The notes beneath the pieces are model-generated. The model was not told the DNA's origin, did not search any database, and saw nothing but the letters and a program-made list of their open reading frames with translations. A stretch of DNA of 64,000 nt, from assembly GCA_035084275.1 (NCBI GenBank), contig CM068769.1:992001-1056000 (forward strand). The letters are read 5' to 3'. Source of the DNA: Hydrolagus colliei. Its lineage: Eukaryota. This document shows positions 1 through 64,000 of the stretch, piece after piece. A program made the position numbers and the translations under genes. Position 1 is the first letter of the stretch; every line of letters begins with the position of its first letter.

Positions 1-314
1 AATGTACACTCCTACTTCTCAAGCTCTTTCTGTATCATTATGTACCTTATGCGATAAAATGTAGGCATTGGTTAATACTTTCGGAAAAAAATACAGATAG
101 AATGCTTACCTAATAAGACGACGATGGCTACTGCTACATAGATGTACATTGTCACATTTATTTAAAGACACTGTTTGCAGAGAGAGTGTTGACAGTGTTG
201 TTGGGGAATGTTTTCTGGGAGGCAGTAAGAGACCGCGATGATGGCTGAACAGTGAATGATATACAGGAGTTGGAATGTGAGGGAGCAGTACTGAGGTTTA
301 TGTATAACGACGTT

Positions 315-375
315 TGTCTACGTCATTCGGCGTCATTTGCTCTGCTCTGCCATCTCGCTCCTCGATTGGTTCTCC
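315..375 (-). promoter_or_regulatory. V-gene promoter block (subfamily C type) of a V lying left of the window
   Basis: Homologous to 13100-13160 and 14985-15045, which lie upstream of subfamily C leaders. On the minus strand it contains CCAAT and CRE-like TGACGCC/TGACGTA. Confidence 0.55.
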
Positions 376-1465
376 TCCACCGCTGACATGTCTCTGAGCA
401 ACCAGATAACTGACACATGCAGCAAATTGCACCAATAATTATGTTAAAAGTCGTCGAAACACATACATGGTATTCACGCAACTGTACTATCTGCGGATTC
501 CGATAGCTTAGTGGTATCAACACAACCCACAAGCAACTTGTCTGTGTTAGATTCTTGTAGGTCGAAATCTGCGACAAGTTTCATAACTCTACCCAACCAA
601 TTATCTTTGCACAGCTATCAGTAGCAGTTCGATTATTTCTCGATTGATCTGGTTGTGTTTCAATGTTCATAATAATTCATAAAATAAGCTATTGAACCCA
701 CCACTGTTGTGTGACATTGCCGTGCACAAATGGCAGCCTGGTTGGGCCTGCAAATCGCCGAGTCACGATATTTTACAATGTAGTATGTAGCGATTAGTGA
801 TGTCTCAAGTTGGACATGGTATTCAGTGGAATCCACTGAGTATGTACACAGGGCTAGATAGTGAACTAATCTGTGATAGTTTCACATCCACTAGGGCAGC
901 TGGCAATTTGGTAAAGAGGTGAAACAATCCTTTGGATGGGAGTTGGATGGTGGTGGGGAGAATTGGGTGTTCAAAGCCAACGGGCAGGCGCCACGTGGCT
1001 TCAGCAGTTTCTCAGATGTCTCTGCTCCAGTTAGTTGAAATTTCCCTTCCTGCTACGTTACCGCTCAAAGCTTCTGGGTTTGGGAAATAAACACATATTT
1101 TTCTAGCATAACTCGTGCATGCAAGATACGTACTGTGCGTTTTAATTCGCTGACTTCAGCTTGATATACTAATATTAACAGTTGCAAATCGTGGGTCTGA
1201 AGAATTGGAAAAGCCATCCAGATAATTGTGAGTATCCAGATCAAACTGTGTACTGTATTTGCGATTGTATTTGCTGAAGCAACTTATTATGGAAGAGCTG
1301 CTAACAGTTTGAATTGATGTAATTTAAAGCCTACCGATGGTTTATTTTGCACCAGCGAATTCCACATCACATCCTCATGCAAACATTAATGGATCGAAGG
1401 CCATTCGCCAATCGATTATCAACCAGAATACAGCTTACTTCTCGCCAGAGAAACCCCAATAGTGC

Positions 1466-1882
1466 TAATCATAGCATTTGATATAGCGCTTTTGACATGA
1501 TATTAAAGTCCCAATGCGCTTCTCATTGTAAAGTGAAACGAAATTAGAAGTTGCTGGGAAAACGCAGTAGGTCAGGAGCATCAATGGAAATAGGGAAACG
1601 AGTCGACCTTTCGGGTCCACGACCCTTCGGCTGAATTTTACAGTATTTTTGTTTGTATACAGTAAAGTGAATTGACTATAGATTTGTGAGCGAAACCCGG
1701 CAGCTGATTGCACACAGAAGTGTCCCAAGAAGCGTCCTGGGTTGAAAATGACCAATATTTATTATTGTTGTTTATTTTTCGGCCGGATTATTATTGCGCA
1801 ATTCAGATAAGGAATGTTTTTCTCTGATCTGGCTGGTCTTACGCTTGTAAGGTGAGTGTTCTAACCACAGAGCTAAAGGAGT
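1466..1882 (-). mobile_element. tRNA-head SINE (AmnSINE1/SacSINE1-like body, L2-type tail)
   Basis: Minus strand shows an A-box-like head (TAGCTCTGTGGTTAGA) and the body and tail (AAGCGCTATATCAAATGC) seen in many copies in this window. Confidence 0.7.
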
Positions 1883-2112
1883 AGTTGGAACTAATCGCGT
1901 CTTCTAGATGCTACTAAATCTCTACTGGTTGTAAAGTGATGTGGAATGACTGTGTATGTTTCCCGCTAATTGTGGCAGCCATACGTGCATAGCAGTGTAC
2001 CACAAACTGTCATCGACTGAAAAGGAAAAAAAAATTAAATGAATAATTATCCCAACGAAAGCGATCCGCCAATCGACGAAAAACTGTATTCCTTCTTAAT
2101 TTGATGTAAATA

Positions 2113-2162
2113 TGTGTGAGTGTGTATGTGTGTGTGTGTGTGTCTGTGTCTGTGTGTGTGTG
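2113..2162. repeat. (TG)n microsatellite
   Basis: Directly visible TG/TC dinucleotide run. Confidence 0.9.
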
Positions 2163-2257
2163 GAATAAGGCAGCACGTCTATTATGTCGCCATCAAACTC
2201 AGGTCGACTTGTTTACGAGGCGAGTGATCTGAATGTTGAGCTACAGTAAGCTCAGCA

Positions 2258-2296
2258 TGTTTTTCTACAGGCTCCTCTTCGACACGCAGCACTGTG
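2258..2296 (-). other. 23-RSS: CACAGTG-23-AGAAAAACA
   Basis: Heptamer 2290-2296, 23-nt spacer, nonamer 2258-2266, directly after YFCAAE. Confidence 0.92.
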
Positions 2297-2592
2297 CTCT
2301 CTGCTGCACAGAAGTAAGTGGCGGTGTCTGTCACCCTCACGTCTGTGATTGCCAGTGTGCTGTTCTTCTCTTTTCCATTAGCCAAAGCACTTATTCTCTC
2401 CTCCGTCTTTACCTCTCTTTGCCCAACACCAATAACCCTATGGAGCCGTTTCCATACTGTTTGTACCAATGGAAGGCTGGGATGATGAACGTCGTGTTGC
2501 AATCCATGGATAACATTTCCATTTTCATTCCATGTAATGACCTGAGTTCTCTGTGACTTCGTTCAGCCCAATTGTCTTCGTTCAGCCCACAA
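2297..2592 (-). pseudogene. TCR alpha/delta-type V pseudogene, subfamily A
   Basis: Contains DC..FHWYKQYGNGSI and, in another frame, ERISA..STLAITDVRVTDTATYFCAA. Two frameshifts relative to the intact paralog at 15981, a 14-nt duplication at the 5' end, and no acceptor or leader found. Confidence 0.9.
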
Positions 2593-3347
2593 GGTAGTAA
2601 GTTCATGCATACTTCAATATAGTCTTTCAAGCCCTTTGTATCATCTGAACGACGTAATTCTGTGCTTATTCAAATGCAACCAAATGTAGCTATTATTGTT
2701 ATTCGTGTTATTATAGGTCTCAATGAGTTTGTTAGATTTACAAATAGCTTGCATACATCCTTATCAAGTAAATTCATTAACGATTCTCACAGATACACAC
2801 AGGTTTTTCTCTCGAGGGTAGAGATTGTGTGTTTGATAATCTCAGCCAATTCGTTTACAACAATTTTCACTCTATCACCTGTGAAGTAAGCAAACAATTG
2901 AGCTTTTGGAATGTCTGTCCAATCACCAGGGAAACACTTGATCTTACTGGAGCAGAGACATGGCATCAACATCGACCATTGTTAGAAACCGACTGGACCT
3001 CTGTTTGATGGTTCAACAGGAGGATAGCTTCTCTGACATTCTAGAAACATCCCAGGCCTGCACTGGAGTTTAAACCCAGTGCATCAATCCAGAATCGAGT
3101 ATATCATTCACAGTGCGCAGTTAAGCCGCTTTAGAATGCAGTCGGTGGTAGACGAACTAAAATGAACTTTGATGATTATATCTGCTAACAACAACAATAA
3201 TACATGTTTCTTGCATTTAATAAAGTGAAGAGCTTTTAGACGTGTAGAAGATTTGAAAACGTACTACATCATATAAGTGGATTACTATTGTTTTTGCGAA
3301 TGCATTCAAATGTGTTATTGTTGAATGCTTGAACTGCGCAGCCCAGT

Positions 3348-3673
3348 CTAAAGCAATAAATTTTTACTTTGTGCATTCAAGGCTTCACTAACTATTTCAA
3401 AAGTGATAGCTGCTACAGCAAAGGCAGTTATCATTACCAGTGTTATTACCAGAGCTGTACCGTTCCTTCGTTGGAATTCCATCCAAGGATATAAGCTGTT
3501 ATCTATGATTTCTAAAATTAGATAAAGTAAGTCAGTGTTAAACGTTTTCCAGAAGTAAACCAATATAAAAACAGATTTTTATTATCAATATCTAACACCT
3601 TGATCATACCAATATGATCTACTGAAGGGCAGATGCTTGTTTGTGAGAAGCACAACAATATAGAAACAATCAT
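3348..3673 (-). pseudogene. Degenerate V relic (leader exon 3610-3673, exon 2 3348-3511); spliced frame open for 75 aa
   Basis: GTATGA donor and TTTTAG acceptor. The leader end is homologous to the subfamily B leader remnant at 18141. Exon 2 begins NSLYP (cf. NSLLP in the V at 4670). An IYC motif plus heptamer-like CGCAGTT lies in another frame. About half the V length is missing. Confidence 0.5.
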
Positions 3674-4296
3674 AGACAAATTGCTCCTTGATCAATCGAA
3701 TGCGTTAATCGGGCTTTAGACAAACTTTTGTACATTTCAGCTGAGCCAGCGATAGTGTATAGCAGGGAAACATTGTCAACTGTAACAGGAAGCACCTGCT
3801 GTGGCTGCCAAGTCAGTTGTTACAGAAAGCAACGTGGGACGTTATGTCAGATGCTCCTGATGTTATCGGTGTACATAGAGGCCATTTTCGGTAGGTTGGA
3901 ACTATAACACGTGTACAAATGATTGCAAATTGTTTTCGACCCACCCAATCTTACCTGTTCCTATCCTACCCTTTGGATATTTACACCTCATTCTCATTTC
4001 CCTGCTCGTTTCTCGTACTGCCTATGCTTAACTGGGACATTCGACTCGAACTTCACCTCTTATTGCGACGTGTCTCTGCTTATACTTGTTTACACTCGTT
4101 ACTTGTATTCCTTGCGCTTAACTTGCTTTTGTTGCATTTCCTAACAAGTTCATTCAGCATTTATATTACAGCACCACAAGTATTGCATCAATTTATATTT
4201 ATATTACCGTGACATAGCGCTTCTTTTTATGATGCCTCGGTGTGCTATATTAACCTGGATGTAAATTGACTCAGTTATAATTTTTGCTCACGCAGT

Positions 4297-4322
4297 GACT
4301 CCCCCTGGCGTTTTACCTGCAA
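4297..4322 (-). promoter_or_regulatory. CTCF-like site about 25 bp 3' of the RSS nonamer
   Basis: TTGCAGGTAAAACGCCAGGGGGAGTC resembles the CCACCAGGGGGCGC core. The same position is occupied by a CTCF-like core in the paralog at 17604-17618. Confidence 0.5.
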
Positions 4323-4335
4323 AACAACCAGTTGA

Positions 4336-4374
4336 CGTTTTTGGATGGAGTCGCCATAACCTAGCAGCAGTGTG
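4336..4374 (-). other. 23-RSS: CACACTG-23-CCAAAAACG
   Basis: Heptamer 4368-4374, nonamer 4336-4344, after VYHCALEP. Confidence 0.85.
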
Positions 4375-4670
4375 GGTTCCAAGGCACAGTGATACACGGC
4401 ATTGTCGCTGACCAGGTCGCTGGCAATGCTCAGTTCAAAACCTTGACTCGTTTTATCGACGGTGGAGGAAAATCTAGCTGGGAATCTCCTGTGATCCTTC
4501 CCTGCAATAGGGAGAAGAATATAGACGGGAGCGTTGCTGGAAGCCTGTCTACCAGTAGAGATAGGAGGTGTCACTGATTGTGTTTAAGGTGCAGGATAAC
4601 TTCACATCTTCTCCTTCTTCAACCGATCTCTCAGTAATCGATTGTGTCCCGCTGGGTAGCAGACTGTTAC
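4375..4670 (-). pseudogene. TCR alpha/delta-type V pseudogene, subfamily B
   Basis: CACAG acceptor; GNSLLPSGTQSITERSVEEGEDVKLSC..YLYW then a 2-nt deletion (TGGTAGACAG) creating a stop and frameshift; RFSSTVDKT..DNAVYHCAL. Confidence 0.9.
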
Positions 4671-5289
4671 CTGTGATCAAAATGCCAGTTAATAATCCGT
4701 CCAACAAATCCCACAACACAATAATAAGATTGTTCGTTTCAATCCATCACTGTTTGTGGGCCACAGCGGAGCACAGTTTTCTGCTTCGTTTCGCTCACAA
4801 ATATATAGTCAATCCACTTTACTATGTATTTTGTGTAGTGCATTGAGACGTAGAGTGGACGTAAAAAGCGCTATATCAAAAGGAAGGATTATTATTATTT
4901 ACATATTATTTGCAAAATGAACATATTTGTTGAAAATCAAGTTCATGTTAAGCGAAATTATGTCGAGTATTGATCAGATGACTTGCACCGTAAGTCAGAG
5001 GACCTACGTGACACTATATTTGTATGTTGAATTTTCTGAAACTTGATATAAGGCGCTAGAACAAATGCTAGGCTGAATAATATCATAACGTTGTTTAAAG
5101 AAATCAAAAATTGGTTTAAAGAGGAATTTCTTTAAAAAAAGCATTACTTACCGCCAAGTAAGCTGAGAGTTACTGAGAGCACAGCACACGTCAACCACAT
5201 GGGCGATGTGATTGTAGAATGAATGACATTCACTCTCCAATTTGTGGCTGTTTATTAAGAATGTTGAAGAAATGTCACACAGTGACTAT

Positions 5290-5480
5290 ACCGCCCAGAC
5301 ACAGAGCCACGCCCACACCGCTATAGCGCCGCCCACAGAGAGACCCTCCCACACAGCCACAACCCCGCCCACACAGAACCCCACGCACACAGCCACAGCC
5401 CAGCCCACACATTGGACCGCCTGCAACACAAAATCCCGCCAAAAACGCCACAGCTCCCGCCCACACCGCCACAGCACAAG
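5290..5480. repeat. GC-box-rich degenerate minisatellite (CACAGAGCCCCGCCCA-like)
   Basis: Repeated (C)CGCCCACAC(AG) units; homologous block with a shared left flank at 21410-21800. Confidence 0.7.
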
Positions 5481-6472
5481 CAACTCAGTGTCAGGTTCAC
5501 AGAGTGACCCGCCCTTACTCACTGCCAGCACACATTGCCCAGTCACTGCCCTGACCACACAGAGGTATTTCACCCTATCACTTCCATGCTTACTAATTAA
5601 TTGCCTTGCACACACATAACCCTACTACGCAGATACTATCCCGCACAAATGATGTCCTTGAGAGAGCCAAGTAACTGAGTCCCTGCCTGCCCACAAAGAG
5701 CCCGACCATACGGAGCCCCAATCACCCAACCATACACAGCTACGTCTACAGATCGTAGAAGGGACAAGCTGATCTGACGTGTGGAATAGATTAATGTCAA
5801 CATATTTAGGGAAAGTTGAACCAGGGGACCTTGACCTTCATGTGCCTTGGTTTTGAAGACTGTCAATTTGGGATAAGTGGGAGGACAGACTCGTGTTTCT
5901 CCCACAAACAATTCGCGTTTCAATGTTCCCTGTGAAGCGAAACCAGAATTTATCTGTGAAGAATATAAACATGATTTGTCGTTTGTTTTTAAGATATTCT
6001 ACTTCGCGAATAACCACAGAACAAAGAACTCTACGTAGCAGTATTCCCCAGACTAAAATCTATGAACTAATCTTTGTTACAATAATAGGATAAGATTTTT
6101 TTTTTTATATAAGCCTTACCTTTGGTGAAGCGCCTTATCACGTTTCCAACACATCTCAACGCTCTGTATGGAAACTACTGTAAGTTCATACATTACATAT
6201 TATATGGGCGAAACACGGCTGCCAGTTGCATACGTTACAGTTTTATAAGCTTAAGTGACAATGTCAAACAATTATGATTATTATTGAAAGGATAATTATC
6301 GTTGAAAGTATCTCTTTCATGGTAATAAATGAGATCCTATTTACTGCTGGTATAACAGAGGCGTGTGTGTAAACGACAGCACGTTTTGCTCTGCCATGAT
6401 TTAACCCAGGTGCTCTCACTGCAGACCTAAATATTTCAGTGTGTGGGGGGGGGGGTTATGGCAGGATCAGTG

Positions 6473-6788
6473 GCCTGTGGGGCCCAACGCACAGTAATAT
6501 GCAGCGGAGATTGGAACTCTCACTTTGGATATGGTTTATGGCTCATTTCCCCATTGTATCGATTTTGGTTGAGAACCATTATTTAGCAAATTCTGCAAGG
6601 TCCCGTTTGCTGCTCCTGGAGAGAATGATAAGGATATACCCTCGAGCTTTGTTGGGATAGTGACGGTACTAGAACAGATACAGAGTGCAGCAGCTTCCAA
6701 CTGTATAATTACACTGCAGATACACATCCTCCCATTCATTCACTGTCACAGTTGACTGGAGTGTCATAGTGCCTCAAATTGTTTTTTC
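6473..6788 (-). pseudogene. TCR V pseudogene, subfamily C (heavily decayed)
   Basis: TTTTCCAG acceptor; LQCNYTVGSCCTLYLF*YRHYPNK..EFAK*..AAYYCALG with several stops and frameshifts. Heptamer is CACAGGC and the nonamer is replaced by a C-run. Confidence 0.85.
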
Positions 6789-7734
6789 CTGGAAAACAGA
6801 CACACAGCCGGGTTCAGTAGAGTAATAGCAACAACGATAAGACAATATAGCAGCATCTCGCATCTTGGAGACGAATTAAATTGTATCATACACTGCATAA
6901 TGTAAATCGAATAGCGCACAAATGTTGCGCACAATCGATCGTGCAATGATTGTCCAAATTGTTATTAGTATCTGAAATTTGTAGGTATAACTACTCCCAG
7001 GAAGCAGTCCGCCAAAACGCCATCTGCTGCATTCCGAATTCGTTATATGTAAAAACCATGACTAGTGCGGAGCACATAATCGTTGAAATTGTTTCGACCT
7101 GTTCAGTTGTGTGTTGCAATGTTTCAAGTCCTCAATGTTCAGTTATGTACAGCCATGTCCCACAAACAGTCGTGGATTGATCAACCAATTTGTCATTTAA
7201 AAATTATTCTTAGAAAGCGATTCGTTCATTGAAGAACGACAACAACAAGAACATTAGTATAGCGCCTTTTCACGTCAGGAGAGCATCCCAAGGGGCTCGG
7301 AGAAACAAGTGGTTTCCTGCGTATTGTTTACTCACAGCGACTTGAGGTGATAGAAAGCGTGTTCGAATTTTCTCCCGCGCTCCCGGGAATTGAACACTGG
7401 CTCTCCCGCTTGAGAGGGGATCATTCTAAATTCTATGCTTCTGATTGTATATAATGTGCGCATCATGCATTGGTCATGTCCAAACATACTTACTGGTGAT
7501 AGTGAGAATTGCTATCAGTAACTGGCAGTGGGCTGCCATGCTAGCTCCTGAGGTTTGGACAGGTAATTGAGTCTCTTCCATTATAAGTGTCTGCAATGCT
7601 ACTTCATTTGAATGTTGTGAGGCAGCGGCGGGTCGGACCTGTGCAGTTGGCTATTGTCTACATGTGTAGGCGTTGCCCACTAACCAGTGGATTTAGAAAT
7701 CGATCTATCCTAATTTGGGACGTCCTCTCCACAT

Positions 7735-8060
7735 GGAGCTTTTGTTTCTCAGTGATTGGAGCACTCGCTTTAGAAGCGTGAGACCTGATTTCGAATCCAG
7801 GCACATCAGGGCGAAACCTTCGGCAAGTTTCCTTAAACCGGACACACACCTAAAATTAATCAATTTAAAAAAACGCACAATAATAAGATTGGTCATTTCA
7901 ATCCATGACTGTTTGTGGGTACGCTGCTGTGTGCATTTGGCTGCCGCATTTTGCTCGCAATTACACAGTCAATTCGCTTGACAGTATGTTCTGTAAAACG
8001 CTTCGAGACGTCAAGTAAATGTGAAAATCGCTAAACGAAATGCAAGTATTAATACTTTCA
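7735..8060 (+). mobile_element. tRNA-head SINE
   Basis: A/B-box head, conserved body (CTGTTTGTGGG..TTGGCTGCCGC) and GACGTCAAG..ATGCAAGTATT tail. Confidence 0.7.
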
Positions 8061-8667
8061 AATATGTAATTTTGTTTTTGTTGTTGCTGTAAAGGTGATT
8101 GGCAGCTGGTGTATCTGGGAACATAATGAAATGTAGACTTGCAATAAGCCCACAAAGAAACTGATATAGGTGAACGCAACTCACAAGTGAGCCGACTTTG
8201 GTTTGATTCCCAGGCAGGGCGATACTTGCGCAAATGTTCGTAATCTATACACGCAGCTACATGTCGTTAATAATGAGTCGGATGCTGTAACTTTGTCTAT
8301 TGGTGGATCACGTTGCTGCCATAATCAATCCTTCAAATATTAATAATAATAATAACGATTTTTTCCTTCCTTCTCTGGTTGTTTTTGGTAAAATGTTCTG
8401 GGCATTTCACTGCCAAGTTTCACAAACGAAATATACAATCATTAGTGTATACAGTAGATCGTCTGTGGTACTTTAATGGGAAAGTTGATGAAACAATATA
8501 TCGAAATTAAAAACAACAATTCTTATAACTCGCAAAACAGTATATTCCGTGAAGTACTTTGAGGCATCTTGAAGATTCGAAATGGGACTGTATGAATTAC
8601 ATGGATTGTTTTTGTTGTTGTGAATGCATTCATTTGTGTGATTAATGCTTTAACTGTGCAGCCCAGT

Positions 8668-9051
8668 CTAGTGCAGTAAACATTTACTTTGTGCCTTCAG
8701 GGCTTTACTATCTTTTTCAAAAGTGAAAGTTGCTACAGCAAAGGCAGTTACAGTTGCTAGTATTATTAACAATGTCGTCCGATCTTTTGTTGGCAATGTA
8801 TCCACGGGAAGAAGCTGTTAACTATGTTTTCTAAAATGAGATAATGTAGGCCAGTATTAAATGTTCTCCCAAATTAAACCAATAAAAAAACTCGTATCGA
8901 AATCCAACAACTTCATCAAACCAATAAGATCCACGGAAGGGCTAATGATTGTTTGTGAGAGTTACAACAATAAACAAACCTTGATAGAAAAATTGCTCCT
9001 TAGTTAACCGAAGCCTTGTGTTAATCAGGCTTGAGACAAACCTTCGTACAT
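8668..9051 (-). pseudogene. Degenerate V relic, copy 2
   Basis: Part of a 3300-4250 / 8630-9560 duplication. Exon 2 (8668-8830) is 1 nt shorter than copy 1, there are stops in the leader frame, and VYC is followed by CACAGTT. Confidence 0.5.
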
Positions 9052-9969
9052 ATTGCGCTGAGCCAGCGATAGTGTATAGCAGGGAAACAGTGTCAGTTGT
9101 AACAGGAAGCACCTTCTGTGGCTGCCAAATCAGTTGTTAGAGAAAGCAACGTGGGAAGTTATGTCAGTGGCTGCTAATGCTTTAGGTGTGTTTAAAGCGA
9201 CATGTGTTGGTAGATTGCAGATATAACATGTGTACTGCAGAGACAAATGATTGCAAATTGATTTCGATTGAATCTTTCCTGCTCCTATCCTATTCGTTGA
9301 ATATTTACGCATTATTCTCATTTCCCTGCTTGTTTCTCATAATGCCTATGCTTCACTGGGACATTCGACTCCAACCTCATTGCGACTTGTCTCTCCGTAT
9401 ACTTGTCATCCCCAATTTAGCTTTATTCCTTGTACTTATCTTGTACTTGGTAATGTTACATTTCGTATTGTTGACATTAAGAATTTACATTATAGATACA
9501 TAAGATTTTCATCGATATAAATTTATATTACATTGATACAGCGCTTATCACAGTGATGTCTCAAGGTGCTGTATTGCCTTGAAGAGAAGTGACAAATAAT
9601 CTGGATCAATGTTACCTCTCCTCTCACTCCATGGACCAACATTCATGGTGGTTTGCTTTAAGGCGTTGATTTCGTTTGCTCCAACTGCACACCCAGAAAT
9701 GGGTTCAGCAGTAGTTTCGATCGCATAAGTCGACTGTTCTAACTACTGAGCTACAGGAGCTTATTGTAATCGCATAAAACGCTGGTTCACACTTAAAGCA
9801 AAGTAATCAGAGATGTGTGGAATAAGGAAACTTGCCTAACTACAAACACTTGTAATTGCATAGCGCCTTCTACGCATCTTAGAGAGTTTCTCCCTCAATA
9901 GGAATTGAACCCAGCTCCTGCCGCTTTAGAGTTGAGTGCTCTAAGCAATATGGCACATAACGACACTAG

Positions 9970-10007
9970 GGGTTTTGTACGGATGTCTCGGGGACACCTT
10001 CTCTGTG
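9970..10007 (-). other. RSS: CACAGAG-22-ACAAAACCC
   Basis: Heptamer 10001-10007, 22-nt spacer, nonamer 9970-9978. Confidence 0.8.
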
Positions 10008-11219
10008 GGCCTCAGTGCACAAACATAGGCAGCGGTGTCGCTGAGCTGGAGATTCGCGATGTTGAAATAGGAATGTTTCTTAGAGGAATCCATCAGGGCA
10101 GAGAAGCGTTCCTGACTGATATCCTTCAAGTAGGAATGCCTTTGGATGAGGAAAGCGCGCCGTTCACAGCGGCGATGGCGTTACAGTAGCATTGAGATGC
10201 TGTCGCTGGTCGTGGAGACATTACAGCTGATAGTCAGTGAGGTGCTTTCCAAACGCCAGGCTGCTTTCGGGATCTGCCTCACCGAATCTCCATCACTGAT
10301 TCCTACAGGAATCAATTGTATTATTCAGCGTTGAAACCATTAATACTAAGTTAAAAATAAACATCGCTATTATATGCGGCGTTCATGCGATTTACAGGAT
10401 ATGGAGCTCCCGTGGCACAGTGGTTAGAGCACAAGCCTTACAAGCGGGAGAGCTGTGTTCAAGTCCAGGCAGCTCAGGGTGAAATCCTGGCAAGTTTCCT
10501 TACTCCACACACGCGCCTAATAATAAATCCTCTAAAATTAAAAACAAACATAAATTGTTCATTTTCAATCCACGACTGTTTGTGGGGACGCTGCTGTGCG
10601 CAAATGGCTGCCGCGTTTCGCCCACAAACATACAGTGAATTTACCTTAAAGTGCACTTTACATTACTCTTTTCTGTACTCTGTGAAACGTTACAGTACCC
10701 TTTGAAGCTTTACAGTACCCTGTGAAGCTCCTCGAGACGTCGGTAATTTGTGAAAAGCTCACTGTCAAATTAAAGAATTATTATTCTTTACAACGAAACG
10801 CTTTGAGTCGATTTCAGAATGTCTCCACCCACGGGAAAACTTTGCTCCGCGAGATAACACAAGAGGCCACAAGTCTGTACGAATTTGTCCGTCATTGGAA
10901 AATTAAATGGCATCGTCCTGCAAATGGTGAAATCATAATAATAATTCTTGAATTTCACAAAGCGCTTTTCATGACTTCTGGACGTCACTAAGCGCTTCAC
11001 AGAATATACTGTAAAGTGAGTTGACTGCATAATTGTGAGTGAAGCTTGACTGACAATTGTGCATAGCAATGTTAAAGTAAACAGTATTAAAGGAGAATCT
11101 GTTTAGAGACGACCAGTGGTACTAGCATGGACGGGATGGGCTTTCGGTAATGATAACTAGGTTAACTAATCATACAGTGAGATTGCGATGGCTGCGGAGG
11201 GCAAATATCCCAACTGCAT
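10008..11219 (-). pseudogene. TCR V pseudogene, subfamily D (V exon 10008-10302; probable leader 11176-11219)
   Basis: GISDGDSVRQIP..LTISCNVSTTSDSISMLL*RH..RFSALMDSSKKHSYFNIANLQLSDTAAYVCALR, with a stop at the conserved WY. The putative leader MQLGYLPSAAIAIS is out of phase (44 nt). TGACGCA at 11329-11335. Confidence 0.85.
10403..10788 (+). mobile_element. Full-length tRNA-head SINE in the V intron
   Basis: GGAGCTCCCGTGGCACAGTGGTTAGAGC (A-box)..GTTCAAGTCC (B-box), with body and tail present. Confidence 0.85.
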
Positions 11220-11934
11220 TACGATCAGACACCACAAACAGAGTTTAGGTCCCTGTTGCGCTTGACACCGCATGACACTGAGGACATAGTTGTAGCGGAG
11301 AATCATTTGTGGTGTTGCCTCTTATCTGTGCGTCACTATCTCGTCCATCTAGCTGCTGTGGGCGTGTGGCATTCCTCCTTTCAGATTCATGGCGTAAAGG
11401 TGCGCATTTGAATATGAATATACACATCCACAAAATATAGAGACAATTCACTTTACAGTATAGTCTGTGAAGCTCTTTGAGATATATGAATGGTAAGGCG
11501 GTTGATGAGATGGAAGCATCATTATAATAATCCATTATTTCTTCATCAGACGCACTTTTCTTCCGTCTTCATTAGAATTAATCGAATTCTATATTTATTG
11601 TAATGCCAATATAACCGACCACCTTTATATCTCAACAAAACCTGTAAAAGTTGGACAATTGCAAGATATAGTGACTGCTCACGTCTGTGTCTCTTTGAAT
11701 TGAATACGTAATATATGATTAATAGATGTACTATTTTGAACGAATTATACCAACCGTAAATTAATCGATTCACCTATCAAGTAGGAAAAGGGTTGCAAAT
11801 GACTGCTGTCTACACAGATTTATGCACTGATTATGAAAACTTGCTCAAAGCTTCGTGCTACAGATAATGGATCCCAGAAGCTCTTCCTTGTGAGGCGACT
11901 GGTCTAACTTCTGAGCTAGTGGATACGGCATGAT

Positions 11935-11973
11935 AGTTTTTGTAGGGCGGAAACACTTATCTGTGTCTCTGTC
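11935..11973 (-). other. Defective RSS: GACAGAG-23-ACAAAAACT
   Basis: The essential CAC of the heptamer is disrupted; nonamer 11935-11943. Confidence 0.75.
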
Positions 11974-12927
11974 GGGCTCAGTGCATAGTAATACACCGCC
12001 GAGTCTGTGACTCACTTGGGATATATTTAATGGGACGGTTCTCTCCACTTCATCCACTGTCGTTGAGAAACTTTCTTCTGTAAAGTCTGCGTATTTCTGC
12101 CTGTTCCTGGTTGATGTACTGAGGGTATATTCTGGTGGCTTATTGGGATATTGACGGTACCAGAACAGATAATGCTCGGTGCAGCTTTTAGCTGTATAAT
12201 AACACTGCAGATTCACACTCGCCCCTCCAATAACTGGTACACTCGCTGGGAGCTGTGTCACCGTGTCTCTTCCACATTGTCCTGGGAAAAACAAACACAT
12301 CAGCGTTTAATACAGTAATATTGGAAACATAATTGTGTTCGATATAGCATATTATAGAGTGTTCGTGCCATCGCCAAGCGTTTCACAGAACACGCAATGA
12401 CTCCAGTTTGTACGTGAAAGCAGCAGCGAGTAGAAAACATCATTCCAGCACAAACAGGCATGGAACAATAATGATAATACTTGCATTTAATACAGCGCTT
12501 TTCACGTCTTGGAGACGTCTCAAAGCGTTTCCCAGTGTATGCTTTGCAGTGAACTAACTATATTTGCACCAGTAGCTGCATTTTTCAAGAGGTCAATAGC
12601 GTAGTACAGTGATCTGTCAATCGACTGAAACAATCGGGTACCTGCTCACTGCTCGGTAAGAAGATATATATATGTGTATGTGGAATAAGTACACTTGTAG
12701 TGTCGCCCTGTCCCACCAGGAATCGAACTCAGAACCTTCAGCATGCGAGGCGAGTTTTCTAACGACTAGCTACAGCACAATACGTAGCCACAAGGGCTGT
12801 AGTTATTGGTTATTCCATGCAATACAACTTTGTCTTTGGAGAACATGTAAATGAATTGTATACATATCGAGTAAGCTTGTGGCTTACCTGCGAAGGTAAT
12901 GATGGCGGCTGCCACGTATGTATACAT
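11974..12927 (-). pseudogene. TCR V pseudogene, subfamily C (leader 12888-12927, V exon 11974-12281)
   Basis: Leader MYTYVAAAIITFA-G with GTAAG donor. V reads GQCGRDTVTQLP..LQCYYTAKSCTEHYLFWYRQYP..; a 2-nt deletion near the 3' end and the second Cys changed TGT>TAT. TGACGCA at 13109-13115. Confidence 0.92.
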
Positions 12928-13944
12928 TGTCATCTGTGTTAATGGCACCATGTGGTGAGAGAGCGCTGGTGGTATCGTTGAGAATATTGACTGGGAAGTA
13001 GTAAGATACTGTGAGCAGAGCTGAACATTAAATGACACATACACAAATTGCCATTCACTGAGTGAGCAGGTCTGATTATTATTCACAAATCTTGCATGTT
13101 TGTCATTTTGCGTCACGCACTCTATGCTGCCATCTCGTTCCTCCATTGGTTCTCTTCCACCACTAACCTGCTTTTCTGACAGCCGGCTGTCTGACACCTG
13201 CAGTAAACTTCACCCATATTGATTGTGTTCCAAATAATATAAACGAGTTAAACCTGTACGTCCCATTGAGCGTGTTAATGTGACTTGAGTAAGGAGGTTG
13301 GTCTTTCTCACTGGAGGGAGACTTCAGGATTAATTATTGTCCAATAGCTCTGGGCTCAGACTAGTGAGGGACAAGACGAGAAGAGGTACAATCTACATTC
13401 TGACTATAGAATAATAACTTCTCTGTGACTATTCGTGTCCAGGCTTGATTACGCTAACTGTCTGCAACTGCTTCCCGTCTATTCCATTCTCAAGCTATAG
13501 CCTGTGCACAGATTTGCGTTCATATTAGGAATACGAACAATCCTTGCTTGTGATATAACGGTGGCCAATTGCATATATCACTGTATAGCAATCACTCCTG
13601 GAGAGTCGTCCATTTTATTATTAGAGTATTGACCCAAGAAAGGTTATCGGTCGGTCGATTAGCAGCCGGATTCCTGCATAATACTCTCCATGCATGTAAT
13701 AAGTATAAGTGACCCATTGGATTGAAGGACCAATTTATTAATATCATCAGTATTCTGAAGGAATTCTTACACCCGAAATAGCGAGTCACCAATCCACTAA
13801 CTGCACAGTTCTGACGTACTGCCATGTAAACAGCGCCATATGTGTGGAGTAAGGAAACTAGCCATACATTTAGCTCCTCCGTGAATTCGAACCCTTGTAT
13901 CTTGCCTGTGAGGCGAATGCTTTAAGCACTGAGCTGCACATGCT

Positions 13945-13985
13945 AGTTTTTGTAGGGCGGTAACGCTGATCTGTGTCTCAATGTG
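13945..13985 (-). other. Non-canonical RSS: CACATTG-25-ACAAAAACT
   Basis: A 2-nt insertion relative to the 11935 paralog lengthens the spacer to 25 nt. Confidence 0.75.
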
Positions 13986-14809
13986 GCTCAAAGCACAGTA
14001 GTACACCGCCGAGACTGTGACTCTCACTTGAGATATGTTTAAAGGGACAGTCCTCCCAACTTTATACACAACCGTTGAGAAATATCCATTGGCAAAGTCT
14101 GCATGTTGTGGATTGTTCCTGACGAATGTGCTGAGGGTATATTCTGGAGCTGAGTTTCGATAGTGGCGGTACCAGAATAGATATATATTGGTGTCTATTG
14201 CTGTTGTATAATTACACTGCAATATTGCATTCTCCCCTTGATCTGCTGTCACAATGGATTGGAGCTGTGTCACAGCGTCGCCTTCACCGTGTCCGAGAAA
14301 CAATACAAATGAATAATAATCATATAAGTAATAACAATCACAAAAATATTGATGTTAGTAATCCTTACATTTGCTACAGCGGCTTAGCCCATATTCGCGA
14401 CTAGACAATGTGCTTCACAGAATATATATTAAGCACATTTTCTGGGAAAAACGTCAGAACCGCTTATCAGTGTCCCCCCCAAAAAACGAGTTAATTTCTT
14501 GATTTATATAAGATTAAATTTTTGGAATTCAATGCGTCAGAGATGCGATCAGTACGTTTATCCACAGTAGGTTCGTATTTAAAATCACTGAAAAATGTAC
14601 GTGTGTGTGCAGCAAGTAAACTTGCCTGTAGATTCGCCCTCACTACTCACGGAGTTACAGGATTCTACCGCTTTTCAAGTCCTGCAATTTATTGGTCAAT
14701 TCATGCAATAAGAAAACATACTCATTGGATTATTTGTGTATGAATATATAAAGTGTGTGCGTGGCTTACCTGCGAAAATAACGATGGCTGCTGCCACATA
14801 AATATACAT
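13986..14809 (-). pseudogene. TCR V, subfamily C: open frame but splice acceptor and RSS defective (leader 14770-14809, V exon 13986-14293)
   Basis: Leader MYIYVAAAIVIFA-G. V is open (DAVTQLQS..LQCNYT..YLFWYRH..VSAVYYCALS), but the acceptor reads TTTCTCG|GA (AG>CG versus CCCAG|GA in the paralog). Confidence 0.85.
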
Positions 14810-15941
14810 TGTAATTTGTGTGCTTAGTGGCATGTGGTGTTCAGGGAGCGTTGATGGTGGAGTTCCACACCGTTGGCTGGGAGGCAGTTAGATGCGGTGT
14901 GGAGGGCAGGACAATCTATGGCATTCAGAATTTACCACAGGCTATAACTGAACAGGTCTATAGGTTGTTTACATGACTTATGTCTCTGTCATTTTGCATC
15001 ATTCACTCTGTTCTACCATCTCGCACCGCCATTGGTTCTCTTCCATCAATATGGTAAAGACCTGAAACAGGTCATTGAGAATGTACAGAGCTAATGGGAG
15101 ACACGTTACATCACCATTTTCTCTGATGCCTCTGCCCTAGTTACTTGCAAGTTTCCTTCCTGCCCCATTTCCTCTCCAGGCTTCTGGGTTACAGCCGTTT
15201 GCGTACAAAACACAAGCTTTTGTTCGCACAATTAATCGACAAAACTTGGTTTGTTTCGTATTTTACTAACCAGTCTGTAAACATGTGACGAACACATCTC
15301 ATGCTTGCTAGCGTACAAATCCAAATTTGAGTTACAGTAAATATTATTTTGTTTGATGTAGCATCTTATCGCATCTTCAAAACATCTCTAATCTCTTCAC
15401 AAGAAGAACTGTCATAGGTGACGATCATGTATTTTCTCAATCAAATACACGGCAGGCAATTACACACAGCCTTGTCTAGCAAAACCTAATGGAGAGTCAT
15501 ACATTTTGTATTGGAGTGTTGACCGAGAAAAGGCTATCGGCCGGTCGTCTAGCAGCCGGTTTCCTACATAATGCTCTGCATTAGTGTAATTATAATCCTT
15601 GCATTCTAGGTTCTGCCTGATTCTTTATTCAGATTTCTGCTGTGAAGTGAATTGAACTGATATGTTGGGATAATTTCAGCACACAGTGTGTACAGAGCAG
15701 CGTCTCACAAACAGACGTGGATTGAAGTGCACATTTGTATATTTTAAAAGGAGTTATGACCCTCAGGAAATTGATCCCTCAATCAACGACGAACCAGATA
15801 CCTACAAACTAATACTATTAACAGAGGTGTGTCGAATAAGGAAAATCGCCCCAAATTTTGTCCAGCCAAGTATCGAACCCCAGCCCTCCTTGTTTGCGAG
15901 ATGAGTTATTTACACAGGTTATAACTACAGGGTCCTCATCC

Positions 15942-15980
15942 TGTTCTTGTACAGGCTCCTCTGAGACACGCAGCACTGTG
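15942..15980 (-). other. 23-RSS: CACAGTG-23-ACAAGAACA
   Basis: Heptamer 15974-15980, nonamer 15942-15950. Confidence 0.93.
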
Positions 15981-16437
15981 CTCGTTGCACAAAAGTAAAT
16001 GGCGGTGTCTGTCACTCGCACATCTTTGATTGATAGTGTGCTTTTTTTCTCGTTTGTGTCAGCCGATGCACTTATCCTCTCTCCTTCCTTCATCTCTCTG
16101 GTTACCGTCACCAAGTACTGGATGGAACCAAGTCCATACTGTTTGTACCAATGGAATACGTCGACGTCGCCAGTGGTGGTGCAATCCAGAGATAAATTTC
16201 CATTTTCATTATCTGTCAGTGCCCGTGGTCTCTGTGACACTTCGCTTTCAGCCAAGACAACTGGGGAATAGAAAGGAACAATCTTCGAAAGAAATTCGAA
16301 TAGTGTCAGCAAAGCTAATTTGTACTGATTCAGGAGTGAAACGTGAAGATAGTGTTGTTCAAACACGTATCCCACTTACACCAACATAATACGAATAAAT
16401 TAAAAACAGCGTATGTTGCAGTGAAATTCTGCATCAT
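15981..16437 (-). CDS. Apparently functional TCR alpha/delta-type V gene segment, subfamily A (leader 16380-16437, V exon 15981-16260)
   Basis: Leader MMQNFTATYAVFNLFVLCW, GTAAGT donor, 119-nt intron, CCCCAG acceptor. Open V: VLAESEVSQRP..SLDCTTTGDVDVFHWYKQYG..STLSIKDVRVTDTAIYFCATS. Good RSS; TGACGCA at 16554-16560. Confidence 0.9.
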
Positions 16438-17603
16438 TCTCAACCGGCTTCGACTCACGGCGAAGTGATTGTTCGAAATGCAACAATCAATCAGCTACAA
16501 GCCAGCACCTGATTTATACATGTGTATTCATTCGTGGAGTCGACAATGAGCCCTGCGTCATTACCTTGTCTGTATTCATTGCTGGAGACATTTTGCGACT
16601 CCACCTATCACTTTCCATTGTGTTCAGAGTAACTTCCCCTCCCCTTGCCTCATACCCTTGCCACGTTGAAAGCACATCTCAAAACCTTCCTCTGCTACAG
16701 TAGCATTGTTAATCAACCTGTTCTTCCAGCCTACTTCTTCCACCATGTTGACGACCAGCTTTTGCAAAGGTACGAGTCTGTACAGCACCATGGGACGATA
16801 TATTGACGTGAAAATCACGGTACATATGTAGCTTAGTGTTATATTGTAAAGGTATTCATTTGAATCCACGAACAATTCCTGTTGAAATGAAATGTCAGCG
16901 AAGGTCTAATTTTAGTTAAGGACTTTTTGTTTCAACAAAAATGTTTTTATTTGCGTTTCACAAGAGTTTATCAGAAATAGAAACGAATAAATGGAACCGA
17001 TCCGTTTTATCTATTTCATCAGCTCTTCTGTGAAAGTGACATTAGATGTCCACCCGATGGACAGAAACAGCCTTCATTTGATGAGTCGCCTTGGGACGTC
17101 GCCCGTGACATGAATGTCGCTCTATAAATGCAATCCTGTTGTTGTTTGATGATGTCGTACTAGGCGAAAGGCATATCCAAATAATTAGGCCCGTTATTGG
17201 GAATAATTTGGGGGGATTACATTAAATGCTATGAGTTTCAAATCATGAATCAGTGCTTGAACCGAGTATCATCTGACTCAGAGGCAAATACACTGTAAAT
17301 AGCGCAAGACTGACTACGTCAATGAACGAAACTCACCTTCAAGTTAAATTATTATTGAGTAGATGCTCAGCCCTTCAGCATATTCGAGACTGAAGTTGAT
17401 AGATTTGCTATGGAGAAAGGGATAAAGGGATTGCGATAAAAAGGGATTAGGCAGGGGCAGTTTGAGTTAGATCAGTAGATAAATTATAAACTTTTTGAAC
17501 GGCGGATCAGGCTAGAGGGGCCGAATGGCCTATTCCAGCTCCTTATTTTTATGTTCGTGTATTAAAACATGTATAAACGCTGCTGATTTGTTCTTGAAGC
17601 AAT

Positions 17604-17618
17604 GATGCCCCGTCGCGG
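17604..17618 (-). promoter_or_regulatory. CTCF-like core about 25 bp 3' of the RSS nonamer
   Basis: CCGCGACGGGGCATC, one mismatch to CCGCGNGGNGGCA; positionally equivalent to 4297-4311. Confidence 0.4.
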
Positions 17619-17642
17619 TTTAGCAGTAAAATAACCAGTTGA

Positions 17643-17681
17643 TGTTTTTGTCCAGAGCCTCGATAGCACAGCAGCAGTGTG
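17643..17681 (-). other. 23-RSS: CACACTG-23-ACAAAAACA
   Basis: Heptamer 17675-17681, nonamer 17643-17651. Confidence 0.9.
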
Positions 17682-17985
17682 GGCTCCACGGCACAGTAAT
17701 ACACAGCAATGTACCTGATCAGAAATGTGCCAATCCTCACTTTGAAATGTTCATTCGATTTTTTGACAGTGGAGGATAATCGAGCTGGGAAGTCAGGGTT
17801 CCTGTGTACGTTATTCCCTGAACCCCGAAATAGATACACCGGAGCTTGGCTGGAAGCTTGTCTGTACCAGAAGAGAGCAATCGCGTCATTGATTTTCTTG
17901 AAGCTGCAGGACAATTTCACATATTGTGCCTCTGGAATCCATGTTTCTGGCATCGATTGTTTCCCCATTTCATGCAGGCTGCTTC
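17682..17985 (-). pseudogene. TCR V exon, subfamily B: open frame, leader apparently defective
   Basis: Open VKLSC..LFWYRQAS..DFPARLSSTV..AVYYCAVEP. The leader remnant ends near 18141 with a GC donor and stops, a SINE head lies in the intron, and the promoter region is interrupted by a CR1. Confidence 0.75.
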
Positions 17986-18346
17986 CTGTGATTGAAATCG
18001 ACAAGGTTATTGAGAAGCAAGTTTGTATTACATACGGATCCTGCTGCTCGATGGTTAGAACACTAGCCAAATAAGAGAGAAGAGCCAGATTCGATTTCTG
18101 GGCAGTGCAAATCTCAGCTATAATTCTTTACTCCACATGCCTCTGTGATCCTACTAGTAACTAGAAATCCAGGTATTAGTCAATTTGCGCATTGCTAAAC
18201 TAGTACAAATCATTCATAAATTGAAATCAATATAAATAATCTTAATTTCGTCAATGAATCCGTGAAGGTTTTGGGCCACTGTTGAGCGAAACTGGCTGTC
18301 ACGTTTCACCCAGAGAACACATTGTCAATTCGCTTTAAAGTATAAA

Positions 18347-21264
18347 GTAAGACGGGAGAAAAATGCAGAGGAAGTAATTTGTGCCTTAGAGTGCATGTAT
18401 GTAAATGCACGAAGTTTGAGAAATAAAATTGGCGAGCTGCAGGCTCAGGTTGCTGCAAGGCAGCAACCTGATGTTATAGCAGTAACAGAGACTTGGCTCC
18501 AGCATGGACAGGAATGGGATTTGAACATTCCTGGTTATAATGTATTGAGGAGGGATAGAGAAGGGAGAAAAGGGGGGCGGGGTGGCAATTTTAGTTAAGG
18601 ACTCAGTGACTGCCTTAGAAAGGAACGAGGTGGAAGAAGAACTAAAAATCGAATCTATCTGGTTAGAAATGAGGAATAAAAAAGGTGCAGTTACACTGTT
18701 AGGGGTATACTATAGACCACCAAATAGTGGGGAGGAGATAGACAAGCAGATCTGCAAGCGTATCACGGAGAAATGCAGAGCTAATAGAGTAGTGATAATG
18801 GGTGACTTCAACTATCCCAACATAGACTGGCAGAATAGTAGAGTAAAGGGTAAGGAGGGAGAAGAATTACTGAAGTGTGTGCAGGACAACTTTCTTGATC
18901 AGTATGTTTCCAGTCCAACGAGGAAAGAAGCATTGCTGGATCTAGTTTTGGGAAATGAGGTAGGGCAAGTTCAACAGGTTTCTGTAGGTGAGCATCTAGG
19001 GAATATTGACCACAACATCGTTAGATTCAGAATACTTATGGAAAGGGATAAGGAACGATCACAGGTGAGGACACTCAACTGGAAAAGTGCTAATTTCAAT
19101 GAGTTGAGGTGGGACCTAGCCAAGGTGGATTGGAAAGAAAAATTGGCAGGTAAGACAACTAACGAGCAGTGGGCAGCGTTCAAAGAGGAGATAGTTCAGG
19201 CACAGGTCAAAAGCATCCCCACAAAGGTGAAATGTAAGGCATCCAAACCTCCCTGGATGACTAAGGAAATCGGTGCCAAAATAAAACAAAAAAAGGATGC
19301 TTATGATAAGTGTCAGGCTCAAAATTCAGAAGGGAACAAAGCAGAATATAGGAAGTGTAGGATAGAACTAAAAAAGGAAGTTAGAGGGGCAAAGAGACTG
19401 CATGAAAAACAATTAGCGAGTAAGATTAAGGGGAACCCTAAGGTTTTTTACCAACATATTAAGAGTAAAAGGTTGGTCAAGGATAGGGTGGGGCCAATTT
19501 GGGACCTAGGAGGAAATCTCATTGTGGAGGCAGAGGGCATGGCTGATGTACTGAATGAGTACATCGCCTCTGTCTTCACAAAAGAAAATAATACAGCCAA
19601 TGCCATGGTATTAGAGGAGATGGTAGGAGAAATGGATAGAATAATTATAACCAGAGAGGAAGTTCTAAAAAGGTTGACGTCGCTCAAGGTGGATAAGTCA
19701 CCTGGTCCGGATGGGATGCACCCTAGATTACTAAGTGAGGCACGGGAGCAAATAGCAGGGACTCTGGCCACGATATTTCAATCTTCCTTGGACACAGGGG
19801 TCGTGCCACAGGACTGGAGGATAGCTAATGTTACTCCCTTGTATACAAAGGGGCAGAAGGACAAGCCTGGTAACTACAGACCAGTCAGTCTAACGTCGGT
19901 AGTGGGCAAACTTCTAGAGTCCATAATCAGGGACAACGTAGATCTTCACTTAGAAAGATATAGGCTAATAAAGGACAGTCAACATGGATTTGTTAAAGGC
20001 AAATCTTGCCTTACAAATCTGATAGAATGTTTTGATGAGGTAACGGAATGGGTGGATAATGGTAGCGCAGTTGATGTAGTTTACATGGACTTTCAAAAGG
20101 CATTTGACAAAGTGCCACATGAGACACTTATTATGAAATTAAAGGCCCATGGCGTAAAAGGGACAGTGGCAGCGTGGATCCACAACTGGCTGCGAGACAG
20201 AAGGCAGAGAGTTGTAGTGAGCGGCTGTTTTTCAGATTGGAGGGAAGTGAGCAGTGGTGTGCCACAGGGATCAGTTTTGGGACCATTGCTGTTTGTAATT
20301 TATATCAATGATCTGGACTTGGGTGTACGGGGTACAGTTTCCAAGTTTGCAGCTGACACTAAGTTAGGGAGAATAGTAAACAGTGAGGAGGATAGTAGCC
20401 ATCTACAAGAGGATATAGACAAATTGGTAAAGTGGGCAGACACATGGCAGGTGAAGTTTAATGCAGAGAAGTGTGATGTGATGCATTTTGGAAGAAGAGA
20501 TGAAAGGAGGCAATATAGGCTAGATAGTACAATTTTAAATGTTATAAAGGAACAGAGAGACCTGGGGATTTGTGCTAGTGACTCGTTGAAGGTGGCAGGA
20601 CAAGGCTGTTAAGAATGCATATGGGATACTAGGGTTTATAAATAGGGGTATAGAGTACAAAAGTCAGGAAGTGCTGACTAACCTCTATAGGACTTTGGTG
20701 AGGCCTCAGCTGGAATACTGTGTTCAATTCTGGTCACCACACTACAGAAAGGATGTGAAGGCATTGGAAAGGGTACAACGAAGATTTACTAGGATGGTGC
20801 CAGCATTGAGGGACTTCAGCTATGAGGAGAGGCTAGATAGGCTAGGGTTATTCTCTCTGGAGCAGAGAAGATTGAGGGGAGACCTAATTGAGGTTTATAA
20901 GATCATGAGGGGTTTCGACAGGGCAAATAGAGAAAAACTATTTCCATTCGTGGGTGAATCTGTGACTCGTGGTCACAGATTTAAAATAGTCTCAAGGCGA
21001 AGTAGAGGGGAGCTGAGGAGAAATGTTTTCACTCAGCGAGTTGTTCGAATCTGGAATGCATTGCCTGAAAAGGTGGTGGAGGCTGATTCGATAACAACTT
21101 TTAAAAGGGAATTAGATCTTTATTTAGGGAGAACGGGTCTATTAGGCTATGGGGAGCGGGCAGGGTAGTGGGATTGAATCGTTCTTTTCAAAGAGCCGGC
21201 ACCGACTAGATGGGCTGAACGGCCTCCTTTTGTGCCGTAAAATTCTATGATTCTATGATTCTAT
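18347..21264 (+). mobile_element. CR1 LINE, near-complete ORF2 (APE endonuclease + RT), frameshifted
   Basis: YVNARSLRNK, VTETWL, GVYYRPP, MGDFNYP, PGNYRPVSL, YMDFQKAFDKV, GVPQGSVLGP, FAADTKL, RPQLEYCVQFWSP. Frameshifts near 18585 and 20610; (ATTCTATG)n tail at 21242-21264. Confidence 0.97.
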
Positions 21265-21589
21265 TGAGGAGCGCGTTGTGACGCCTCAAATTTGTGATGA
21301 AGCACTTTATACATCCCATTTATCATTACTTTTATTTGCTGTTTTGCTCTACTAAACCGTTTAGCAGATATTAAGGGAAAATAATAAAGGTATAAGAAAG
21401 TGGCATACAAGAAAGTAAGATGAGAGTTACTGAGGGCACAGCGCACTTCCCCCACATGAGCATCTTAATCCTGCGTCTGCCATTAACTCTCCAGCATGTG
21501 GTTGTTTATATAGTGAATGTGGATGGAATATAGAGACACTCACTCACTGACGCCCACATGTAAACACGCCCACATTGACAACACTCTAC

Positions 21590-21800
21590 CCACACAGAGC
21601 ACCGGCCGCACAGAGCCCCGAAGACACATTGTCTCGCCCACACAGTTCCCCACCTACACAGAGCCCCCCCCCACACACAGAGCCCCGCCCACACGGAGCC
21701 CCGCCCACGCGGAGCCCCGCCCACACATAGCCTCGGTCACATACAGTCCCGTCGTCACGGAGCTCCGCCCGCACAGAGCCCCGCCCACACTGTCAATGAA
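21590..21800. repeat. GC-box-rich minisatellite (CACAGAGCCCCGCC)
   Basis: Tandem degenerate units; paralog of 5290-5480. Confidence 0.75.
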
Positions 21801-21959
21801 ACTCGTAGACAAAGCTCCTCCCACAAAAGTGAGATGGACGCCTCCTCAACCCTCCTCCTCCTCTTCCTGGGTCTCCTTTTGTGTTGGTGTGAAGCTTCTT
21901 GTTCACCTGCTTCTTGCACAGGGACACCAGTGATCACTCGATCAAGGAAACCTGGACTT

Positions 21960-22320
21960 TAGGGCTATAATTCTAGATTCTGAAGAATATAGAAGATTTA
22001 GAGTTGATTTCATAGAAACCGTTAAGGTTGTTAAGCGGCATTACAAAGTAGACATTGGGAGTCTGTTTCCTCTGGTTGGAGAAACAATAACTATGGATCA
22101 TGGTCTACAGTTTAAGGGATCAGCCTTTTCGCAATGATTTAAGGAAAAACTTGTTCACTCACAGGGTAAAGAATTTATGGAACTTTCTACCCCAAGGGGC
22201 TGTAAATGCTCAGTCCTTGAAAATATTCAAGATGAAGATTGATTGATTTCTTGTGAATAAAGGGATTAAATGATATGGGTAGTAGGTGGGTAGGTGGTTT
22301 TAGATTAGAGAAGGTCAGTG
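21960..22320 (+). mobile_element. Old CR1 3' fragment
   Basis: Degenerate match to the CR1 ORF2 C-terminus and 3' UTR (CTGTTTCCTCTGGTTGGAGAAAC..TTGTTCACTCACAGGGT..GGAAC). Confidence 0.6.
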
Positions 22321-22499
22321 ATCTAGACATGTCAATGCGCTTCAAATCATGCACTTTAAAGTGAAATTAATGTATGTATGTGGGCGAAATGTGGCAGACA
22401 ATTTAACACAGCATTGTCCTACAAACAGTACGATTGAATTGACCAATTTACTAGCGTTTGTTTCTTGAGGGATTTGTATGCGTCATGCTATCCCTGGAA

Positions 22500-23050
22500 C
22501 TATCTCCGGAACTCAAGAGCTCCGCTGCTCGGTTTGCCCATTTATCACCATCCTGCACAAGGATTCTTAGCAATAGAATCCTGACGAAAAGACTTTGGCC
22601 TCAAATCGTAATACATTTTCACCTCTCTATGAATTCTGCCTAACTTTCTTGCTGTTCCCAGCTAATTCTTTCTTAATAATAGTTTTCCAGCAATTATTCT
22701 AAATTTGCGCGTTTGGTTTCGAACAATACTAATATATATTTCCCGCAATCCTAACTAAAATAGCTGGTCAGCAGCTAAATTAAATTAAACCCCATCAGTT
22801 AAGTTAAACTTCCCAAATAATCATACTGCGATAAGCACAATGCAAAATATTTATTTTTGCAGTGTGATCCACTTAACGGTCCCTACTTATTTGGGAGAAA
22901 GACAACAAACGTGACTGACGATTTTTTCTTGGCCAACATAATTCTTGCGTTAGTCGTTGTTTAGACAACCCTTGTACATTTTAACTAAATCAGCAACACT
23001 GTTCATGAGGGAACTGTGTCAACTGTAAAATAAAGCGACTGTTGTAGATG
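22500..23050 (-). pseudogene. Degenerate V relic, copy 3
   Basis: Shares AAATGTACAAG..TTGTCTAAA..CGA.TAACGCA and AGTGGATCACACTG with the relic leaders, and has GATTCTATTGC (FYC) at the matching position. Confidence 0.4.
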
Positions 23051-24283
23051 ATAAGGCCTTTAGTTAAAGAATGCATGTTGATTTCCTGCACGTTGCTGCT
23101 CACGTTGTACATGTGTTTAGTGCACCAGACATTAGTGACTGTTAATAATCGCACGTGTAAAATTGGAGACATATGATGGCACATGGCATTTCGGCTCCTT
23201 CTATATTCCCTGATCCTATCTCCTCAACGGGTAGTTGGTACGTTTGCTTGTATCTGCGAGTTGTGGGCTGGGCATTTTATTTTGCTGAACACTGCTTCAA
23301 ATTTTAACATTCATATGTGCAAACCATGTGTCTGACACATTGGAAATTCCATCAAAACACTTCTGAGTATCCACATCGAACTGTGTATTGTAGTAATAAT
23401 CCTTCCTTTTGATATTGCGCCGTATCATGTCTTCAAGACTTTCGCATGATATATAGTAAAGTCCAGCGATGGTGTTTTGCGACAGAAAATTACACACAGA
23501 CTCGTGTCATGGATCGAGTTGTCGATTTTGGTTGATAGATTATTGCACACGAAAATATGACTCGCCAACCGCTCGTTAAAACTGGATCCAATTTGTTTCT
23601 CGGCAGTGGAGCAATAATAATAGATTTCGTTTCATGTTGTGTAGCAACTTACTGTAATAATAATAATATTTGCATTTGGTTTTCAAATATGCATTTGAAG
23701 CGGTCTGAGACGCCGTCTGGCGTGGAGGACGCTATATAAATATAAGTTCTTGTTGTTTGTTAATATAACACTTTTCGCGTCTTCGAGACATATGAAAGTG
23801 CACCACAGACTACACGGTAAAATGTACTGCCGGTACATTTATGGGTGGAAATTGGCAGCAAATGCCGACAGCAGTGTCCCGCGGACAACTATTTATTGTG
23901 TCACCAACTTATTATCATTTTATTGTTTTGAAGAGTATCATCCCAGGAAAAGTGATCCTCCATTAACGACTGACCAGGTTACTACATATTGCTAGATAAA
24001 GCGAGGCTTATGGAGTAAGTAAACTTGGGCAACATTTCCACCTGCCCGGAATAGAACCCAGGACTCTCTCTTCAGAGGAGTTTGTTCTAATCATTGAACT
24101 ACTGGACTAGTAAACTGGCTCCAGTTAATGAAGGACAATTGAAAATTGGTTTGCGAAATAAGCTTAGAAAGTCGAAAGTTTTGAAAAATCATGTGGTTTG
24201 TATTGTAACTAGCGTTTGGTGAACGTTTCTTTCACCATATCCAAATTGCACCATGCGTTTCTGTGATATCTTCCATATAGTGT

Positions 24284-24600
24284 GGAGTCCTGTAGCCCAG
24301 TGGTTATAGCACTCGCATAACAAACGTGAGATTTGTGTTTCGAATCTCAGCAGTTTGGAGTGAAACCTTGGCCAAGTTTCTTTAAACGACACCCCGAATA
24401 ATACTCCTTCCAACAATAAACTAAAATAAAAAATAGGTCATTTCAGTCCATGACTGTTTGTGGGGACGCTGCTGTGCACAATTGGCTGCCGCGTTTCACC
24501 TACATATATACAGTCAAATCACTTTACCGTGTATTCTGTGAAGCATTTTCAGACATCTAGAAGACACGAAAAGCGATATATCAAAAAGCAAGGATTAAAA
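24284..24600 (+). mobile_element. tRNA-head SINE
   Basis: GGAGTCCTGTAGCCCAGTGGTTATAGCACTCGC head, with body and tail. Confidence 0.8.
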
Positions 24601-25006
24601 TGCATAATTTACAATCTAGAATAACATTTATCCAAATCCCAACTCTAACGAAATCTATCTACATATGCACAGTGTAAAGTCTTCGAGAATTCACAAAACG
24701 ATTCACAGCTTGCACTGCGAAATGATTTAACTGTCTTTTTATTGGCTGAATATCGTAGCCAATTCCGCACATTAGCTTCCCACAATTGACTTGTTTTGGA
24801 GCGGAGCAACTTCTTCAAAGGAATTCTTATCCCCAGTAAAGCGATTCGCCAATCGATCATAAACCGGGTTCCTCCATATTTCAATGTAAATAGATGGGTG
24901 TGGAGTAAGGCGGATGGCTGAGTGTTTCACCCTGCGGAGATTCCAGCTCAGCTTCCCTTGTTTGCAACGCAAGTTCTTTAACTATTGAGCTGCAGCAACC
25001 TCAGCC

Positions 25007-25045
25007 TGTTTTTCCACAGGTCCTTCGTAATCACACATCACTGTG
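25007..25045 (-). other. 23-RSS: CACAGTG-23-GGAAAAACA
   Basis: Heptamer 25039-25045, nonamer 25007-25015. Confidence 0.88.
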
Positions 25046-25949
25046 CTCTCCGCACAGAAGTAGGTGGCGGAGTCAGAAACTCTCACGTCTCGGATCGATA
25101 ACGTGCTATTTTTTCCAACAGTCAAAGCATTTATCCTCTCCTTCGGCTTCTTCTCTCTTGATCAGAACAACAAAACTAACATTTATATAGCGCCTTTCAC
25201 GTCGAGAGGACATGCCAAGGCGATGTACAGTCAGGTAGGACATGAGCATGGTGGGAAGGATCAGGGAAGGATAAAGCATATTAGGAAAAGTAACTGTATT
25301 AGTGGGCGAAACATGGCAGCCAAATTGCGCACAGCAGTGTCCCACAATCAGTCACGGAAGTGGGACTAGGGGCAAAAGGGGGTAAAGAAGCAAAAGGGGA
25401 GGGGTCGAGGCAGGGGGAAAAAAGGCAGGAAAGTCGACTGTATATTTGTGGGCGAAACGCGGCAGCCAAATTGCGCACAGAAGTGTCCCCACAAACAATC
25501 GCGAAAATGGGGTCAGGGGAGAAAGGGGGAAAAGAGGGTAAGGGGGGAGAGGGAGGGAAAGGTGGGATGGGTTAGGGTTAGGGAGGAAGAGGGGGGAGAA
25601 AGGGGGGCAAGGAAGAGAGGGATAGATGGGAGGGGGCAAGATCACGAAGAGGGAAGAGGGAGGGAAGGGGAAAAGGGAGGAGAGAAAGTGGGGAAAGGGA
25701 GTGAGGGAAGAAGAAGATGGGGGCAGGGGTGGGGGGAATCAAACAAAAATATTAAACAATAATAAATAACAAAACAATAATATTAACAACAAAAACAGCA
25801 ACAAACAATAATCAACAATCGTCCAACAATCCACCAGCAACCACTCCCTGTCCTCGCCGCCCGCCCGGACGATCCCTGAGATGGTGGGAAAAAAAAGGGC
25901 GCGGAAAAAAGGTCCCAGTGTGGTGTCAGGCCCCAAAACCAACCGGCTC

Positions 25950-26101
25950 CTCAGTCGATGAACCCGGTGACTCGGTGATGGCCCTGGCACCTCGGACATG
26001 GTGTGTCTGGCCGGCTCGCACAGCAGCAACAGCAGCAGCCCGATCGCCGTCTGGATCTCCCGCGACGAGATGATCCGTCGCTTGCAGCACCTGGGCGCCT
26101 T
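25950..26101 (-). pseudogene. H2B: Histone H2B C-terminal fragment
   Basis: [27 protein letters not shown](G)ARAIT versus the H2B motif [35 protein letters not shown]; one frameshift. Confidence 0.85.
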
Positions 26102-26227
26102 CCCCTCGCGGAAGACGTGCGCCACCCACTGCCTGAGGAAAGTGCCGAGGTCGCGGCCTTGCTGGGTCCTGTCGAGGGGCCATTCTTCGCACAGCCGGAG
26201 GATGCGCCGACAGCGAGTGGCCGCCAT
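26102..26227 (-). pseudogene. UQCC2: UQCC2 N-terminal fragment (42 codons)
   Basis: [42 protein letters not shown] versus recalled vertebrate UQCC2 [42 protein letters not shown]. Confidence 0.9.
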
Positions 26228-26394
26228 TCCCTCCGTGATCCTCCCCGTCGTCCAAAAAGATGGTATTCGTTGGCCGACTGCCTATAGAGGAAGAACCGGC
26301 AGCGATGGAAGCCGGCTCCAGCTGGTGGGCTGAGCGGTGCATAGCGTGAAAGCTCTGTCCCCGCGATCGTTCCAGCCTCAAGATCTCTCGCCTC
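26228..26394 (-). pseudogene. PEBP4: PEBP-family (PEBP4-like) internal fragment
   Basis: [36 protein letters not shown] versus recalled PEBP4 [36 protein letters not shown] (the PEBP 'PP..GxHRY' motif). Confidence 0.75.
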
Positions 26395-27223
26395 GGGAGC
26401 GGGTGGTCCGTGTGAAAAAAATATCACTATATATCTAATATTACTATTAGATAAAATATTAGATTAAATAGATGATATAAAATATAAAATATCATCTATC
26501 GCCAGGCGAGGTGGAGAGAGTGCAGGATAGCACCTGCACTCTCCACCTCACCACCAATGACAACACTAGTAATTGGATGGAGCCGTTTCCATACTGTATG
26601 TACCATTGAAAGATTGGGCTGGGCACAGTGGTGATGCACTCTATAGATACATTTCCATTTTCGTTCTGTGTCATGGTCAGTGGTCTCTGTGTCACTTCAC
26701 TTTCAGCGAGCACACCTGGGGGAACAGACATGCACATTCTAGGAAAGAAACGTGGAAAAAAGCTGAAACTAAAATGCAGTTAATAGGAAAACAAGCATAT
26801 GTTTGTCCAATCTGGGGCTTTACTTACAGAAACACAGAATCATTAAATTGAGGATAATGCGCATTGCAGTGTAACATGGATTCATTCTGATTCCTCGCTG
26901 AGTCTAGTTAAAATCTGTCAGAGAACTGCAATGGGAAATCATCCAAAGGCTGTTTAGCGATTATGAATGTTTCTCGAATACTTTTAGCTGTGCAGGTTAT
27001 AACTATGTTCTGGGTGACGGCTTCACTGACAACTCACTTCCTGTATGTTGCCTTGTGCTACATTCATTCGTCAAGCGACAATCATTAGTGTCAACACTTA
27101 CAGCTGGTAAAACAGAGGCATGTTTGTAGATGACGAAAACACGCCCAATCGTCCTCCCAGCTCGAAAAGTGACACACGTTTTCGAAAGAGGCAAGCTTTC
27201 CAACCATTAAAGTAAAGGACATC

Positions 27224-27540
27224 GAATCTGTGACTCGTGGTCACAGATTTAAAATAGTTTCAAGGCGCAGTAGAGGGGAGCTGAGGAGAATTTTTTTCAC
27301 TCAGGGAGTTGCTCGAATCTGGAATGCATTGACTGAAAAGGTGGTGGAGGCTGATTCGATAACAACTTTTAAAAGGGAATTAGATCTTTATTTAGGGAGA
27401 ACGGGTCTATTAGGCTATGGGGAGCGGGCAGGGCAGTGGGATTGAATCGCTCTTTTCAAAGAGCCGACACAGACTAGATGGGCCGAATGGCCTCCTTTTG
27501 TGCCGTAAAATTCTATGATTCTATGATTCTATGATTCTAT
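27224..27540 (+). mobile_element. 5'-truncated CR1 3' end
   Basis: Nearly identical to the last ~310 bp of the 18347-21264 CR1; (ATTCTATG)n tail. Confidence 0.95.
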
Positions 27541-27830
27541 CTCCTTGATTGAATCGAAGAAAGCAGGGCAATAGACTGGATGTCAATTGACAGCTGGACA
27601 ACTGCAGTGGAGGAATTGTGAAGCTTCGAAGATTTGGGATGATCTCCTCTGCATACGTCCTGCCGATGAGCCAGGCCGGGCTGTGTTGTCATCAGCAGTG
27701 GGAACCACTGGGAAGAATTCTAACAATGTTTTACGAACCTACATATCAACTCTGCTCATACATGTTCTCCTCTGCTAAATGAGGACAAGTGATTTTACTC
27801 AGAACACAGTAAGAAGTTACACAGTGCATC

Positions 27831-27864
27831 GCAGCCATCTGGCGGTAGTAGTGAGGTACTGCAG
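27831..27864 (-). promoter_or_regulatory. Extended CTCF-like site (upstream motif + core)
   Basis: CTGCAGTACC-TCACTACTA-CCGCCAGATGGCTGC. Confidence 0.6.
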
Positions 27865-28209
27865 ATTAGTATCGTTAATTTGAACACAAACAGGAGGCCA
27901 TTCGGTCCATCGAGTGGGTGCCGCCTTATGAAAAGAGCAATTCTATCACATTCACCAGTTGTCTCCCCATAACCGCTCAATCCCGTACTACACAAATAAC
28001 TGTATACCTGATATATATTGATCATAAATCAGACTAGAGACTGTCGCAGGTGCTTTGGGAGTGTGAGGCGGGGATTGGTTGGAAGCTATGAAGCTATTGT
28101 CATGATTGTGACAATGCATTACCAAGTTGCAGATTAGGTCTCGTCCAACTTTCTCTTCTCAGCTGAACGAGAACTGGGAATTCACCTGTGGGCAGGTACA
28201 AAGCGCATC

Positions 28210-28242
28210 GCGACCATCTGGCGATAGTAATGCAGTACTGCA
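28210..28242 (-). promoter_or_regulatory. Extended CTCF-like site, second copy
   Basis: TGCAGTACT-GCATTACTA-TCGCCAGATGGTCGC; part of a ~70-bp duplication with 27826-27895. Confidence 0.5.
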
Positions 28243-29714
28243 TGATTTTTTTTTTCGTTAATTGAACACACAACAACTGCACACTAGCATCAGGTGAGAT
28301 GTACATAAAGGAAAATCGGATCTCGGCTTTAAGTCCCTCTAAAATTGTATAGTGTTAAACTGAGTTGAGGCACAAAGCAATAATAATTATCATTGGACTC
28401 GACATAACTTTTTCCACATTCTCCACGTATCTTTTGGGACGTCACATAATAATCTGTACAGTGAATTAAGCGCTCATTTGTGGGGAAATTGGTCAGCGAA
28501 TTGAACAAAGCAGGGACCCACAAAGATTCGTGGATGGAAGTGAACAGTTCATCATTTTTTGTTATTATGAAAACAACAATATCCTGGGATTCAATTGGGA
28601 AATGATTGATTATATAAACACGTGCTAACTAATGAAGATGTATTGGACCTTTTCAATAGAACACTGTGGAGAAACTCAAAGCGTGATCTTACGTAATTGG
28701 TGATGACGAAACCCATACAAAAATTAATAACATCTGAAGTGAATGCACTTGGAGCTGTGATACCGCATTCAGCCACTGGGCAGTTGTTGTTTTGTAAACA
28801 CAAGGAGTAATTACAGTGCAACAACGCCAACTGTTGGACATATGGTTGTACTAAAGATATTCACGTCAATGCCCATCTGCCTGGACTTGGGGAGCATTGC
28901 ATTCTCTCTCCATCCCCACAACATTCACCCCCCACCCCCCCACCCCATTCCCCTTTCCAATTCAGTTCCTTATTGCTTTAAGTTATTGGGTGCGTCAGGA
29001 AACTGGTAATAGGGTGCACTGCGGAATTTTAACTAAATACTTTTATTCCTGCTGTTAGCACACATTTGTCTTTCGCATCAGCGCTTTCTGTGTTTGAATT
29101 GCTTCTGTGTATTTTGAATTACAGCAACAAAAGCGTATACTTAGATAGCACTGCTGAAACAGAGTAGAGTGTCAGAGCTCGACACAGTTGTGAAGCCTGA
29201 CGCTGGTCATAATGAATGGGGAAAGGAGCGTAGGTGCACGCACCCCTACATTTATCCACTCACCATCCTCACACAACACAACCAGCTTCTCACCATTCTC
29301 GCCTTCTCGCAGGTCATCTCAATCATTTATATTTACACGAAGTGTATGTAAGTATCAACTGTTTTACTTTATGCTAAACTATGTATTCTATTGGACCTCA
29401 AAATATTTACAGAATCCAATACATTCTCCGCTAATTCTGTGCAATTCACCTAAACATGGGATTTCACAGCTGTTCGAATGGAATGTGCTCTCCCTCACAA
29501 TTAAAAAAATGCATCCTAACCAACCAATTGCTGAGAGTATAAAGCTTTCGATCCGCACACCACAGTGCCTAAGAAAACCAACAACACATTGGGCATGTTA
29601 ATTCAGGTCTGTGTGTGGGACACTGCTGTGTGAAATTGGTTGCCGCAATTCATTTTAAATTTGCTCTGTTTGCTGTGAGGAGCCATGGTTCGCCAATACG
29701 ACGTGAAAAGCTCC

Positions 29715-30365
29715 ATATCAAATTAAAACTACCTCAACCCCGAAGCTGCCGAAACACTTGTGCACGCATACATCACATCACGGCTGGACAACGGAAACTC
29801 TCTCCTCGTCGGCCTCCCCAGTTCCTCCATTCACAGGCATCAGGTCATCCAAAACTCTGCAGCCCGTGTACTATCCAGCATCCGCCTCCGCGACTATATA
29901 ACCCCCACCCACGCCCGTCTCCACTGGCTCCCCATCCTCCAGAGTATCGAGTTCAAGATCCTCGTCCTCAACTTCAGGGCCTTACACGGCCTTGCCACGC
30001 CCTAATTAACCGACTTACATTCTCCCTGTACGCCCACGCGGTCCCTCAGTTCAGTAGGTCTTCGCCTGCTACAAGCCCGACGCCCGAACTGGCCCACCAC
30101 TGGAGGCCGGGCTTTCAGTTTTTCCACTCCCAACCTGTGGAATTCCATCCCCCAATCCCTCCGTTTTTCTTCTTCCCTTTCCTCTTTCAAGGCCGATTTG
30201 AAGACGTTCCTCTTCAACCGTGCCTTTTTTTCCCCCAAAATTTTTTTCGATCTCCCCTACGCGTTTCATCCCCATCCCGAACATTCCCCTCCCAGCTCGG
30301 GTCACACGCCTCCTCTGCAGCGCCTTGGGACGTCCTCCCGACGTGAAAGGCGATTTATAAGTTTA
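29715..30365 (+). mobile_element. L2 LINE 3' fragment
   Basis: HAYITSRLDNGNSLLVGLP..IQNSAARVL..ITP..LHWLP..IEFKIL (L2 ORF2 C-terminus), ending GACGTGAAAGGCGATTTATAAGT..TTG. Confidence 0.9.
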
Positions 30366-31718
30366 AGTTGTTGGTGTTGAAATAATATTATTTTTATTAT
30401 TATTATCATAATGATTGTTAATCTCGCCCCCATTTCAGTATGTTTCTTGTCCCCGGCCCATCCCACACCAGCATTGACAAATGTGCTATCAGCGTATTCT
30501 CTACCAAATTCAGGAACTCCATCCTCGATTCATTTTGCATTCTCACGTCACATTCTAACTTTAAGGCCTACCTTAAAATGTTTCTCTTTAAATCATCATC
30601 ATTAGTCCACCCACCTCCCCCAATCACACACCACTCCTACATTCCCACTCGCCCCCCAAGCGCAACCACCAGCTCAGATAACAACGCCAGACTTTGCAGT
30701 CACTTGGGACGTTGTATCAAAATGAAAAAGTGACTGTATACATGCGATTTGTTGTTGTTATCTCGTCCTGACGCAGACATTTACATGCGATTCTATAGGA
30801 TTCTGATGACAGTCCAGCCCGGCTGGCTGACTCATAGGTCTGCACTGCTGTTGACTGCAAATGCTGGAATATGGTTTGAACTGTAAATTAAATAACTGCC
30901 AATTAAATAAAATAAAACTATTCTAACAATAGTGATAATACTTGCATTGCTTTTTCTACTTTTCAGACCTTAACGACGTCTCAAGGCGCTTCACAAAATA
31001 AATTATAAAGTGAATTGACTGTATATTTTGTCGTCAAAATTCGGCACGCCATTTCCGCATAGCAGTATCCCAAATACAGTCGTTGATTGAAATGACCAAT
31101 TGTATTACATACTTGTTGCTTTATTTTAGACGGATTATTATCTGTCGTGTGGGTGTGGAGTAAGGAAACTTGTCCATGGTCTGCACATAGGTCTGATGCG
31201 TATAAGTCGAGTCCTCTAACAATTGAGCGAAAGGATCTACAGATTTTCAGTTTTCGAACTCAGAGCTAATCAAACTCACGGAGACTTTTGGTACTGTATG
31301 AATGTAACTTTTATGTAATCACGAGAATGTAAAGATTAGCGTTGCTAATCTGTATCTATTGCCTTCTCCTTCTATCTGTAGAGTGTTCCTCTTGACGCCA
31401 GTGATTGAATAATACACACTACAGAATTTTCCTGCTATTATTGCTCAACCCACTAACCCTTACAATCAATTACTTTACCACAATACAGTACGGAGACCAT
31501 ATCATCAAAATAATCCCTTCACTACTGGAACAACATCAGTGAAAACAAGAGCAGTAGGGGACCACAGCTAGTTTTCATATCCCCCCAGCCCCAACTCCAC
31601 ATCACAGATCATGTCTTATCACAAACAAAACATTTGCTTGCTTTCGTCCATTTTTCATCCAAATCATGTCCTATTACATTCTTTATCCTCGCAAACAGGC
31701 AGGAAGAAGCGAGGGATT

Positions 31719-31740
31719 TATATATATATATATATATATA
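31719..31740. repeat. (TA)n microsatellite
   Basis: Directly visible. Confidence 0.95.
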
Positions 31741-32646
31741 AATCAATCTTTGGAATCTTACGTTCTTCAAAACATCCTGGATGTTAAACATGAGATCAGA
31801 GAAACCGTTATATGGCGAAATAACTGTCAGTTTCATAATAATAATATTCCTTGAATTTGACACGTTGCTCTTCACATCTTATTCGAAATCTCAAAACGCT
31901 TTATAGAAAATGGTGTACAGTTTGTAGGCGACACGTGGTAGCGAATTGTGCAGCGCAGCGTCCCCACAAACAGTCGTGGATTGAAATGGACAATTTTATA
32001 TTGTGGGATTTTGGGGACGGATTATAATTAGCCAAGTGGAGTAAGGCAACTAGCTCAAATGTTTCCACCACAACGGTTTACTAGCCTTTCCCGAAGCGCT
32101 CAGCGTCGCACACAGTCACCCACATCATCTCATCCGTTTCAACCTGCATTGAATCCCATCCAATTGTCTCCTCTCTTCTCACGTTGGTCATCTCCATCCC
32201 TCCCTCGGTACTAATCCCTCCTCATGTAATCTGCCATACACGAGTGCTCAGACCTTCCCCCATTTGTCAGCACATCCTACTGTGATCAGCGTTGGCATGG
32301 TGGTCCGCCTCACCACTGTATACACTATTCTCAGCCCCTTCGTCTGTGTTCACCCACGCCTCGTCTGTATAGTCACTCTGTGTACGACAACAACAGCTTC
32401 GATTTATATAGCGCTATCACGCCGGACGGCGTCTCAGAGCGCATCAGAATAGCGGCTTCCGGGAACGAGTCAGGTGCAGGGGCAGAAAGGCGACGAAAAG
32501 CGCACTGGCAGATAAAGGTCTTCAGCTGTGACCAGAAACTGGGAAGATAGGGTGCGAGGCGAAGGGAATGTGGAAGGAAGTTGCAGAGCCTCGGGTGCAG
32601 TGACTGAAGGCAGGTCGCCGACGGTGCGGCGGAGGATTCGGAGAAC

Positions 32647-33836
32647 ATAGATTCATCGAATCATTGAATGTTACGGCCCAAAAGGAGGCCATTCGGCCCA
32701 TCTAGTCTGTGCAAGCTCTTTGAAAAGAGCGATTGAATCCCACTGCCCTGCCCGCTCCCCATAGCCTAATAGACTTGTTCTCCCTAAATAAATATCTAAT
32801 TCCCTTTTAAAAGTTGTTATCGACTTATCACCACCATTTCAGGCAATGCATTCCAGATTCGAACAACTCGCTGAGTGAAAAAACTTCTCCTCAGCTCCCC
32901 TCTACTTCGCCTTGAAACTATTTTTAATGTGTGACCACGAGTCACAGATTCGCCCACGAGTGGAAATAGTTTTTCTCTATTTGCCCTGTCGAAACCCCTC
33001 ATGATCTTATAAACCTCTATTAGGTCTCCCTTCAATCTTCTCTGCTCTAGAGAGAATAACCCTAGCCTATCTAGCCTCTCCTCATAGCTGAAGACCCTCA
33101 ATCCTGGCACCATCCTAGTAAATCTTCTTTGTACACTTTCCAGTGTATTCACATCCTTTCTGTAGTGTGGTGACCAGAATTGAACACAGTATTCCAGCTG
33201 AGGCCTCACCAAAGTTTTATAGAGGTTAGTAAGCACTTCCTGACGTTTGTACTCTATACCCCTATTTATAAAGCCTAGTATCCCATATGCCTTCTTAACA
33301 GCCTTGTCTACCTGTCCTGCCACCTTCAACGAGTCACTAACACAAATCCCCAGGTCTCTCTGTTCTTTCCACCATTTAAAATTGTACTATCTAGCCTATA
33401 TTGCCTCCCTTCAATTCTTCTCCCAAAATGCATCACCTCACACTTCTCTGCATTAAACTTCATCTACCATGTGTCTGCCCACTTTACCAATTTGTCTATA
33501 TTCTCTTGCAGATGGCTAATACCCTCCCCACTATTTACTATTCTCCCTAAATTAGTGTCATCTGCAAACTTGGAAACCATACTCCGTACACCGAAGTCTA
33601 GATCATTGATGTAGATTACAACCAGCAATGGTCCCAAAACTGATCCCTGTTGCACACCACTGCTCACTTCCCTCCAGTCTGAAAAACAGCCGCTCACTAC
33701 AACTCTCTGATTTCTGACTCGCAGCCAGTTGTGGATCCACGCTGCTACTGTCCCTTTTACGCCATGGGCCTTTAATTTCCTAATAAGTCTCTCATGTGGC
33801 ACTTTGTCAAATGCCTTTTGAAAGTCCATGTAAACT
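32647..33836 (-). mobile_element. 5'-truncated CR1 (RT C-terminal half + 3' UTR)
   Basis: YMDFQKAFDKVPH..FADDTNLG..KWADTW*..RPQLEYCVQFWSP; same subfamily as the 18347 copy. Confidence 0.95.
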
Positions 33837-33959
33837 ACGATATTTGGATGATGTGTTAAAGGGAGAGTGAGACTGGCGAATTGAAGCATCAATTGTGCTG
33901 GGAGAGTGGAGGTTCACCCCGATGGAATATGGGGGAGAGTGTTTGACTCTGACTGGGAT
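33837..33959 (+). repeat. 123-bp inverted duplicate of the SRCR exon 5' end (matches 34528-34650)
   Basis: GGAGAGTGAGACTGGCGAAT..GGGAGAGTGGAGGTT..GACTGGGAT is present in both orientations. This copy keeps TGG where the main exon has TAG. Confidence 0.85.
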
Positions 33960-34317
33960 GAGGCTAGACCCAGGGGAGCGCAGGCAGCGGGTGCTGGGTG
34001 CGGGGCGAAGAGATCAGAGAGATAGGCAACTGAAGGGATTTGAAAACAAGGGTGATGATCTTGAAGTCGATCCTCTGTGGGATAGGGAGGCAGTGAAGTC
34101 TGCCAAGGACTGGGGTAATGGGGGAGCGAAATTTGAAGGTTGGAGTGTACTCACCCGCCCTTGTGTTCCCGTCTCTGTTCAAACCCCTGCAGTAATAACA
34201 CTCTGTGTTCACAATGGCTAATGTATTCACTGTGCGCCCCACCCAGTGCTCACCACCCTCCTTGCCTCCAACCCACCCCGAGTGAACGAGAAAATGATCA
34301 GACACAGTGTTACTTAC

Positions 34318-34962
34318 CTGAGCAGTTGACGGCGGCATCATTGTCGTGTGATGCGGGATAGTGACTCCAGCGATGTGAGGGACATTCCCTCAGAGTAGAC
34401 TCATTGCCTTTGCACTGAACATCAAAAGTCACAATGGGAGCTATTGCTTTCCCAATTGAGCTCCTCCTGGTATTGGCATTGCCTCACCACAGCCCAGCTC
34501 CTTACACACCACATCTGCGTCCTTCATATCCCAGTCCGAATCAAACACTCTCCCCTATATTCCATCGTGGTAAACCTCCACTCTCCCAACACAATTGATG
34601 CTTCCATTCGCCAGTCTCACTCTCCCTGTAACACATCATACAAATATCGTAATAGTATTTCCTCGTTGTCAATCGCGCAAGCAAGATTCAACAGATGTGT
34701 ATTGTCTATTGTCCACAATAGGTAGCCTATTTTTTTGGGAGCACGGATTTATGCGGTTATGGGAAGAGAACTGGAGAATGGGATTCAAAGAGATGGCACA
34801 GCCCCAACGGGAAGAATGGCCTCTTTTTGTGCCGAAAGATACCATGATTCCATATTTCTAATAAAGTGTACATGTGCCTGAAACACGGGGGGATGTCTGC
34901 GGCATTAGCTGTACAGCAATGATGATAATAACTATAATGGTGGCAGTGAATGATGGAGACAT
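34318..34962 (-). pseudogene. Scavenger-receptor cysteine-rich (SRCR) gene remnant: putative leader 34878-34962 and SRCR exon 34318-34625
   Basis: [51 protein letters not shown](F)GK..FDVQCKGNESTLREC..W..HDNDAAVNCS. 308 nt with one stop and a 1-nt deletion; TACAG acceptor and GTAAGT donor. Leader MSPSFTATIIVIIIIAVQL.. has a GC donor (less certain). Confidence 0.9.
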
Positions 34963-36100
34963 ACAGTGCAAATTATGAGTGTCCCAATGACAGGTACAGT
35001 TTATTCCATGGGGCGGTACACCCGTTTCAGCTACGTTTGCAACAAAATGATATACCATGGAATCAATATTCCAGTGTTTCTATACTTTATGTTATGTTAG
35101 GATACTTTCTTTTGTAATACATTATAATATTGTATTATACTTTAGGTATCATAGTATTTTATATTCGGTTATTCAGCTTCATAATTGATTGTTTTATTTG
35201 ATATTGTGTCTTTTATATAATATCATAAATTATAGTTCCTTATCATAATTTATATTATGTTAGATTATTGTACTTTATAATACTATGCTTTATGTTACAT
35301 GTAAGGCCAAAACAAACGTAGAATTGTCACGTCAATCCACGACTCTTTGTGTCAGACAGACTGATGCGCGCCATTGGCTGCAACAATTTACCCGAAAATA
35401 ATGCTGGCAATAAACTTTAAAGCATACTTTGTGAAGCGCTTAGAAATATCTAGAAGACACAGAAGCACTAAATCAATTTGATTGAACAATATATGTTGGT
35501 ACATTTTACGAAATTGTACTAAAGATGATATGATTACACTTTATAATAAATGTTATCCTATTTGTTGAATTATTATATTTTTATTAATTTTTTATATTTC
35601 TATCGTTATCTTATATTTTAGATAACGATAGGATATGCCATGCAAATATACACCAGTGCTTTTGTACTTTGCTACACAAAATATTAGTAAGATGTGTCGC
35701 TCTACAAAGGTATATGTTTTTTAAAAAATTAAGTTGCGGAATATCATATTTTGCAGATTAATGTAATATTATACAATATAGCTGATCAAACACATGAGAT
35801 CCCCGAAGCAACATATGACCTTAACATTTCTCCTAGCAAGACGTTTCCGTTATGGTGTATATCAAACTTGTAAGACAGATATTCCGTTATTGGCAAATCC
35901 ACAGATACACACATAATGCCAATTTATTAGTTGAATTTTATCAGGTAACAGCTCGGGTTTGTTCGTTAAGGGCAAGTTACATGGTTTATATGCAAATACA
36001 GAGAGATAGATATTGAACAGTGCAACCTGACAGAGTTCACAATCCCACAGCACAGCGATTTGAGAGCTAATCTCTGCTGGGGGCAGCGCTGTGCCTACAA

Positions 36101-36917
36101 CATACATAGGACACCAGTCAAACTCGACACTCTACACCAGCCTCCCATGTACAATTCAACAAACACCTTCTTTGAACCCAGACGTATATACAGTAGCCAC
36201 GGCTATGAGAAAAACGTCAACTTGCGTTGAAGCAGGCAACCAAAGATTACAAGATGGAGGGAAAGAGAAAGAGTATTCCATAGCTTTGAAACGTTGTGAC
36301 TGAAAGCGCAGCCGCCGATGAGAGAATAACTGGGCAAGAGGGAAACGATGTGAAACTTTACTAGCGTGGCTTGTACATTATGTGACGGTTTGTTTCCCCA
36401 CTCCCCATATGTAGATAAAGAGAGGCCGAGACTCACCCTTATGAGCTAAATTTTCAGCAGTGGCTTTCACCGTCATCATCTCTAGAAATATCACTGCACA
36501 AGGGGAACAGAACAAATACAACAGCTGGAATTATGAACACGATAAGGATATTAAAGCATTGGAAAGCGTGCGGAAGAGATTTACCACGATGGTATCAGCA
36601 ATGAGGGACTTCAGTTATGTCTACTCAGCTATTCAGCTATCAACTCTGCCCCTCAATCATCTATCTATTTACTCTGTCACGCTCGATTCCCAAGCTTCTT
36701 TCTTTCCTTGACAACAAGCCAAAATTATAGTTAGCAGTGCATTCCACAGCAACAGGACGCCCTGTAGTGGACGGCGGGAAATTTGCCTGCACCATACATA
36801 GGACACCAGTCAAACTCCACACTCTCCGCCAGCCTCCCATGTACAACTCAACAAACACCTTCTTTGAACCCAGACGGATGTATAGTAGCCACGGCTATTA
36901 GAAAAACGTCAACTTGC
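36101..36917. repeat. 125-bp direct repeat pair (36101-36225 and 36793-36917)
   Basis: Both copies read CATACATAGGACACCAGTCAAACTC..GAAAAACGTCAACTTGC with few mismatches. Confidence 0.85.
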
Positions 36918-38079
36918 ACCAGAGCTGGTGGTTGATTTCAGGACAGATGGAAAGCAGAGAACGTAGGGCTAATAGGTTGGGAAAAAGCAGGGTTGAAGAA
37001 GAGCGTCTTGAGACTTCTCCTCAAGGAGGCAAGCGAAGGGGCGAGATTCAGCGACTGTGGGATGGAGTGCTAGATGGTAGGCGCAGAGAAGCTGAAAGCC
37101 ATCCCGCCTATGATGGGGCGGTCAACGTGGAGTTGCAGACAGGCAGAGGGTGCTACAGCAGCGACGTGAGGGTGAACGACAGTTGGAGGTCAAACATGAT
37201 GCTGAGAGATGGAATCAGTGATTGGGTTATTAACAGTACTCACAGAATAGGAGAAGCATCTTGAGGATGGGACCTACCTGTAAAGGAGCATAGCTTGGAA
37301 GCGCGTGTCTGGGTCTTGGTGAGGGTAGCAGGTGATTTCCGCAGACTTGTACATCAACCACACGGTGGAGATGTACGGAGATGTAGCAGCTCTTGTGGCG
37401 ATCGCTGAGATCCGTGATCTACAAACACGAACATTCCTGTAACACGTCAACAGGGTATGTGCACTGTCCTCAGGAAAGCAGCATAGCTGATGATGTCTTT
37501 TACTGTAACAGCAACTCAAATATCTGCACCCCTACACCCGCCCACTATAATCTGCCAGTTTAGATTAACCGTTGAAGCTCTGTGTCCAGAAGAAGCATGG
37601 CTTCAGAGCATTGGACTCCAGCAGTTACCACAAGTCCAAATAGGATATGAAGAAATTTGAAAGGATGTACTGGACATTTACGTGGAAGAAACCAGGGTTG
37701 AGTGATTGCAGTTATGTGCAGAGACGAGAAAACATGAAATTGATCATATTAGTTTCGTGAAATTACGGGACGTTTTAGTGCATTTAGTCAGCAAATTTAT
37801 GAGTGCTTTGTTGAAGCAGCAAGATACAATCTTTGTTCCACTTGTATTAACCCAAGGACACAGATCATTGGCAAAAGCAGCGGAATGGAGATATGAGACG
37901 CAGATTTTCTTTACATCTCAAGCTACTCACGTGGAAACCAAACTCTCTGAATGTATGGTGGAAACAGCTTCAATAAAAACTTTCAAAGTGGAATTAGAAA
38001 TGTACTTGTAAATGGACAGGGATGCGGATTCCAGCATAGATGAAGGTAGTTGAAGAGGATAAATTGGAAAAGATATACA

Positions 38080-38480
38080 ACAACAAGAGAAACCATAGAG
38101 CGCCTTTCACGTCGGGAGGACGTCCCAAGTTAGGTCGGGACCCGAGAAGGGAGTAGTGGGGTGGAGGGGGTGCGGTGGCGTGGTGGAGGAGAGTTAGGGC
38201 TAAGGTAAGTAGGAAAGTGGGAATATTTAGAAGGGGAACGGAAGGTACCCTCTAAGAGGAATATCTTGAGACCGGACTAGGAGCAGAACTGGGAGGAAGT
38301 GGGGAAAAGGGATTGCGGGATGAATGTTGGGGCAGAGAGGCTGAGAACGCAACCGTCCGTGGTAGGGCAGATAGGGCAGGCGACGTGGCACAAGTTAGTG
38401 CCCGCTGAAAGGAGGGGACGGAAAGGCAGGAGGCTGGAGAGATAAGTGGGGCAACGTCGTGAATGGCCTTGACAGTTAAA
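38080..38480 (-). mobile_element. L2 3' fragment
   Basis: Tail (caacaacaa..gcgcctttcacgtc) plus a purine-rich L2 body on the plus strand. Confidence 0.6.
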
Positions 38481-39486
38481 TAGGTAAATAGTCGAAAGTT
38501 AGGAATGGTTCTGTCTCCGTTTCAATGTGCTGAAAGACCTAAATCTTGGAGCATGCATGACACAATGATTTCATAATGCATACAATCTTGCCAACCTGTG
38601 GGATCCTGGCAACTTCACAAAGATCATCACAAGGAGCAGCTCACAACACATACAGTCAACTCACTTTAAGGTGGAAACTGTGAAGCTTTTTTATGTCTTG
38701 AAGTTCTCATGCCTTATCAGAGCCACAAGTTTTAACCCGAAGCATGGCTCTGACCTTCTTCCCAGCTCGCACCCTAACCCTAACTGGAAACACTGATGAA
38801 CAAATCAAACATTGTCCCCCAAAAATAAACCTGGACCGCATATGGACACTAACACTGAGCATCCTCACTTACATTTTTGATTTACTTGGCGGAAATCAAC
38901 AAACGTAGACAAAGTAAAACGCACAATTTCCAAGAAGCTGACCGAGGAAAGAGAGTTGTGTTAAAGCGACTGCGATATGAAAACAGATCTGTGCAGTGTC
39001 CCTTTGTACCGATACATTTATACTTCAGCTTATCACGGCATCAAAACATCTGGAAACCACCACCAACTCCGAAGAGAAAACAAACTTTGTTTGTCTGTCT
39101 GTCAATCATTTTTCACTGATTCTTGAGAGCCTGCACGACCGTTCGCCCGCCACACGCCAGAGAAATTGTACAGAGAAATTCAGAGAATAGAAGCTCCGTT
39201 ACCCAAACTGTGCTGTTGCATTTATTCATTTTACTTTGTTTGAATGTATGTTTGCTTAGTTTGTCATAAGTATGCAGTAATAACAATCCCTGCATTTGAT
39301 ATATCGCTGTTCAAATCTCATAGATGTCTCAAAGCGCTGCACAGAATATAGTGTGAATTGACTCTATATATGTGTGCGAAACGCGAATCTTCGAAACTAT
39401 CGAAGATTGAAAAACGGCAAAATCTGTACTTCAATTGATTACCTCAAACGAGAGGGCCAGCGATAGTGATGGTGAGGAAACAATCG

Positions 39487-39629
39487 NNNNNNNNNNNNNN
39501 NNNNNNNNNNNNNNNNNNNNNNNNNNNNNNNNNNNNNNNNNNNNNNNNNNNNNNNNNNNNNNNNNNNNNNNNNNNNNNNNNNNNNNNNNNNNNNNNNNNN
39601 NNNNNNNNNNNNNNNNNNNNNNNNNNNNN
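39487..39629. other. Assembly gap (143 N)
   Basis: Run of N. Confidence 1.
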
Positions 39630-41374
39630 AGAGTATAAAAGGCAGAATGAGTATGAGAGAGAGAATAATCTGCAGCTTGTGAAGGGAGTAGCTGGGAAAG
39701 CCGACAAGGAGGGAATCGCGCTCAGATGTGATGAATGCATGGATTAGCGTTTCGGCAGTGTAACTACGAGATAGTCTGGCAATGTTGTGTATGTGGTGGA
39801 AAAACATTCACTTCGCAGACTTGAGGAACAGGGATCGACCCCGCGGGGACTGAAACATTATGCAAACGTGGATGCGTCACACAAATGGCCTTGATTAATT
39901 GCTTACTTAATGACAAATCGATCGCACTTGCTCGCCGATTGTAAGACCGCATTCCAGTGGAAATTATTCCACCATCAATAAAATATTACAACAACTGATT
40001 GGTCAGCGGATCGACAAAAGTACGTGGAATACTATGGTGCATAGTAGTGTTCCAGATTTGGGCCACATATATGCAATCAATCCGCTTGATAGTACATGGT
40101 GTGAAACAATTTGAGACGTCTGGAAGACATGAAAATCGCAACATCAAATGCAATAATATTATTAGTATCACACGGTCAGTATATTGCATGTTTTTGAGAT
40201 GTCGCCAATGAATCTTCCCAAACTACATAAACAGTCTGTGTGTTTATCCCACAAATGTGTAGTAAATTTTCCTACTTTCCTTCCCCCAAACACGACACTT
40301 CCCTCTGCACTGTTCCCTATCTCTTTCCACTCCTTGCTCCCTCATTTTCTTTTCCCTACCCCGACAACTCCCGCCGTTCTCTTTTCCCTAACTTGGGACT
40401 TTTTTTATTCTGTAAATCTTTTTAAGACGTCGTTAAGACGTGCAAAGCGCTATATAAGTGAAAGGATTGTTATTGTTTATTATTATATCCGTGAATTTAA
40501 CATCTAACAACATCATCAATAAAATTACATTTGCAAAGCCACTTCCATGTCGAGAACACTCGGGCCCAAACACATTTACACGAACCCTGATCATAAGCAG
40601 ACACGCCTTCCCCTCCCATAGCTTCTCGTTTATTTGTTAGAAATTGACTCAAATTTTGAACGTAAAAATAGAAAAACTGTGAGCAGCTTAAAGTGCTAAA
40701 ATAGGTGTGATAAAGAGTCTGAACTGTGATCTCTGTGGTTTCCCCGAAGGTAGATATACGTGCTTTTCACTCATCACATCAAATCAGCTAAGCACTCTTC
40801 ACTAGCTTTTCAACACGAAACAAAACCTGCTACACTTATTCTTTCTGTAGTCTCTGTGTGCTTCTATTTTCACGTGAGGCTCAATCACACGCTATCTTTC
40901 CATCTTGCTATCGCTCTCTCCCACTCACCACCTGACTCCATCTCTGTCTCCCTTTATCTTGCTCTCCGTGGCGGACTATCTGTTTCTCTGTCTCTGCCTC
41001 TACTTCGCTCTCGCTCTCTCTCTCCCCCCTCACACACACCTTATCTTTCTGTGTGCAGTGCCAACTGTATAGTTTTATTAAATTCATAAAATTTGCATTT
41101 TATGTCAAAATCATTTACATTTCTGAATGATGTAAATCGTATCAGAAAAGAGCAGAATTAGAATTCACCATTCTGGTTGACGAGTCGGCCAGCTAAACGC
41201 TGTGATAGTATACATTGTATCATTGCTGAAATAGTTGTATATTTAGATAATTAAATTCAACAGTATGTTTCCACTGCTGAACTACAATCTGCCGACCTCG
41301 CTATTGCTTTTTTTGAAAACAGTGAACGTTGATACAGTGCCTATCATGTGGAGAGGAAGTCGCAATGCAAATAA

Positions 41375-41725
41375 GAGTCGAAGATTGGGAACAGAACGTA
41401 AGAAGATGAGGATTAGGAGGAGGACTAGGCCATTCGGGAAACTCGAGCCTGCCATGCCAATCGACAAGATCATAGCTGAACTTCTTATCTATCTCCACCT
41501 ACCCGCCTTATCCCAATATCCCTTTATCCACAAAAAGTATATCAATCCCAGTGTTCAATATTTTCAATGCTTGAGCATCTACAGCCCTTTGGGTTAGAGA
41601 ATTCCATCAATTCACTACGCTCAGTGCAAAAGGGCTGAACCCTAATTTTAAGAATGTAAGCCCGGGTTATAATTTCTCCAACCAGAGGAAAACGTCTCCA
41701 ACTATCTAGTCTGTAGCGCGGACAG
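41375..41725 (-). mobile_element. Old CR1 3' fragment
   Basis: TAGGCCATTCGG..CTCGAGCCTG..GATCATAGCTGA end with a degenerate ORF2 C-terminus. Confidence 0.55.
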
Positions 41726-43127
41726 GTACAAGGCACCTTTCAAGTCGTGAGTTTAGCTGATAACGAATAGGAGACTACACAGGGAGTTGACAGTAGGTGC
41801 ACATTAATTTAGTTAGTGTGAAATCTTATGCTAAAGTAACTTTCACTATTTCCAGCAGTAAAACTCCCTCTGCGACACGGTTTTCCCTGTATAAGTACCC
41901 AGTTGCCGATTATGGTTTCTCTTCACAATCAGAACCAGCTATAACAGCGATTCTCAATGACTGCAGAAGCACTTAAGCTTAAAGTTGTATTTTGGGGGCA
42001 GACAATGCATTTAAGACGCACTGATTGGAGACTCTTGTTTTGATCAAGGAGGAGCAGGCCAGGCTGCCTTGTGATCTGTGCTACATTTGTGGGAATGATT
42101 GTGTCTCCAGATAAGATTGCAGCGATTTACAAGTTTCACAGGAAACCACTTACGCTGCTTTCACCCTAACAATAATATATTTGAAATATACACAATAATA
42201 AAAAATAATAAATTAAAACCACGAACTTTGGTGGGGGACGCAGTTGTGCGCAATTAGCTGCCGCTTTTCGCCTACAAACACAGTCAATTCACTTTACAGT
42301 GTCATCTGTGAAGCGCTTTGAGATATCGATAAGATGTGAAAATCGATATATCAAATGCAAGGTTCATTATTATTATCCAATCCCACCAGGCCTCACAGCT
42401 GTTGCCCATTGAACCTGTCATGTTGGATGTATAATTGACGGGAATGGAAGGACACATTTAGAATTTTAATTAGAAGTTTTTTTTCCAAGCTAGAGAGGGT
42501 GGCTGGATGTAGGATTGGCTTCTATTCTGACTTCAGAATAAAAGATAGTGCCAACAATCAGTAATAAGCTTTGTCTGTCCCACCAAGGCTGTTTGTGGAA
42601 CGTTAGTAGTACAAAAATATGTTCCAATCTTCACTCGCAGCATACACATTCACTCCAATTTAATGTATATTGTGTGACATGACTTGTCCTATTGGTGAGA
42701 AAGGCTATCTGCCGAAAGCAATAATTATTATCCTCTTGGTTGCGGAGGAGGTATAGATTGAGCATACAAGGCCCGTTGCTGCCCTAAACAATGCCGACCA
42801 TACTGCTCTAAACAAGGTCCAGCTCTCATCGTCTCTCAAACAATGGTCTCTCGCATTCTCCATCTAACACGCTCCCTATATCTCTTTGTAATTATTTCTC
42901 CCACACGCTCCCACTTTCTCCCTCTCCCTCCGCCATTTGTTTCTCTCACCCATTCAGTATCTGTCTCTCACACAATGCATCTAATACTCTCAGTCTATCG
43001 CTCTCTAACAGACCATATCTATCACACAGGCTCTACCGGTACCATTCTTGTATATGCACATTATGCAGTGCCTCTGCATAATGTCTATCATTCGCTTAAC
43101 AGAACTAGAAACGGCACAGTATGATAG

Positions 43128-43447
43128 TAATAACATAATATACATTGCATTTGATATATCGCTTTTCACACCTTATCAATTTCAGAAAGAGTTTCACAGA
43201 ATATATTGTAAAGTGAATTGTCTGCTAATTTATGGGCGAATCTCGGCAACGAATTGCGCAAAGCAGCGTCCCACAAACAGTCGTGGATTGAAATTACCAA
43301 TTTTATTATTTTGAGAGGGATTATTATTAGGTGAGGAAACTTGCTGAAGGTTTCGCCCTGTCCTGCTTAGATACGAACATAGATCGCCCCAGCATGGTCT
43401 CCCAACTTGCAAGTCAAGTGCTCTAACTAATAAACCACATGAGCTCC
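43128..43447 (-). mobile_element. tRNA-head SINE
   Basis: GGAGCTCATGTGGTTTATTAGTTAGAGCACTTG head on the minus strand, with body and tail. Confidence 0.75.
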
Positions 43448-44619
43448 CAAAAGGTGGTAGAGTCCGATTCGATAATTTTCTTTTAAAGAGTGGTATACAT
43501 TTATTTGGGGAGGATTGGTTTACACGTTTATATGAAGAGAGCTGGGGAGTGGGATTGAACTGCTCCTGTCAAAGACACTTAATCAACCAAGTGTGCTCCT
43601 TCTGTGCCATAGTTTTCTGTTACGCTATGATTACTAGCCTTTATCCCATCTAACTATCTCTTCCAGCCAATTTAATTGGGCATGTTGAAATCTCGCATTA
43701 TATGGAAGTACCAAGTAAATACATTTCCCCAATTTACTCTAGAATTGTTTCAGATTTTGCAGTTTGTACCAGATGAATTCGACTCGCATACGAAAGTGAT
43801 AATATTCAACGTGTGTCAAATTTCAACCGCTGATGTGCCGTTGAACCACCGTCAAGTTATTAGCTTAGCAGTGTTATCACTAAGCAAGCAGAAAACGCAC
43901 CAATCTTCGCCACCTCCATCAACTTCTCGCTTATTTGTTGGATTGGCACAAAGAGAGGAGCTAGAAATCAAAAACAGAGGAGCTGAAATTCGCCAAAGAT
44001 GGATTATCTGAAACATTTGAGTTGTGAATACTGATGTTTGTGTTACCATGCAGAAATGTTTCCCTCAAGTTGACATCCGACAACTTAACGAAGCTACACA
44101 TGCAGCCAACGGCAAACAAAACTAAACATTCTGGTTGAACCATTATTGTGGTTTAGCTGAGCCGCATTACCAGATAGAAAGCACAAACCACATCAATCTG
44201 CCTGCTCAATGTGCTCACACAACTAACAGCAAAATGAATATCAATAAATAAGCACAGCAACATAATCTCTGTGCGGGATATTTAATCCTAACTTTATCTG
44301 CACAGAACCTATTTGAATCTTGAATATGCGATTCAAAAGTAGATATTTAAAAACAAATACAGCCGTTATCAAGATTTCGAGCAGCTTCAGAGAAAAATTC
44401 TTAATCAAAATGCATTTTTTTCAAAAGCAGCACATCAAGCACCCATTTCTAAGAAGCAGATAGAGTGAGTCTCGTCAGCGACACAATAAAATGGAGTCAG
44501 TCAGCTCAGTGGTAGGAGCATTCACATCGCAATCGTGAGAGCATGCGATGAATCCATAGGGAGATTGAAACGTGAGCCATTGTTCGTTATTCCACACACA
44601 TGCTTCTATTAACCAGTAG

Positions 44620-45040
44620 CAACAACAACATCAACAACAACCTCCATTTCTATAGCGCCCTCCACGCCGGACGGCGTCTCAGAGCAATGAATATCACAAC
44701 AATGAATCAAGAGACCGAACAAGGGGAATGGGGAGAAAGGCGAACACAGGCGCGGTCGAAGCGAAAGATCTTGAGCAGACATCTGAAAGTGGCATGGGGA
44801 AGGGGCCGAGGCGAAGGGAGGGAGGAAGTGACTTCCAGATCCTCGGGGCGCACTGGCTGAAGGCACGACCACAGATGGTGGAGCGGAGGATTCAGGCTAA
44901 ATGAGTAGGCCAGATCCGGTGGTTCGAAGACAATGTGTTCTGGTTTGAGGAGAGAGGAGGTCAGAGAAGTAGGGAGGTGCAGATTAATGGAGGGATTTGA
45001 TGACAAGTTTGACGATCTTAAATCGATCTTCTCCGAAACA
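44620..45040 (-). mobile_element. L2 3' fragment
   Basis: LHWLPVSEKIDL..motif and a (CAA)n tail. Confidence 0.7.
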
Positions 45041-48000
45041 GGGAGCCAGTGAAGACTGCACAGTTCTGGGATAATGAGGGAGGGAAGTTTGCTGCGTATG
45101 TGAATCATAGGAAGGAACTCGCTTGTTCATCGATTGTCGAATTACGATGAAAATAAAACCTCCAAAATATATATATTTCGTTAGTAATTATTGTTTGGTC
45201 AGTGGATCCACGAAGGTATGAGGCACAGTGTGCTATGCAATTTCCTTCCCTGTTTGGCACTGCAAACACACAGCCATTACTTTGTTAGTTTAACATTTGA
45301 AACGAATTTAAACTTCTGGACGTTTTCCCGAAGGCGCTGCATCAGATATAAGGAGGTTTATAATTTGGCTGATTTGTGCAGCACTCACCCCCACCCCACC
45401 CCATCCACCATCCACCTCCCAACCACTCTCCACTACCACCGATAAACCGGCCTGATTTGCTGCGGATCTTGCAACAACTAAAAACATCAAATCTACCTTA
45501 TGCACCAAAGCACTAAACACTAAAGACGCCCGCTCACCTCCATCTCTGTGTCGTTTATTGGATGGAAATTAACAGAAAGATTGAAACTCAAATCAGACAA
45601 ACATTGAGAGGATGAACATTGAAAACACATAGCGAAAAACAGGTGTGGTGAAGAGTTTGAGGTGTGAAAACGGAAATGCGTAGGTTTAGTCACCACATCA
45701 CAGCATCTATACAAATTTTGCTGGCTGCAAAGAGCAAAGGAAATCTCTGTGTCTTGTTCCAACTGACATTCTCTCTCCCCCATTATGGCTGGCTGGCCTC
45801 TTTAAAGCTACGTCTCTCTTCTTCTTTATCTCCCTCTCTCTCATTCTCTGTGATTCTCCCTCTCACGATAGCTGTCTCTCCTTGAAAACACGGTCACTGC
45901 ACGCTATCGCACAGTCTCTCTTTGTCCGTCTGTGACTCTCTCTCATTCCCTCTCCTTCTATCTCCCTCTCCTTCTATCTCCCTCTCTGACTCTCCCACCG
46001 AGCAGCAGACTGCATTTGAACAGCATTGTATATTTTGCATGCAAAATGTTATACAAGTTTCCTTACTTCATACACACAAACAAACGTGCACAATCCTATG
46101 TTTACCTAACAAAAGCCGGGTATCCAATTGTTACTCGACTGTTGGATTTCTGCATTCGAGAATGCATACCTCAATATTACTACCAGTGCTGTGCGAAAAT
46201 GTCTGCTGTGTTTCACACTCATTATTGGCACACAATAATGTATGCCATTATTGTATGCCTATACAATAGTATGACTAGGGTTGGTGTATCATATGGAAGC
46301 AATATTACCAGTATTATTAGTATGTGCGTCTGTGTATTGGTAGTGAACCATGGCATCGCCATAAAGGATTCGGGACGCTGTCATTCGTGAGGCACACTAT
46401 ATAAACGCAGGATGTTTTTGTTCAATCAATGTGATGAGTGATATTTGTTAGACAACTTTAGAAACAATAATAAACAGCATACCAGTTTGAATCGCCTGAT
46501 TTGAAGCGAAACAAATCAACATTCAGCCTTGCTATTTCATGTTGCCATACATACAGTTACTTCACTCTACGGTATATTTTGTGAAGCTCATTCAACGGCG
46601 AAAAAAGCAGGATGAACCATTTCATCAAATATACGATTGTTATTTTCAACAAAGTCGTATAATATCCAAACGGAAGTTAGGCCACATATTGTAGCATCAC
46701 TTACTGTGAACGTCTCATTGTGAAAATTAGTTCGTTAATCCCTACTCTCCTCTGCACCCGATAAGTCTCTGACCTCCTCGCCCCTCACAACAATACCTGC
46801 TGCCTTCGCTGCACCGTATCTGGCTTCCTCCATGTCCCCACGAATCCTACTCTCCACCATCGTCGGTCTTGCCTTCAGTCACTGCTCCCCGAGGCTCTGG
46901 AACTCCCTTCGCCTCGCCCCCTCTCTTCTTACATTCAGGTCTCAGTTCGAGAACTTTCCGTTCTACCGCAGCTTCTGTCACCCTTTTTCCCCCTGCCCCT
47001 GTCTCCAGCTCTGAATCCGTTATTGTGAAGCGCTCTGAGACGCCGTCCGTCTGGCAGGGAGTTATCTAAATCGAAGTTGTTGTACATTTGGGATAGAGCT
47101 CTCAGCAGCCCTAGATATGCTGTGGAACACTCCATTCTCAGGTACAGGATTCAAGACCCTGGCGTAGGGTTCATAGCTGCGTTGGATCCTGTTACTATGT
47201 TACGAACCTCTAGATTTGCTCTCGTAAGAACTGCTCATCTCCCATCAAGGAGGAAAAAACAGTTTAATAATAACGTTGCGGGCAGCTACACTGTACAGCG
47301 CCACCCTCTGGCGGCAGGGAAGCTGCACCTTAATGTTCTGTGGAGTAATTAAACACGCAATAAATCACAGGAAATGATGATATCGCTCAAATACACAACA
47401 GTCTCAGTAGAGATAATAACAGGCGAATTTATTTCTCAGAGTTACCATTCACTAGCATTGGGAATTTCGCCTATATCCATGCCATCTCAAACTTTCCATA
47501 TGTATATCAAATATGTGTAATTCTTAACTGTTTTATATTGAGCTCAAATTTGTATCATGATGGAACTCGATGTATAAAGTGAATCCAACCAAATCCCTGA
47601 TAATTCTGTGCAATTCCCCTAAACATGTGCTTTACCACCTAGTCGAATGCAATGTACTATTTCTCTTGCTGGAAGTATGCATCTCAACTAACCAACTGCA
47701 GTGTGTATCATGTGTAAATTTTGAAGACTGTGCGAATGTGAAATCCTGGGTTTTATCCATCTTAATACGTTGTTTTTGCTATTGAGAACACTGTATAGCA
47801 ATATTTCACAGTGCTTCAATCTAACGCCGTATCAGCCTTCTTGTGGGCAATACACGTTGTTTTTTTTGTGGCTTAACTGGCAAATAAATCGTTGAGTCCT
47901 GGAACTTAACAGGCTGTCAAGCGTGAAGAGAGTGTCCTGTAGGTTGGACATGGTACAAGTGAGAGAAGAGTGGTGGCAGAGTCGGTAATGTGGAGCAACG

Positions 48001-48256
48001 GTTGCGCGGCAGCTGACCTGTAATCGACAGAGAATAAGCTGTTGAAAACTCTTAATGTTGGCACTGGCGAACTGTGCCAAGCTGGCGAAAACGACTGTCA
48101 CGGCGCACACTGATGACTGGTCACTGCTGGCTCTCTTCTTGGACGCGACTATTGACCTGTGTTTCCCTCCCTCACCTACTCCAGGCCGAGTGGCTGGAGT
48201 AGCTGAGCAAGGGAAGCTTCATATGAATGCACTATCACTAGCTGAGTACTGATACC

Positions 48257-48360
48257 ATGGTCACCATCTCAGCACTATGCCCATGGTGACCAGCTCAGCA
48301 ATAACTCTATGGTGACCAGCTCAGCGATAACTCTATGGTGACCAGCTCAGCACTAACTCT
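48257..48360. repeat. 26-bp minisatellite (ATGGTGACCAGCTCAGCRATAACTCT), 3 good copies + 1 degenerate
   Basis: Units start at 48257, 48283, 48309 and 48335. Confidence 0.9.
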
Positions 48361-50439
48361 AGTGACTGAGTACAGTGTAGCTGTAGTGTGGAATTATATA
48401 TATTCTCTATTATCTTTGTCCCTTTGTTTGGCATCTGGATTGCATGTTTGCCTCTATACGTTGTAACTGCGAAACACTTTTCCAGGCTTGTTCAATCTGA
48501 ATGGTATCTACCAGTTTTAAGTTTTAATCAAATGGGTGACACCGCAGTGAATGATGAACTGACTCCAATTTCCTTTTATGTAGCAAAAGTTAATGAAGGG
48601 TGAACAAAAAGCTCATATATAATGCTAAATATACATTTCATTAAATTCATGCATACGAAAGGTTAATAAACGTCTCTGCAATGGGTTTGATTGTGCCGCG
48701 CGAGTGGCTTTGGTGTACGAATCGATAGGGTGCAGTTCACATCAGCTTATTCTGATTGAACAAAACAGACCATCACATCAATAACACACACTGTGAGAAA
48801 AACAATCATATTTCCGTTCAATGTAGCTTTGCAACTCATGTGTTCGTTCATCTTCCCTGATCCTTGAATCGAAAATTATACCAAGACGTTTTGACCCTAA
48901 ACGTAAAATCATTTAACTTTACAGTATTATCTGTAAAGCGCATTCAGACTTCTAGAAGATGTGCAAAGCGCGATAACAAATGCAAGGATTACTATTCTTA
49001 TTACTGTTTACTATCCAGTAACGTAGCACACGCTTATACATACTAAGGCTGCAAAACAATCATTGCTGATCGCCCAAGGATTCACCTGGTCAACAAAACA
49101 TTTTCTAATCAATATTGTCATTTGAAACATCAGCGAAGAATCATAAGGCTTTCTAGCGGAATTAACGCTGTATTTTCAGCAAGCGGTGTCCAATCTTTTG
49201 GCTGCTGTCGGACGGATTCCGTAATTGAGTAACATCGCATGAGCGAAAAGGTTTGTGTTCCCCTTCCACTAAGATAGGAGTTGAAAACAGCGTGTTTTCG
49301 CAAAGGAAGCATACCTTAGAATGCTCGTCTCTGCCTGCTCAGCACCTAAGCTGGAGATGGGATTTGTAAGATGTGGGGGAGGGAGGGACAAAGCTCATTG
49401 AAAGAGCAGTCAAGCGGTTATATCTCATTATATCTGATGAATGGTCACCGTCGTGAAACATTAACTCAGTAGGAGTGGAGTCCTGTAGCTCAGTGGTTAG
49501 AGCACTCGCCTTACATGTGTGAGCTAAGTACTCAAATCCAAGTGTTTCAGGGCAGAACATTTGGCAAGCTTTCTTAATCCACACGACGAATAATAGTTGC
49601 TTCATAACACCGCTCCGCTCAACAATTCTCTCTCCCTCTCCCAGTCTCGTTCTCTACTACCCCTGTCTCTCAGCTTCGGCGACAGACACTCCCTCTCATC
49701 CACATTCATTATCTCACAATCCCCCTGTCTTACCTCCCATTCAGAAACTCTCTTCTCTTAGCCTATCTTACTGTCACTCTCTTCCCCTTTCTCCAATTTT
49801 CTTTGTCTCCATCCCCTGTGTTCCCCGCTCACGCTCGCTCCCCACTCTCATAATCATTCTCTCAATCACTGGTCTCTACACTCTCCCCATCTCCCTGATA
49901 ATCTCATTTTATCGATCAATCAGTTTCAAACACTTTCCTACCCGATGGACTATGCAGTAATTTAAGCAAAAGCATTTCTGATTCAAACACTCACTCTCAT
50001 TCATTCTCGTTATCTTTTACCTTCTCTCTGAAACCCAGTCTCTCCTTCTCATGCAATTTCTCCCTCTCTCTCACTATCTCTCGCACATCCAATCTCATTC
50101 TCCCATTCAGTCTCCCCCACCCCCTTTCTCACTCTCGCATTCTCTCTTTCACACACACAAAACCACATACAGTCTCTGCCTCTTTCTTCCTCTTTCTGAA
50201 TCACTCACTCTCTCACTCACACACTCACGCACTCACGCACTCACTTAATCAGTTTATCTCTCACTGAAAGTTTCTCTCACTCATTCTCTCTTTCTCAAAC
50301 GGTCACCCGCAGTCTATGTGATACTCATTTTCTCAGTGACAGATGAAGTAAATTGTTGTCAGAGCGAAGAGCATTGACCAATGTGACGCCGGGAGAAGGA
50401 GAGATGAGTGAGAGCACCTCGTGGTCACCAGCCTCTGAG

Positions 50440-50560
50440 CTACAATCTGACCATGGCGTAGAATATACCAGGTTCCACGTTGGTGTCTCGGGCATTTTCA
50501 CTCCTGTTTCCTAACACCAGATTTGCGTAGGTGATATCAGCGTGATATCAATTAGCACAC
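50440..50560 (-). pseudogene. Terminal cytoplasmic exon of the Ig receptor with two ITIMs (ITYANL, IFYAMV), frameshifted by an 11-bp duplication
   Basis: CGGCAG acceptor. Removing one copy of the imperfect repeat at 50529-50550 gives VLIDITYANLVLGNRSENARDTNVEPGIFYAMVRL*. Confidence 0.8.
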
Positions 50561-51344
50561 CTGCCGAAGGACATTGGGAACCCCCCATTCCTCCCTCCAA
50601 TACCCTACCACCACCGCTGAGAGGAGCCAGACCATAGATCCTGTGTGTGTGTTTGGCTGCGTGAGTATTTCTCTCATTCATTCGTTCACTCATTCAGTCT
50701 CCACTTGTTGGGGTGAGAGTGTGCATTCGGATTGCAGCATCTACGTTTAGATCCCCACACTCCAGACCCCGTTTGGTTTTTCGCATACTTGCGTCTCTCA
50801 TGGAATTGATCAATTCACTACTCTTCTTCGACCAAATTCCTACCCATATCGTACCTGCCTTCTTGATCCCCAAACCACAACACATGGCTAAATTCCTGAC
50901 TTACTAGCGCTTTGGGATGTACATACACATATGCTGACATTTACAAACAGAAACATAGAAACACACAAAAATACACAGGCATTCAAATATACAACAACAA
51001 CAATAACAACATCTTAATCTTATAAAGCGCCTTTAACGTCTGGAGGTCACACATAAACACACACATGTACGTAGATATGAATACAAGTACACAGAGACAA
51101 ACACACAGATACTCAAAGGTACACAACCAGAGACAAATTGCCTACCTACGCAGTGCTACATCCGTCTGACACATAGCCTGGACAAAGTATTTTTCAGGCT
51201 TAGACAGGACGGCGCTCGTATGACACAGAAACTTATCTGGGCTAAGCCTGGCTGACACAGGGCGTGAGCTATACTGACAAGGGCTGAGCTGGCTTGATAC
51301 AGGACCTGATCCAGGCTAAAACAAATGCTCCTGTTACCACTCAC

Positions 51345-51385
51345 CTCTGGAGTCTCTGTTCGTGGAGCTGTTCTCACTGTAGCAT
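51345..51385 (-). CDS. Cytoplasmic exon of the Ig receptor (YATVRTAPRTETPE)
   Basis: TTGTTTCAG acceptor, GTGAGT donor, 41 nt. It joins the 19-nt exon at 53452-53470 to give ALYATV. Confidence 0.6.
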
Positions 51386-52389
51386 CTGAAACAATCGAAA
51401 ACGTGATTTATCCGCAGTAATGTTTCAGTAAATCTCAATGGTATTCATTAATAATATTGATGATACTAATAGATTCACCTTAGCATTATTAAAGAAAATA
51501 ACAATAATAATTAGGCGACAAAGAGTGATAGGATATTAATTCTTATATGTAGAATAAATCCTTATCATCTCCATCCCAATGTGCTTCAGATTAGCTGCGG
51601 TTTTATGTAGTGACTATGTCCTCCCGAAACAAAGGGCGCTCTAGAAATGCTTTGGTATTACAACTGTTGTTGTGGTTTATAAGCGAGGGCGACACAACAT
51701 CCAATTTGCTCACATTGGATTCCAACAGACACATACTTAGACCACGTACAGACACACAGGCAGCCACATACACACCCACAGCTTAACAAAGATAGAAAAA
51801 AATGGGACAGAAAGAGAGAGCGAGGCTAACAGAACAATAATATTAATCATCATCCTGGAATTTTATCAAGTGCACATCTTCAACATCAACATCTTGGCTT
51901 CAAAAAGCGCTTTACAGAATATATTGTGAATTTTGTGGGCGAAAAGCGGCAGCCAATTGCGCACATCAGTGTCCCACAATGAATTCACATGCCATCTCAT
52001 TTGGAATTTTTGGAGGACTTTTATGAGCAAGCTATGGATATATGTATCTGTCTGTGACCGGCTTCTTTCCTTCTAGGTTCAAACCCAGGACAACTCTCAC
52101 TCACATATAATGCCGCTGGCTTGTGCGCCGCCTCCCGCAGGTACGCTTCTGAAAAAGAAATCAGAGAGGAAAGCGGAATGAATTCACTGCTGTTTTATAC
52201 AAGAGGAAAACAGAGCTCAAATCTGGGCTTGTTTCGGCGCCAACAAAAAATATTGTCTGTCAACTGTGGAATAATGAACCTGACAGGATTTTTGCTAAAT
52301 GAGCAGCAGGTACATGAGGGACGGAATGATCTGTGCCTTACCAGTGAGGGGTGGGGGGGGGGGGTGGGTGTAGAGAGGGGGGTGTAGAA

Positions 52390-53035
52390 CCTAGATTCAC
52401 TAGTTTGGTACCTGGGATGGGAGGAGGAGCTATGTGAATAGGTTGAGCAATCTCGGCCAGTGTTTGGTGGAATATAGAAGAATCAGAGATGATCTTACAT
52501 CAACCTATCAGATTATTAAGGGGCACAACAGAGTAGATAGTGGGAGACAATTCCCCTGGTTGGAGAAAATATAAACAGGAAGACAATATTACAATTAATG
52601 GGTCAGCCATTTCGCACTGAGTTACGGGAAAACGTCTTCACTCAGATGGTCGCGAATTGATGGAACTCTCTTCCCTCAAATGGCTGTAGATGCTCAGTCC
52701 TTGAAAAGAATAGTCGGAGTCGGAGTAAGTGGAGGGAGAGTAGGAAAAGGGATAGAGTTAGTTGGATAACAGAAGGCACGGTCGAAGAGGAAGTTCTTGA
52801 GACCGGCCTTGAAAGAGGAAAGAGTGGAAGAGAGGCGAAGAGAATGCAGGATGGAATCCCACAGGGTGAGAGCATAGAGGATGGCCAACTCCACGACCAC
52901 CGATTGTGATGCGGTTGGGGCGTTGGATGTGGAGTAGGCAATGCGTGCTGAGTGATAGGGAGACAGCAGTTAGGAGGGATAGGCGGGGGCAAGTCCTTGA
53001 ATGGCCAGCAAGGTGAGGATGAGGATTTTTAATTC
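52390..53035. mobile_element. Old CR1 3' fragment (+, ~52390-52700) abutting an L2 fragment (-, ~52705-53035)
   Basis: Degenerate CR1 C-terminus and UTR; L2-type LWDSI..LSSFKAGLKNFLFDRAF. Confidence 0.6.
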
Positions 53036-53451
53036 AACCACAGACGGACAATTGACCTCAAATTATGCATCTGGATAGCATCTCACAAGGTCATTGCGTA
53101 AAATGGGGAAAACTGTCGCTAAGGTTTATTTCTGCTTGCAAATTTAGGACCACAGTTAGGGCTTTGCCTTGCAAAATGAGCGGTAAAATACATTATACTC
53201 AGTGCCTGGCCTGCCCTTCTGATTCTTGACAGTGAGAGTTTGCGTGAACACTATGGAGACAGACCAAGGAATTGGTTCATAGAGATCTCCAGTTTGGAGC
53301 GGGAACAAAGGGAGATATGTTGGGGAGAGAGAGATATAGAGAATGAGCAAGTAATCAGATTAGAATAGAGAGCTTCAGTGAGGGAGCGAGCAACAAAACA
53401 GAAAGGTTGCGGATACAACACAGAATGGGGTAAGTGAAGCAATGTACTCAC

Positions 53452-53470
53452 ACAGTGCTTTACTGTTTGC
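53452..53470 (-). CDS. Small cytoplasmic exon (ANSKAL)
   Basis: TTTTGTATTTGCAG acceptor and GTGAGT donor. It is open only with phase-0 entry, so a further micro-exon is needed after the TM exon (candidate 53924-53934). Confidence 0.45.
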
Positions 53471-54304
53471 CTGCAAATACAAAATATAATATAGGTTAAA
53501 AATGATTAAGTACTTGTGTATTGTTGCAAGATAAGTAATGATAATCCTCCCGATTTTCTAGTGTCAAAACTCTTCACAAGCAATCGTTGTCAAAAACACT
53601 TTCCTTTAAACCCCACCCCCCACATCAATCAATCAATCCTTTTACCAGCTTGACAATCAAAAGAGCTAGATATGCATATCTGCAGCACAAAATGTTGGGT
53701 AATTGTTCTGAATTCAGTCGCATCTGTTTATCTAACAATATCAACAACAGAAATAACAAAATCGCTACATCAGTCGGAACCCAGTTCGTCGATTTGGGCG
53801 TGAATTTCCAACAGATGATAATTGTTCAAAAATTAACAATGATAATAACAATCATGTCACTTAATCCAAGGTTGTGGTTGAAAAACTGCTGTGCACAATC
53901 GGCAGCTGAGTGAAAAATGATACAGTCAGGTCACCTGAAAGTATATGCTCTGAACTTTTTTTGAGACGCCTAGAAGAGGTAGAGAGCACACGATCGAATG
54001 GAAGATTTATCACTATAATTAACATAACACTGATAATTATTACTAATGATGTTTTGTGATATTACGATGAATATTATTAGTGTCACTATTGTCATTTTTT
54101 AAAACCAATATTGTCGTTATTATCATTAGTATTGGTGTCCTTATTATTTCTTTGATATTTTTTATTGGATTGTTATCGCAGTTCTCAGTTAACCAACTAC
54201 AGAAATACACTGGATGGAAACAGACAGTGGTTGGCTCCAATTGTGCCTCTTTCTTTAGTTCCAACAATTCTACGCTACATTCAGTGACAATAAGGAACAC
54301 TCAC

Positions 54305-54403
54305 CTCTCTGATACACATAGCATCCAAGAATAATCATTATGATCACTATCGCAGTGAGAATCCCCACTGTTAGTCCTGCTGTAGTCCTCCATGTCCAAT
54401 TTG
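54305..54403 (-). CDS. Transmembrane exon of the Ig receptor (uncharged TM)
   Basis: CCCTCTCTAG acceptor, GTGAGT donor, 99 nt: NWTWRTTAGLTVGILTAIVIIMIILGCYVYQR. Confidence 0.85.
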
Positions 54404-54669
54404 CTAGAGAGGGAAATGCGCAAAGTGTTACTTGACGATTTGAAAAGCTAATGTCACAACACAAATAATAATTTTAAATATTTTAAAGAGGTACCATCTT
54501 CTCCTGACGTCTCAGGATGTGAAAGTGACTCAGGAATGTAAATGTGTGCTTTGCATTTCTCTGTTCCAATTGAAACAGTTGCATTCACCATCAGCCTGAC
54601 CTCATTAGCAACGCAACTTGGGTTAGCTTGATCAATAACAGTTGTTGTATAATAGCGCGATTTGCGGAA

Positions 54670-55110
54670 ACAAACTAATAGCGTTCGAGCGCTATCACGT
54701 CAGGAGTGCATACCAAGAAGCCGGACAGTCATTGTGTCAGACCCGAGCTGGGGATAGGTACGAATTAGTAGGTCCAGATGTGGCAATCGAAGATGAGGGT
54801 CTTGAGGGGCGAATTGAAAGAGGCCAGGAAGTGGACGAGGCGTTGGGATTGTGGGATGGAGTTCCAGAGATTGGGGCCAGAGCAGCTAACGGCTCGCCCG
54901 CCATTGGCGGAGCGGGTGGATCGCTGGACCTGGAGCAGGCGAGGGCCTTCTGAGAGGAGGGTGGCGAGCAGGTTGTTAAGGGTGTACAAGGTCAGGGATT
55001 TAGGATAGGGCTAGATTGTGGAGGGCTTTAAATATCAGGACCAGGATATTGAATTGGATCTTCTGAATGATGGGGATACAATGGAGTCGTGCGATTTTGG
55101 AGGAGAGTGT
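54670..55110 (-). mobile_element. L2 3' fragment
   Basis: GGRAVSCSGPNLWNSIP..LKTLIFD-type L2 C-terminus and tail. Confidence 0.65.
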
Positions 55111-55518
55111 GTCTCGAAGGTTGGAGCGTTAGAGGATACGGGCTCAGAGTTCTGGATCATCTCCAAACTTTAGACGGAGGTTTGGGGAAGGCCGCCAAGC
55201 AGGGCATTGGTATAGTGAAGACTGGATTGAACAACAACAGCAACTTGGATTTAGACAGCGCCCTCCACGCTGTGTGGCGTCTCCAAGTGCTTTAATGAAT
55301 TAATCAGGGCATGACAGAGGATTTTATCCCCCTTGGGAGTGAGTTAGTTGCGGAGTTAGACAATATTGCAGAGACAAATGTTTCATATGTTCATATGATC
55401 CACCGCTGTAAATGGTGGTTATAAGAGGAGCAGCTGCAAATTGTCTAAAGGGAAACATGCTATTGTGTGACAGTTTACATAACTCTTATCCAGTTTAGTG
55501 ATTTTACTCAACTCTTAT

Positions 55519-55802
55519 CCAGTACAGAGATTCCAACTGGATCACTCTCTGGTGATGTGATCTCCCGGCCGCCTATGTGTGTACTATATTTACACGAGTA
55601 ATTTCCTGCACTAATGTTCGATGAGGTGAATGTGGCCGAGTTGTTATTCTCTGGAGCTGGCTGTGATGTGACAAACTCGCCGTTTCTGTAGAAAGAGAAT
55701 GTGCTGCTAGGATAATTCCCAGAACAGGAGATCTCAGCGCTATCTCCTCTCACAATCTCAGGGGAACCATGTTTAGGGACACGTTGGGTTTCTGGAGCGG
55801 AT
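55519..55802 (-). pseudogene. Ig C2 domain exon F (membrane-proximal)
   Basis: DPLQKPNVSL..VRGDSAEISCSGNYPSSTFSFYRNG..AGNYSCKY..SPESDPVGISV. 284 nt (1-nt loss) and donor GT>AT. Confidence 0.9.
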
Positions 55803-56204
55803 CTGGAATAAAAACACAGTAACGTTCATCACACAAACACTCCCTCTGCGCCACACACCAGAGTAAAACTGCCCATATACTTGTATCACAGACTAGAGTG
55901 TAGGTGGGAAGATTGAATGGCAAACCTCAGCGAGATTTTCTTCACACAGAGAGAGGTGATGCGCTGGCTGGGAGATGGCTGATTAGGTGGGGCATCGAGA
56001 CAAAGGTAAAACACACAGATCCAGATTAGGCTAGGCGAAAGGGAAGACAGCCAGATTCTCTCTGTTGATCTACAGACATCTCTGTACAGAACAGGATACA
56101 ATCACGACCAGCGAATCCAACCGTGATTTCAGGAGCAATATCGTGGAACGAGATGTTGGGACTCGCTGGCTAACTCACAGCGTTGAATTAAACACTGCGA
56201 AGCC

Positions 56205-56440
56205 CCACCGCAAGCTCAGCCCCCACCCTAGGGTCTGCACCAACCCTAAGATCAGTTCCTGCAACCAGCTCAGCCCCACCCAAAGATCAGATCCGAAAAC
56301 CAGCTCAGCACTCAATCCCAATTCAGTCCAGCTCCCAGCTCAGCCCCAACAGCAACAGAGTACCCACAACCAGCTCTGCATCCATCCACAGTTTATACGA
56401 TCACCCAAGTTCAGCCTCCATCCCCAGCTCAGTACACCCT
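56205..56440. repeat. Degenerate CCAGCTCAGC-rich tandem repeat
   Basis: Repeated CCAGCTCAGC/CCAGCTC motifs at irregular spacing. Confidence 0.55.
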
Positions 56441-57659
56441 TTCTGAAGCTCGGTTTGAATCACCAGATCTTGTGTCACACGTGGGCTGTTACATGCGATG
56501 TACATCCCCGAGATAAATATGTACATTTTAGGTACAGTGCTGCGCAGAAATTCGATGTTAGATTCGCCAACATATTTTCTCTATTTTTCAGCTTTCTGAC
56601 GGAATCCCACTTCCATGCCTTTTTATGGGACACTGATGTGCGCAATTAGGCTGCTGAGTTTCTGCCACAAATATACATATCTCCTTCATCATGCTCCCCT
56701 GATCTTGTCCCCACCTGAATGTACAGCGCCATGGGAAGTCCTCTCGACTTCAAAGGCGCCATATAAATTTAAGTTTTGATTGATTGATCAATTCATTGAT
56801 AGGTGTTATTCTTTTGATACATAAGATAAATTTGCTTGCTTTACTTAATATAAAAGAGAATTGCTGTTGGTGCTTCAATATGTTGTTAATCGCGATTCCC
56901 AATCCCTTTATCTTTTCCATGTCTTTTTTTGTTCCAATCTGAATCGTTTCATATTTCTACATACAGAATCACAATTTGCAACCTTCACCATCATCAAAGT
57001 CGGCCTTTCAGCCATTTTGCCAGTTTTCTTTCTATCTGCATTCCAGAAACACCCTGATTGACCCACTCTTCCGTCGTTGAAGATCCCTCTCCTAAATGTC
57101 CCCATGTGCTGCACTGTTGGGTTTTCCTCTCTCTCGGATCCCACCACAGCTCGAGAGTCAAACTGGGACAATTCAACACATTTCGGCGCCGAATGTTCCT
57201 GCCTAATATCAGCTATTATTGAATGGCAATTCACCTTACCATTATTTGCTGGGCACTGCTGTTAATGCTTTTTAAATCGAAGTTGTTGTTGCTGCTGTGA
57301 GTCAATAGGATTCTGTGCTTGCTACGAAATAATAGGCTGCACTTCGAAAGGGTTTCAACCGTGATTCTGACATTACAATTAGTGGGATTATTGTACGAGA
57401 CAATTAAACGATTATCTTGCTTAGTCTAAACAAACATTCCTGTTCTCTTTATCGCAAGCCCTTGACTGGCAAGTCAGAAGAATAAAATTCAATTGCCAGT
57501 TAAGGATAAACCATATGAGGTTACCTAACTCAAAACACAGGCATATTTTTACTCAGCAACAAGTGGGAGACTGGTTGTTCGTCGAAAGGCGTTTCACCTA
57601 CAAAATACAGTCAACCCATTTTAAAATGCTGTCCGGGTCGCACTTTTATCTTAACTTAT

Positions 57660-58320
57660 CTTGCCGCAATTATCTTACCACCCACGCTGTCGAAACACTC
57701 GTGCACGCGTACATCACCTCAAGGCTGGACTATGGAATCTCTCTCCTCGTCGCCCTCCCCAGTTCCTCCATTCACAGGCTGCAGGTCACCCAAACCTCTA
57801 CAGCCCGTGTATTATCTCGCAACCGCCTCCGCGACCATATAACCCCCACCCTCGCCTGTCTCCACTGGCTCTCCATCCTCCAGAGGATCGAGTTCAAGAT
57901 CCTCGTCCTCACCTTCAAGGCCTTACATGGCGTTGCCCTGCCCTACTTAACCAATCTACTCTCCCCCTACAAGCCCACCGGAACCTCCGTTCAGCAGGAT
58001 TTGGCCTGCTCCAAGGCCCTCGCCCGAACCGCCCAAACACTGGAGGCCGGGCATTCAGTTTTTCTGCTCCGAACCTATGGAATTCCATCCCCCAATCCGT
58101 CCGTCTCGTTTCTTACCTTTCCTCGTTGAAGGCCGGTTTGAAGACTTTCCTCTTCGACCGTGCGATTTATTCCACCCCGAATTTTTCGACCTCCCCTAAG
58201 TGTTTCACCCCTTCCCGAACACTCCCCTCCCAGTTTGGGTCACACGCCTCCTGTGCAGTGACTTGGGACGTCCTTCCGGCGTGAAAGGCGGTCTATAAGT
58301 GTAATTTGTAATTGTTTTTG
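57660..58320 (+). mobile_element. L2 LINE 3' fragment in a receptor intron
   Basis: AVETLVHAYITSRLDY..LHWL..QRIEFKIL..GGRAFSFSAPNLWNSIP; same family as 29715. Confidence 0.9.
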
Positions 58321-58451
58321 TTGTAGAAGTCTACCAATGAGCTATCAAAGGCAACTATTAAACTTATAGATCGACTATAACAGTTCAATGGAAAAACAAC
58401 TTATTTTGTGAGACACTGCAAATCGGCGAGAATCCAGACTCCCGCTCTTAC

Positions 58452-58777
58452 CCCACTCAATCATTCCCACTAGTTTGCTCTCTGTTGAATTGATCTCTCG
58501 TCCGTCTATTTGTTTGGTATATTTACACCAGTATCTTCCCGTCATGATCATGAAAGGAGTAAAGGTTATTCTGTAACGATATTTCATTGTTCTAGAATCA
58601 TATTGTGTCGCTGTGTAACGAGATTGTGGACCCGTTTGTGATGCGATGAACTCGCCGTCTCTGTATAATGAGAATTTGCTGTCAATATAGTTCCCAGAGC
58701 AGGAGTCTCAGCACTTTCTCCTCTCATAATTGATAGGTAATCTGGCGTCAAGGCAATGGTGGGTCTCTCAGGTGAAT
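58452..58777 (-). pseudogene. Ig C2 domain exon E
   Basis: DSPERPTIALTP..MRGESAE[1-nt deletion]SCSGNY..LYRDGEF..TGRYWCKY..; intact splice sites and a ~14-codon internal expansion. Confidence 0.88.
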
Positions 58778-59260
58778 CTGAAATTCAATCACAGTGAATA
58801 TCGTCTCAAAAATGCTCGGTCTAATGTGTGCCTGACATTCAACATCAGGATCGAACTTAACTCTAGTAATTGCCTGTGACATTGTTTTTGTCTGTGATTT
58901 AAGGTGATGCAAACCTGTGTAGTGTTCTCAACCCCAAGAATCTCTTTGAATCTTCTCCCTGAAATCGATTGTATGTTTGGCTCCGTGTCTCACACTCTCT
59001 TCTCTAAGTTAAATTTGCTTTACTTCGCCAACCCCTGTAACTTCTAAATCAGTAGGTACCGGGTTGTAGGTCGATTGACCTTTACCTCGAAAGGTATGCA
59101 GTGAATGTACCGTATAATATGTTCTTTGGAGCCATTTGGGACGTCTCCGTTCATATGAAATGTAAGTATTATTATTGTCCGTCTGTAACTGGTCATAAAA
59201 TTCCAGGTTATTTTGTGACACTTTCTAGGTCGATCAGAGTATCCAAGCTCTTCCTCTTAC

Positions 59261-59440
59261 ATTGTACAGAGATTCTCACTCCTTCGCTCACTGGTGAGTA
59301 GAAATTTCGTCCTTCTATTTGTTTGCTATATTCACAGGTGTATTTTACTTATGCAATCTGGGTTTGTGTAAACGTTATTTGGCAATGATGGTTATTCACA
59401 CCAGGTTTCAGCAGCCCTTTATAGCTGTCTCTCTGAGACT
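59261..59440 (-). pseudogene. Ig C2 domain exon D (3' half only)
   Basis: RDSY..ITFTQTQIA*VKYTCEYSKQIEGRNFYSPVSEGVRISVQ with a GTAAGA donor. The downstream intron is homologous to that of exon B. Confidence 0.75.
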
Positions 59441-60183
59441 AGGTGATAGCTTGGCTTAGTGTTTTAAACTCTTTTCTACGAGTGTGAGGGTTCCTGGTAT
59501 ATGAGATGTTGAGATTTCCCTTCCCCGCCCTCTCCACTAAGTTCAATATCATCCCAAACCAGACAACCCACCATCACCGTTACATACACGACACTCCTTC
59601 ACTTCATCACACCACCATTTGCCCCTCACTCCCCATCATTGTTATCCGGCTTTCAACCACTCTGTCCATTCTGAATAGATCTGCAACCCGGGCACGGTCT
59701 GAGTCGCTCACACTCTCCCATCGTTCAATGTCTTTCTGAACCTCTACCGACTGTCTCGATACTGAACACATTCGTAGGAAGGGTCAAGTAGCTATTGTTC
59801 TTATGGAACACACTGTCGCATTTAATCGAAGAACAAAATTGAATTTTCCTCATTGTGAACCCTCGACTTCCAACCAGGTGTAAACAATTTGACCCTCCGT
59901 CTGAGTAGAAAGACTCTTCAGCTTCCCTGACTCTAACACCCCACACAGCCGTTTGTATAAGCAAGAACATGTCGGAATCCAGTCATTAGGCGAATGGCGT
60001 TTCACGACAAAATGAGCAATCAAAACTATTTACAATACTTTATCTACAACAATTGTGGACGTCTAACATTATGGTATCAAACGAAAGTATTACTTTTACT
60101 AGCTGCCTGTAACTGATCAGAAGATAAGCAGGTTATTGTATGAGTCGTTGCAGATTGGTGAGAGTCCACACTCTCACACATAC

Positions 60184-60458
60184 CCCACACAATGATTGCC
60201 ACTCGCTCACTCTCTGGTGACTTGAGGTCTCGCCCGTCTTTTGCTTTGGTATAATTACACCAGTAATAGCCTGTCATGATCACGAATGGTTCAAATATTG
60301 CACTCTAATAATATCGGAGGGTAGTTTGTGATTTGATCGTCACGGCGCCTCTGTATAACGAGAAATTGCTGCCACGATAGTTCCCAGAGCACGAGATCTC
60401 AGGAGCTTCCCCTCTCATAAACACCCGGTAATTTGGGTTCAGTGTCATGGTGGAGGAT
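60184..60458 (-). pseudogene. Ig C2 domain exon C
   Basis: ..MTLNPNYRVFMRGEAPEISCSGNY..YY*..TGYYWCNY..SPESERVAIIV; 275 nt (frameshift) plus an internal stop. Confidence 0.88.
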
Positions 60459-61358
60459 CTGGAAATAAAAAAACATTCAAACAAACGTGACAAACGCTCC
60501 CTCTAATCTGTGCACTACATTGAAAACCAGGATCGACAGTATCCCCAGTACCAGCTGTTAGATTGTGATTTAAGATGAGCAGATCCGTGTCTTGTTATCA
60601 ACTCCATGAATCTCTGAAACTTCTCTCTGCGATCGATTGGTTTTAGTCATTTTCACAACTCGCAAACGCCCCCACACCTAGCACAGCCTTGCCTCGTCTC
60701 GACAATATCTCCCACTGCTTCCCTTCATCCGCTACTCGGACCCCACGAAAAGGGTGGCAAGCCTGGAACTAAACACGTCCTCGTATTTCCCGATTTGAAA
60801 GGCAGTGTGTAACGGCAATTACTGTTGGATTTTAGACCATGTCACCAATGGGAAATTGGATTGTGTAAATTGGACATTATGTTTGCCATAAAATAACAGC
60901 GACTGCTCTTTCAATCCTTGAGATATTTTGTACACCTGCCGTCAAGGATTATTTCGTTTTTATAATTACTATTCTGTGAGGCTTCGTTCTAAAAATGTTG
61001 TGTTTCTTGATCGAAGCCAAAGTTGATGGGAATGTTGTTATCCGCGCCCAAAAGCAGTTGTGAGTGCGTGCATTTGATTTCTGGGTGGGAAGAAATATTT
61101 GGCAAATTCGCTGATTTCACCAACGTCTGTAACCTCGAAATGTGTAGGAACCGGGTTGTAAGTCGATCGGTCTTTCACACACAATATATGCAATCAATTT
61201 ACTATATAATATGTTCTGTATAGCCATTTGAAACATCTCCGGTTCTATCAAATGCAAGCAGTAATAGTATAATTGTCCTTCTGTAGCTGTTCACAAAAGT
61301 GGTGGTTCTTGTATGATATTTTAAATGTTAGTGAGAGTATCCAAGTTCTCGCTCATAC

Positions 61359-61643
61359 CCTGTACAGATATGTGCACTGATTTGCTCTGCTGCATGTCGA
61401 AATATCGTCCGGAAGAATTTTGGGAATACATACAGCTGTAAAATGCTGCTAGTATCTTCGCTAGCGTAAATGTTACAGTGGAAGAACTCTGTGTATCAGT
61501 TTTTAATGCGACAAAATAGCTATCTCTAAATAAAGAGAATTTGCTTCCTGGATGATCCGCAGAAAAATGGATCTCAGCGCCTTCTCCTCTCACAAACACA
61601 CCGGAGACTTGGTTCACTGTATTCGTGGGTTTCTCAAGTGGAT
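61359..61643 (-). CDS. Ig-like domain exon B (open, first Cys replaced by Phe)
   Basis: 285 nt, intact splice sites: DPLEKPTNTV..VRGEGAEIHFSADHPGSKFSLFRD..FYSCMY..VHISVQ. Confidence 0.85.
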
Positions 61644-61960
61644 CTGAAAATAAAATAGAGGAGAGATATCTAATCTGACCTAACCTGTGACAAATCTCCT
61701 GAAATTGCTTTTGGTTGAGGTGTAGACATAGGCAAACTCTAAACTTTACTTAACGTAGTTTATCAGCAGTTATTAGCAACGTTCTCCTTGAGATTGGTTA
61801 TCAGTCTGACACCATATCTCACTCTATCGTCTTTGTACAGCTGTCCTAAATATCCATTAACCAGATAGTTTGGAGATTTGGGCTGTCAGAATACAACTTT
61901 TCACGATCAAGATGCTAGTTCTCACCTTCTTTTCTTTCAACAGTATCTCCCTCAACTTAC

Positions 61961-62027
61961 CTATGTGGCATCCTGAAGCAGCAGACAGATAAACTACACA
62001 TACCCACAACACCAAAAAAAATGTCAT
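61961..62027 (-). CDS. Signal-peptide exon of the Ig receptor gene
   Basis: MTFFLVLWVCVVYLSAASGCHI-G with a GTAAGT donor, in phase with exon B. Confidence 0.8.
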
Positions 62028-62893
62028 CCTCCACTCGCTATCCCTCACCGCAATTATCAGATTCCGCTCAACTTCTCCGCTCCCTCCACACAGTCAAATT
62101 CACATTCACCGCCCACACCCTCCACCAACATCAAATTCACCCCGAACCCCAGAAACATCGGTATCAGGGTTTCAGCCATTCAGTCTCTTCTCAATGTATC
62201 TGCATCCCTGACTCGCTCAATGCTTTCCCTCGTTCCAGATTCATTTTGATGACCGAGTATTTTGACCATGCTTTAGGTCGTCTTTCCCGCCATTTTACTG
62301 CACAAATCCAGGTGAAATTGCGAAGCCTGTCAGGTACACGGCTTGTTCCACCCCCAAGTTGAAATGCACTGATTAATATCAGTTAGAGTTGGTTTAGAAT
62401 TAAATTATCCACTGTGTGTGGGTCGTTTTGTCGGTAAAAAAAAATGCTGGTGTTTGCCGTGAAATGAAAATCACTACATTTTGGAAATCATTTTGGACGT
62501 GTTCCTGACATAGAGGTTCATCTTTAATGTTCGTATACTTTTTCTGTGAGGCATCGATTTGACGGAATTATCTTTCCTGATCGAGGCAAATGAAACAGGT
62601 GCTAACATTGCGAGCGTTCCCAAGTGAGAGGGCATAGGTTAAATTCCAGGGAATGGATAAAACTTTGGTAAGAATCCTCATTCAGCGTGGCCGTATTTAC
62701 GCCAAATTAGTTAGGAACCCTGCTTTTATTCGATTGGCGTTTAGCCCACAAAATATACAATCAACAAAGTGTTGTGTTTGGCACTTTGAGATGCATTAAA
62801 CAATAGCTTGATATCAAAAGAAAGCATTCTACATATCGAGATTATGTAAAAACTACAAAAATGTTATTGAGTGAGGTTTTACACTGCACTTAC

Positions 62894-63178
62894 CTATCAC
62901 AGTGATTCCCACTCGCTCGCTCTCTGGTGATGTAAACTCTTGCCCTTCTATACGTTTGATATATTTACACCAGTAATTTCCTGCTCTGATCGCCGATGTG
63001 ATGAATGTAGTCATGTTCTTATTCTCTGGAGCTGGTTGTGATGTCATAACCTCGCCGTCTCTGTATAAAGAGAATGTGCTGCCAGGATAATTACCAGAAC
63101 ACGAGATCTCAGGGCTTTCCCCTCTCACAAACAGCCGAAAATCTGGCTTCAGGGAAATGGCGGGTTTCTATAGCGGAT
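62894..63178 (-). pseudogene. Ig C2 domain exon A (upstream paralog or orphan exon)
   Basis: 285 nt, DPL*KPAISL..VRGESPEISCSGNYPGS..AGNYWCKY..SPESERVGITV. Has TAG where exon F has CAG. Confidence 0.9.
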
Positions 63179-64000
63179 CTGGAATTGAAACAAAGTTAAG
63201 CTAATCTCACAATCAATCGCTCTGCTCTGTCCTGCGTCTGTCAACATCAGTATTGACAATGACCGTAGTCGCAGCTGTTTATCTGTAGAAGTGACACTGT
63301 TTCTCTTTGAGATTCAAGATTGGACAGAACAGTGGACTATTAATGAAATCAGATTACAATTGCCATTGATAACGTACTCACTGCGATTCGGCAACAGTCT
63401 GGATCGGTGTTCGAGTCTCTGAGTTAAATTAGTCAGTGTTCAAGTCACACACGAGCGACTTTGAACGAACAGCCCGGCCGACGCTGGGGGAGTGAATCAC
63501 TGCATTCCGTTGGGTGAGATGTTAAATGACAGTTCTGCATTTCTACAGCTCAAATAGAAATCAAAGATCCAGAGGCTTGATGTGAAAATAGAACTGAGCT
63601 TTTCTAAATTATCTGACCAACCACCCTCCAAATATAGTTCTGAATTTGAACTATCGAATTGTGATCAAGATCTTGCTTTTCACCTTCACCTCCCTCAACA
63701 TTATCTCTTTACCCAACCTCTGTTAACTCTTCAAATCCCAAGATACAGTCACCCACTTCACTCAGTGAGTAACAGCCTATTTTGCTTACTCATCCTCAAC
63801 ACTTGGCTATCAACCTTCACGCACCCCACCCAACCCATCACTATAAACCTCACCTACCCCGCCCTTCACCTACAGTGACTAACTTCAACACAGTTACCCT
63901 AACATTGGGATCAGACTTTCTTACATTCCGCCATACTGCAAAGGATCCAGTTCATGGAGGCCCTCTGATTCGTGCCCTATTTCCCCTCATTCCAGGATGT

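What the first reader, a model, noticed from the sequence alone, without database searches (positions are those of the whole stretch)
25163..26560. Tripartite PEBP4-UQCC2-H2B gene chimera inserted into a TCR V exon
Seen: the most distal V is cut into two halves that rejoin codon-for-codon. The 1.4-kb insert reads on the minus strand: 5' hairpin, AT-rich spacer, a GC-rich block, TTG- and CT-rich tracts, two SINE cores, then a SINE/L2-type tail. The GC-rich block is three unrelated coding fragments fused head to tail in the same orientation: PEBP4-like (26228-26394), the first 42 codons of UQCC2 (26102-26227) and the H2B C-terminus (25950-26101). The UQCC2 and H2B parts share one frame, and the PEBP junction overlaps the UQCC2 ATG (GAATGG). 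Known: L1-type RTs make template-switch chimeras, and Helitrons and Pack-elements capture multiple gene fragments. Inference: this is a gene-capturing non-autonomous element or a multi-template retro-chimera mobilised through its L2/SINE tail. An alternative Helitron reading exists (A|TC at 25161-25163, hairpin, CTAG|T at 26566-26570), but the CTAG also fits the V sequence. Human UQCC2 and the main histone cluster both lie at or near the extended MHC, which may be coincidence.
Basis: partly seen in the sequence, partly recalled or inferred. Interest (0 to 1): 0.85.

Follow-up and report, generated by a model that had tools for sequence, protein, structure and literature searches.

The report
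Multi-gene retro-chimera splitting a TCR V exon
A 1.4-kb insert that splits a T-cell-receptor V gene segment of a chimaera-like fish is a dead patchwork of reverse-transcribed RNA pieces (spliced PEBP4 exons, UQCC2 exon 1, the end of histone H2B, two SINE pieces) that entered through an L2-type SINE tail: a rare but known kind of accident, not a Helitron.

Summary
A V exon on the minus strand (RSS heptamer at 25039-25045) is split by about 1.4 kb, and removing 25162-26560 restores one open V frame. On the minus strand the insert carries three contiguous gene pieces in the same orientation: PEBP4 (26391-26225), UQCC2 (26227-26091) and H2B (26083-25951).

New findings:
- The PEBP4 piece is exons 4 and 5 joined without the intron that teleost and amphioxus genes have at that spot, so it came from spliced RNA.
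- The UQCC2 piece is the whole coding part of exon 1. It is 88% identical in DNA to Callorhinchus milii and stops at the splice donor.
- PEBP4 also stops at its exon-5 donor, overlapping the UQCC2 start codon by ATG.
- The 3' end of the insert is a 5'-truncated Deu-type SINE with the L2-type tail and (TTG)n end seen on other copies in the window.
- There is no poly(A), no pol III head and many T-runs.
- The Helitron reading fails, because its "CTAG" end is V sequence conserved in two paralogous V segments.

Best reading: an L2-type target-primed reverse transcription event that strung together at least five RNA templates. This is a new variant of LINE-mediated chimeric retrocopies. Copy number, exact age and species could not be tested.

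The parts
25007..25045 (-). Recombination signal sequence of the V segment: heptamer CACAGTG 25039-25045, 23-nt spacer, nonamer GGAAAAACA 25007-25015
25046..25161 (-). 3' half of the V exon (SREKKPKERINALTVGKNSTLSIRDVRVSDSATYFCAE)
25159..25161 (-). TCA, repeated at 26558-26560. Either a 3-bp target-site duplication or two adjacent V codons
   Evidence: Alignment with paralogous V exons. V2 has 6 codons here and V3 has 5 codons plus 1 nt, so both readings fit
25162..25372 (-). 5'-truncated Deu-type SINE piece: core at 25293-25353, tail GGCGCTATATAAATG at 25180-25194, TTG-type end ttagttttgttgttctga at 25162-25179. This is the 3' end of the insert
   Evidence: tail shared with L2-2_CM according to PMC5499810
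25373..25435 (-). CT-rich spacer between the two SINE pieces
25436..25519 (-). Second SINE piece with core only and no tail. It is 81% identical to the first over 104 nt
25520..25739 (-). CT-rich low-complexity tract, including (CCCTAA)2.5 at 25569-25583
25740..25840 (-). TTG-rich tract of about 100 nt, resembling an expanded L2-type microsatellite tail
   Evidence: tails of other copies end in (GTT)n
25841..25950 (-). GC-rich stretch of unassigned origin. Probably includes H2B 3' UTR. No histone stem-loop was detected
25951..26083 (-). Histone H2B C-terminal coding piece (residues ~86-125 plus stop TGA at 25951-25953), frameshifted, with a 2-codon insertion
26084..26090 (-). 7-nt junction GTGCTGC. 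The GT may be the first two intron bases of UQCC2 or part of H2B
26091..26227 (-). UQCC2 coding exon 1, from ATG (26225-26227) to the last exon base before the donor. 87.9% nt identity to C. milii over 140 nt, with one 1-nt deletion
26225..26345 (-). PEBP4 exon 5 ([27 protein letters not shown], a +1 frameshift at 26265, then [14 protein letters not shown]). It ends at the exon-5 donor position and overlaps the UQCC2 ATG by 3 nt
26346..26391 (-). PEBP4 exon 4 (ARDLEAGTIAGTELS plus 1 nt), joined to exon 5 with no intron
26392..26425 (-). TTTTTTTCACACGGACCACCCGCTCCCGAG: a pyrimidine-rich stretch ending in AG directly before PEBP4 exon 4. Possibly the retained 3' end of PEBP4 intron 3 (inference only)
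   Evidence: not testable, because no DNA is available for the C. milii PEBP4 gene
26426..26504 (-). AT-rich stretch with short perfect palindromes (26433-26464 and 26468-26499)
26505..26552 (-). GC-rich hairpin with ~19-bp stem and 6-nt loop, near the 5' end of the insert
   Evidence: z=-9.7 for 26395-26570
26553..26557 (-). Last 5 nt of the insert (TTGGT on the minus strand) next to the V sequence
26561..26715 (-). 5' half of the V exon (GVLAESEVTQRPLTMTQNENGNVSIECITTVPSPIFQWYIQYGNGSIQLLVL). It includes CTAG at 26566-26569

Best explanation
The insert is a dead retro-chimera. An L2-type LINE reverse transcriptase primed at a nick in the V exon on an RNA carrying the L2-type SINE tail. It copied the tail and Deu core of a SINE. 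It did not finish that template. Instead it went on to at least four further RNA stretches, all in the same sense:
- a second SINE core;
- low-complexity and TTG-rich RNA;
- the 3' part of a histone H2B mRNA;
- exon 1 of UQCC2;
- exons 4+5 of a partly spliced PEBP4 transcript, possibly with the end of its intron 3.

The cDNA was then joined to the other side of the break with 0-3 bp of target duplication. The joining of templates happened either by template jumps during reverse transcription or, for the two junctions that lie at 5' splice sites, by RNA-level joining (trans-splicing or ligation) before reverse transcription.

The result has no function. It destroys the V segment and the gene pieces are decaying.

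Shown: the identities, order and orientation of the pieces, the spliced PEBP4 junction, the donor-site ends, the SINE tail at the 3' junction, and the V sequence on both sides.

Inferred: the enzyme (L2-2_CM-like), the order of events, and whether the chimera was made at this site or copied from an older master copy.
For: - Three gene pieces are contiguous and in the same orientation.
- PEBP4 reads ...GTELS|RYAPLSPP... with no intron. Osmerus PEBP4 has a 132-nt intron at that position and amphioxus PEBP has an intron at the same place.
- The exon 3/4 and exon 5/6 boundaries are supported in cartilaginous fishes by isoforms that diverge or end there.
- UQCC2 matches C. milii exon 1 from the ATG to the donor CAG|GT at 87.9%.
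- PEBP4 exon 5 ends in ..AATG, overlapping the UQCC2 ATG.
- The minus-strand 3' end is the SINE tail plus a TTG-type end, as in other window copies. SacSINE1-CM and CmiSINE tails match the L2-2_CM LINE (PMC5499810).
- There is no A-run of 5 or more on the sense strand, so this is not L1-type.
- There are 19 T-runs of 4 or more and no tRNA-like head, so this is not a pol III SINE unit.
- Uninterrupted paralogous V exons serve as empty sites, and the V frame is restored by excision.
- Precedents exist: bipartite and tripartite LINE template-switch chimeras (PMC2104539), and primate mRNA/L1 chimeras whose exons end exactly at splice donors upstream of long introns (bioRxiv 10.1101/2025.02.02.635956). 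The C. milii PEBP4 gene spans 108 kb.
Against: - The target duplication is at most 3 bp, so a single integration event is not proven.
- About 500 nt of the insert have no identified source: the CT-rich and TTG-rich tracts, 25841-25950 and 26392-26557.
- The 5' parts are fragments, not the full-length RNAs of classical chimeric retrogenes.
- The gene pieces carry at least 3 frameshifts and many changes at conserved residues, while the split V exon is still open. This fits better if the chimera is older than this insertion.
- The H2B evidence is only moderate, and no histone 3' stem-loop was found.
- The intron position in the holocephalan PEBP4 gene itself could not be read.
- The partner LINE is not in the window; the LINE present is CR1-type with an (ATTCTATG)n tail.
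Confidence: 0.62

Rival explanations
1. The insert is one copy of a pre-existing composite element: an older PEBP4-UQCC2-H2B retro-chimera with its own L2-type (TTG)n tail. That element was transcribed by read-through from elsewhere and retroposed again. It would then be a gene-fragment-carrying non-autonomous element, possibly multi-copy.
For: - The gene pieces are decayed: at least 3 frameshifts, 7 of 11 changed UQCC2 codons non-synonymous, and 12% nt divergence from C. milii. The V halves keep one open frame.
- The internal ~100-nt TTG-rich tract right after the gene block looks like a second L2-type tail.
Against: - There is no second copy in the window.
- The word-based protein search with the UQCC2-H2B ORF found only true UQCC2 proteins.
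- Exact look-ups of three insert ORFs found nothing. These are weak negatives.
- The unit has no pol III head and many T-runs, so it lacks a promoter of its own.
- The divergence from C. milii may be partly a species difference: third codon positions carry 8 of the 14 changes.
- Similarity of 25790-25905 to the SINE tail is not significant.
Confidence: 0.2
2. The chimeric RNA was made before reverse transcription, by trans-splicing or RNA ligation of exons cut at their 5' splice sites, and was then retroposed as one template.
For: - The PEBP4 piece ends at the exon-5 donor and the UQCC2 piece at the exon-1 donor. PEBP4 homology begins at the exon-4 acceptor.
- The same pattern in primate mRNA/L1 chimeras was read as possible trans-splicing, favoured by long downstream introns (10.1101/2025.02.02.635956). 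PEBP4 spans 108 kb in C. milii.
Against: - UQCC2 exon 1 is a first exon, and C. milii has ..GGACG|ATGG before the ATG, with no AG acceptor.
- The H2B entry point lies inside an intronless coding sequence.
- The 3-nt ATG overlap at the PEBP4/UQCC2 junction fits microhomology-guided template jumping equally well.
Confidence: 0.2
3. Two or more independent insertions are nested at one spot: a 5'-truncated SINE first, then one or more further retro-units landing at its 5' edge. Alternatively, a double-strand break in the V exon was repaired by end-joining with capture of loose cDNA fragments.
For: - Only 0-3 bp of duplication flank the whole insert.
- An internal TTG-rich tract could mark the 3' end of a separate unit.
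- Several stretches have no assigned source.
Against: - All identified pieces have the same orientation.
- There are no internal target duplications and no V sequence between the units.
- The 3' junction coincides with a complete SINE tail, which random capture would not give.
Confidence: 0.1
4. The insert is a Helitron on the plus strand (5' TC at 25162, hairpin, 3' CTAG at 26566-26569, inserted between A and T) that captured gene fragments as DNA.
For: The TC, the hairpin 15 nt before CTAG, and the A|T flanks are all present in the sequence. Excision at 25162-26569 is also in frame.
Against: - CTAGTGTTG(TCA) is V sequence, conserved in both paralogous V exons. The true right end is ...CACCAA, which is not CTRR.
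- The left 210 nt are an antisense SINE 3' end, found in many copies.
- The PEBP4 piece lacks its intron, so it is RNA-derived.
- Excision at the Helitron limits would leave the V exon 4 codons shorter than its intact paralog V2.
Confidence: 0.02
5. The insert is an assembly chimera: unrelated reads joined inside the V exon.
For: None directly. No reads were available.
Against: Both V halves are present, in order, on the same strand and in phase across the insert. The 3' junction is a natural SINE end. A mis-join would not restore the exon on the far side.
Confidence: 0.03

Closest known systems
LINE-mediated template-switch chimeric retrogenes, bipartite and tripartite: U6/L1 and others in mammals, MINE and WEIRD-MgSINE-MGL in Magnaporthe (Buzdin, Gogvadze et al.; PMC2104539)
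   Same: Several unrelated RNAs are copied head to tail in the same orientation. The 3'-most part is a 5'-truncated LINE or SINE with an intact 3' end. The gene parts come from RNA. A tripartite chimera with a SINE as the middle or 3' part is documented.
   Different: - Here the tail is of the stringent L2 type with a microsatellite end, not poly(A).
- The 5' parts are short exon-bounded fragments, not full-length RNAs.
- There are at least five recognisable templates plus unassigned stretches.
- The flanking repeat is 0-3 bp rather than 10-20 bp.
Primate mRNA/LINE-1 chimeric insertions whose gene exons end at splice donors (bioRxiv 10.1101/2025.02.02.635956)
   Same: Sense-oriented 5' exons, often exon 1, end exactly at the splice donor, frequently with no matching acceptor on the partner. 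The following introns are long.
   Different: - Those have a (near) full-length L1 as 3' partner, TSDs, an EN motif and poly(A).
- Here two donor-ended pieces from different genes are chained to each other and to an intronless histone piece.
- The mobilising tail here is an L2-type SINE tail in a cartilaginous fish.
SacSINE1-CM / CmiSINE families of Callorhinchus milii with the L2-2_CM tail (PMC5499810)
   Same: The Deu-type core and the GAAAGGCGCTATATAAATG tail with a TTG-type end at the insert's 3' end match SINE copies in this window and in the C. milii locus L001.
   Different: The insert has no tRNA-like head and two partial cores, and about 1.1 kb of foreign sequence replaces the SINE 5' part. 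It is not a SINE copy but uses a SINE 3' end.
Helitron and Pack-type DNA-level gene-fragment capture
   Same: Several gene fragments from unlinked genes lie in one element.
   Different: The captured PEBP4 piece lacks its intron, there are no terminal inverted repeats between the ends, and the Helitron 3' terminus is host sequence.

Membership tests
LINE-mediated template-switch chimeric retrogene (criteria listed in PMC2104539) | All parts joined directly in the same transcriptional orientation | tested here: met
   PEBP4, UQCC2, H2B and both SINE pieces are all sense on the minus strand. PEBP4/UQCC2 overlap by 3 nt and UQCC2/H2B are within 7 nt. Unassigned spacers exist elsewhere in the insert.
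LINE-mediated template-switch chimeric retrogene (criteria listed in PMC2104539) | The 3' part is a 5'-truncated LINE/SINE copy with an intact 3' end | tested here: met
   25162-25372 is core plus tail plus a TTG-type end, without a head.
LINE-mediated template-switch chimeric retrogene (criteria listed in PMC2104539) | [quoted passage not shown] | tested here: not met
   Only PEBP4 exons 4-5, UQCC2 exon 1 and the last ~40 codons of H2B are present.
LINE-mediated template-switch chimeric retrogene (criteria listed in PMC2104539) | [quoted passage not shown] | tested here: inconclusive
   Only TCA (3 bp) is repeated, and it may be V sequence. Typical TSD length for this L2 family was not determined.
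LINE-mediated template-switch chimeric retrogene (criteria listed in PMC2104539) | RNA origin of gene parts (intron loss) | tested here: met
   The PEBP4 exon 4/5 junction has no intron. The intron is present in Osmerus (L002) and amphioxus (L003). It was not read in a holocephalan gene.
Helitron (canonical) | The 3' end ...CTRR belongs to the element, preceded by a hairpin, with insertion between host A and T | tested here: not met
   CTAG at 26566-26569 lies in V sequence conserved in paralogs V2 and V3. The real end is ..CACCAA.
Helitron (canonical) | The 5' end TC belongs to a Helitron terminus shared by other copies | tested here: not met
   The TC is the complement of the last bases of a SINE tail. 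The adjacent 210 nt match antisense SINE 3' ends found at many sites.
Helitron (canonical) | Other genomic copies with the same termini | not testable with these tools
   No access to the source genome. None in the window.
SINE (SacSINE1-CM-type, L2-2_CM partner) | tRNA-like pol III head | tested here: not met
   ARAGORN finds none. The alignment with full copies shows the head missing. There are 19 T-runs of 4 or more in the sense strand.
SINE (SacSINE1-CM-type, L2-2_CM partner) | Conserved core and LINE-matching 3' tail | tested here: met
   The core is 88-98% identical to other window copies and 91-92% to copies in C. milii L001. The tail motif is shared with other window copies. The link to L2-2_CM comes from PMC5499810 and was not aligned here.
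L1-type processed pseudogene | Poly(A) tail and 7-20 bp TSD | tested here: not met
   No A-run of 5 or more in the sense strand of the insert. TSD is at most 3 bp.
Pack-type / TIR transposon with captured fragments | Terminal inverted repeats and genomic (intron-containing) fragments | tested here: not met
   No inverted repeat pairs the two ends. The PEBP4 piece is spliced.

The most novel reading that the evidence does not exclude
In a holocephalan, an L2-type (stringent, non-poly(A)) reverse transcriptase chains exons that have been cut at their 5' splice sites. UQCC2 exon 1 and PEBP4 exon 5 both end at the donor. This would imply reverse transcription or RNA joining in contact with active spliceosomes (free 5'-exon intermediates or trans-splicing). 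The product may be a re-mobilisable, L2-tailed exon-shuffling element rather than a one-off accident.
Probability: 0.15. Interest if true: 0.7.

Novelty: new variant of a known kind. Interest (0 to 1): 0.45.

Why it matters
LINEs of the L2/CR1 type recognise their own 3' tail and are thought to make few retrocopies of cellular mRNAs. This locus shows a route by which they can still do so: start on a SINE tail and carry on over other RNAs.

It adds a cartilaginous-fish, L2-type example to a phenomenon documented mainly for L1 and a fungal LINE. It also reproduces the recently reported and still unexplained pattern that captured exons stop exactly at splice donors, here twice in one insert. So the locus bears on how RNA-level exon shuffling happens.

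For the immune locus itself the consequence is ordinary: one V segment is inactivated.

Tried and rejected
- Helitron reading: rejected by alignment with two paralogous V exons.
- Rfam scan of 25000-26700: only non-significant miRNA-like matches to the hairpin and no histone 3' stem-loop. A pattern search for the stem-loop also found nothing.
- Pfam did not detect the H2B piece.
- The word-based protein search with the PEBP4 ORF found nothing. The HMMER representative search was needed.
- Fetching PEBP4 genes: C. milii (108 kb), Heptranchias (318 kb) and a bird (117 kb) were too long for DNA to be returned. Two other look-ups were not on record. Intron positions therefore come from Osmerus and amphioxus.
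- Exact look-ups of three ORFs of the insert, to find independent assemblies or copies: none on record.
- Test of whether 25790-25905 is a degenerate second SINE tail: not significant, with 19 of 300 shuffles scoring as well.
- ARAGORN for SINE heads: none.
- Species identity: repeats shared between the window and C. milii L001 are at most 82% identical, which is not diagnostic. The species is left as 'holocephalan-like, C. milii or a relative'.
- Typical TSD length of this SINE family: not determined, because the alignment did not give clean 5' ends.
- One fuzzy-regex script timed out.
Full report
**1. What is there**

The window is vertebrate DNA with several T-cell-receptor-type V segments on the minus strand. 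Their RSS heptamers are at 2296, 15980 and 25045, and V-like ORFs lie at 11845-12300, 13797-14303 and 17549-18070. Many SINE copies are present.

The V segment with its heptamer at 25039-25045 (23-nt spacer, nonamer 25007-25015) is split. Its 3' half is 25046-25161 and its 5' half is 26561-26715. Removing 25162-26560 gives a single open V frame:

...QWYIQYGNGSIQLLVLSREKKPKERINALTVGKNSTLSIRDVRVSDSATYFCAE

The observation itself is correct.

**2. Where the insert ends, and the Helitron question**

I aligned the two V halves with the uninterrupted paralogs V2 (15980) and V3 (2296). V1 CTAGTGTTGTCA (26558-26569) lines up with V3 TTGGTGTTGGGC and V2 TTGGTGACGGTA.

- The CTAG that would be a Helitron 3' end is therefore V sequence.
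- The true right end of the insert on the plus strand is ...CACCAA, at 26557.
- TCA occurs on both sides (25159-25161 and 26558-26560). It is either a 3-bp target duplication or two adjacent Ser codons. V2 has six codons at this spot and V3 has five plus one base, so both readings fit.
- No inverted repeat pairs the two ends.

**3. The three gene pieces**

A tblastn of parental proteins against the whole window puts the only hits below E=0.5 in one contiguous minus-strand block:

| Piece | Coordinates | E-value | Identity |
|---|---|---|---|
| PEBP4 | 26388-26266 | 1e-10 | 60% to C. milii PEBP4 |
| UQCC2 | 26227-26096 | 6e-20 | 80% |
| H2B | 26083-25991 | 1e-3 | 58% |

Independent support for each:
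- **UQCC2.** Pfam UQCC2_CBP6 scores E=2e-8, above the curated cut-off. The best database hit is Callorhinchus milii UQCC2.
- **PEBP4.** Pfam and PDB gave only weak PEBP-family hits. A HMMER search of 1.84 billion representatives gave 16 hits at E<=1e-3. The nine single-stretch hits I retrieved look like PEBP4. The one with the highest identity (57%, E=4e-6) is annotated PEBP4 of C. milii.
- **H2B.** The PDB hits listed are all H2B, aligned to residues ~86-125, at E~2e-3 each after joining the two frames. H2B is the least secure piece but is consistent.

UQCC2 and H2B share a 162-codon ORF. This is unremarkable in 65% GC sequence.

**4. RNA origin and exon-bounded pieces**

I fetched the C. milii UQCC2 gene (L001). 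The insert matches exon 1 from the ATG to the last exon base at 87.9% over 140 nt, with one 1-nt deletion. The match stops at the donor CAG|GT. The piece is therefore the whole coding exon 1 (46 codons), not 42 codons.

The C. milii PEBP4 gene spans 108 kb and could not be read. Shark and bird genes were also too long.

The Osmerus gene (L002) and an amphioxus PEBP gene (L003) both have an intron exactly between ..L(S/T)S and (D)Y..PTPP. The insert reads ..GTELS|RYAPLSPP.. with no intron at that point. By parsimony this intron is ancestral to vertebrates, so the piece comes from spliced RNA.

The other PEBP4 limits also sit at exon boundaries:
- PEBP4 homology begins at the exon-4 acceptor position (26391). 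The boundary is shown by a C. milii transcript that diverges after ..INIG and by shark isoforms that diverge after ..NI(L).
- After a +1 frameshift at 26265 the piece continues as [14 protein letters not shown], matching C. milii TIFLDNEERKSNG.
- It ends at the exon-5 donor position. That boundary is shown by Osmerus and by shark isoforms that end or diverge at ..KSF(G).
- The last bases..AATG, overlap the UQCC2 ATG by three bases.

Two pieces from unrelated genes therefore end at 5' splice sites.

Directly upstream of exon 4 lies TTTTTTTCACACGGACCACCCGCTCCCGAG, a pyrimidine-rich run ending in AG. The AT-rich palindromes and the hairpin may thus be the retained end of PEBP4 intron 3. This is inference only.

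**5. The 3' end and the likely engine**

Read on the minus strand, the insert ends with a Deu-type SINE core (25293-25353) and the tail ...CGACGTGAAAGGCGCTATATAAATGttagttttgttgttctga.

- The same tail motif followed by a short (GTT)n run ends other copies in the window and copies in the C. milii locus.
- Full copies in the window have a tRNA-like head about 150 nt upstream of the core. The insert does not.
- Luchetti et al. (PMC5499810) report that C. milii SacSINE1-CM (Deu) and CmiSINEs share a tail homologous to the L2-2_CM LINE.
- The only LINE in the window is CR1-type with an (ATTCTATG)n tail. The partner LINE is therefore inferred, not seen.
- A second, tail-less core (25436-25519) is 81% identical to the first.
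- CT-rich tracts and a ~100-nt TTG-rich tract lie between the SINE part and H2B.
- The sense strand has no A-run of 5 or more and has 19 T-runs of 4 or more. This rules out an L1-type poly(A) event and means the unit cannot be a pol III SINE unit.

**6. Mechanism**

The best-supported reading is target-primed reverse transcription by an L2-type enzyme that started on a SINE tail and continued over at least four more RNA stretches.

This is the logic of the bipartite and tripartite chimeric retrogenes of mammals and Magnaporthe (PMC2104539). The criteria listed there compare as follows:
- Same orientation: met.
- 5'-truncated LINE/SINE as the 3' part: met.
- RNA origin: met.
- Full-length 5' parts: not met.
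- 10-20 bp direct repeats: not met or not decidable.

The donor-terminated exons have a recent precedent in primate mRNA/L1 chimeras. There, exons, often exon 1, end precisely at splice donors upstream of long introns, often without an acceptor on the partner. The authors of that work raise trans-splicing as an explanation (10.1101/2025.02.02.635956).

At this locus C. milii has no AG before the UQCC2 ATG, and the H2B entry point lies inside an intronless coding sequence. I therefore slightly prefer template jumps onto RNAs ending at the donor, or microhomology-guided jumps, over splicing. The data do not decide this.

**7. Age and copy number (unresolved)**

- The gene pieces have at least three frameshifts. 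UQCC2 has 14 changes in its first 126 nt, at codon positions 5/1/8, giving 7 non-synonymous and 4 synonymous codons.
- The V halves keep an open frame.
- This suggests that the chimera may predate this insertion and be a copy of an older, L2-tailed element, for which the internal TTG tract would be the old tail.
- The excess of third-position changes also fits a species difference from C. milii.
- No second copy is in the window. The word-based protein search and the three exact look-ups found no copy. These are weak negatives.
- The species could not be fixed.

**8. Verdict**

The Helitron alternative is refuted.

This is a non-functional insertion that inactivates one V segment. It is a new variant of a known kind of accident. 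Its interest lies mainly in the L2-type tail, the number of templates and the two splice-donor-ended exons.

Noticed in passing
window 18582-21264 (+); also 32647-33892 (-) and 27275-27538: A CR1-type LINE with long APE+RT ORFs (676 and 165 aa), ending in three ATTCTATG repeats, plus truncated relatives about 90% identical. Its tail differs from the SINE tail that ends the insert.
   Followed up: partly
window 25569-25583: Two and a half vertebrate telomere repeats (GGGTTA on the plus strand, CCCTAA in the sense of the insert) sit inside the CT-rich spacer of the insert. Their origin is unknown.
   Followed up: no
window 2296-2590, 11845-12300, 13797-14303, 15975-16375, 17549-18070 (all minus strand): Further V segments. 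The one at 15980 looks intact. The one at 2296 is frameshifted between its two halves. No V with an RSS was found at coordinates above 26715, so the split V is the most upstream one in the window.
   Followed up: partly
window 29615-30378 and 57661-58302 (+): Two ~700-nt related repeats with long spurious ORFs end in the same GAAAGGCG.T.TATAAGT plus (GTT)n-type tail as the SINE. They may be 3' parts of the partner L2-type LINE or a longer SINE family.
   Followed up: no
   Followed up: no
L001 (C. milii, GCA_018977255.1 MU249850.1) 10001-15938 and 18968-25938: C. milii UQCC2 has 4 coding exons over 5.9 kb and lies tail to tail with an ITPR-type gene, as UQCC2-ITPR3 do in human 6p21 (the human arrangement is from my own knowledge). 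Its start, GACGATGGCGGC, resembles a TISU element, which suggests a very short 5' UTR.
   Followed up: no
window 25739-26227 (-): A 162-codon ORF starts at the UQCC2 ATG and runs through the H2B piece and into the TTG-rich tract. No relative with this architecture was found. It is probably a by-product of GC-rich sequence.
   Followed up: partly

Follow-up and report, generated by a model that had tools for sequence, protein, structure and literature searches.

Tandem C2-type Ig domains of the LRC kind are found in LILRB and PIR-B as well as in KIR, OSCAR and NKp46, and the inhibitory forms of LILRB, PIR-B and KIR are type I proteins with an uncharged transmembrane (TM) segment and several ITIMs about 20-25 residues apart. 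Both traits recur in the cartilaginous-fish receptor family described here, whose profile finds its closest PDB relatives among these proteins. However, many of its members carry an N-terminal SRCR domain, of which no LILR or KIR has any, and the genomic setting supported below adjoins T-cell receptor (TCR) V segments, unlike the LRC-type neighbourhood of LILR and KIR; the likeness is one of domain profile and need not mean orthology. Teleost LITR and FCRL-type receptors likewise form multi-Ig families that have expanded and evolve fast, and some of their members in fish bear ITIMs. LITR combine FcR-like distal with LRC-like proximal domains, whereas the domains of the present family are homogeneous and match FcR/FCRL much more weakly than LRC sequences (LITR were compared by description only). 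Group B SRCR receptors (DMBT1, CD163, WC1) share the SRCR domain, and intact family members as well as the pseudo-exon at 34625-34318 match the Pfam SRCR model, but the Group B receptors have neither LRC-type Ig domains nor the ITIM tail of the family. The combination of SRCR, LRC-type Ig and ITIM appears to be peculiar to the chondrichthyan family.

We analysed a 64-kb stretch of Hydrolagus colliei DNA (the window), in which positions 50440-63178 had been proposed to hold an ITIM-bearing receptor gene. In our reading, to which we assign a probability of roughly 0.87, this region belongs to a multigene family of cartilaginous-fish type I receptors but has decayed beyond function, leaving a unitary multi-exon pseudogene and, beside it, an orphan Ig exon. 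As a dead gene, the locus is of little importance in itself. It points, however, to a family with LRC-type Ig domains and ITIM tails, and it offers a concrete, mappable test case for the idea that antigen-receptor loci and innate Ig receptors were primordially linked.

Exon structure of the receptor relic

The receptor exons, all on the minus strand, are located at the positions given in the original prediction (Table 1). Besides the leader, five Ig exons are full-length (A, B, C, E and F) and a sixth (D) is a fragment; the TM exon is uncharged, and the cytoplasmic part is spread over four small exons. The predicted arrangement, with five Ig exons behind a signal exon, holds for its elements but not for their order, as the leader lies between exons A and B. 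Because exon A is upstream of the leader, we regard it as an orphan from a lost upstream unit. It is 57-68% identical to domains of the C. milii proteins P0001, P0003 and P0013, and the variable residue of the DPLxKP motif ascribed to it is in fact a TAG stop. Exon B is the most divergent domain (35% identity to exon A, 41% to one P0001 domain), and no SRCR exon was found between the leader and exon B of the window unit.

Table 1. Exons of the receptor relic and related SRCR sequences in the window
Feature	Position	Strand	Description	Lesions
Orphan Ig exon A	62894-63178	-	285 nt; phase 1-1; acceptor ttccag, donor GTAAGT	in-frame TAG at 63170-63168 (CAG to TAG), reading DPL*KPAISL
Leader (signal) exon	61961-62027	-	MTFFLVLWVCVVYLSAASGCHI; ends in phase 1; GTAAGT donor	
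Ig exon B	61359-61643	-	285 nt; open frame; splice sites intact; divergent	first canonical Cys to Phe (TTT at 61566-61564; TGT in L001 paralog)
Ig exon C	60184-60458	-	275 nt	10-nt deletion right behind acceptor, causing frameshift; in-frame TAG at 60307-60305
Ig exon D fragment	about 59261-59349	-	VKYTCEYSKQIEGRNFYSPVSEGVRISVQ; 3' third of an Ig exon	truncated, ~90 nt left
Ig exon E	58452-58777	-	326 nt	1-nt deletion near 58706 (frameshift before SCSGNY); 42-nt insertion, ~58623-58582
Ig exon F	55519-55802	-	284 nt	1-nt deletion near 55772 (frameshift); donor GT to AT (55518-55517)
TM exon	54305-54403	-	ANWTWRTTAGLTVGILTAIVIIMIILGCYVYQRG; splice sites intact	
Juxtamembrane cytoplasmic mini-exon	53454-53470	-	3' end approximate	in-frame TAA at 53462-53460; shorter than the 28-nt exon of intact paralog
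Cytoplasmic exon 1	52105-52148	-	RSVPAGGGAQASGII + T; splice sites intact	
Cytoplasmic exon 2	51345-51385	-	AT + ATVRTAPRTETPE	
Last cytoplasmic exon	50440-50541	-	ADITYANLVLGNRSENARDTNVEPGIFYAMVRL, then stop codon at 50442-50440	11-nt deletion of polypyrimidine tract and AG acceptor
SRCR pseudo-exon of receptor family	34318-34625	-	V side of N gap; splice sites preserved	TAG at 34557-34555; frameshift near 34456
Inverted partial copy, 5' end of SRCR exon	33855-33959	+	abuts LINE fragment	stop codon

The leader was accepted on its form only, since comparison with paralog leaders at the DNA and protein level revealed no homology. It was the top-scoring of five leader-like ORFs that passed a simple filter in the window, at least two of the others being located immediately upstream of V segments. 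The membrane span of the TM exon is devoid of charged residues, and the exon is 65% identical to residues 588-621 of P0001. Two motifs of the last cytoplasmic exon, ITYANL (50535-50518) and IFYAMV (50466-50449), correspond to the ITIM consensus used here, [SIVL]xYxx[IVL], and were found where predicted, as were the Ig exons and the uncharged TM. A third predicted motif, ALYATV, was absent in an exact six-frame search and goes back to a frame error: read in the frame that the paralogs dictate, the first ITIM is IIYATV, with its Tyr codon split T/AT over the junction of cytoplasmic exons 1 and 2 (52148-52105 and 51385-51345) and both Ile residues contributed by the former. The proposed inhibitory LRC-type layout is thus recognizable, as leader, Ig exons, uncharged TM and ITIM-type tail match intact paralogs and the Ig domains are of LRC type by profile.

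Decay of the window copy

Compared with intact paralogs, the region carries about 12 lesions, those of the Ig exons being read from an alignment with the intact Ig exons of the paralogous locus L001. Three in-frame stops in receptor exons, three frameshifts (exons C, E and F) and the 42-nt insertion are joined by the truncation of exon D, the lost donor of exon F, the deleted acceptor of the last exon, the shortened mini-exon and the Cys-to-Phe change in exon B. These lesions had not been reported with the original prediction, and what was taken for a receptor gene is, in our reading, a multiply disabled pseudogene. Whatever canonical splicing is assumed, the reading frame does not stay open between the leader and the ITIM exon. 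The ITIM motifs are present as sequence and conserved with the paralog tails, but they are not expressible from the window copy. Only the leader, the TM exon and cytoplasmic exons 1 and 2 look undamaged; exon B has kept its frame and splice sites but not its first canonical Cys. The decay is uneven, exon B, leader, TM exon and the two cytoplasmic exons each being intact individually.

The locus could still be partly functional, with exon skipping giving a short product (leader and exon B, with or without the TM) that would act as a decoy or soluble protein, or it could donate sequence to its neighbours by gene conversion. Frames and splice sites are indeed intact in the leader, in exon B and in the TM exon, and the Ig exons are all of phase 1-1, so that the frame is kept when one is skipped. 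We nevertheless consider such residual function improbable: the one open Ig domain is the most divergent and has lost its first disulfide Cys, a TAA follows the TM in the mini-exon, and the ITIM exon is without an acceptor. A decayed copy remains our preferred reading. It would represent a relic of birth-and-death turnover of the receptor family, situated at the edge of, or inside, a TCR alpha/delta-type V array.

LRC affinity of the Ig domains

Comparing the domains with LILR- and FCRL-type receptors, as the original prediction had suggested, placed the LRC members first. With a profile of the family Ig domains, the PDB sequences matched were PIR-B (1.6e-16), LILRB2 (7.5e-9), OSCAR (4e-8), LILRB1 (4e-7), NKp46 (1e-6) and KIR3DL1 (9e-5), followed by FceRIa (3e-4), FCRL4 (4e-4), CSF1R (1e-3) and GPVI (4e-3). 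The FcR/FCRL matches are therefore far weaker than that of PIR-B and do not indicate domains of the FcR/FCRL kind. In Pfam, the window exons matched Ig_2, Ig_3 and the HIDE1 Ig model. These results place the extracellular domains in the LRC-type C2 Ig class, and the leader (62027-61961) together with the uncharged TM exon (54403-54305) is that of a type I membrane protein. Around the relic the 64-kb window contains TCR V segments and transposable elements, and no framework gene of the LRC (human 19q13.4) was found in it.

Membership in another IgSF group (FcR/FCRL, CEACAM or non-immune adhesion proteins), with a merely superficial resemblance to LILR, would fit the mixed automatic names of the relatives (IGSF1-like, A1BG-like, CEACAM5-like, FCRL5, CD166-like, DMBT1-like), and a single window exon searched alone matched FceRIa nearly as well as LILRB2 (3.9e-4). 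Once the family profile is used, however, the LRC members are clearly ahead, with FceRIa and FCRL4 at about 3e-4, CSF1R is the sole match outside the LRC and FcR groups, and the HIDE1 Ig model, which is LRC-encoded, is among the top Pfam matches. We consequently regard a non-LRC origin as very improbable.

A chondrichthyan receptor family

With a profile of window pieces, to which each broken exon contributed its open stretches separately, we retrieved 713 library proteins at E<1e-3, 296 of them at E<1e-10. This level of matching and the Pfam Ig matches show that the window exons are not chance resemblances. The top matches were C. milii proteins (XP_007882647, XP_007910466, XP_007910588), followed by models from ray, sawfish, sawshark, catshark, bullhead shark and great white shark; an eel 'FCRL5' model was among the more distant matches. 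When P0162 was used in a word-indexed search, its close relatives were all from C. milii (14 of 14) and on at least six contigs, with locus L001 on a seventh (WEZY01001424.1). Against the window, the C. milii loci L001-L004 gave paralog-level matches only (77-86%) or none.

The nearest proteins are C. milii models that combine SRCR, Ig, TM and three Tyr motifs and bear automatic names only. Besides IGSF1-like, A1BG-like and DMBT1-like, RefSeq and Ensembl use OSCAR-like, LILRA6-like and CD163 (M130)-like for chondrichthyan models (for example C. milii XP_042201732, XP_007910466 and XP_042201399); these are best-hit labels and do not denote orthology. In mammals, both A1BG and IGSF1 derive from the LRC (PMC6557307).

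Intact members begin with a leader, which is followed by 0-4 SRCR domains and by LRC-type C2 Ig domains numbering 2-6 or more; an uncharged TM then leads into a tail that is encoded by four small exons and carries the motifs xxYATV, IIYANL and P(V/I)YATV. Pfam assigns them SRCR and Ig_2/Ig_3/HIDE1-type Ig domains, some (for example P0001) being without SRCR. Their Ig domains are of one homogeneous type (mean column identity 71%), each encoded by a 285-nt phase-1 exon with the start DPLxKPxISL and the motifs C..LYR..GxYxCxY..SPESERV, a pattern to which the window exons conform. The window copy further resembles the chondrichthyan models in its TM exon (ANWTW...GL.VGI.TA) and in a tail of four exons in which a Tyr codon is split, at an amino acid identity of 57-68%. 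Whereas these models are intact, it is disabled by about 12 lesions, and its unit includes no SRCR exon.

The family is large, so far uncharacterised, often SRCR-fused and found in both holocephalans and elasmobranchs. The earlier suggestion of an uncharacterised chondrichthyan family is thus right as to the lineage, and our literature search found no paper describing a chondrichthyan SRCR-Ig-ITIM family, but it needs amending in that RefSeq and Ensembl models with automatic names exist. Published work on LRC evolution, as covered by the same search, reaches no further than bony vertebrates. By analogy with LILRB, PIR-B and KIR, intact members would inhibit signalling: Src-family kinases would phosphorylate their ITIM tyrosines, which would then recruit SHP-1, SHP-2 or SHIP and dampen ITAM signalling. 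We infer this inhibitory role from the motifs, and no activating partner with a charged TM was noticed in the family.

Sequence accuracy

The three single-base or short indels may stem from the assembly. Stops, a donor change, 10- and 11-nt deletions and a truncated exon are not typical assembly errors, and base accuracy is supported by a 687-aa LINE ORF and several V exons that are open in the same window. That the locus is a functional inhibitory receptor gene disfigured by sequencing or assembly errors is therefore hardly credible, even though the exons follow in the right order and splice phase, the TM exon and three motifs of ITIM consensus stand where they should, and three lesions are 1-nt or short indels of a kind possible in draft assemblies: about 12 independent lesions of differing kinds would have to be errors, among them three nonsense substitutions, the GT-to-AT donor and an exon with two thirds deleted, while the 2-kb LINE ORF and V exons close by read open and the libraries searched held no identical or near-identical protein (best 57-68%).

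Proximity to TCR V segments

The V segments of the window are of TCR alpha/delta type with a 23-bp RSS. They lie on the same strand as the receptor relic, the nearest (26495-26779) at a distance of ~23.7 kb, in agreement with the ~24 kb first estimated. An SRCR pseudo-exon of the receptor family is situated on that side of the N gap (39487-39629) where the V segments lie, with an inverted partial copy of such an exon close to it (Table 1). In C. milii, scaffold MU249905.1 contains a V pseudogene 2 kb from an intact family member. Because the SRCR relic is on the V side of the gap and a V pseudogene stands beside an intact member on MU249905.1, two lines independent of the N gap support that the family adjoins TCR alpha/delta-type V segments, and the neighbourhood with a V array originally proposed is upheld.

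At three other paralog places sampled on other scaffolds (L001, L004, L005), no V segment was found; the scan of L005, by DNA search and ORF listing, gave neither an RSS match nor an ORF of obvious V-like form. The V-segment protein search covered C. milii and short ENA fragments. On the basis of the window and MU249905.1, one may speculate that the LRC has its counterpart in cartilaginous fishes in this family, whose members would be interspersed among the TCR alpha/delta V segments and preserve an ancestral neighbourhood with antigen receptors, the SRCR-Ig fusion being either a chondrichthyan innovation or retained there only. We hold this to be rather unlikely at present, and a single pseudogene is insufficient to establish ancestral linkage; multigene immune families move by duplication. 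If true, NK/LRC-type inhibitory receptors and rearranging antigen receptors would have been kept together, as in the idea of a proto-MHC/antigen-receptor complex. In at least two places, TCR alpha/delta-type V segments have members and relics of the family as neighbours, at distances from a few kb up to ~24 kb.

The receptor unit in the window is a pseudogene

The original prediction had placed an ITIM-bearing LILR/LITR-like receptor gene between 50440 and 63178, and these coordinates proved exact: Ig exon A begins at 63178, and the stop codon ends at 50440. Six-frame scans and self-BLAST recovered six Ig-related exons (72-79% DNA identity among them) and no further ones in the window. Their open pieces matched the Pfam models Ig_3, Ig_2, ig and the HIDE1 Ig model. 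When both strands were filtered for leaders (ATG, open frame, hydrophobic core, phase-1 donor), only five ORFs passed; the leader of the unit scored highest, and at least two of the other four sit immediately upstream of V segments. A signal exon and five Ig exons had been expected, and leader and Ig exons do exist, but the leader lies between exons A and B, and exon D is a fragment. With the leader in this position, exon A is orphaned, a remnant of an upstream unit that has been lost. The distance from exon A to the leader is only ~870 bp, and no TM exon was found between them. The uncharged TM was confirmed.

Features of the window and of C. milii scaffold MU249905.1
Feature	Position	Strand	State
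Ig exon A	63178-62894	-	stop at 63170-63168 (CTC CAG to CTA TAG)
Leader MTFFLVLWVCVVYLSAASGCHI	62027-61961	-	phase-1 GTAAGT donor
Ig exon B	61643-61359	-	TGT to TTT at 61566-61564 (first disulfide Cys to Phe)
Ig exon C	60458-60184	-	10-nt deletion directly 3' of acceptor; TAG at 60307-60305
Ig exon D, fragment	~59349-59261	-	~last 90 nt left
Ig exon E	58777-58452	-	1-nt deletion near 58706; 42-nt insertion
Ig exon F	55802-55519	-	1-nt deletion near 55772; donor G/ATAAGA vs G/GTAAGA
TM exon ANWTWRTTAGLTVGILTAIVIIMIILGCYVYQRG	54403-54305	-	span without charged residue
Juxtamembrane mini-exon	~53470	-	TAA at 53462-53460; shortened
cyt1	52148-52105	-	intact
cyt2	51385-51345	-	intact
Last cytoplasmic exon ADITYANLVLGNRSENARDTNVEPGIFYAMVRL	stop at 50442-50440	-	11-nt deletion took out polypyrimidine tract and AG acceptor
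Low-complexity tracts	49500-50330, 56035-56650		SLSLSHTH- or PQ-rich ORFs
'...LWNSIPQS.R...SFKAGLKTFLFDRAF' repeat	29573-30377, 52697-52969, 54768-55010, 57425-58284 and others		
N run	39487-39629		143 N
SRCR pseudo-exon	34625-34318	-	TAG 34557-34555; frameshift; splice sites kept
Inverted partial SRCR exon copy	33855-33959	+	abuts LINE fragment
LINE, degraded	32820-33913	-	
LINE, degraded	27173-27442	+	
LINE within V array	18266-21165	+	nearly intact; 687-aa endonuclease/reverse-transcriptase ORF and further 192 aa
V segment	26495-26779	-	truncated after FR2
V segment	24985-25161	-	fragment
V segment	17552-18127	-	open frame
V segment	15821-16375	-	open frame
V segment	13800-14354	-	open frame
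V segment	11848-12306	-	YYC end gone
V segment	4278-4583	-	
V segment	2185-2562	-	without Cys23 and WY motif
MU249905.1 V pseudogene	L002 30875-31225 (same V at L003 4016-4366)	-	TAA for Tyr before Cys104
MU249905.1 truncated V, adjoining	L002 29770-30066	-	

For the lesions, we aligned the Ig exons to the three Ig exons of the intact paralogous locus L001 (C. milii GCA_018977255.1, WEZY01001424.1) and rebuilt the tail against L001 and the family protein models P0017, P0085 and P0003. The exon A stop accounts for the 'x' in the DPLxKP motif noted before; exon B, without indel, is the most divergent of the Ig exons. In total, ~12 lesions of several kinds were found, and the 687-aa LINE ORF and several V exons within the same window read open. 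On these grounds assembly error is judged a poor explanation, and what had been taken for a receptor gene is regarded as a pseudogene. The window copy is non-functional. Within the tail, ALYATV turned out to be an artefact of reading cyt1 in the wrong frame; the true motif, I-I-Y-A-T-V, is encoded across the cyt1/cyt2 junction (ATT ATA T/AT GCT ACA GTG), and an intact paralog forms V-T-Y-A-T-V by the same split-codon junction. Judging from these motifs, ITIM phosphorylation in intact relatives would recruit SHP-1, SHP-2 or SHIP.

The '...LWNSIPQS.R...'-encoding repeat occurs in many copies (65-84% identical) in the window, including in three introns of the pseudogene. The SLSLSHTH- or PQ-rich ORFs are translations of long low-complexity tracts, one immediately 3' of the receptor stop codon and one within the intron that precedes exon F; they are not genes.

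Cartilaginous fish share a family of LRC-like receptors

A profile of seven open window pieces (A1), searched against 1.84 billion representative proteins, retrieved 713 proteins with E<1e-3, of which 296 had E<1e-10. Best matches were Callorhinchus milii models: XP_007882647 ('IGSF1-like'; 6 Ig and TM), XP_007910466 (uncharacterised; 2 SRCR, 4 Ig, TM and a tail with VTYATV, IIYANL and PVYATV) and XP_007910588 ('A1BG-like'). Narcine, Pristis (up to 25 matched Ig stretches), Pristiophorus, Scyliorhinus, Heterodontus, Hypanus and Carcharodon ('LILRA6-like') formed a second tier, while turtle 'IGSF1-like', eel 'FCRL5' and one skink protein were more distant. In a word-indexed search, all 14 close relatives of the family protein P0162 were from C. 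milii, on at least six contigs, with L001 on a seventh (WEZY01001424.1); their names include OSCAR, CD163/M130-like, DMBT1-like and TRIM17-like. Pfam confirmed SRCR plus Ig in family proteins. The window exons reach just 57-68% identity to C. milii family proteins, so the locus is a separate, unannotated copy.

Searching all PDB chain sequences with a 17-sequence profile of family Ig domains (A5) gave PIR-B as best match (1.6e-16), followed by LILRB2 (7.5e-9), OSCAR (4e-8), LILRB1 (4e-7), NKp46 (1e-6), KIR3DL1 (9e-5), FceRIa (3e-4), FCRL4 (4e-4), CSF1R (1e-3) and GPVI (4e-3). The domains did not group with a non-immune family. As predicted, they are of LRC type, a statement on domain type that does not extend to orthology with any mammalian LRC gene. 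The LRC counterpart status of any bony-fish family is considered uncertain by Guselnikov and Taranin 2019 (PMC6557307), who did not treat cartilaginous fish. Literature on LITR, LRC, FCRL, LILR, ITIM or SRCR in sharks or other cartilaginous fish yielded no published description of the family; the proposed chondrichthyan family is uncharacterised in this sense, but gene models exist. The window object is a pseudogene of an LRC-like, often SRCR-bearing, ITIM-tailed cartilaginous-fish family, modelled but unstudied.

The batoid relatives P0002, P0004 and P0005 (Narcine, Pristis) are giant proteins of 1679-3218 aa with profile matches to 13-25 tandem Ig stretches.

The family is associated with V segments

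All relevant features of the window are on the minus strand. As anticipated (same strand, ~24 kb), the receptor stop codon lies 23.7 kb from the nearest of eight V segments, with the only N run of the 64-kb window between them. At least four of the eight appear defective, an RSS (heptamer, 23-bp spacer, A-rich nonamer) is present at 4/8, and among PDB sequences the V segments best match TCR alpha and delta V domains.

Two lines of evidence for the linkage are independent of the N gap. One is the SRCR pseudo-exon of the family, which lies between the gap and the V segments and is 59% identical to P0003 with homology reaching into the introns; no Ig exons were found after it. The other comes from C. 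milii scaffold MU249905.1 (loci L002 and L003), which carries intact P0162 (3 SRCR and 2 Ig exons by tblastn, TM and three Tyr motifs) and, ~2 kb past its stop codon, an antigen-receptor V pseudogene (...LYWYRHHPG...AAT*YCALTSD) with a perfect heptamer CACAGTG, a 23-nt spacer and the nonamer ACACAAACC. This pseudogene sits among tandem SRCR-Ig-ITIM genes, with two further family genes after the Vs. It is closest to the C. milii V group that a window V retrieves, and its PDB matches are a mixture of antibody V and TCR V domains. The association is real but not universal, because V segments were not found at L001, L004 and L005, three places on other scaffolds.

Linkage of Ig with TCR genes, and of antigen receptors with the MHC, was proposed earlier for C. 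milii (Venkatesh et al. 2014, PMC3964593), and an elasmobranch antigen-receptor complex around TCR alpha/delta has been described, with no mention of LRC-like or SRCR genes in the main text (Flajnik et al. 2025, PMC12227049). The original prediction is partly confirmed as an observation and partly supported in its interpretation. The window locus by itself holds low interest; moderate interest attaches to the family and to its V-segment association.

P0194, a TRIM17-like C. milii model on a 240,910-bp contig, combines SRCR, Ig and PRY/SPRY domains, probably through fusion of adjacent genes, and hints at B30.2/TRIM genes, typical of MHC-related regions, as neighbours of the family. On scaffold MU249884.1, two divergent family units (L004 150-19200 (-) and 51000-66150 (+)) are joined in one 65-kb, 878-aa gene model.
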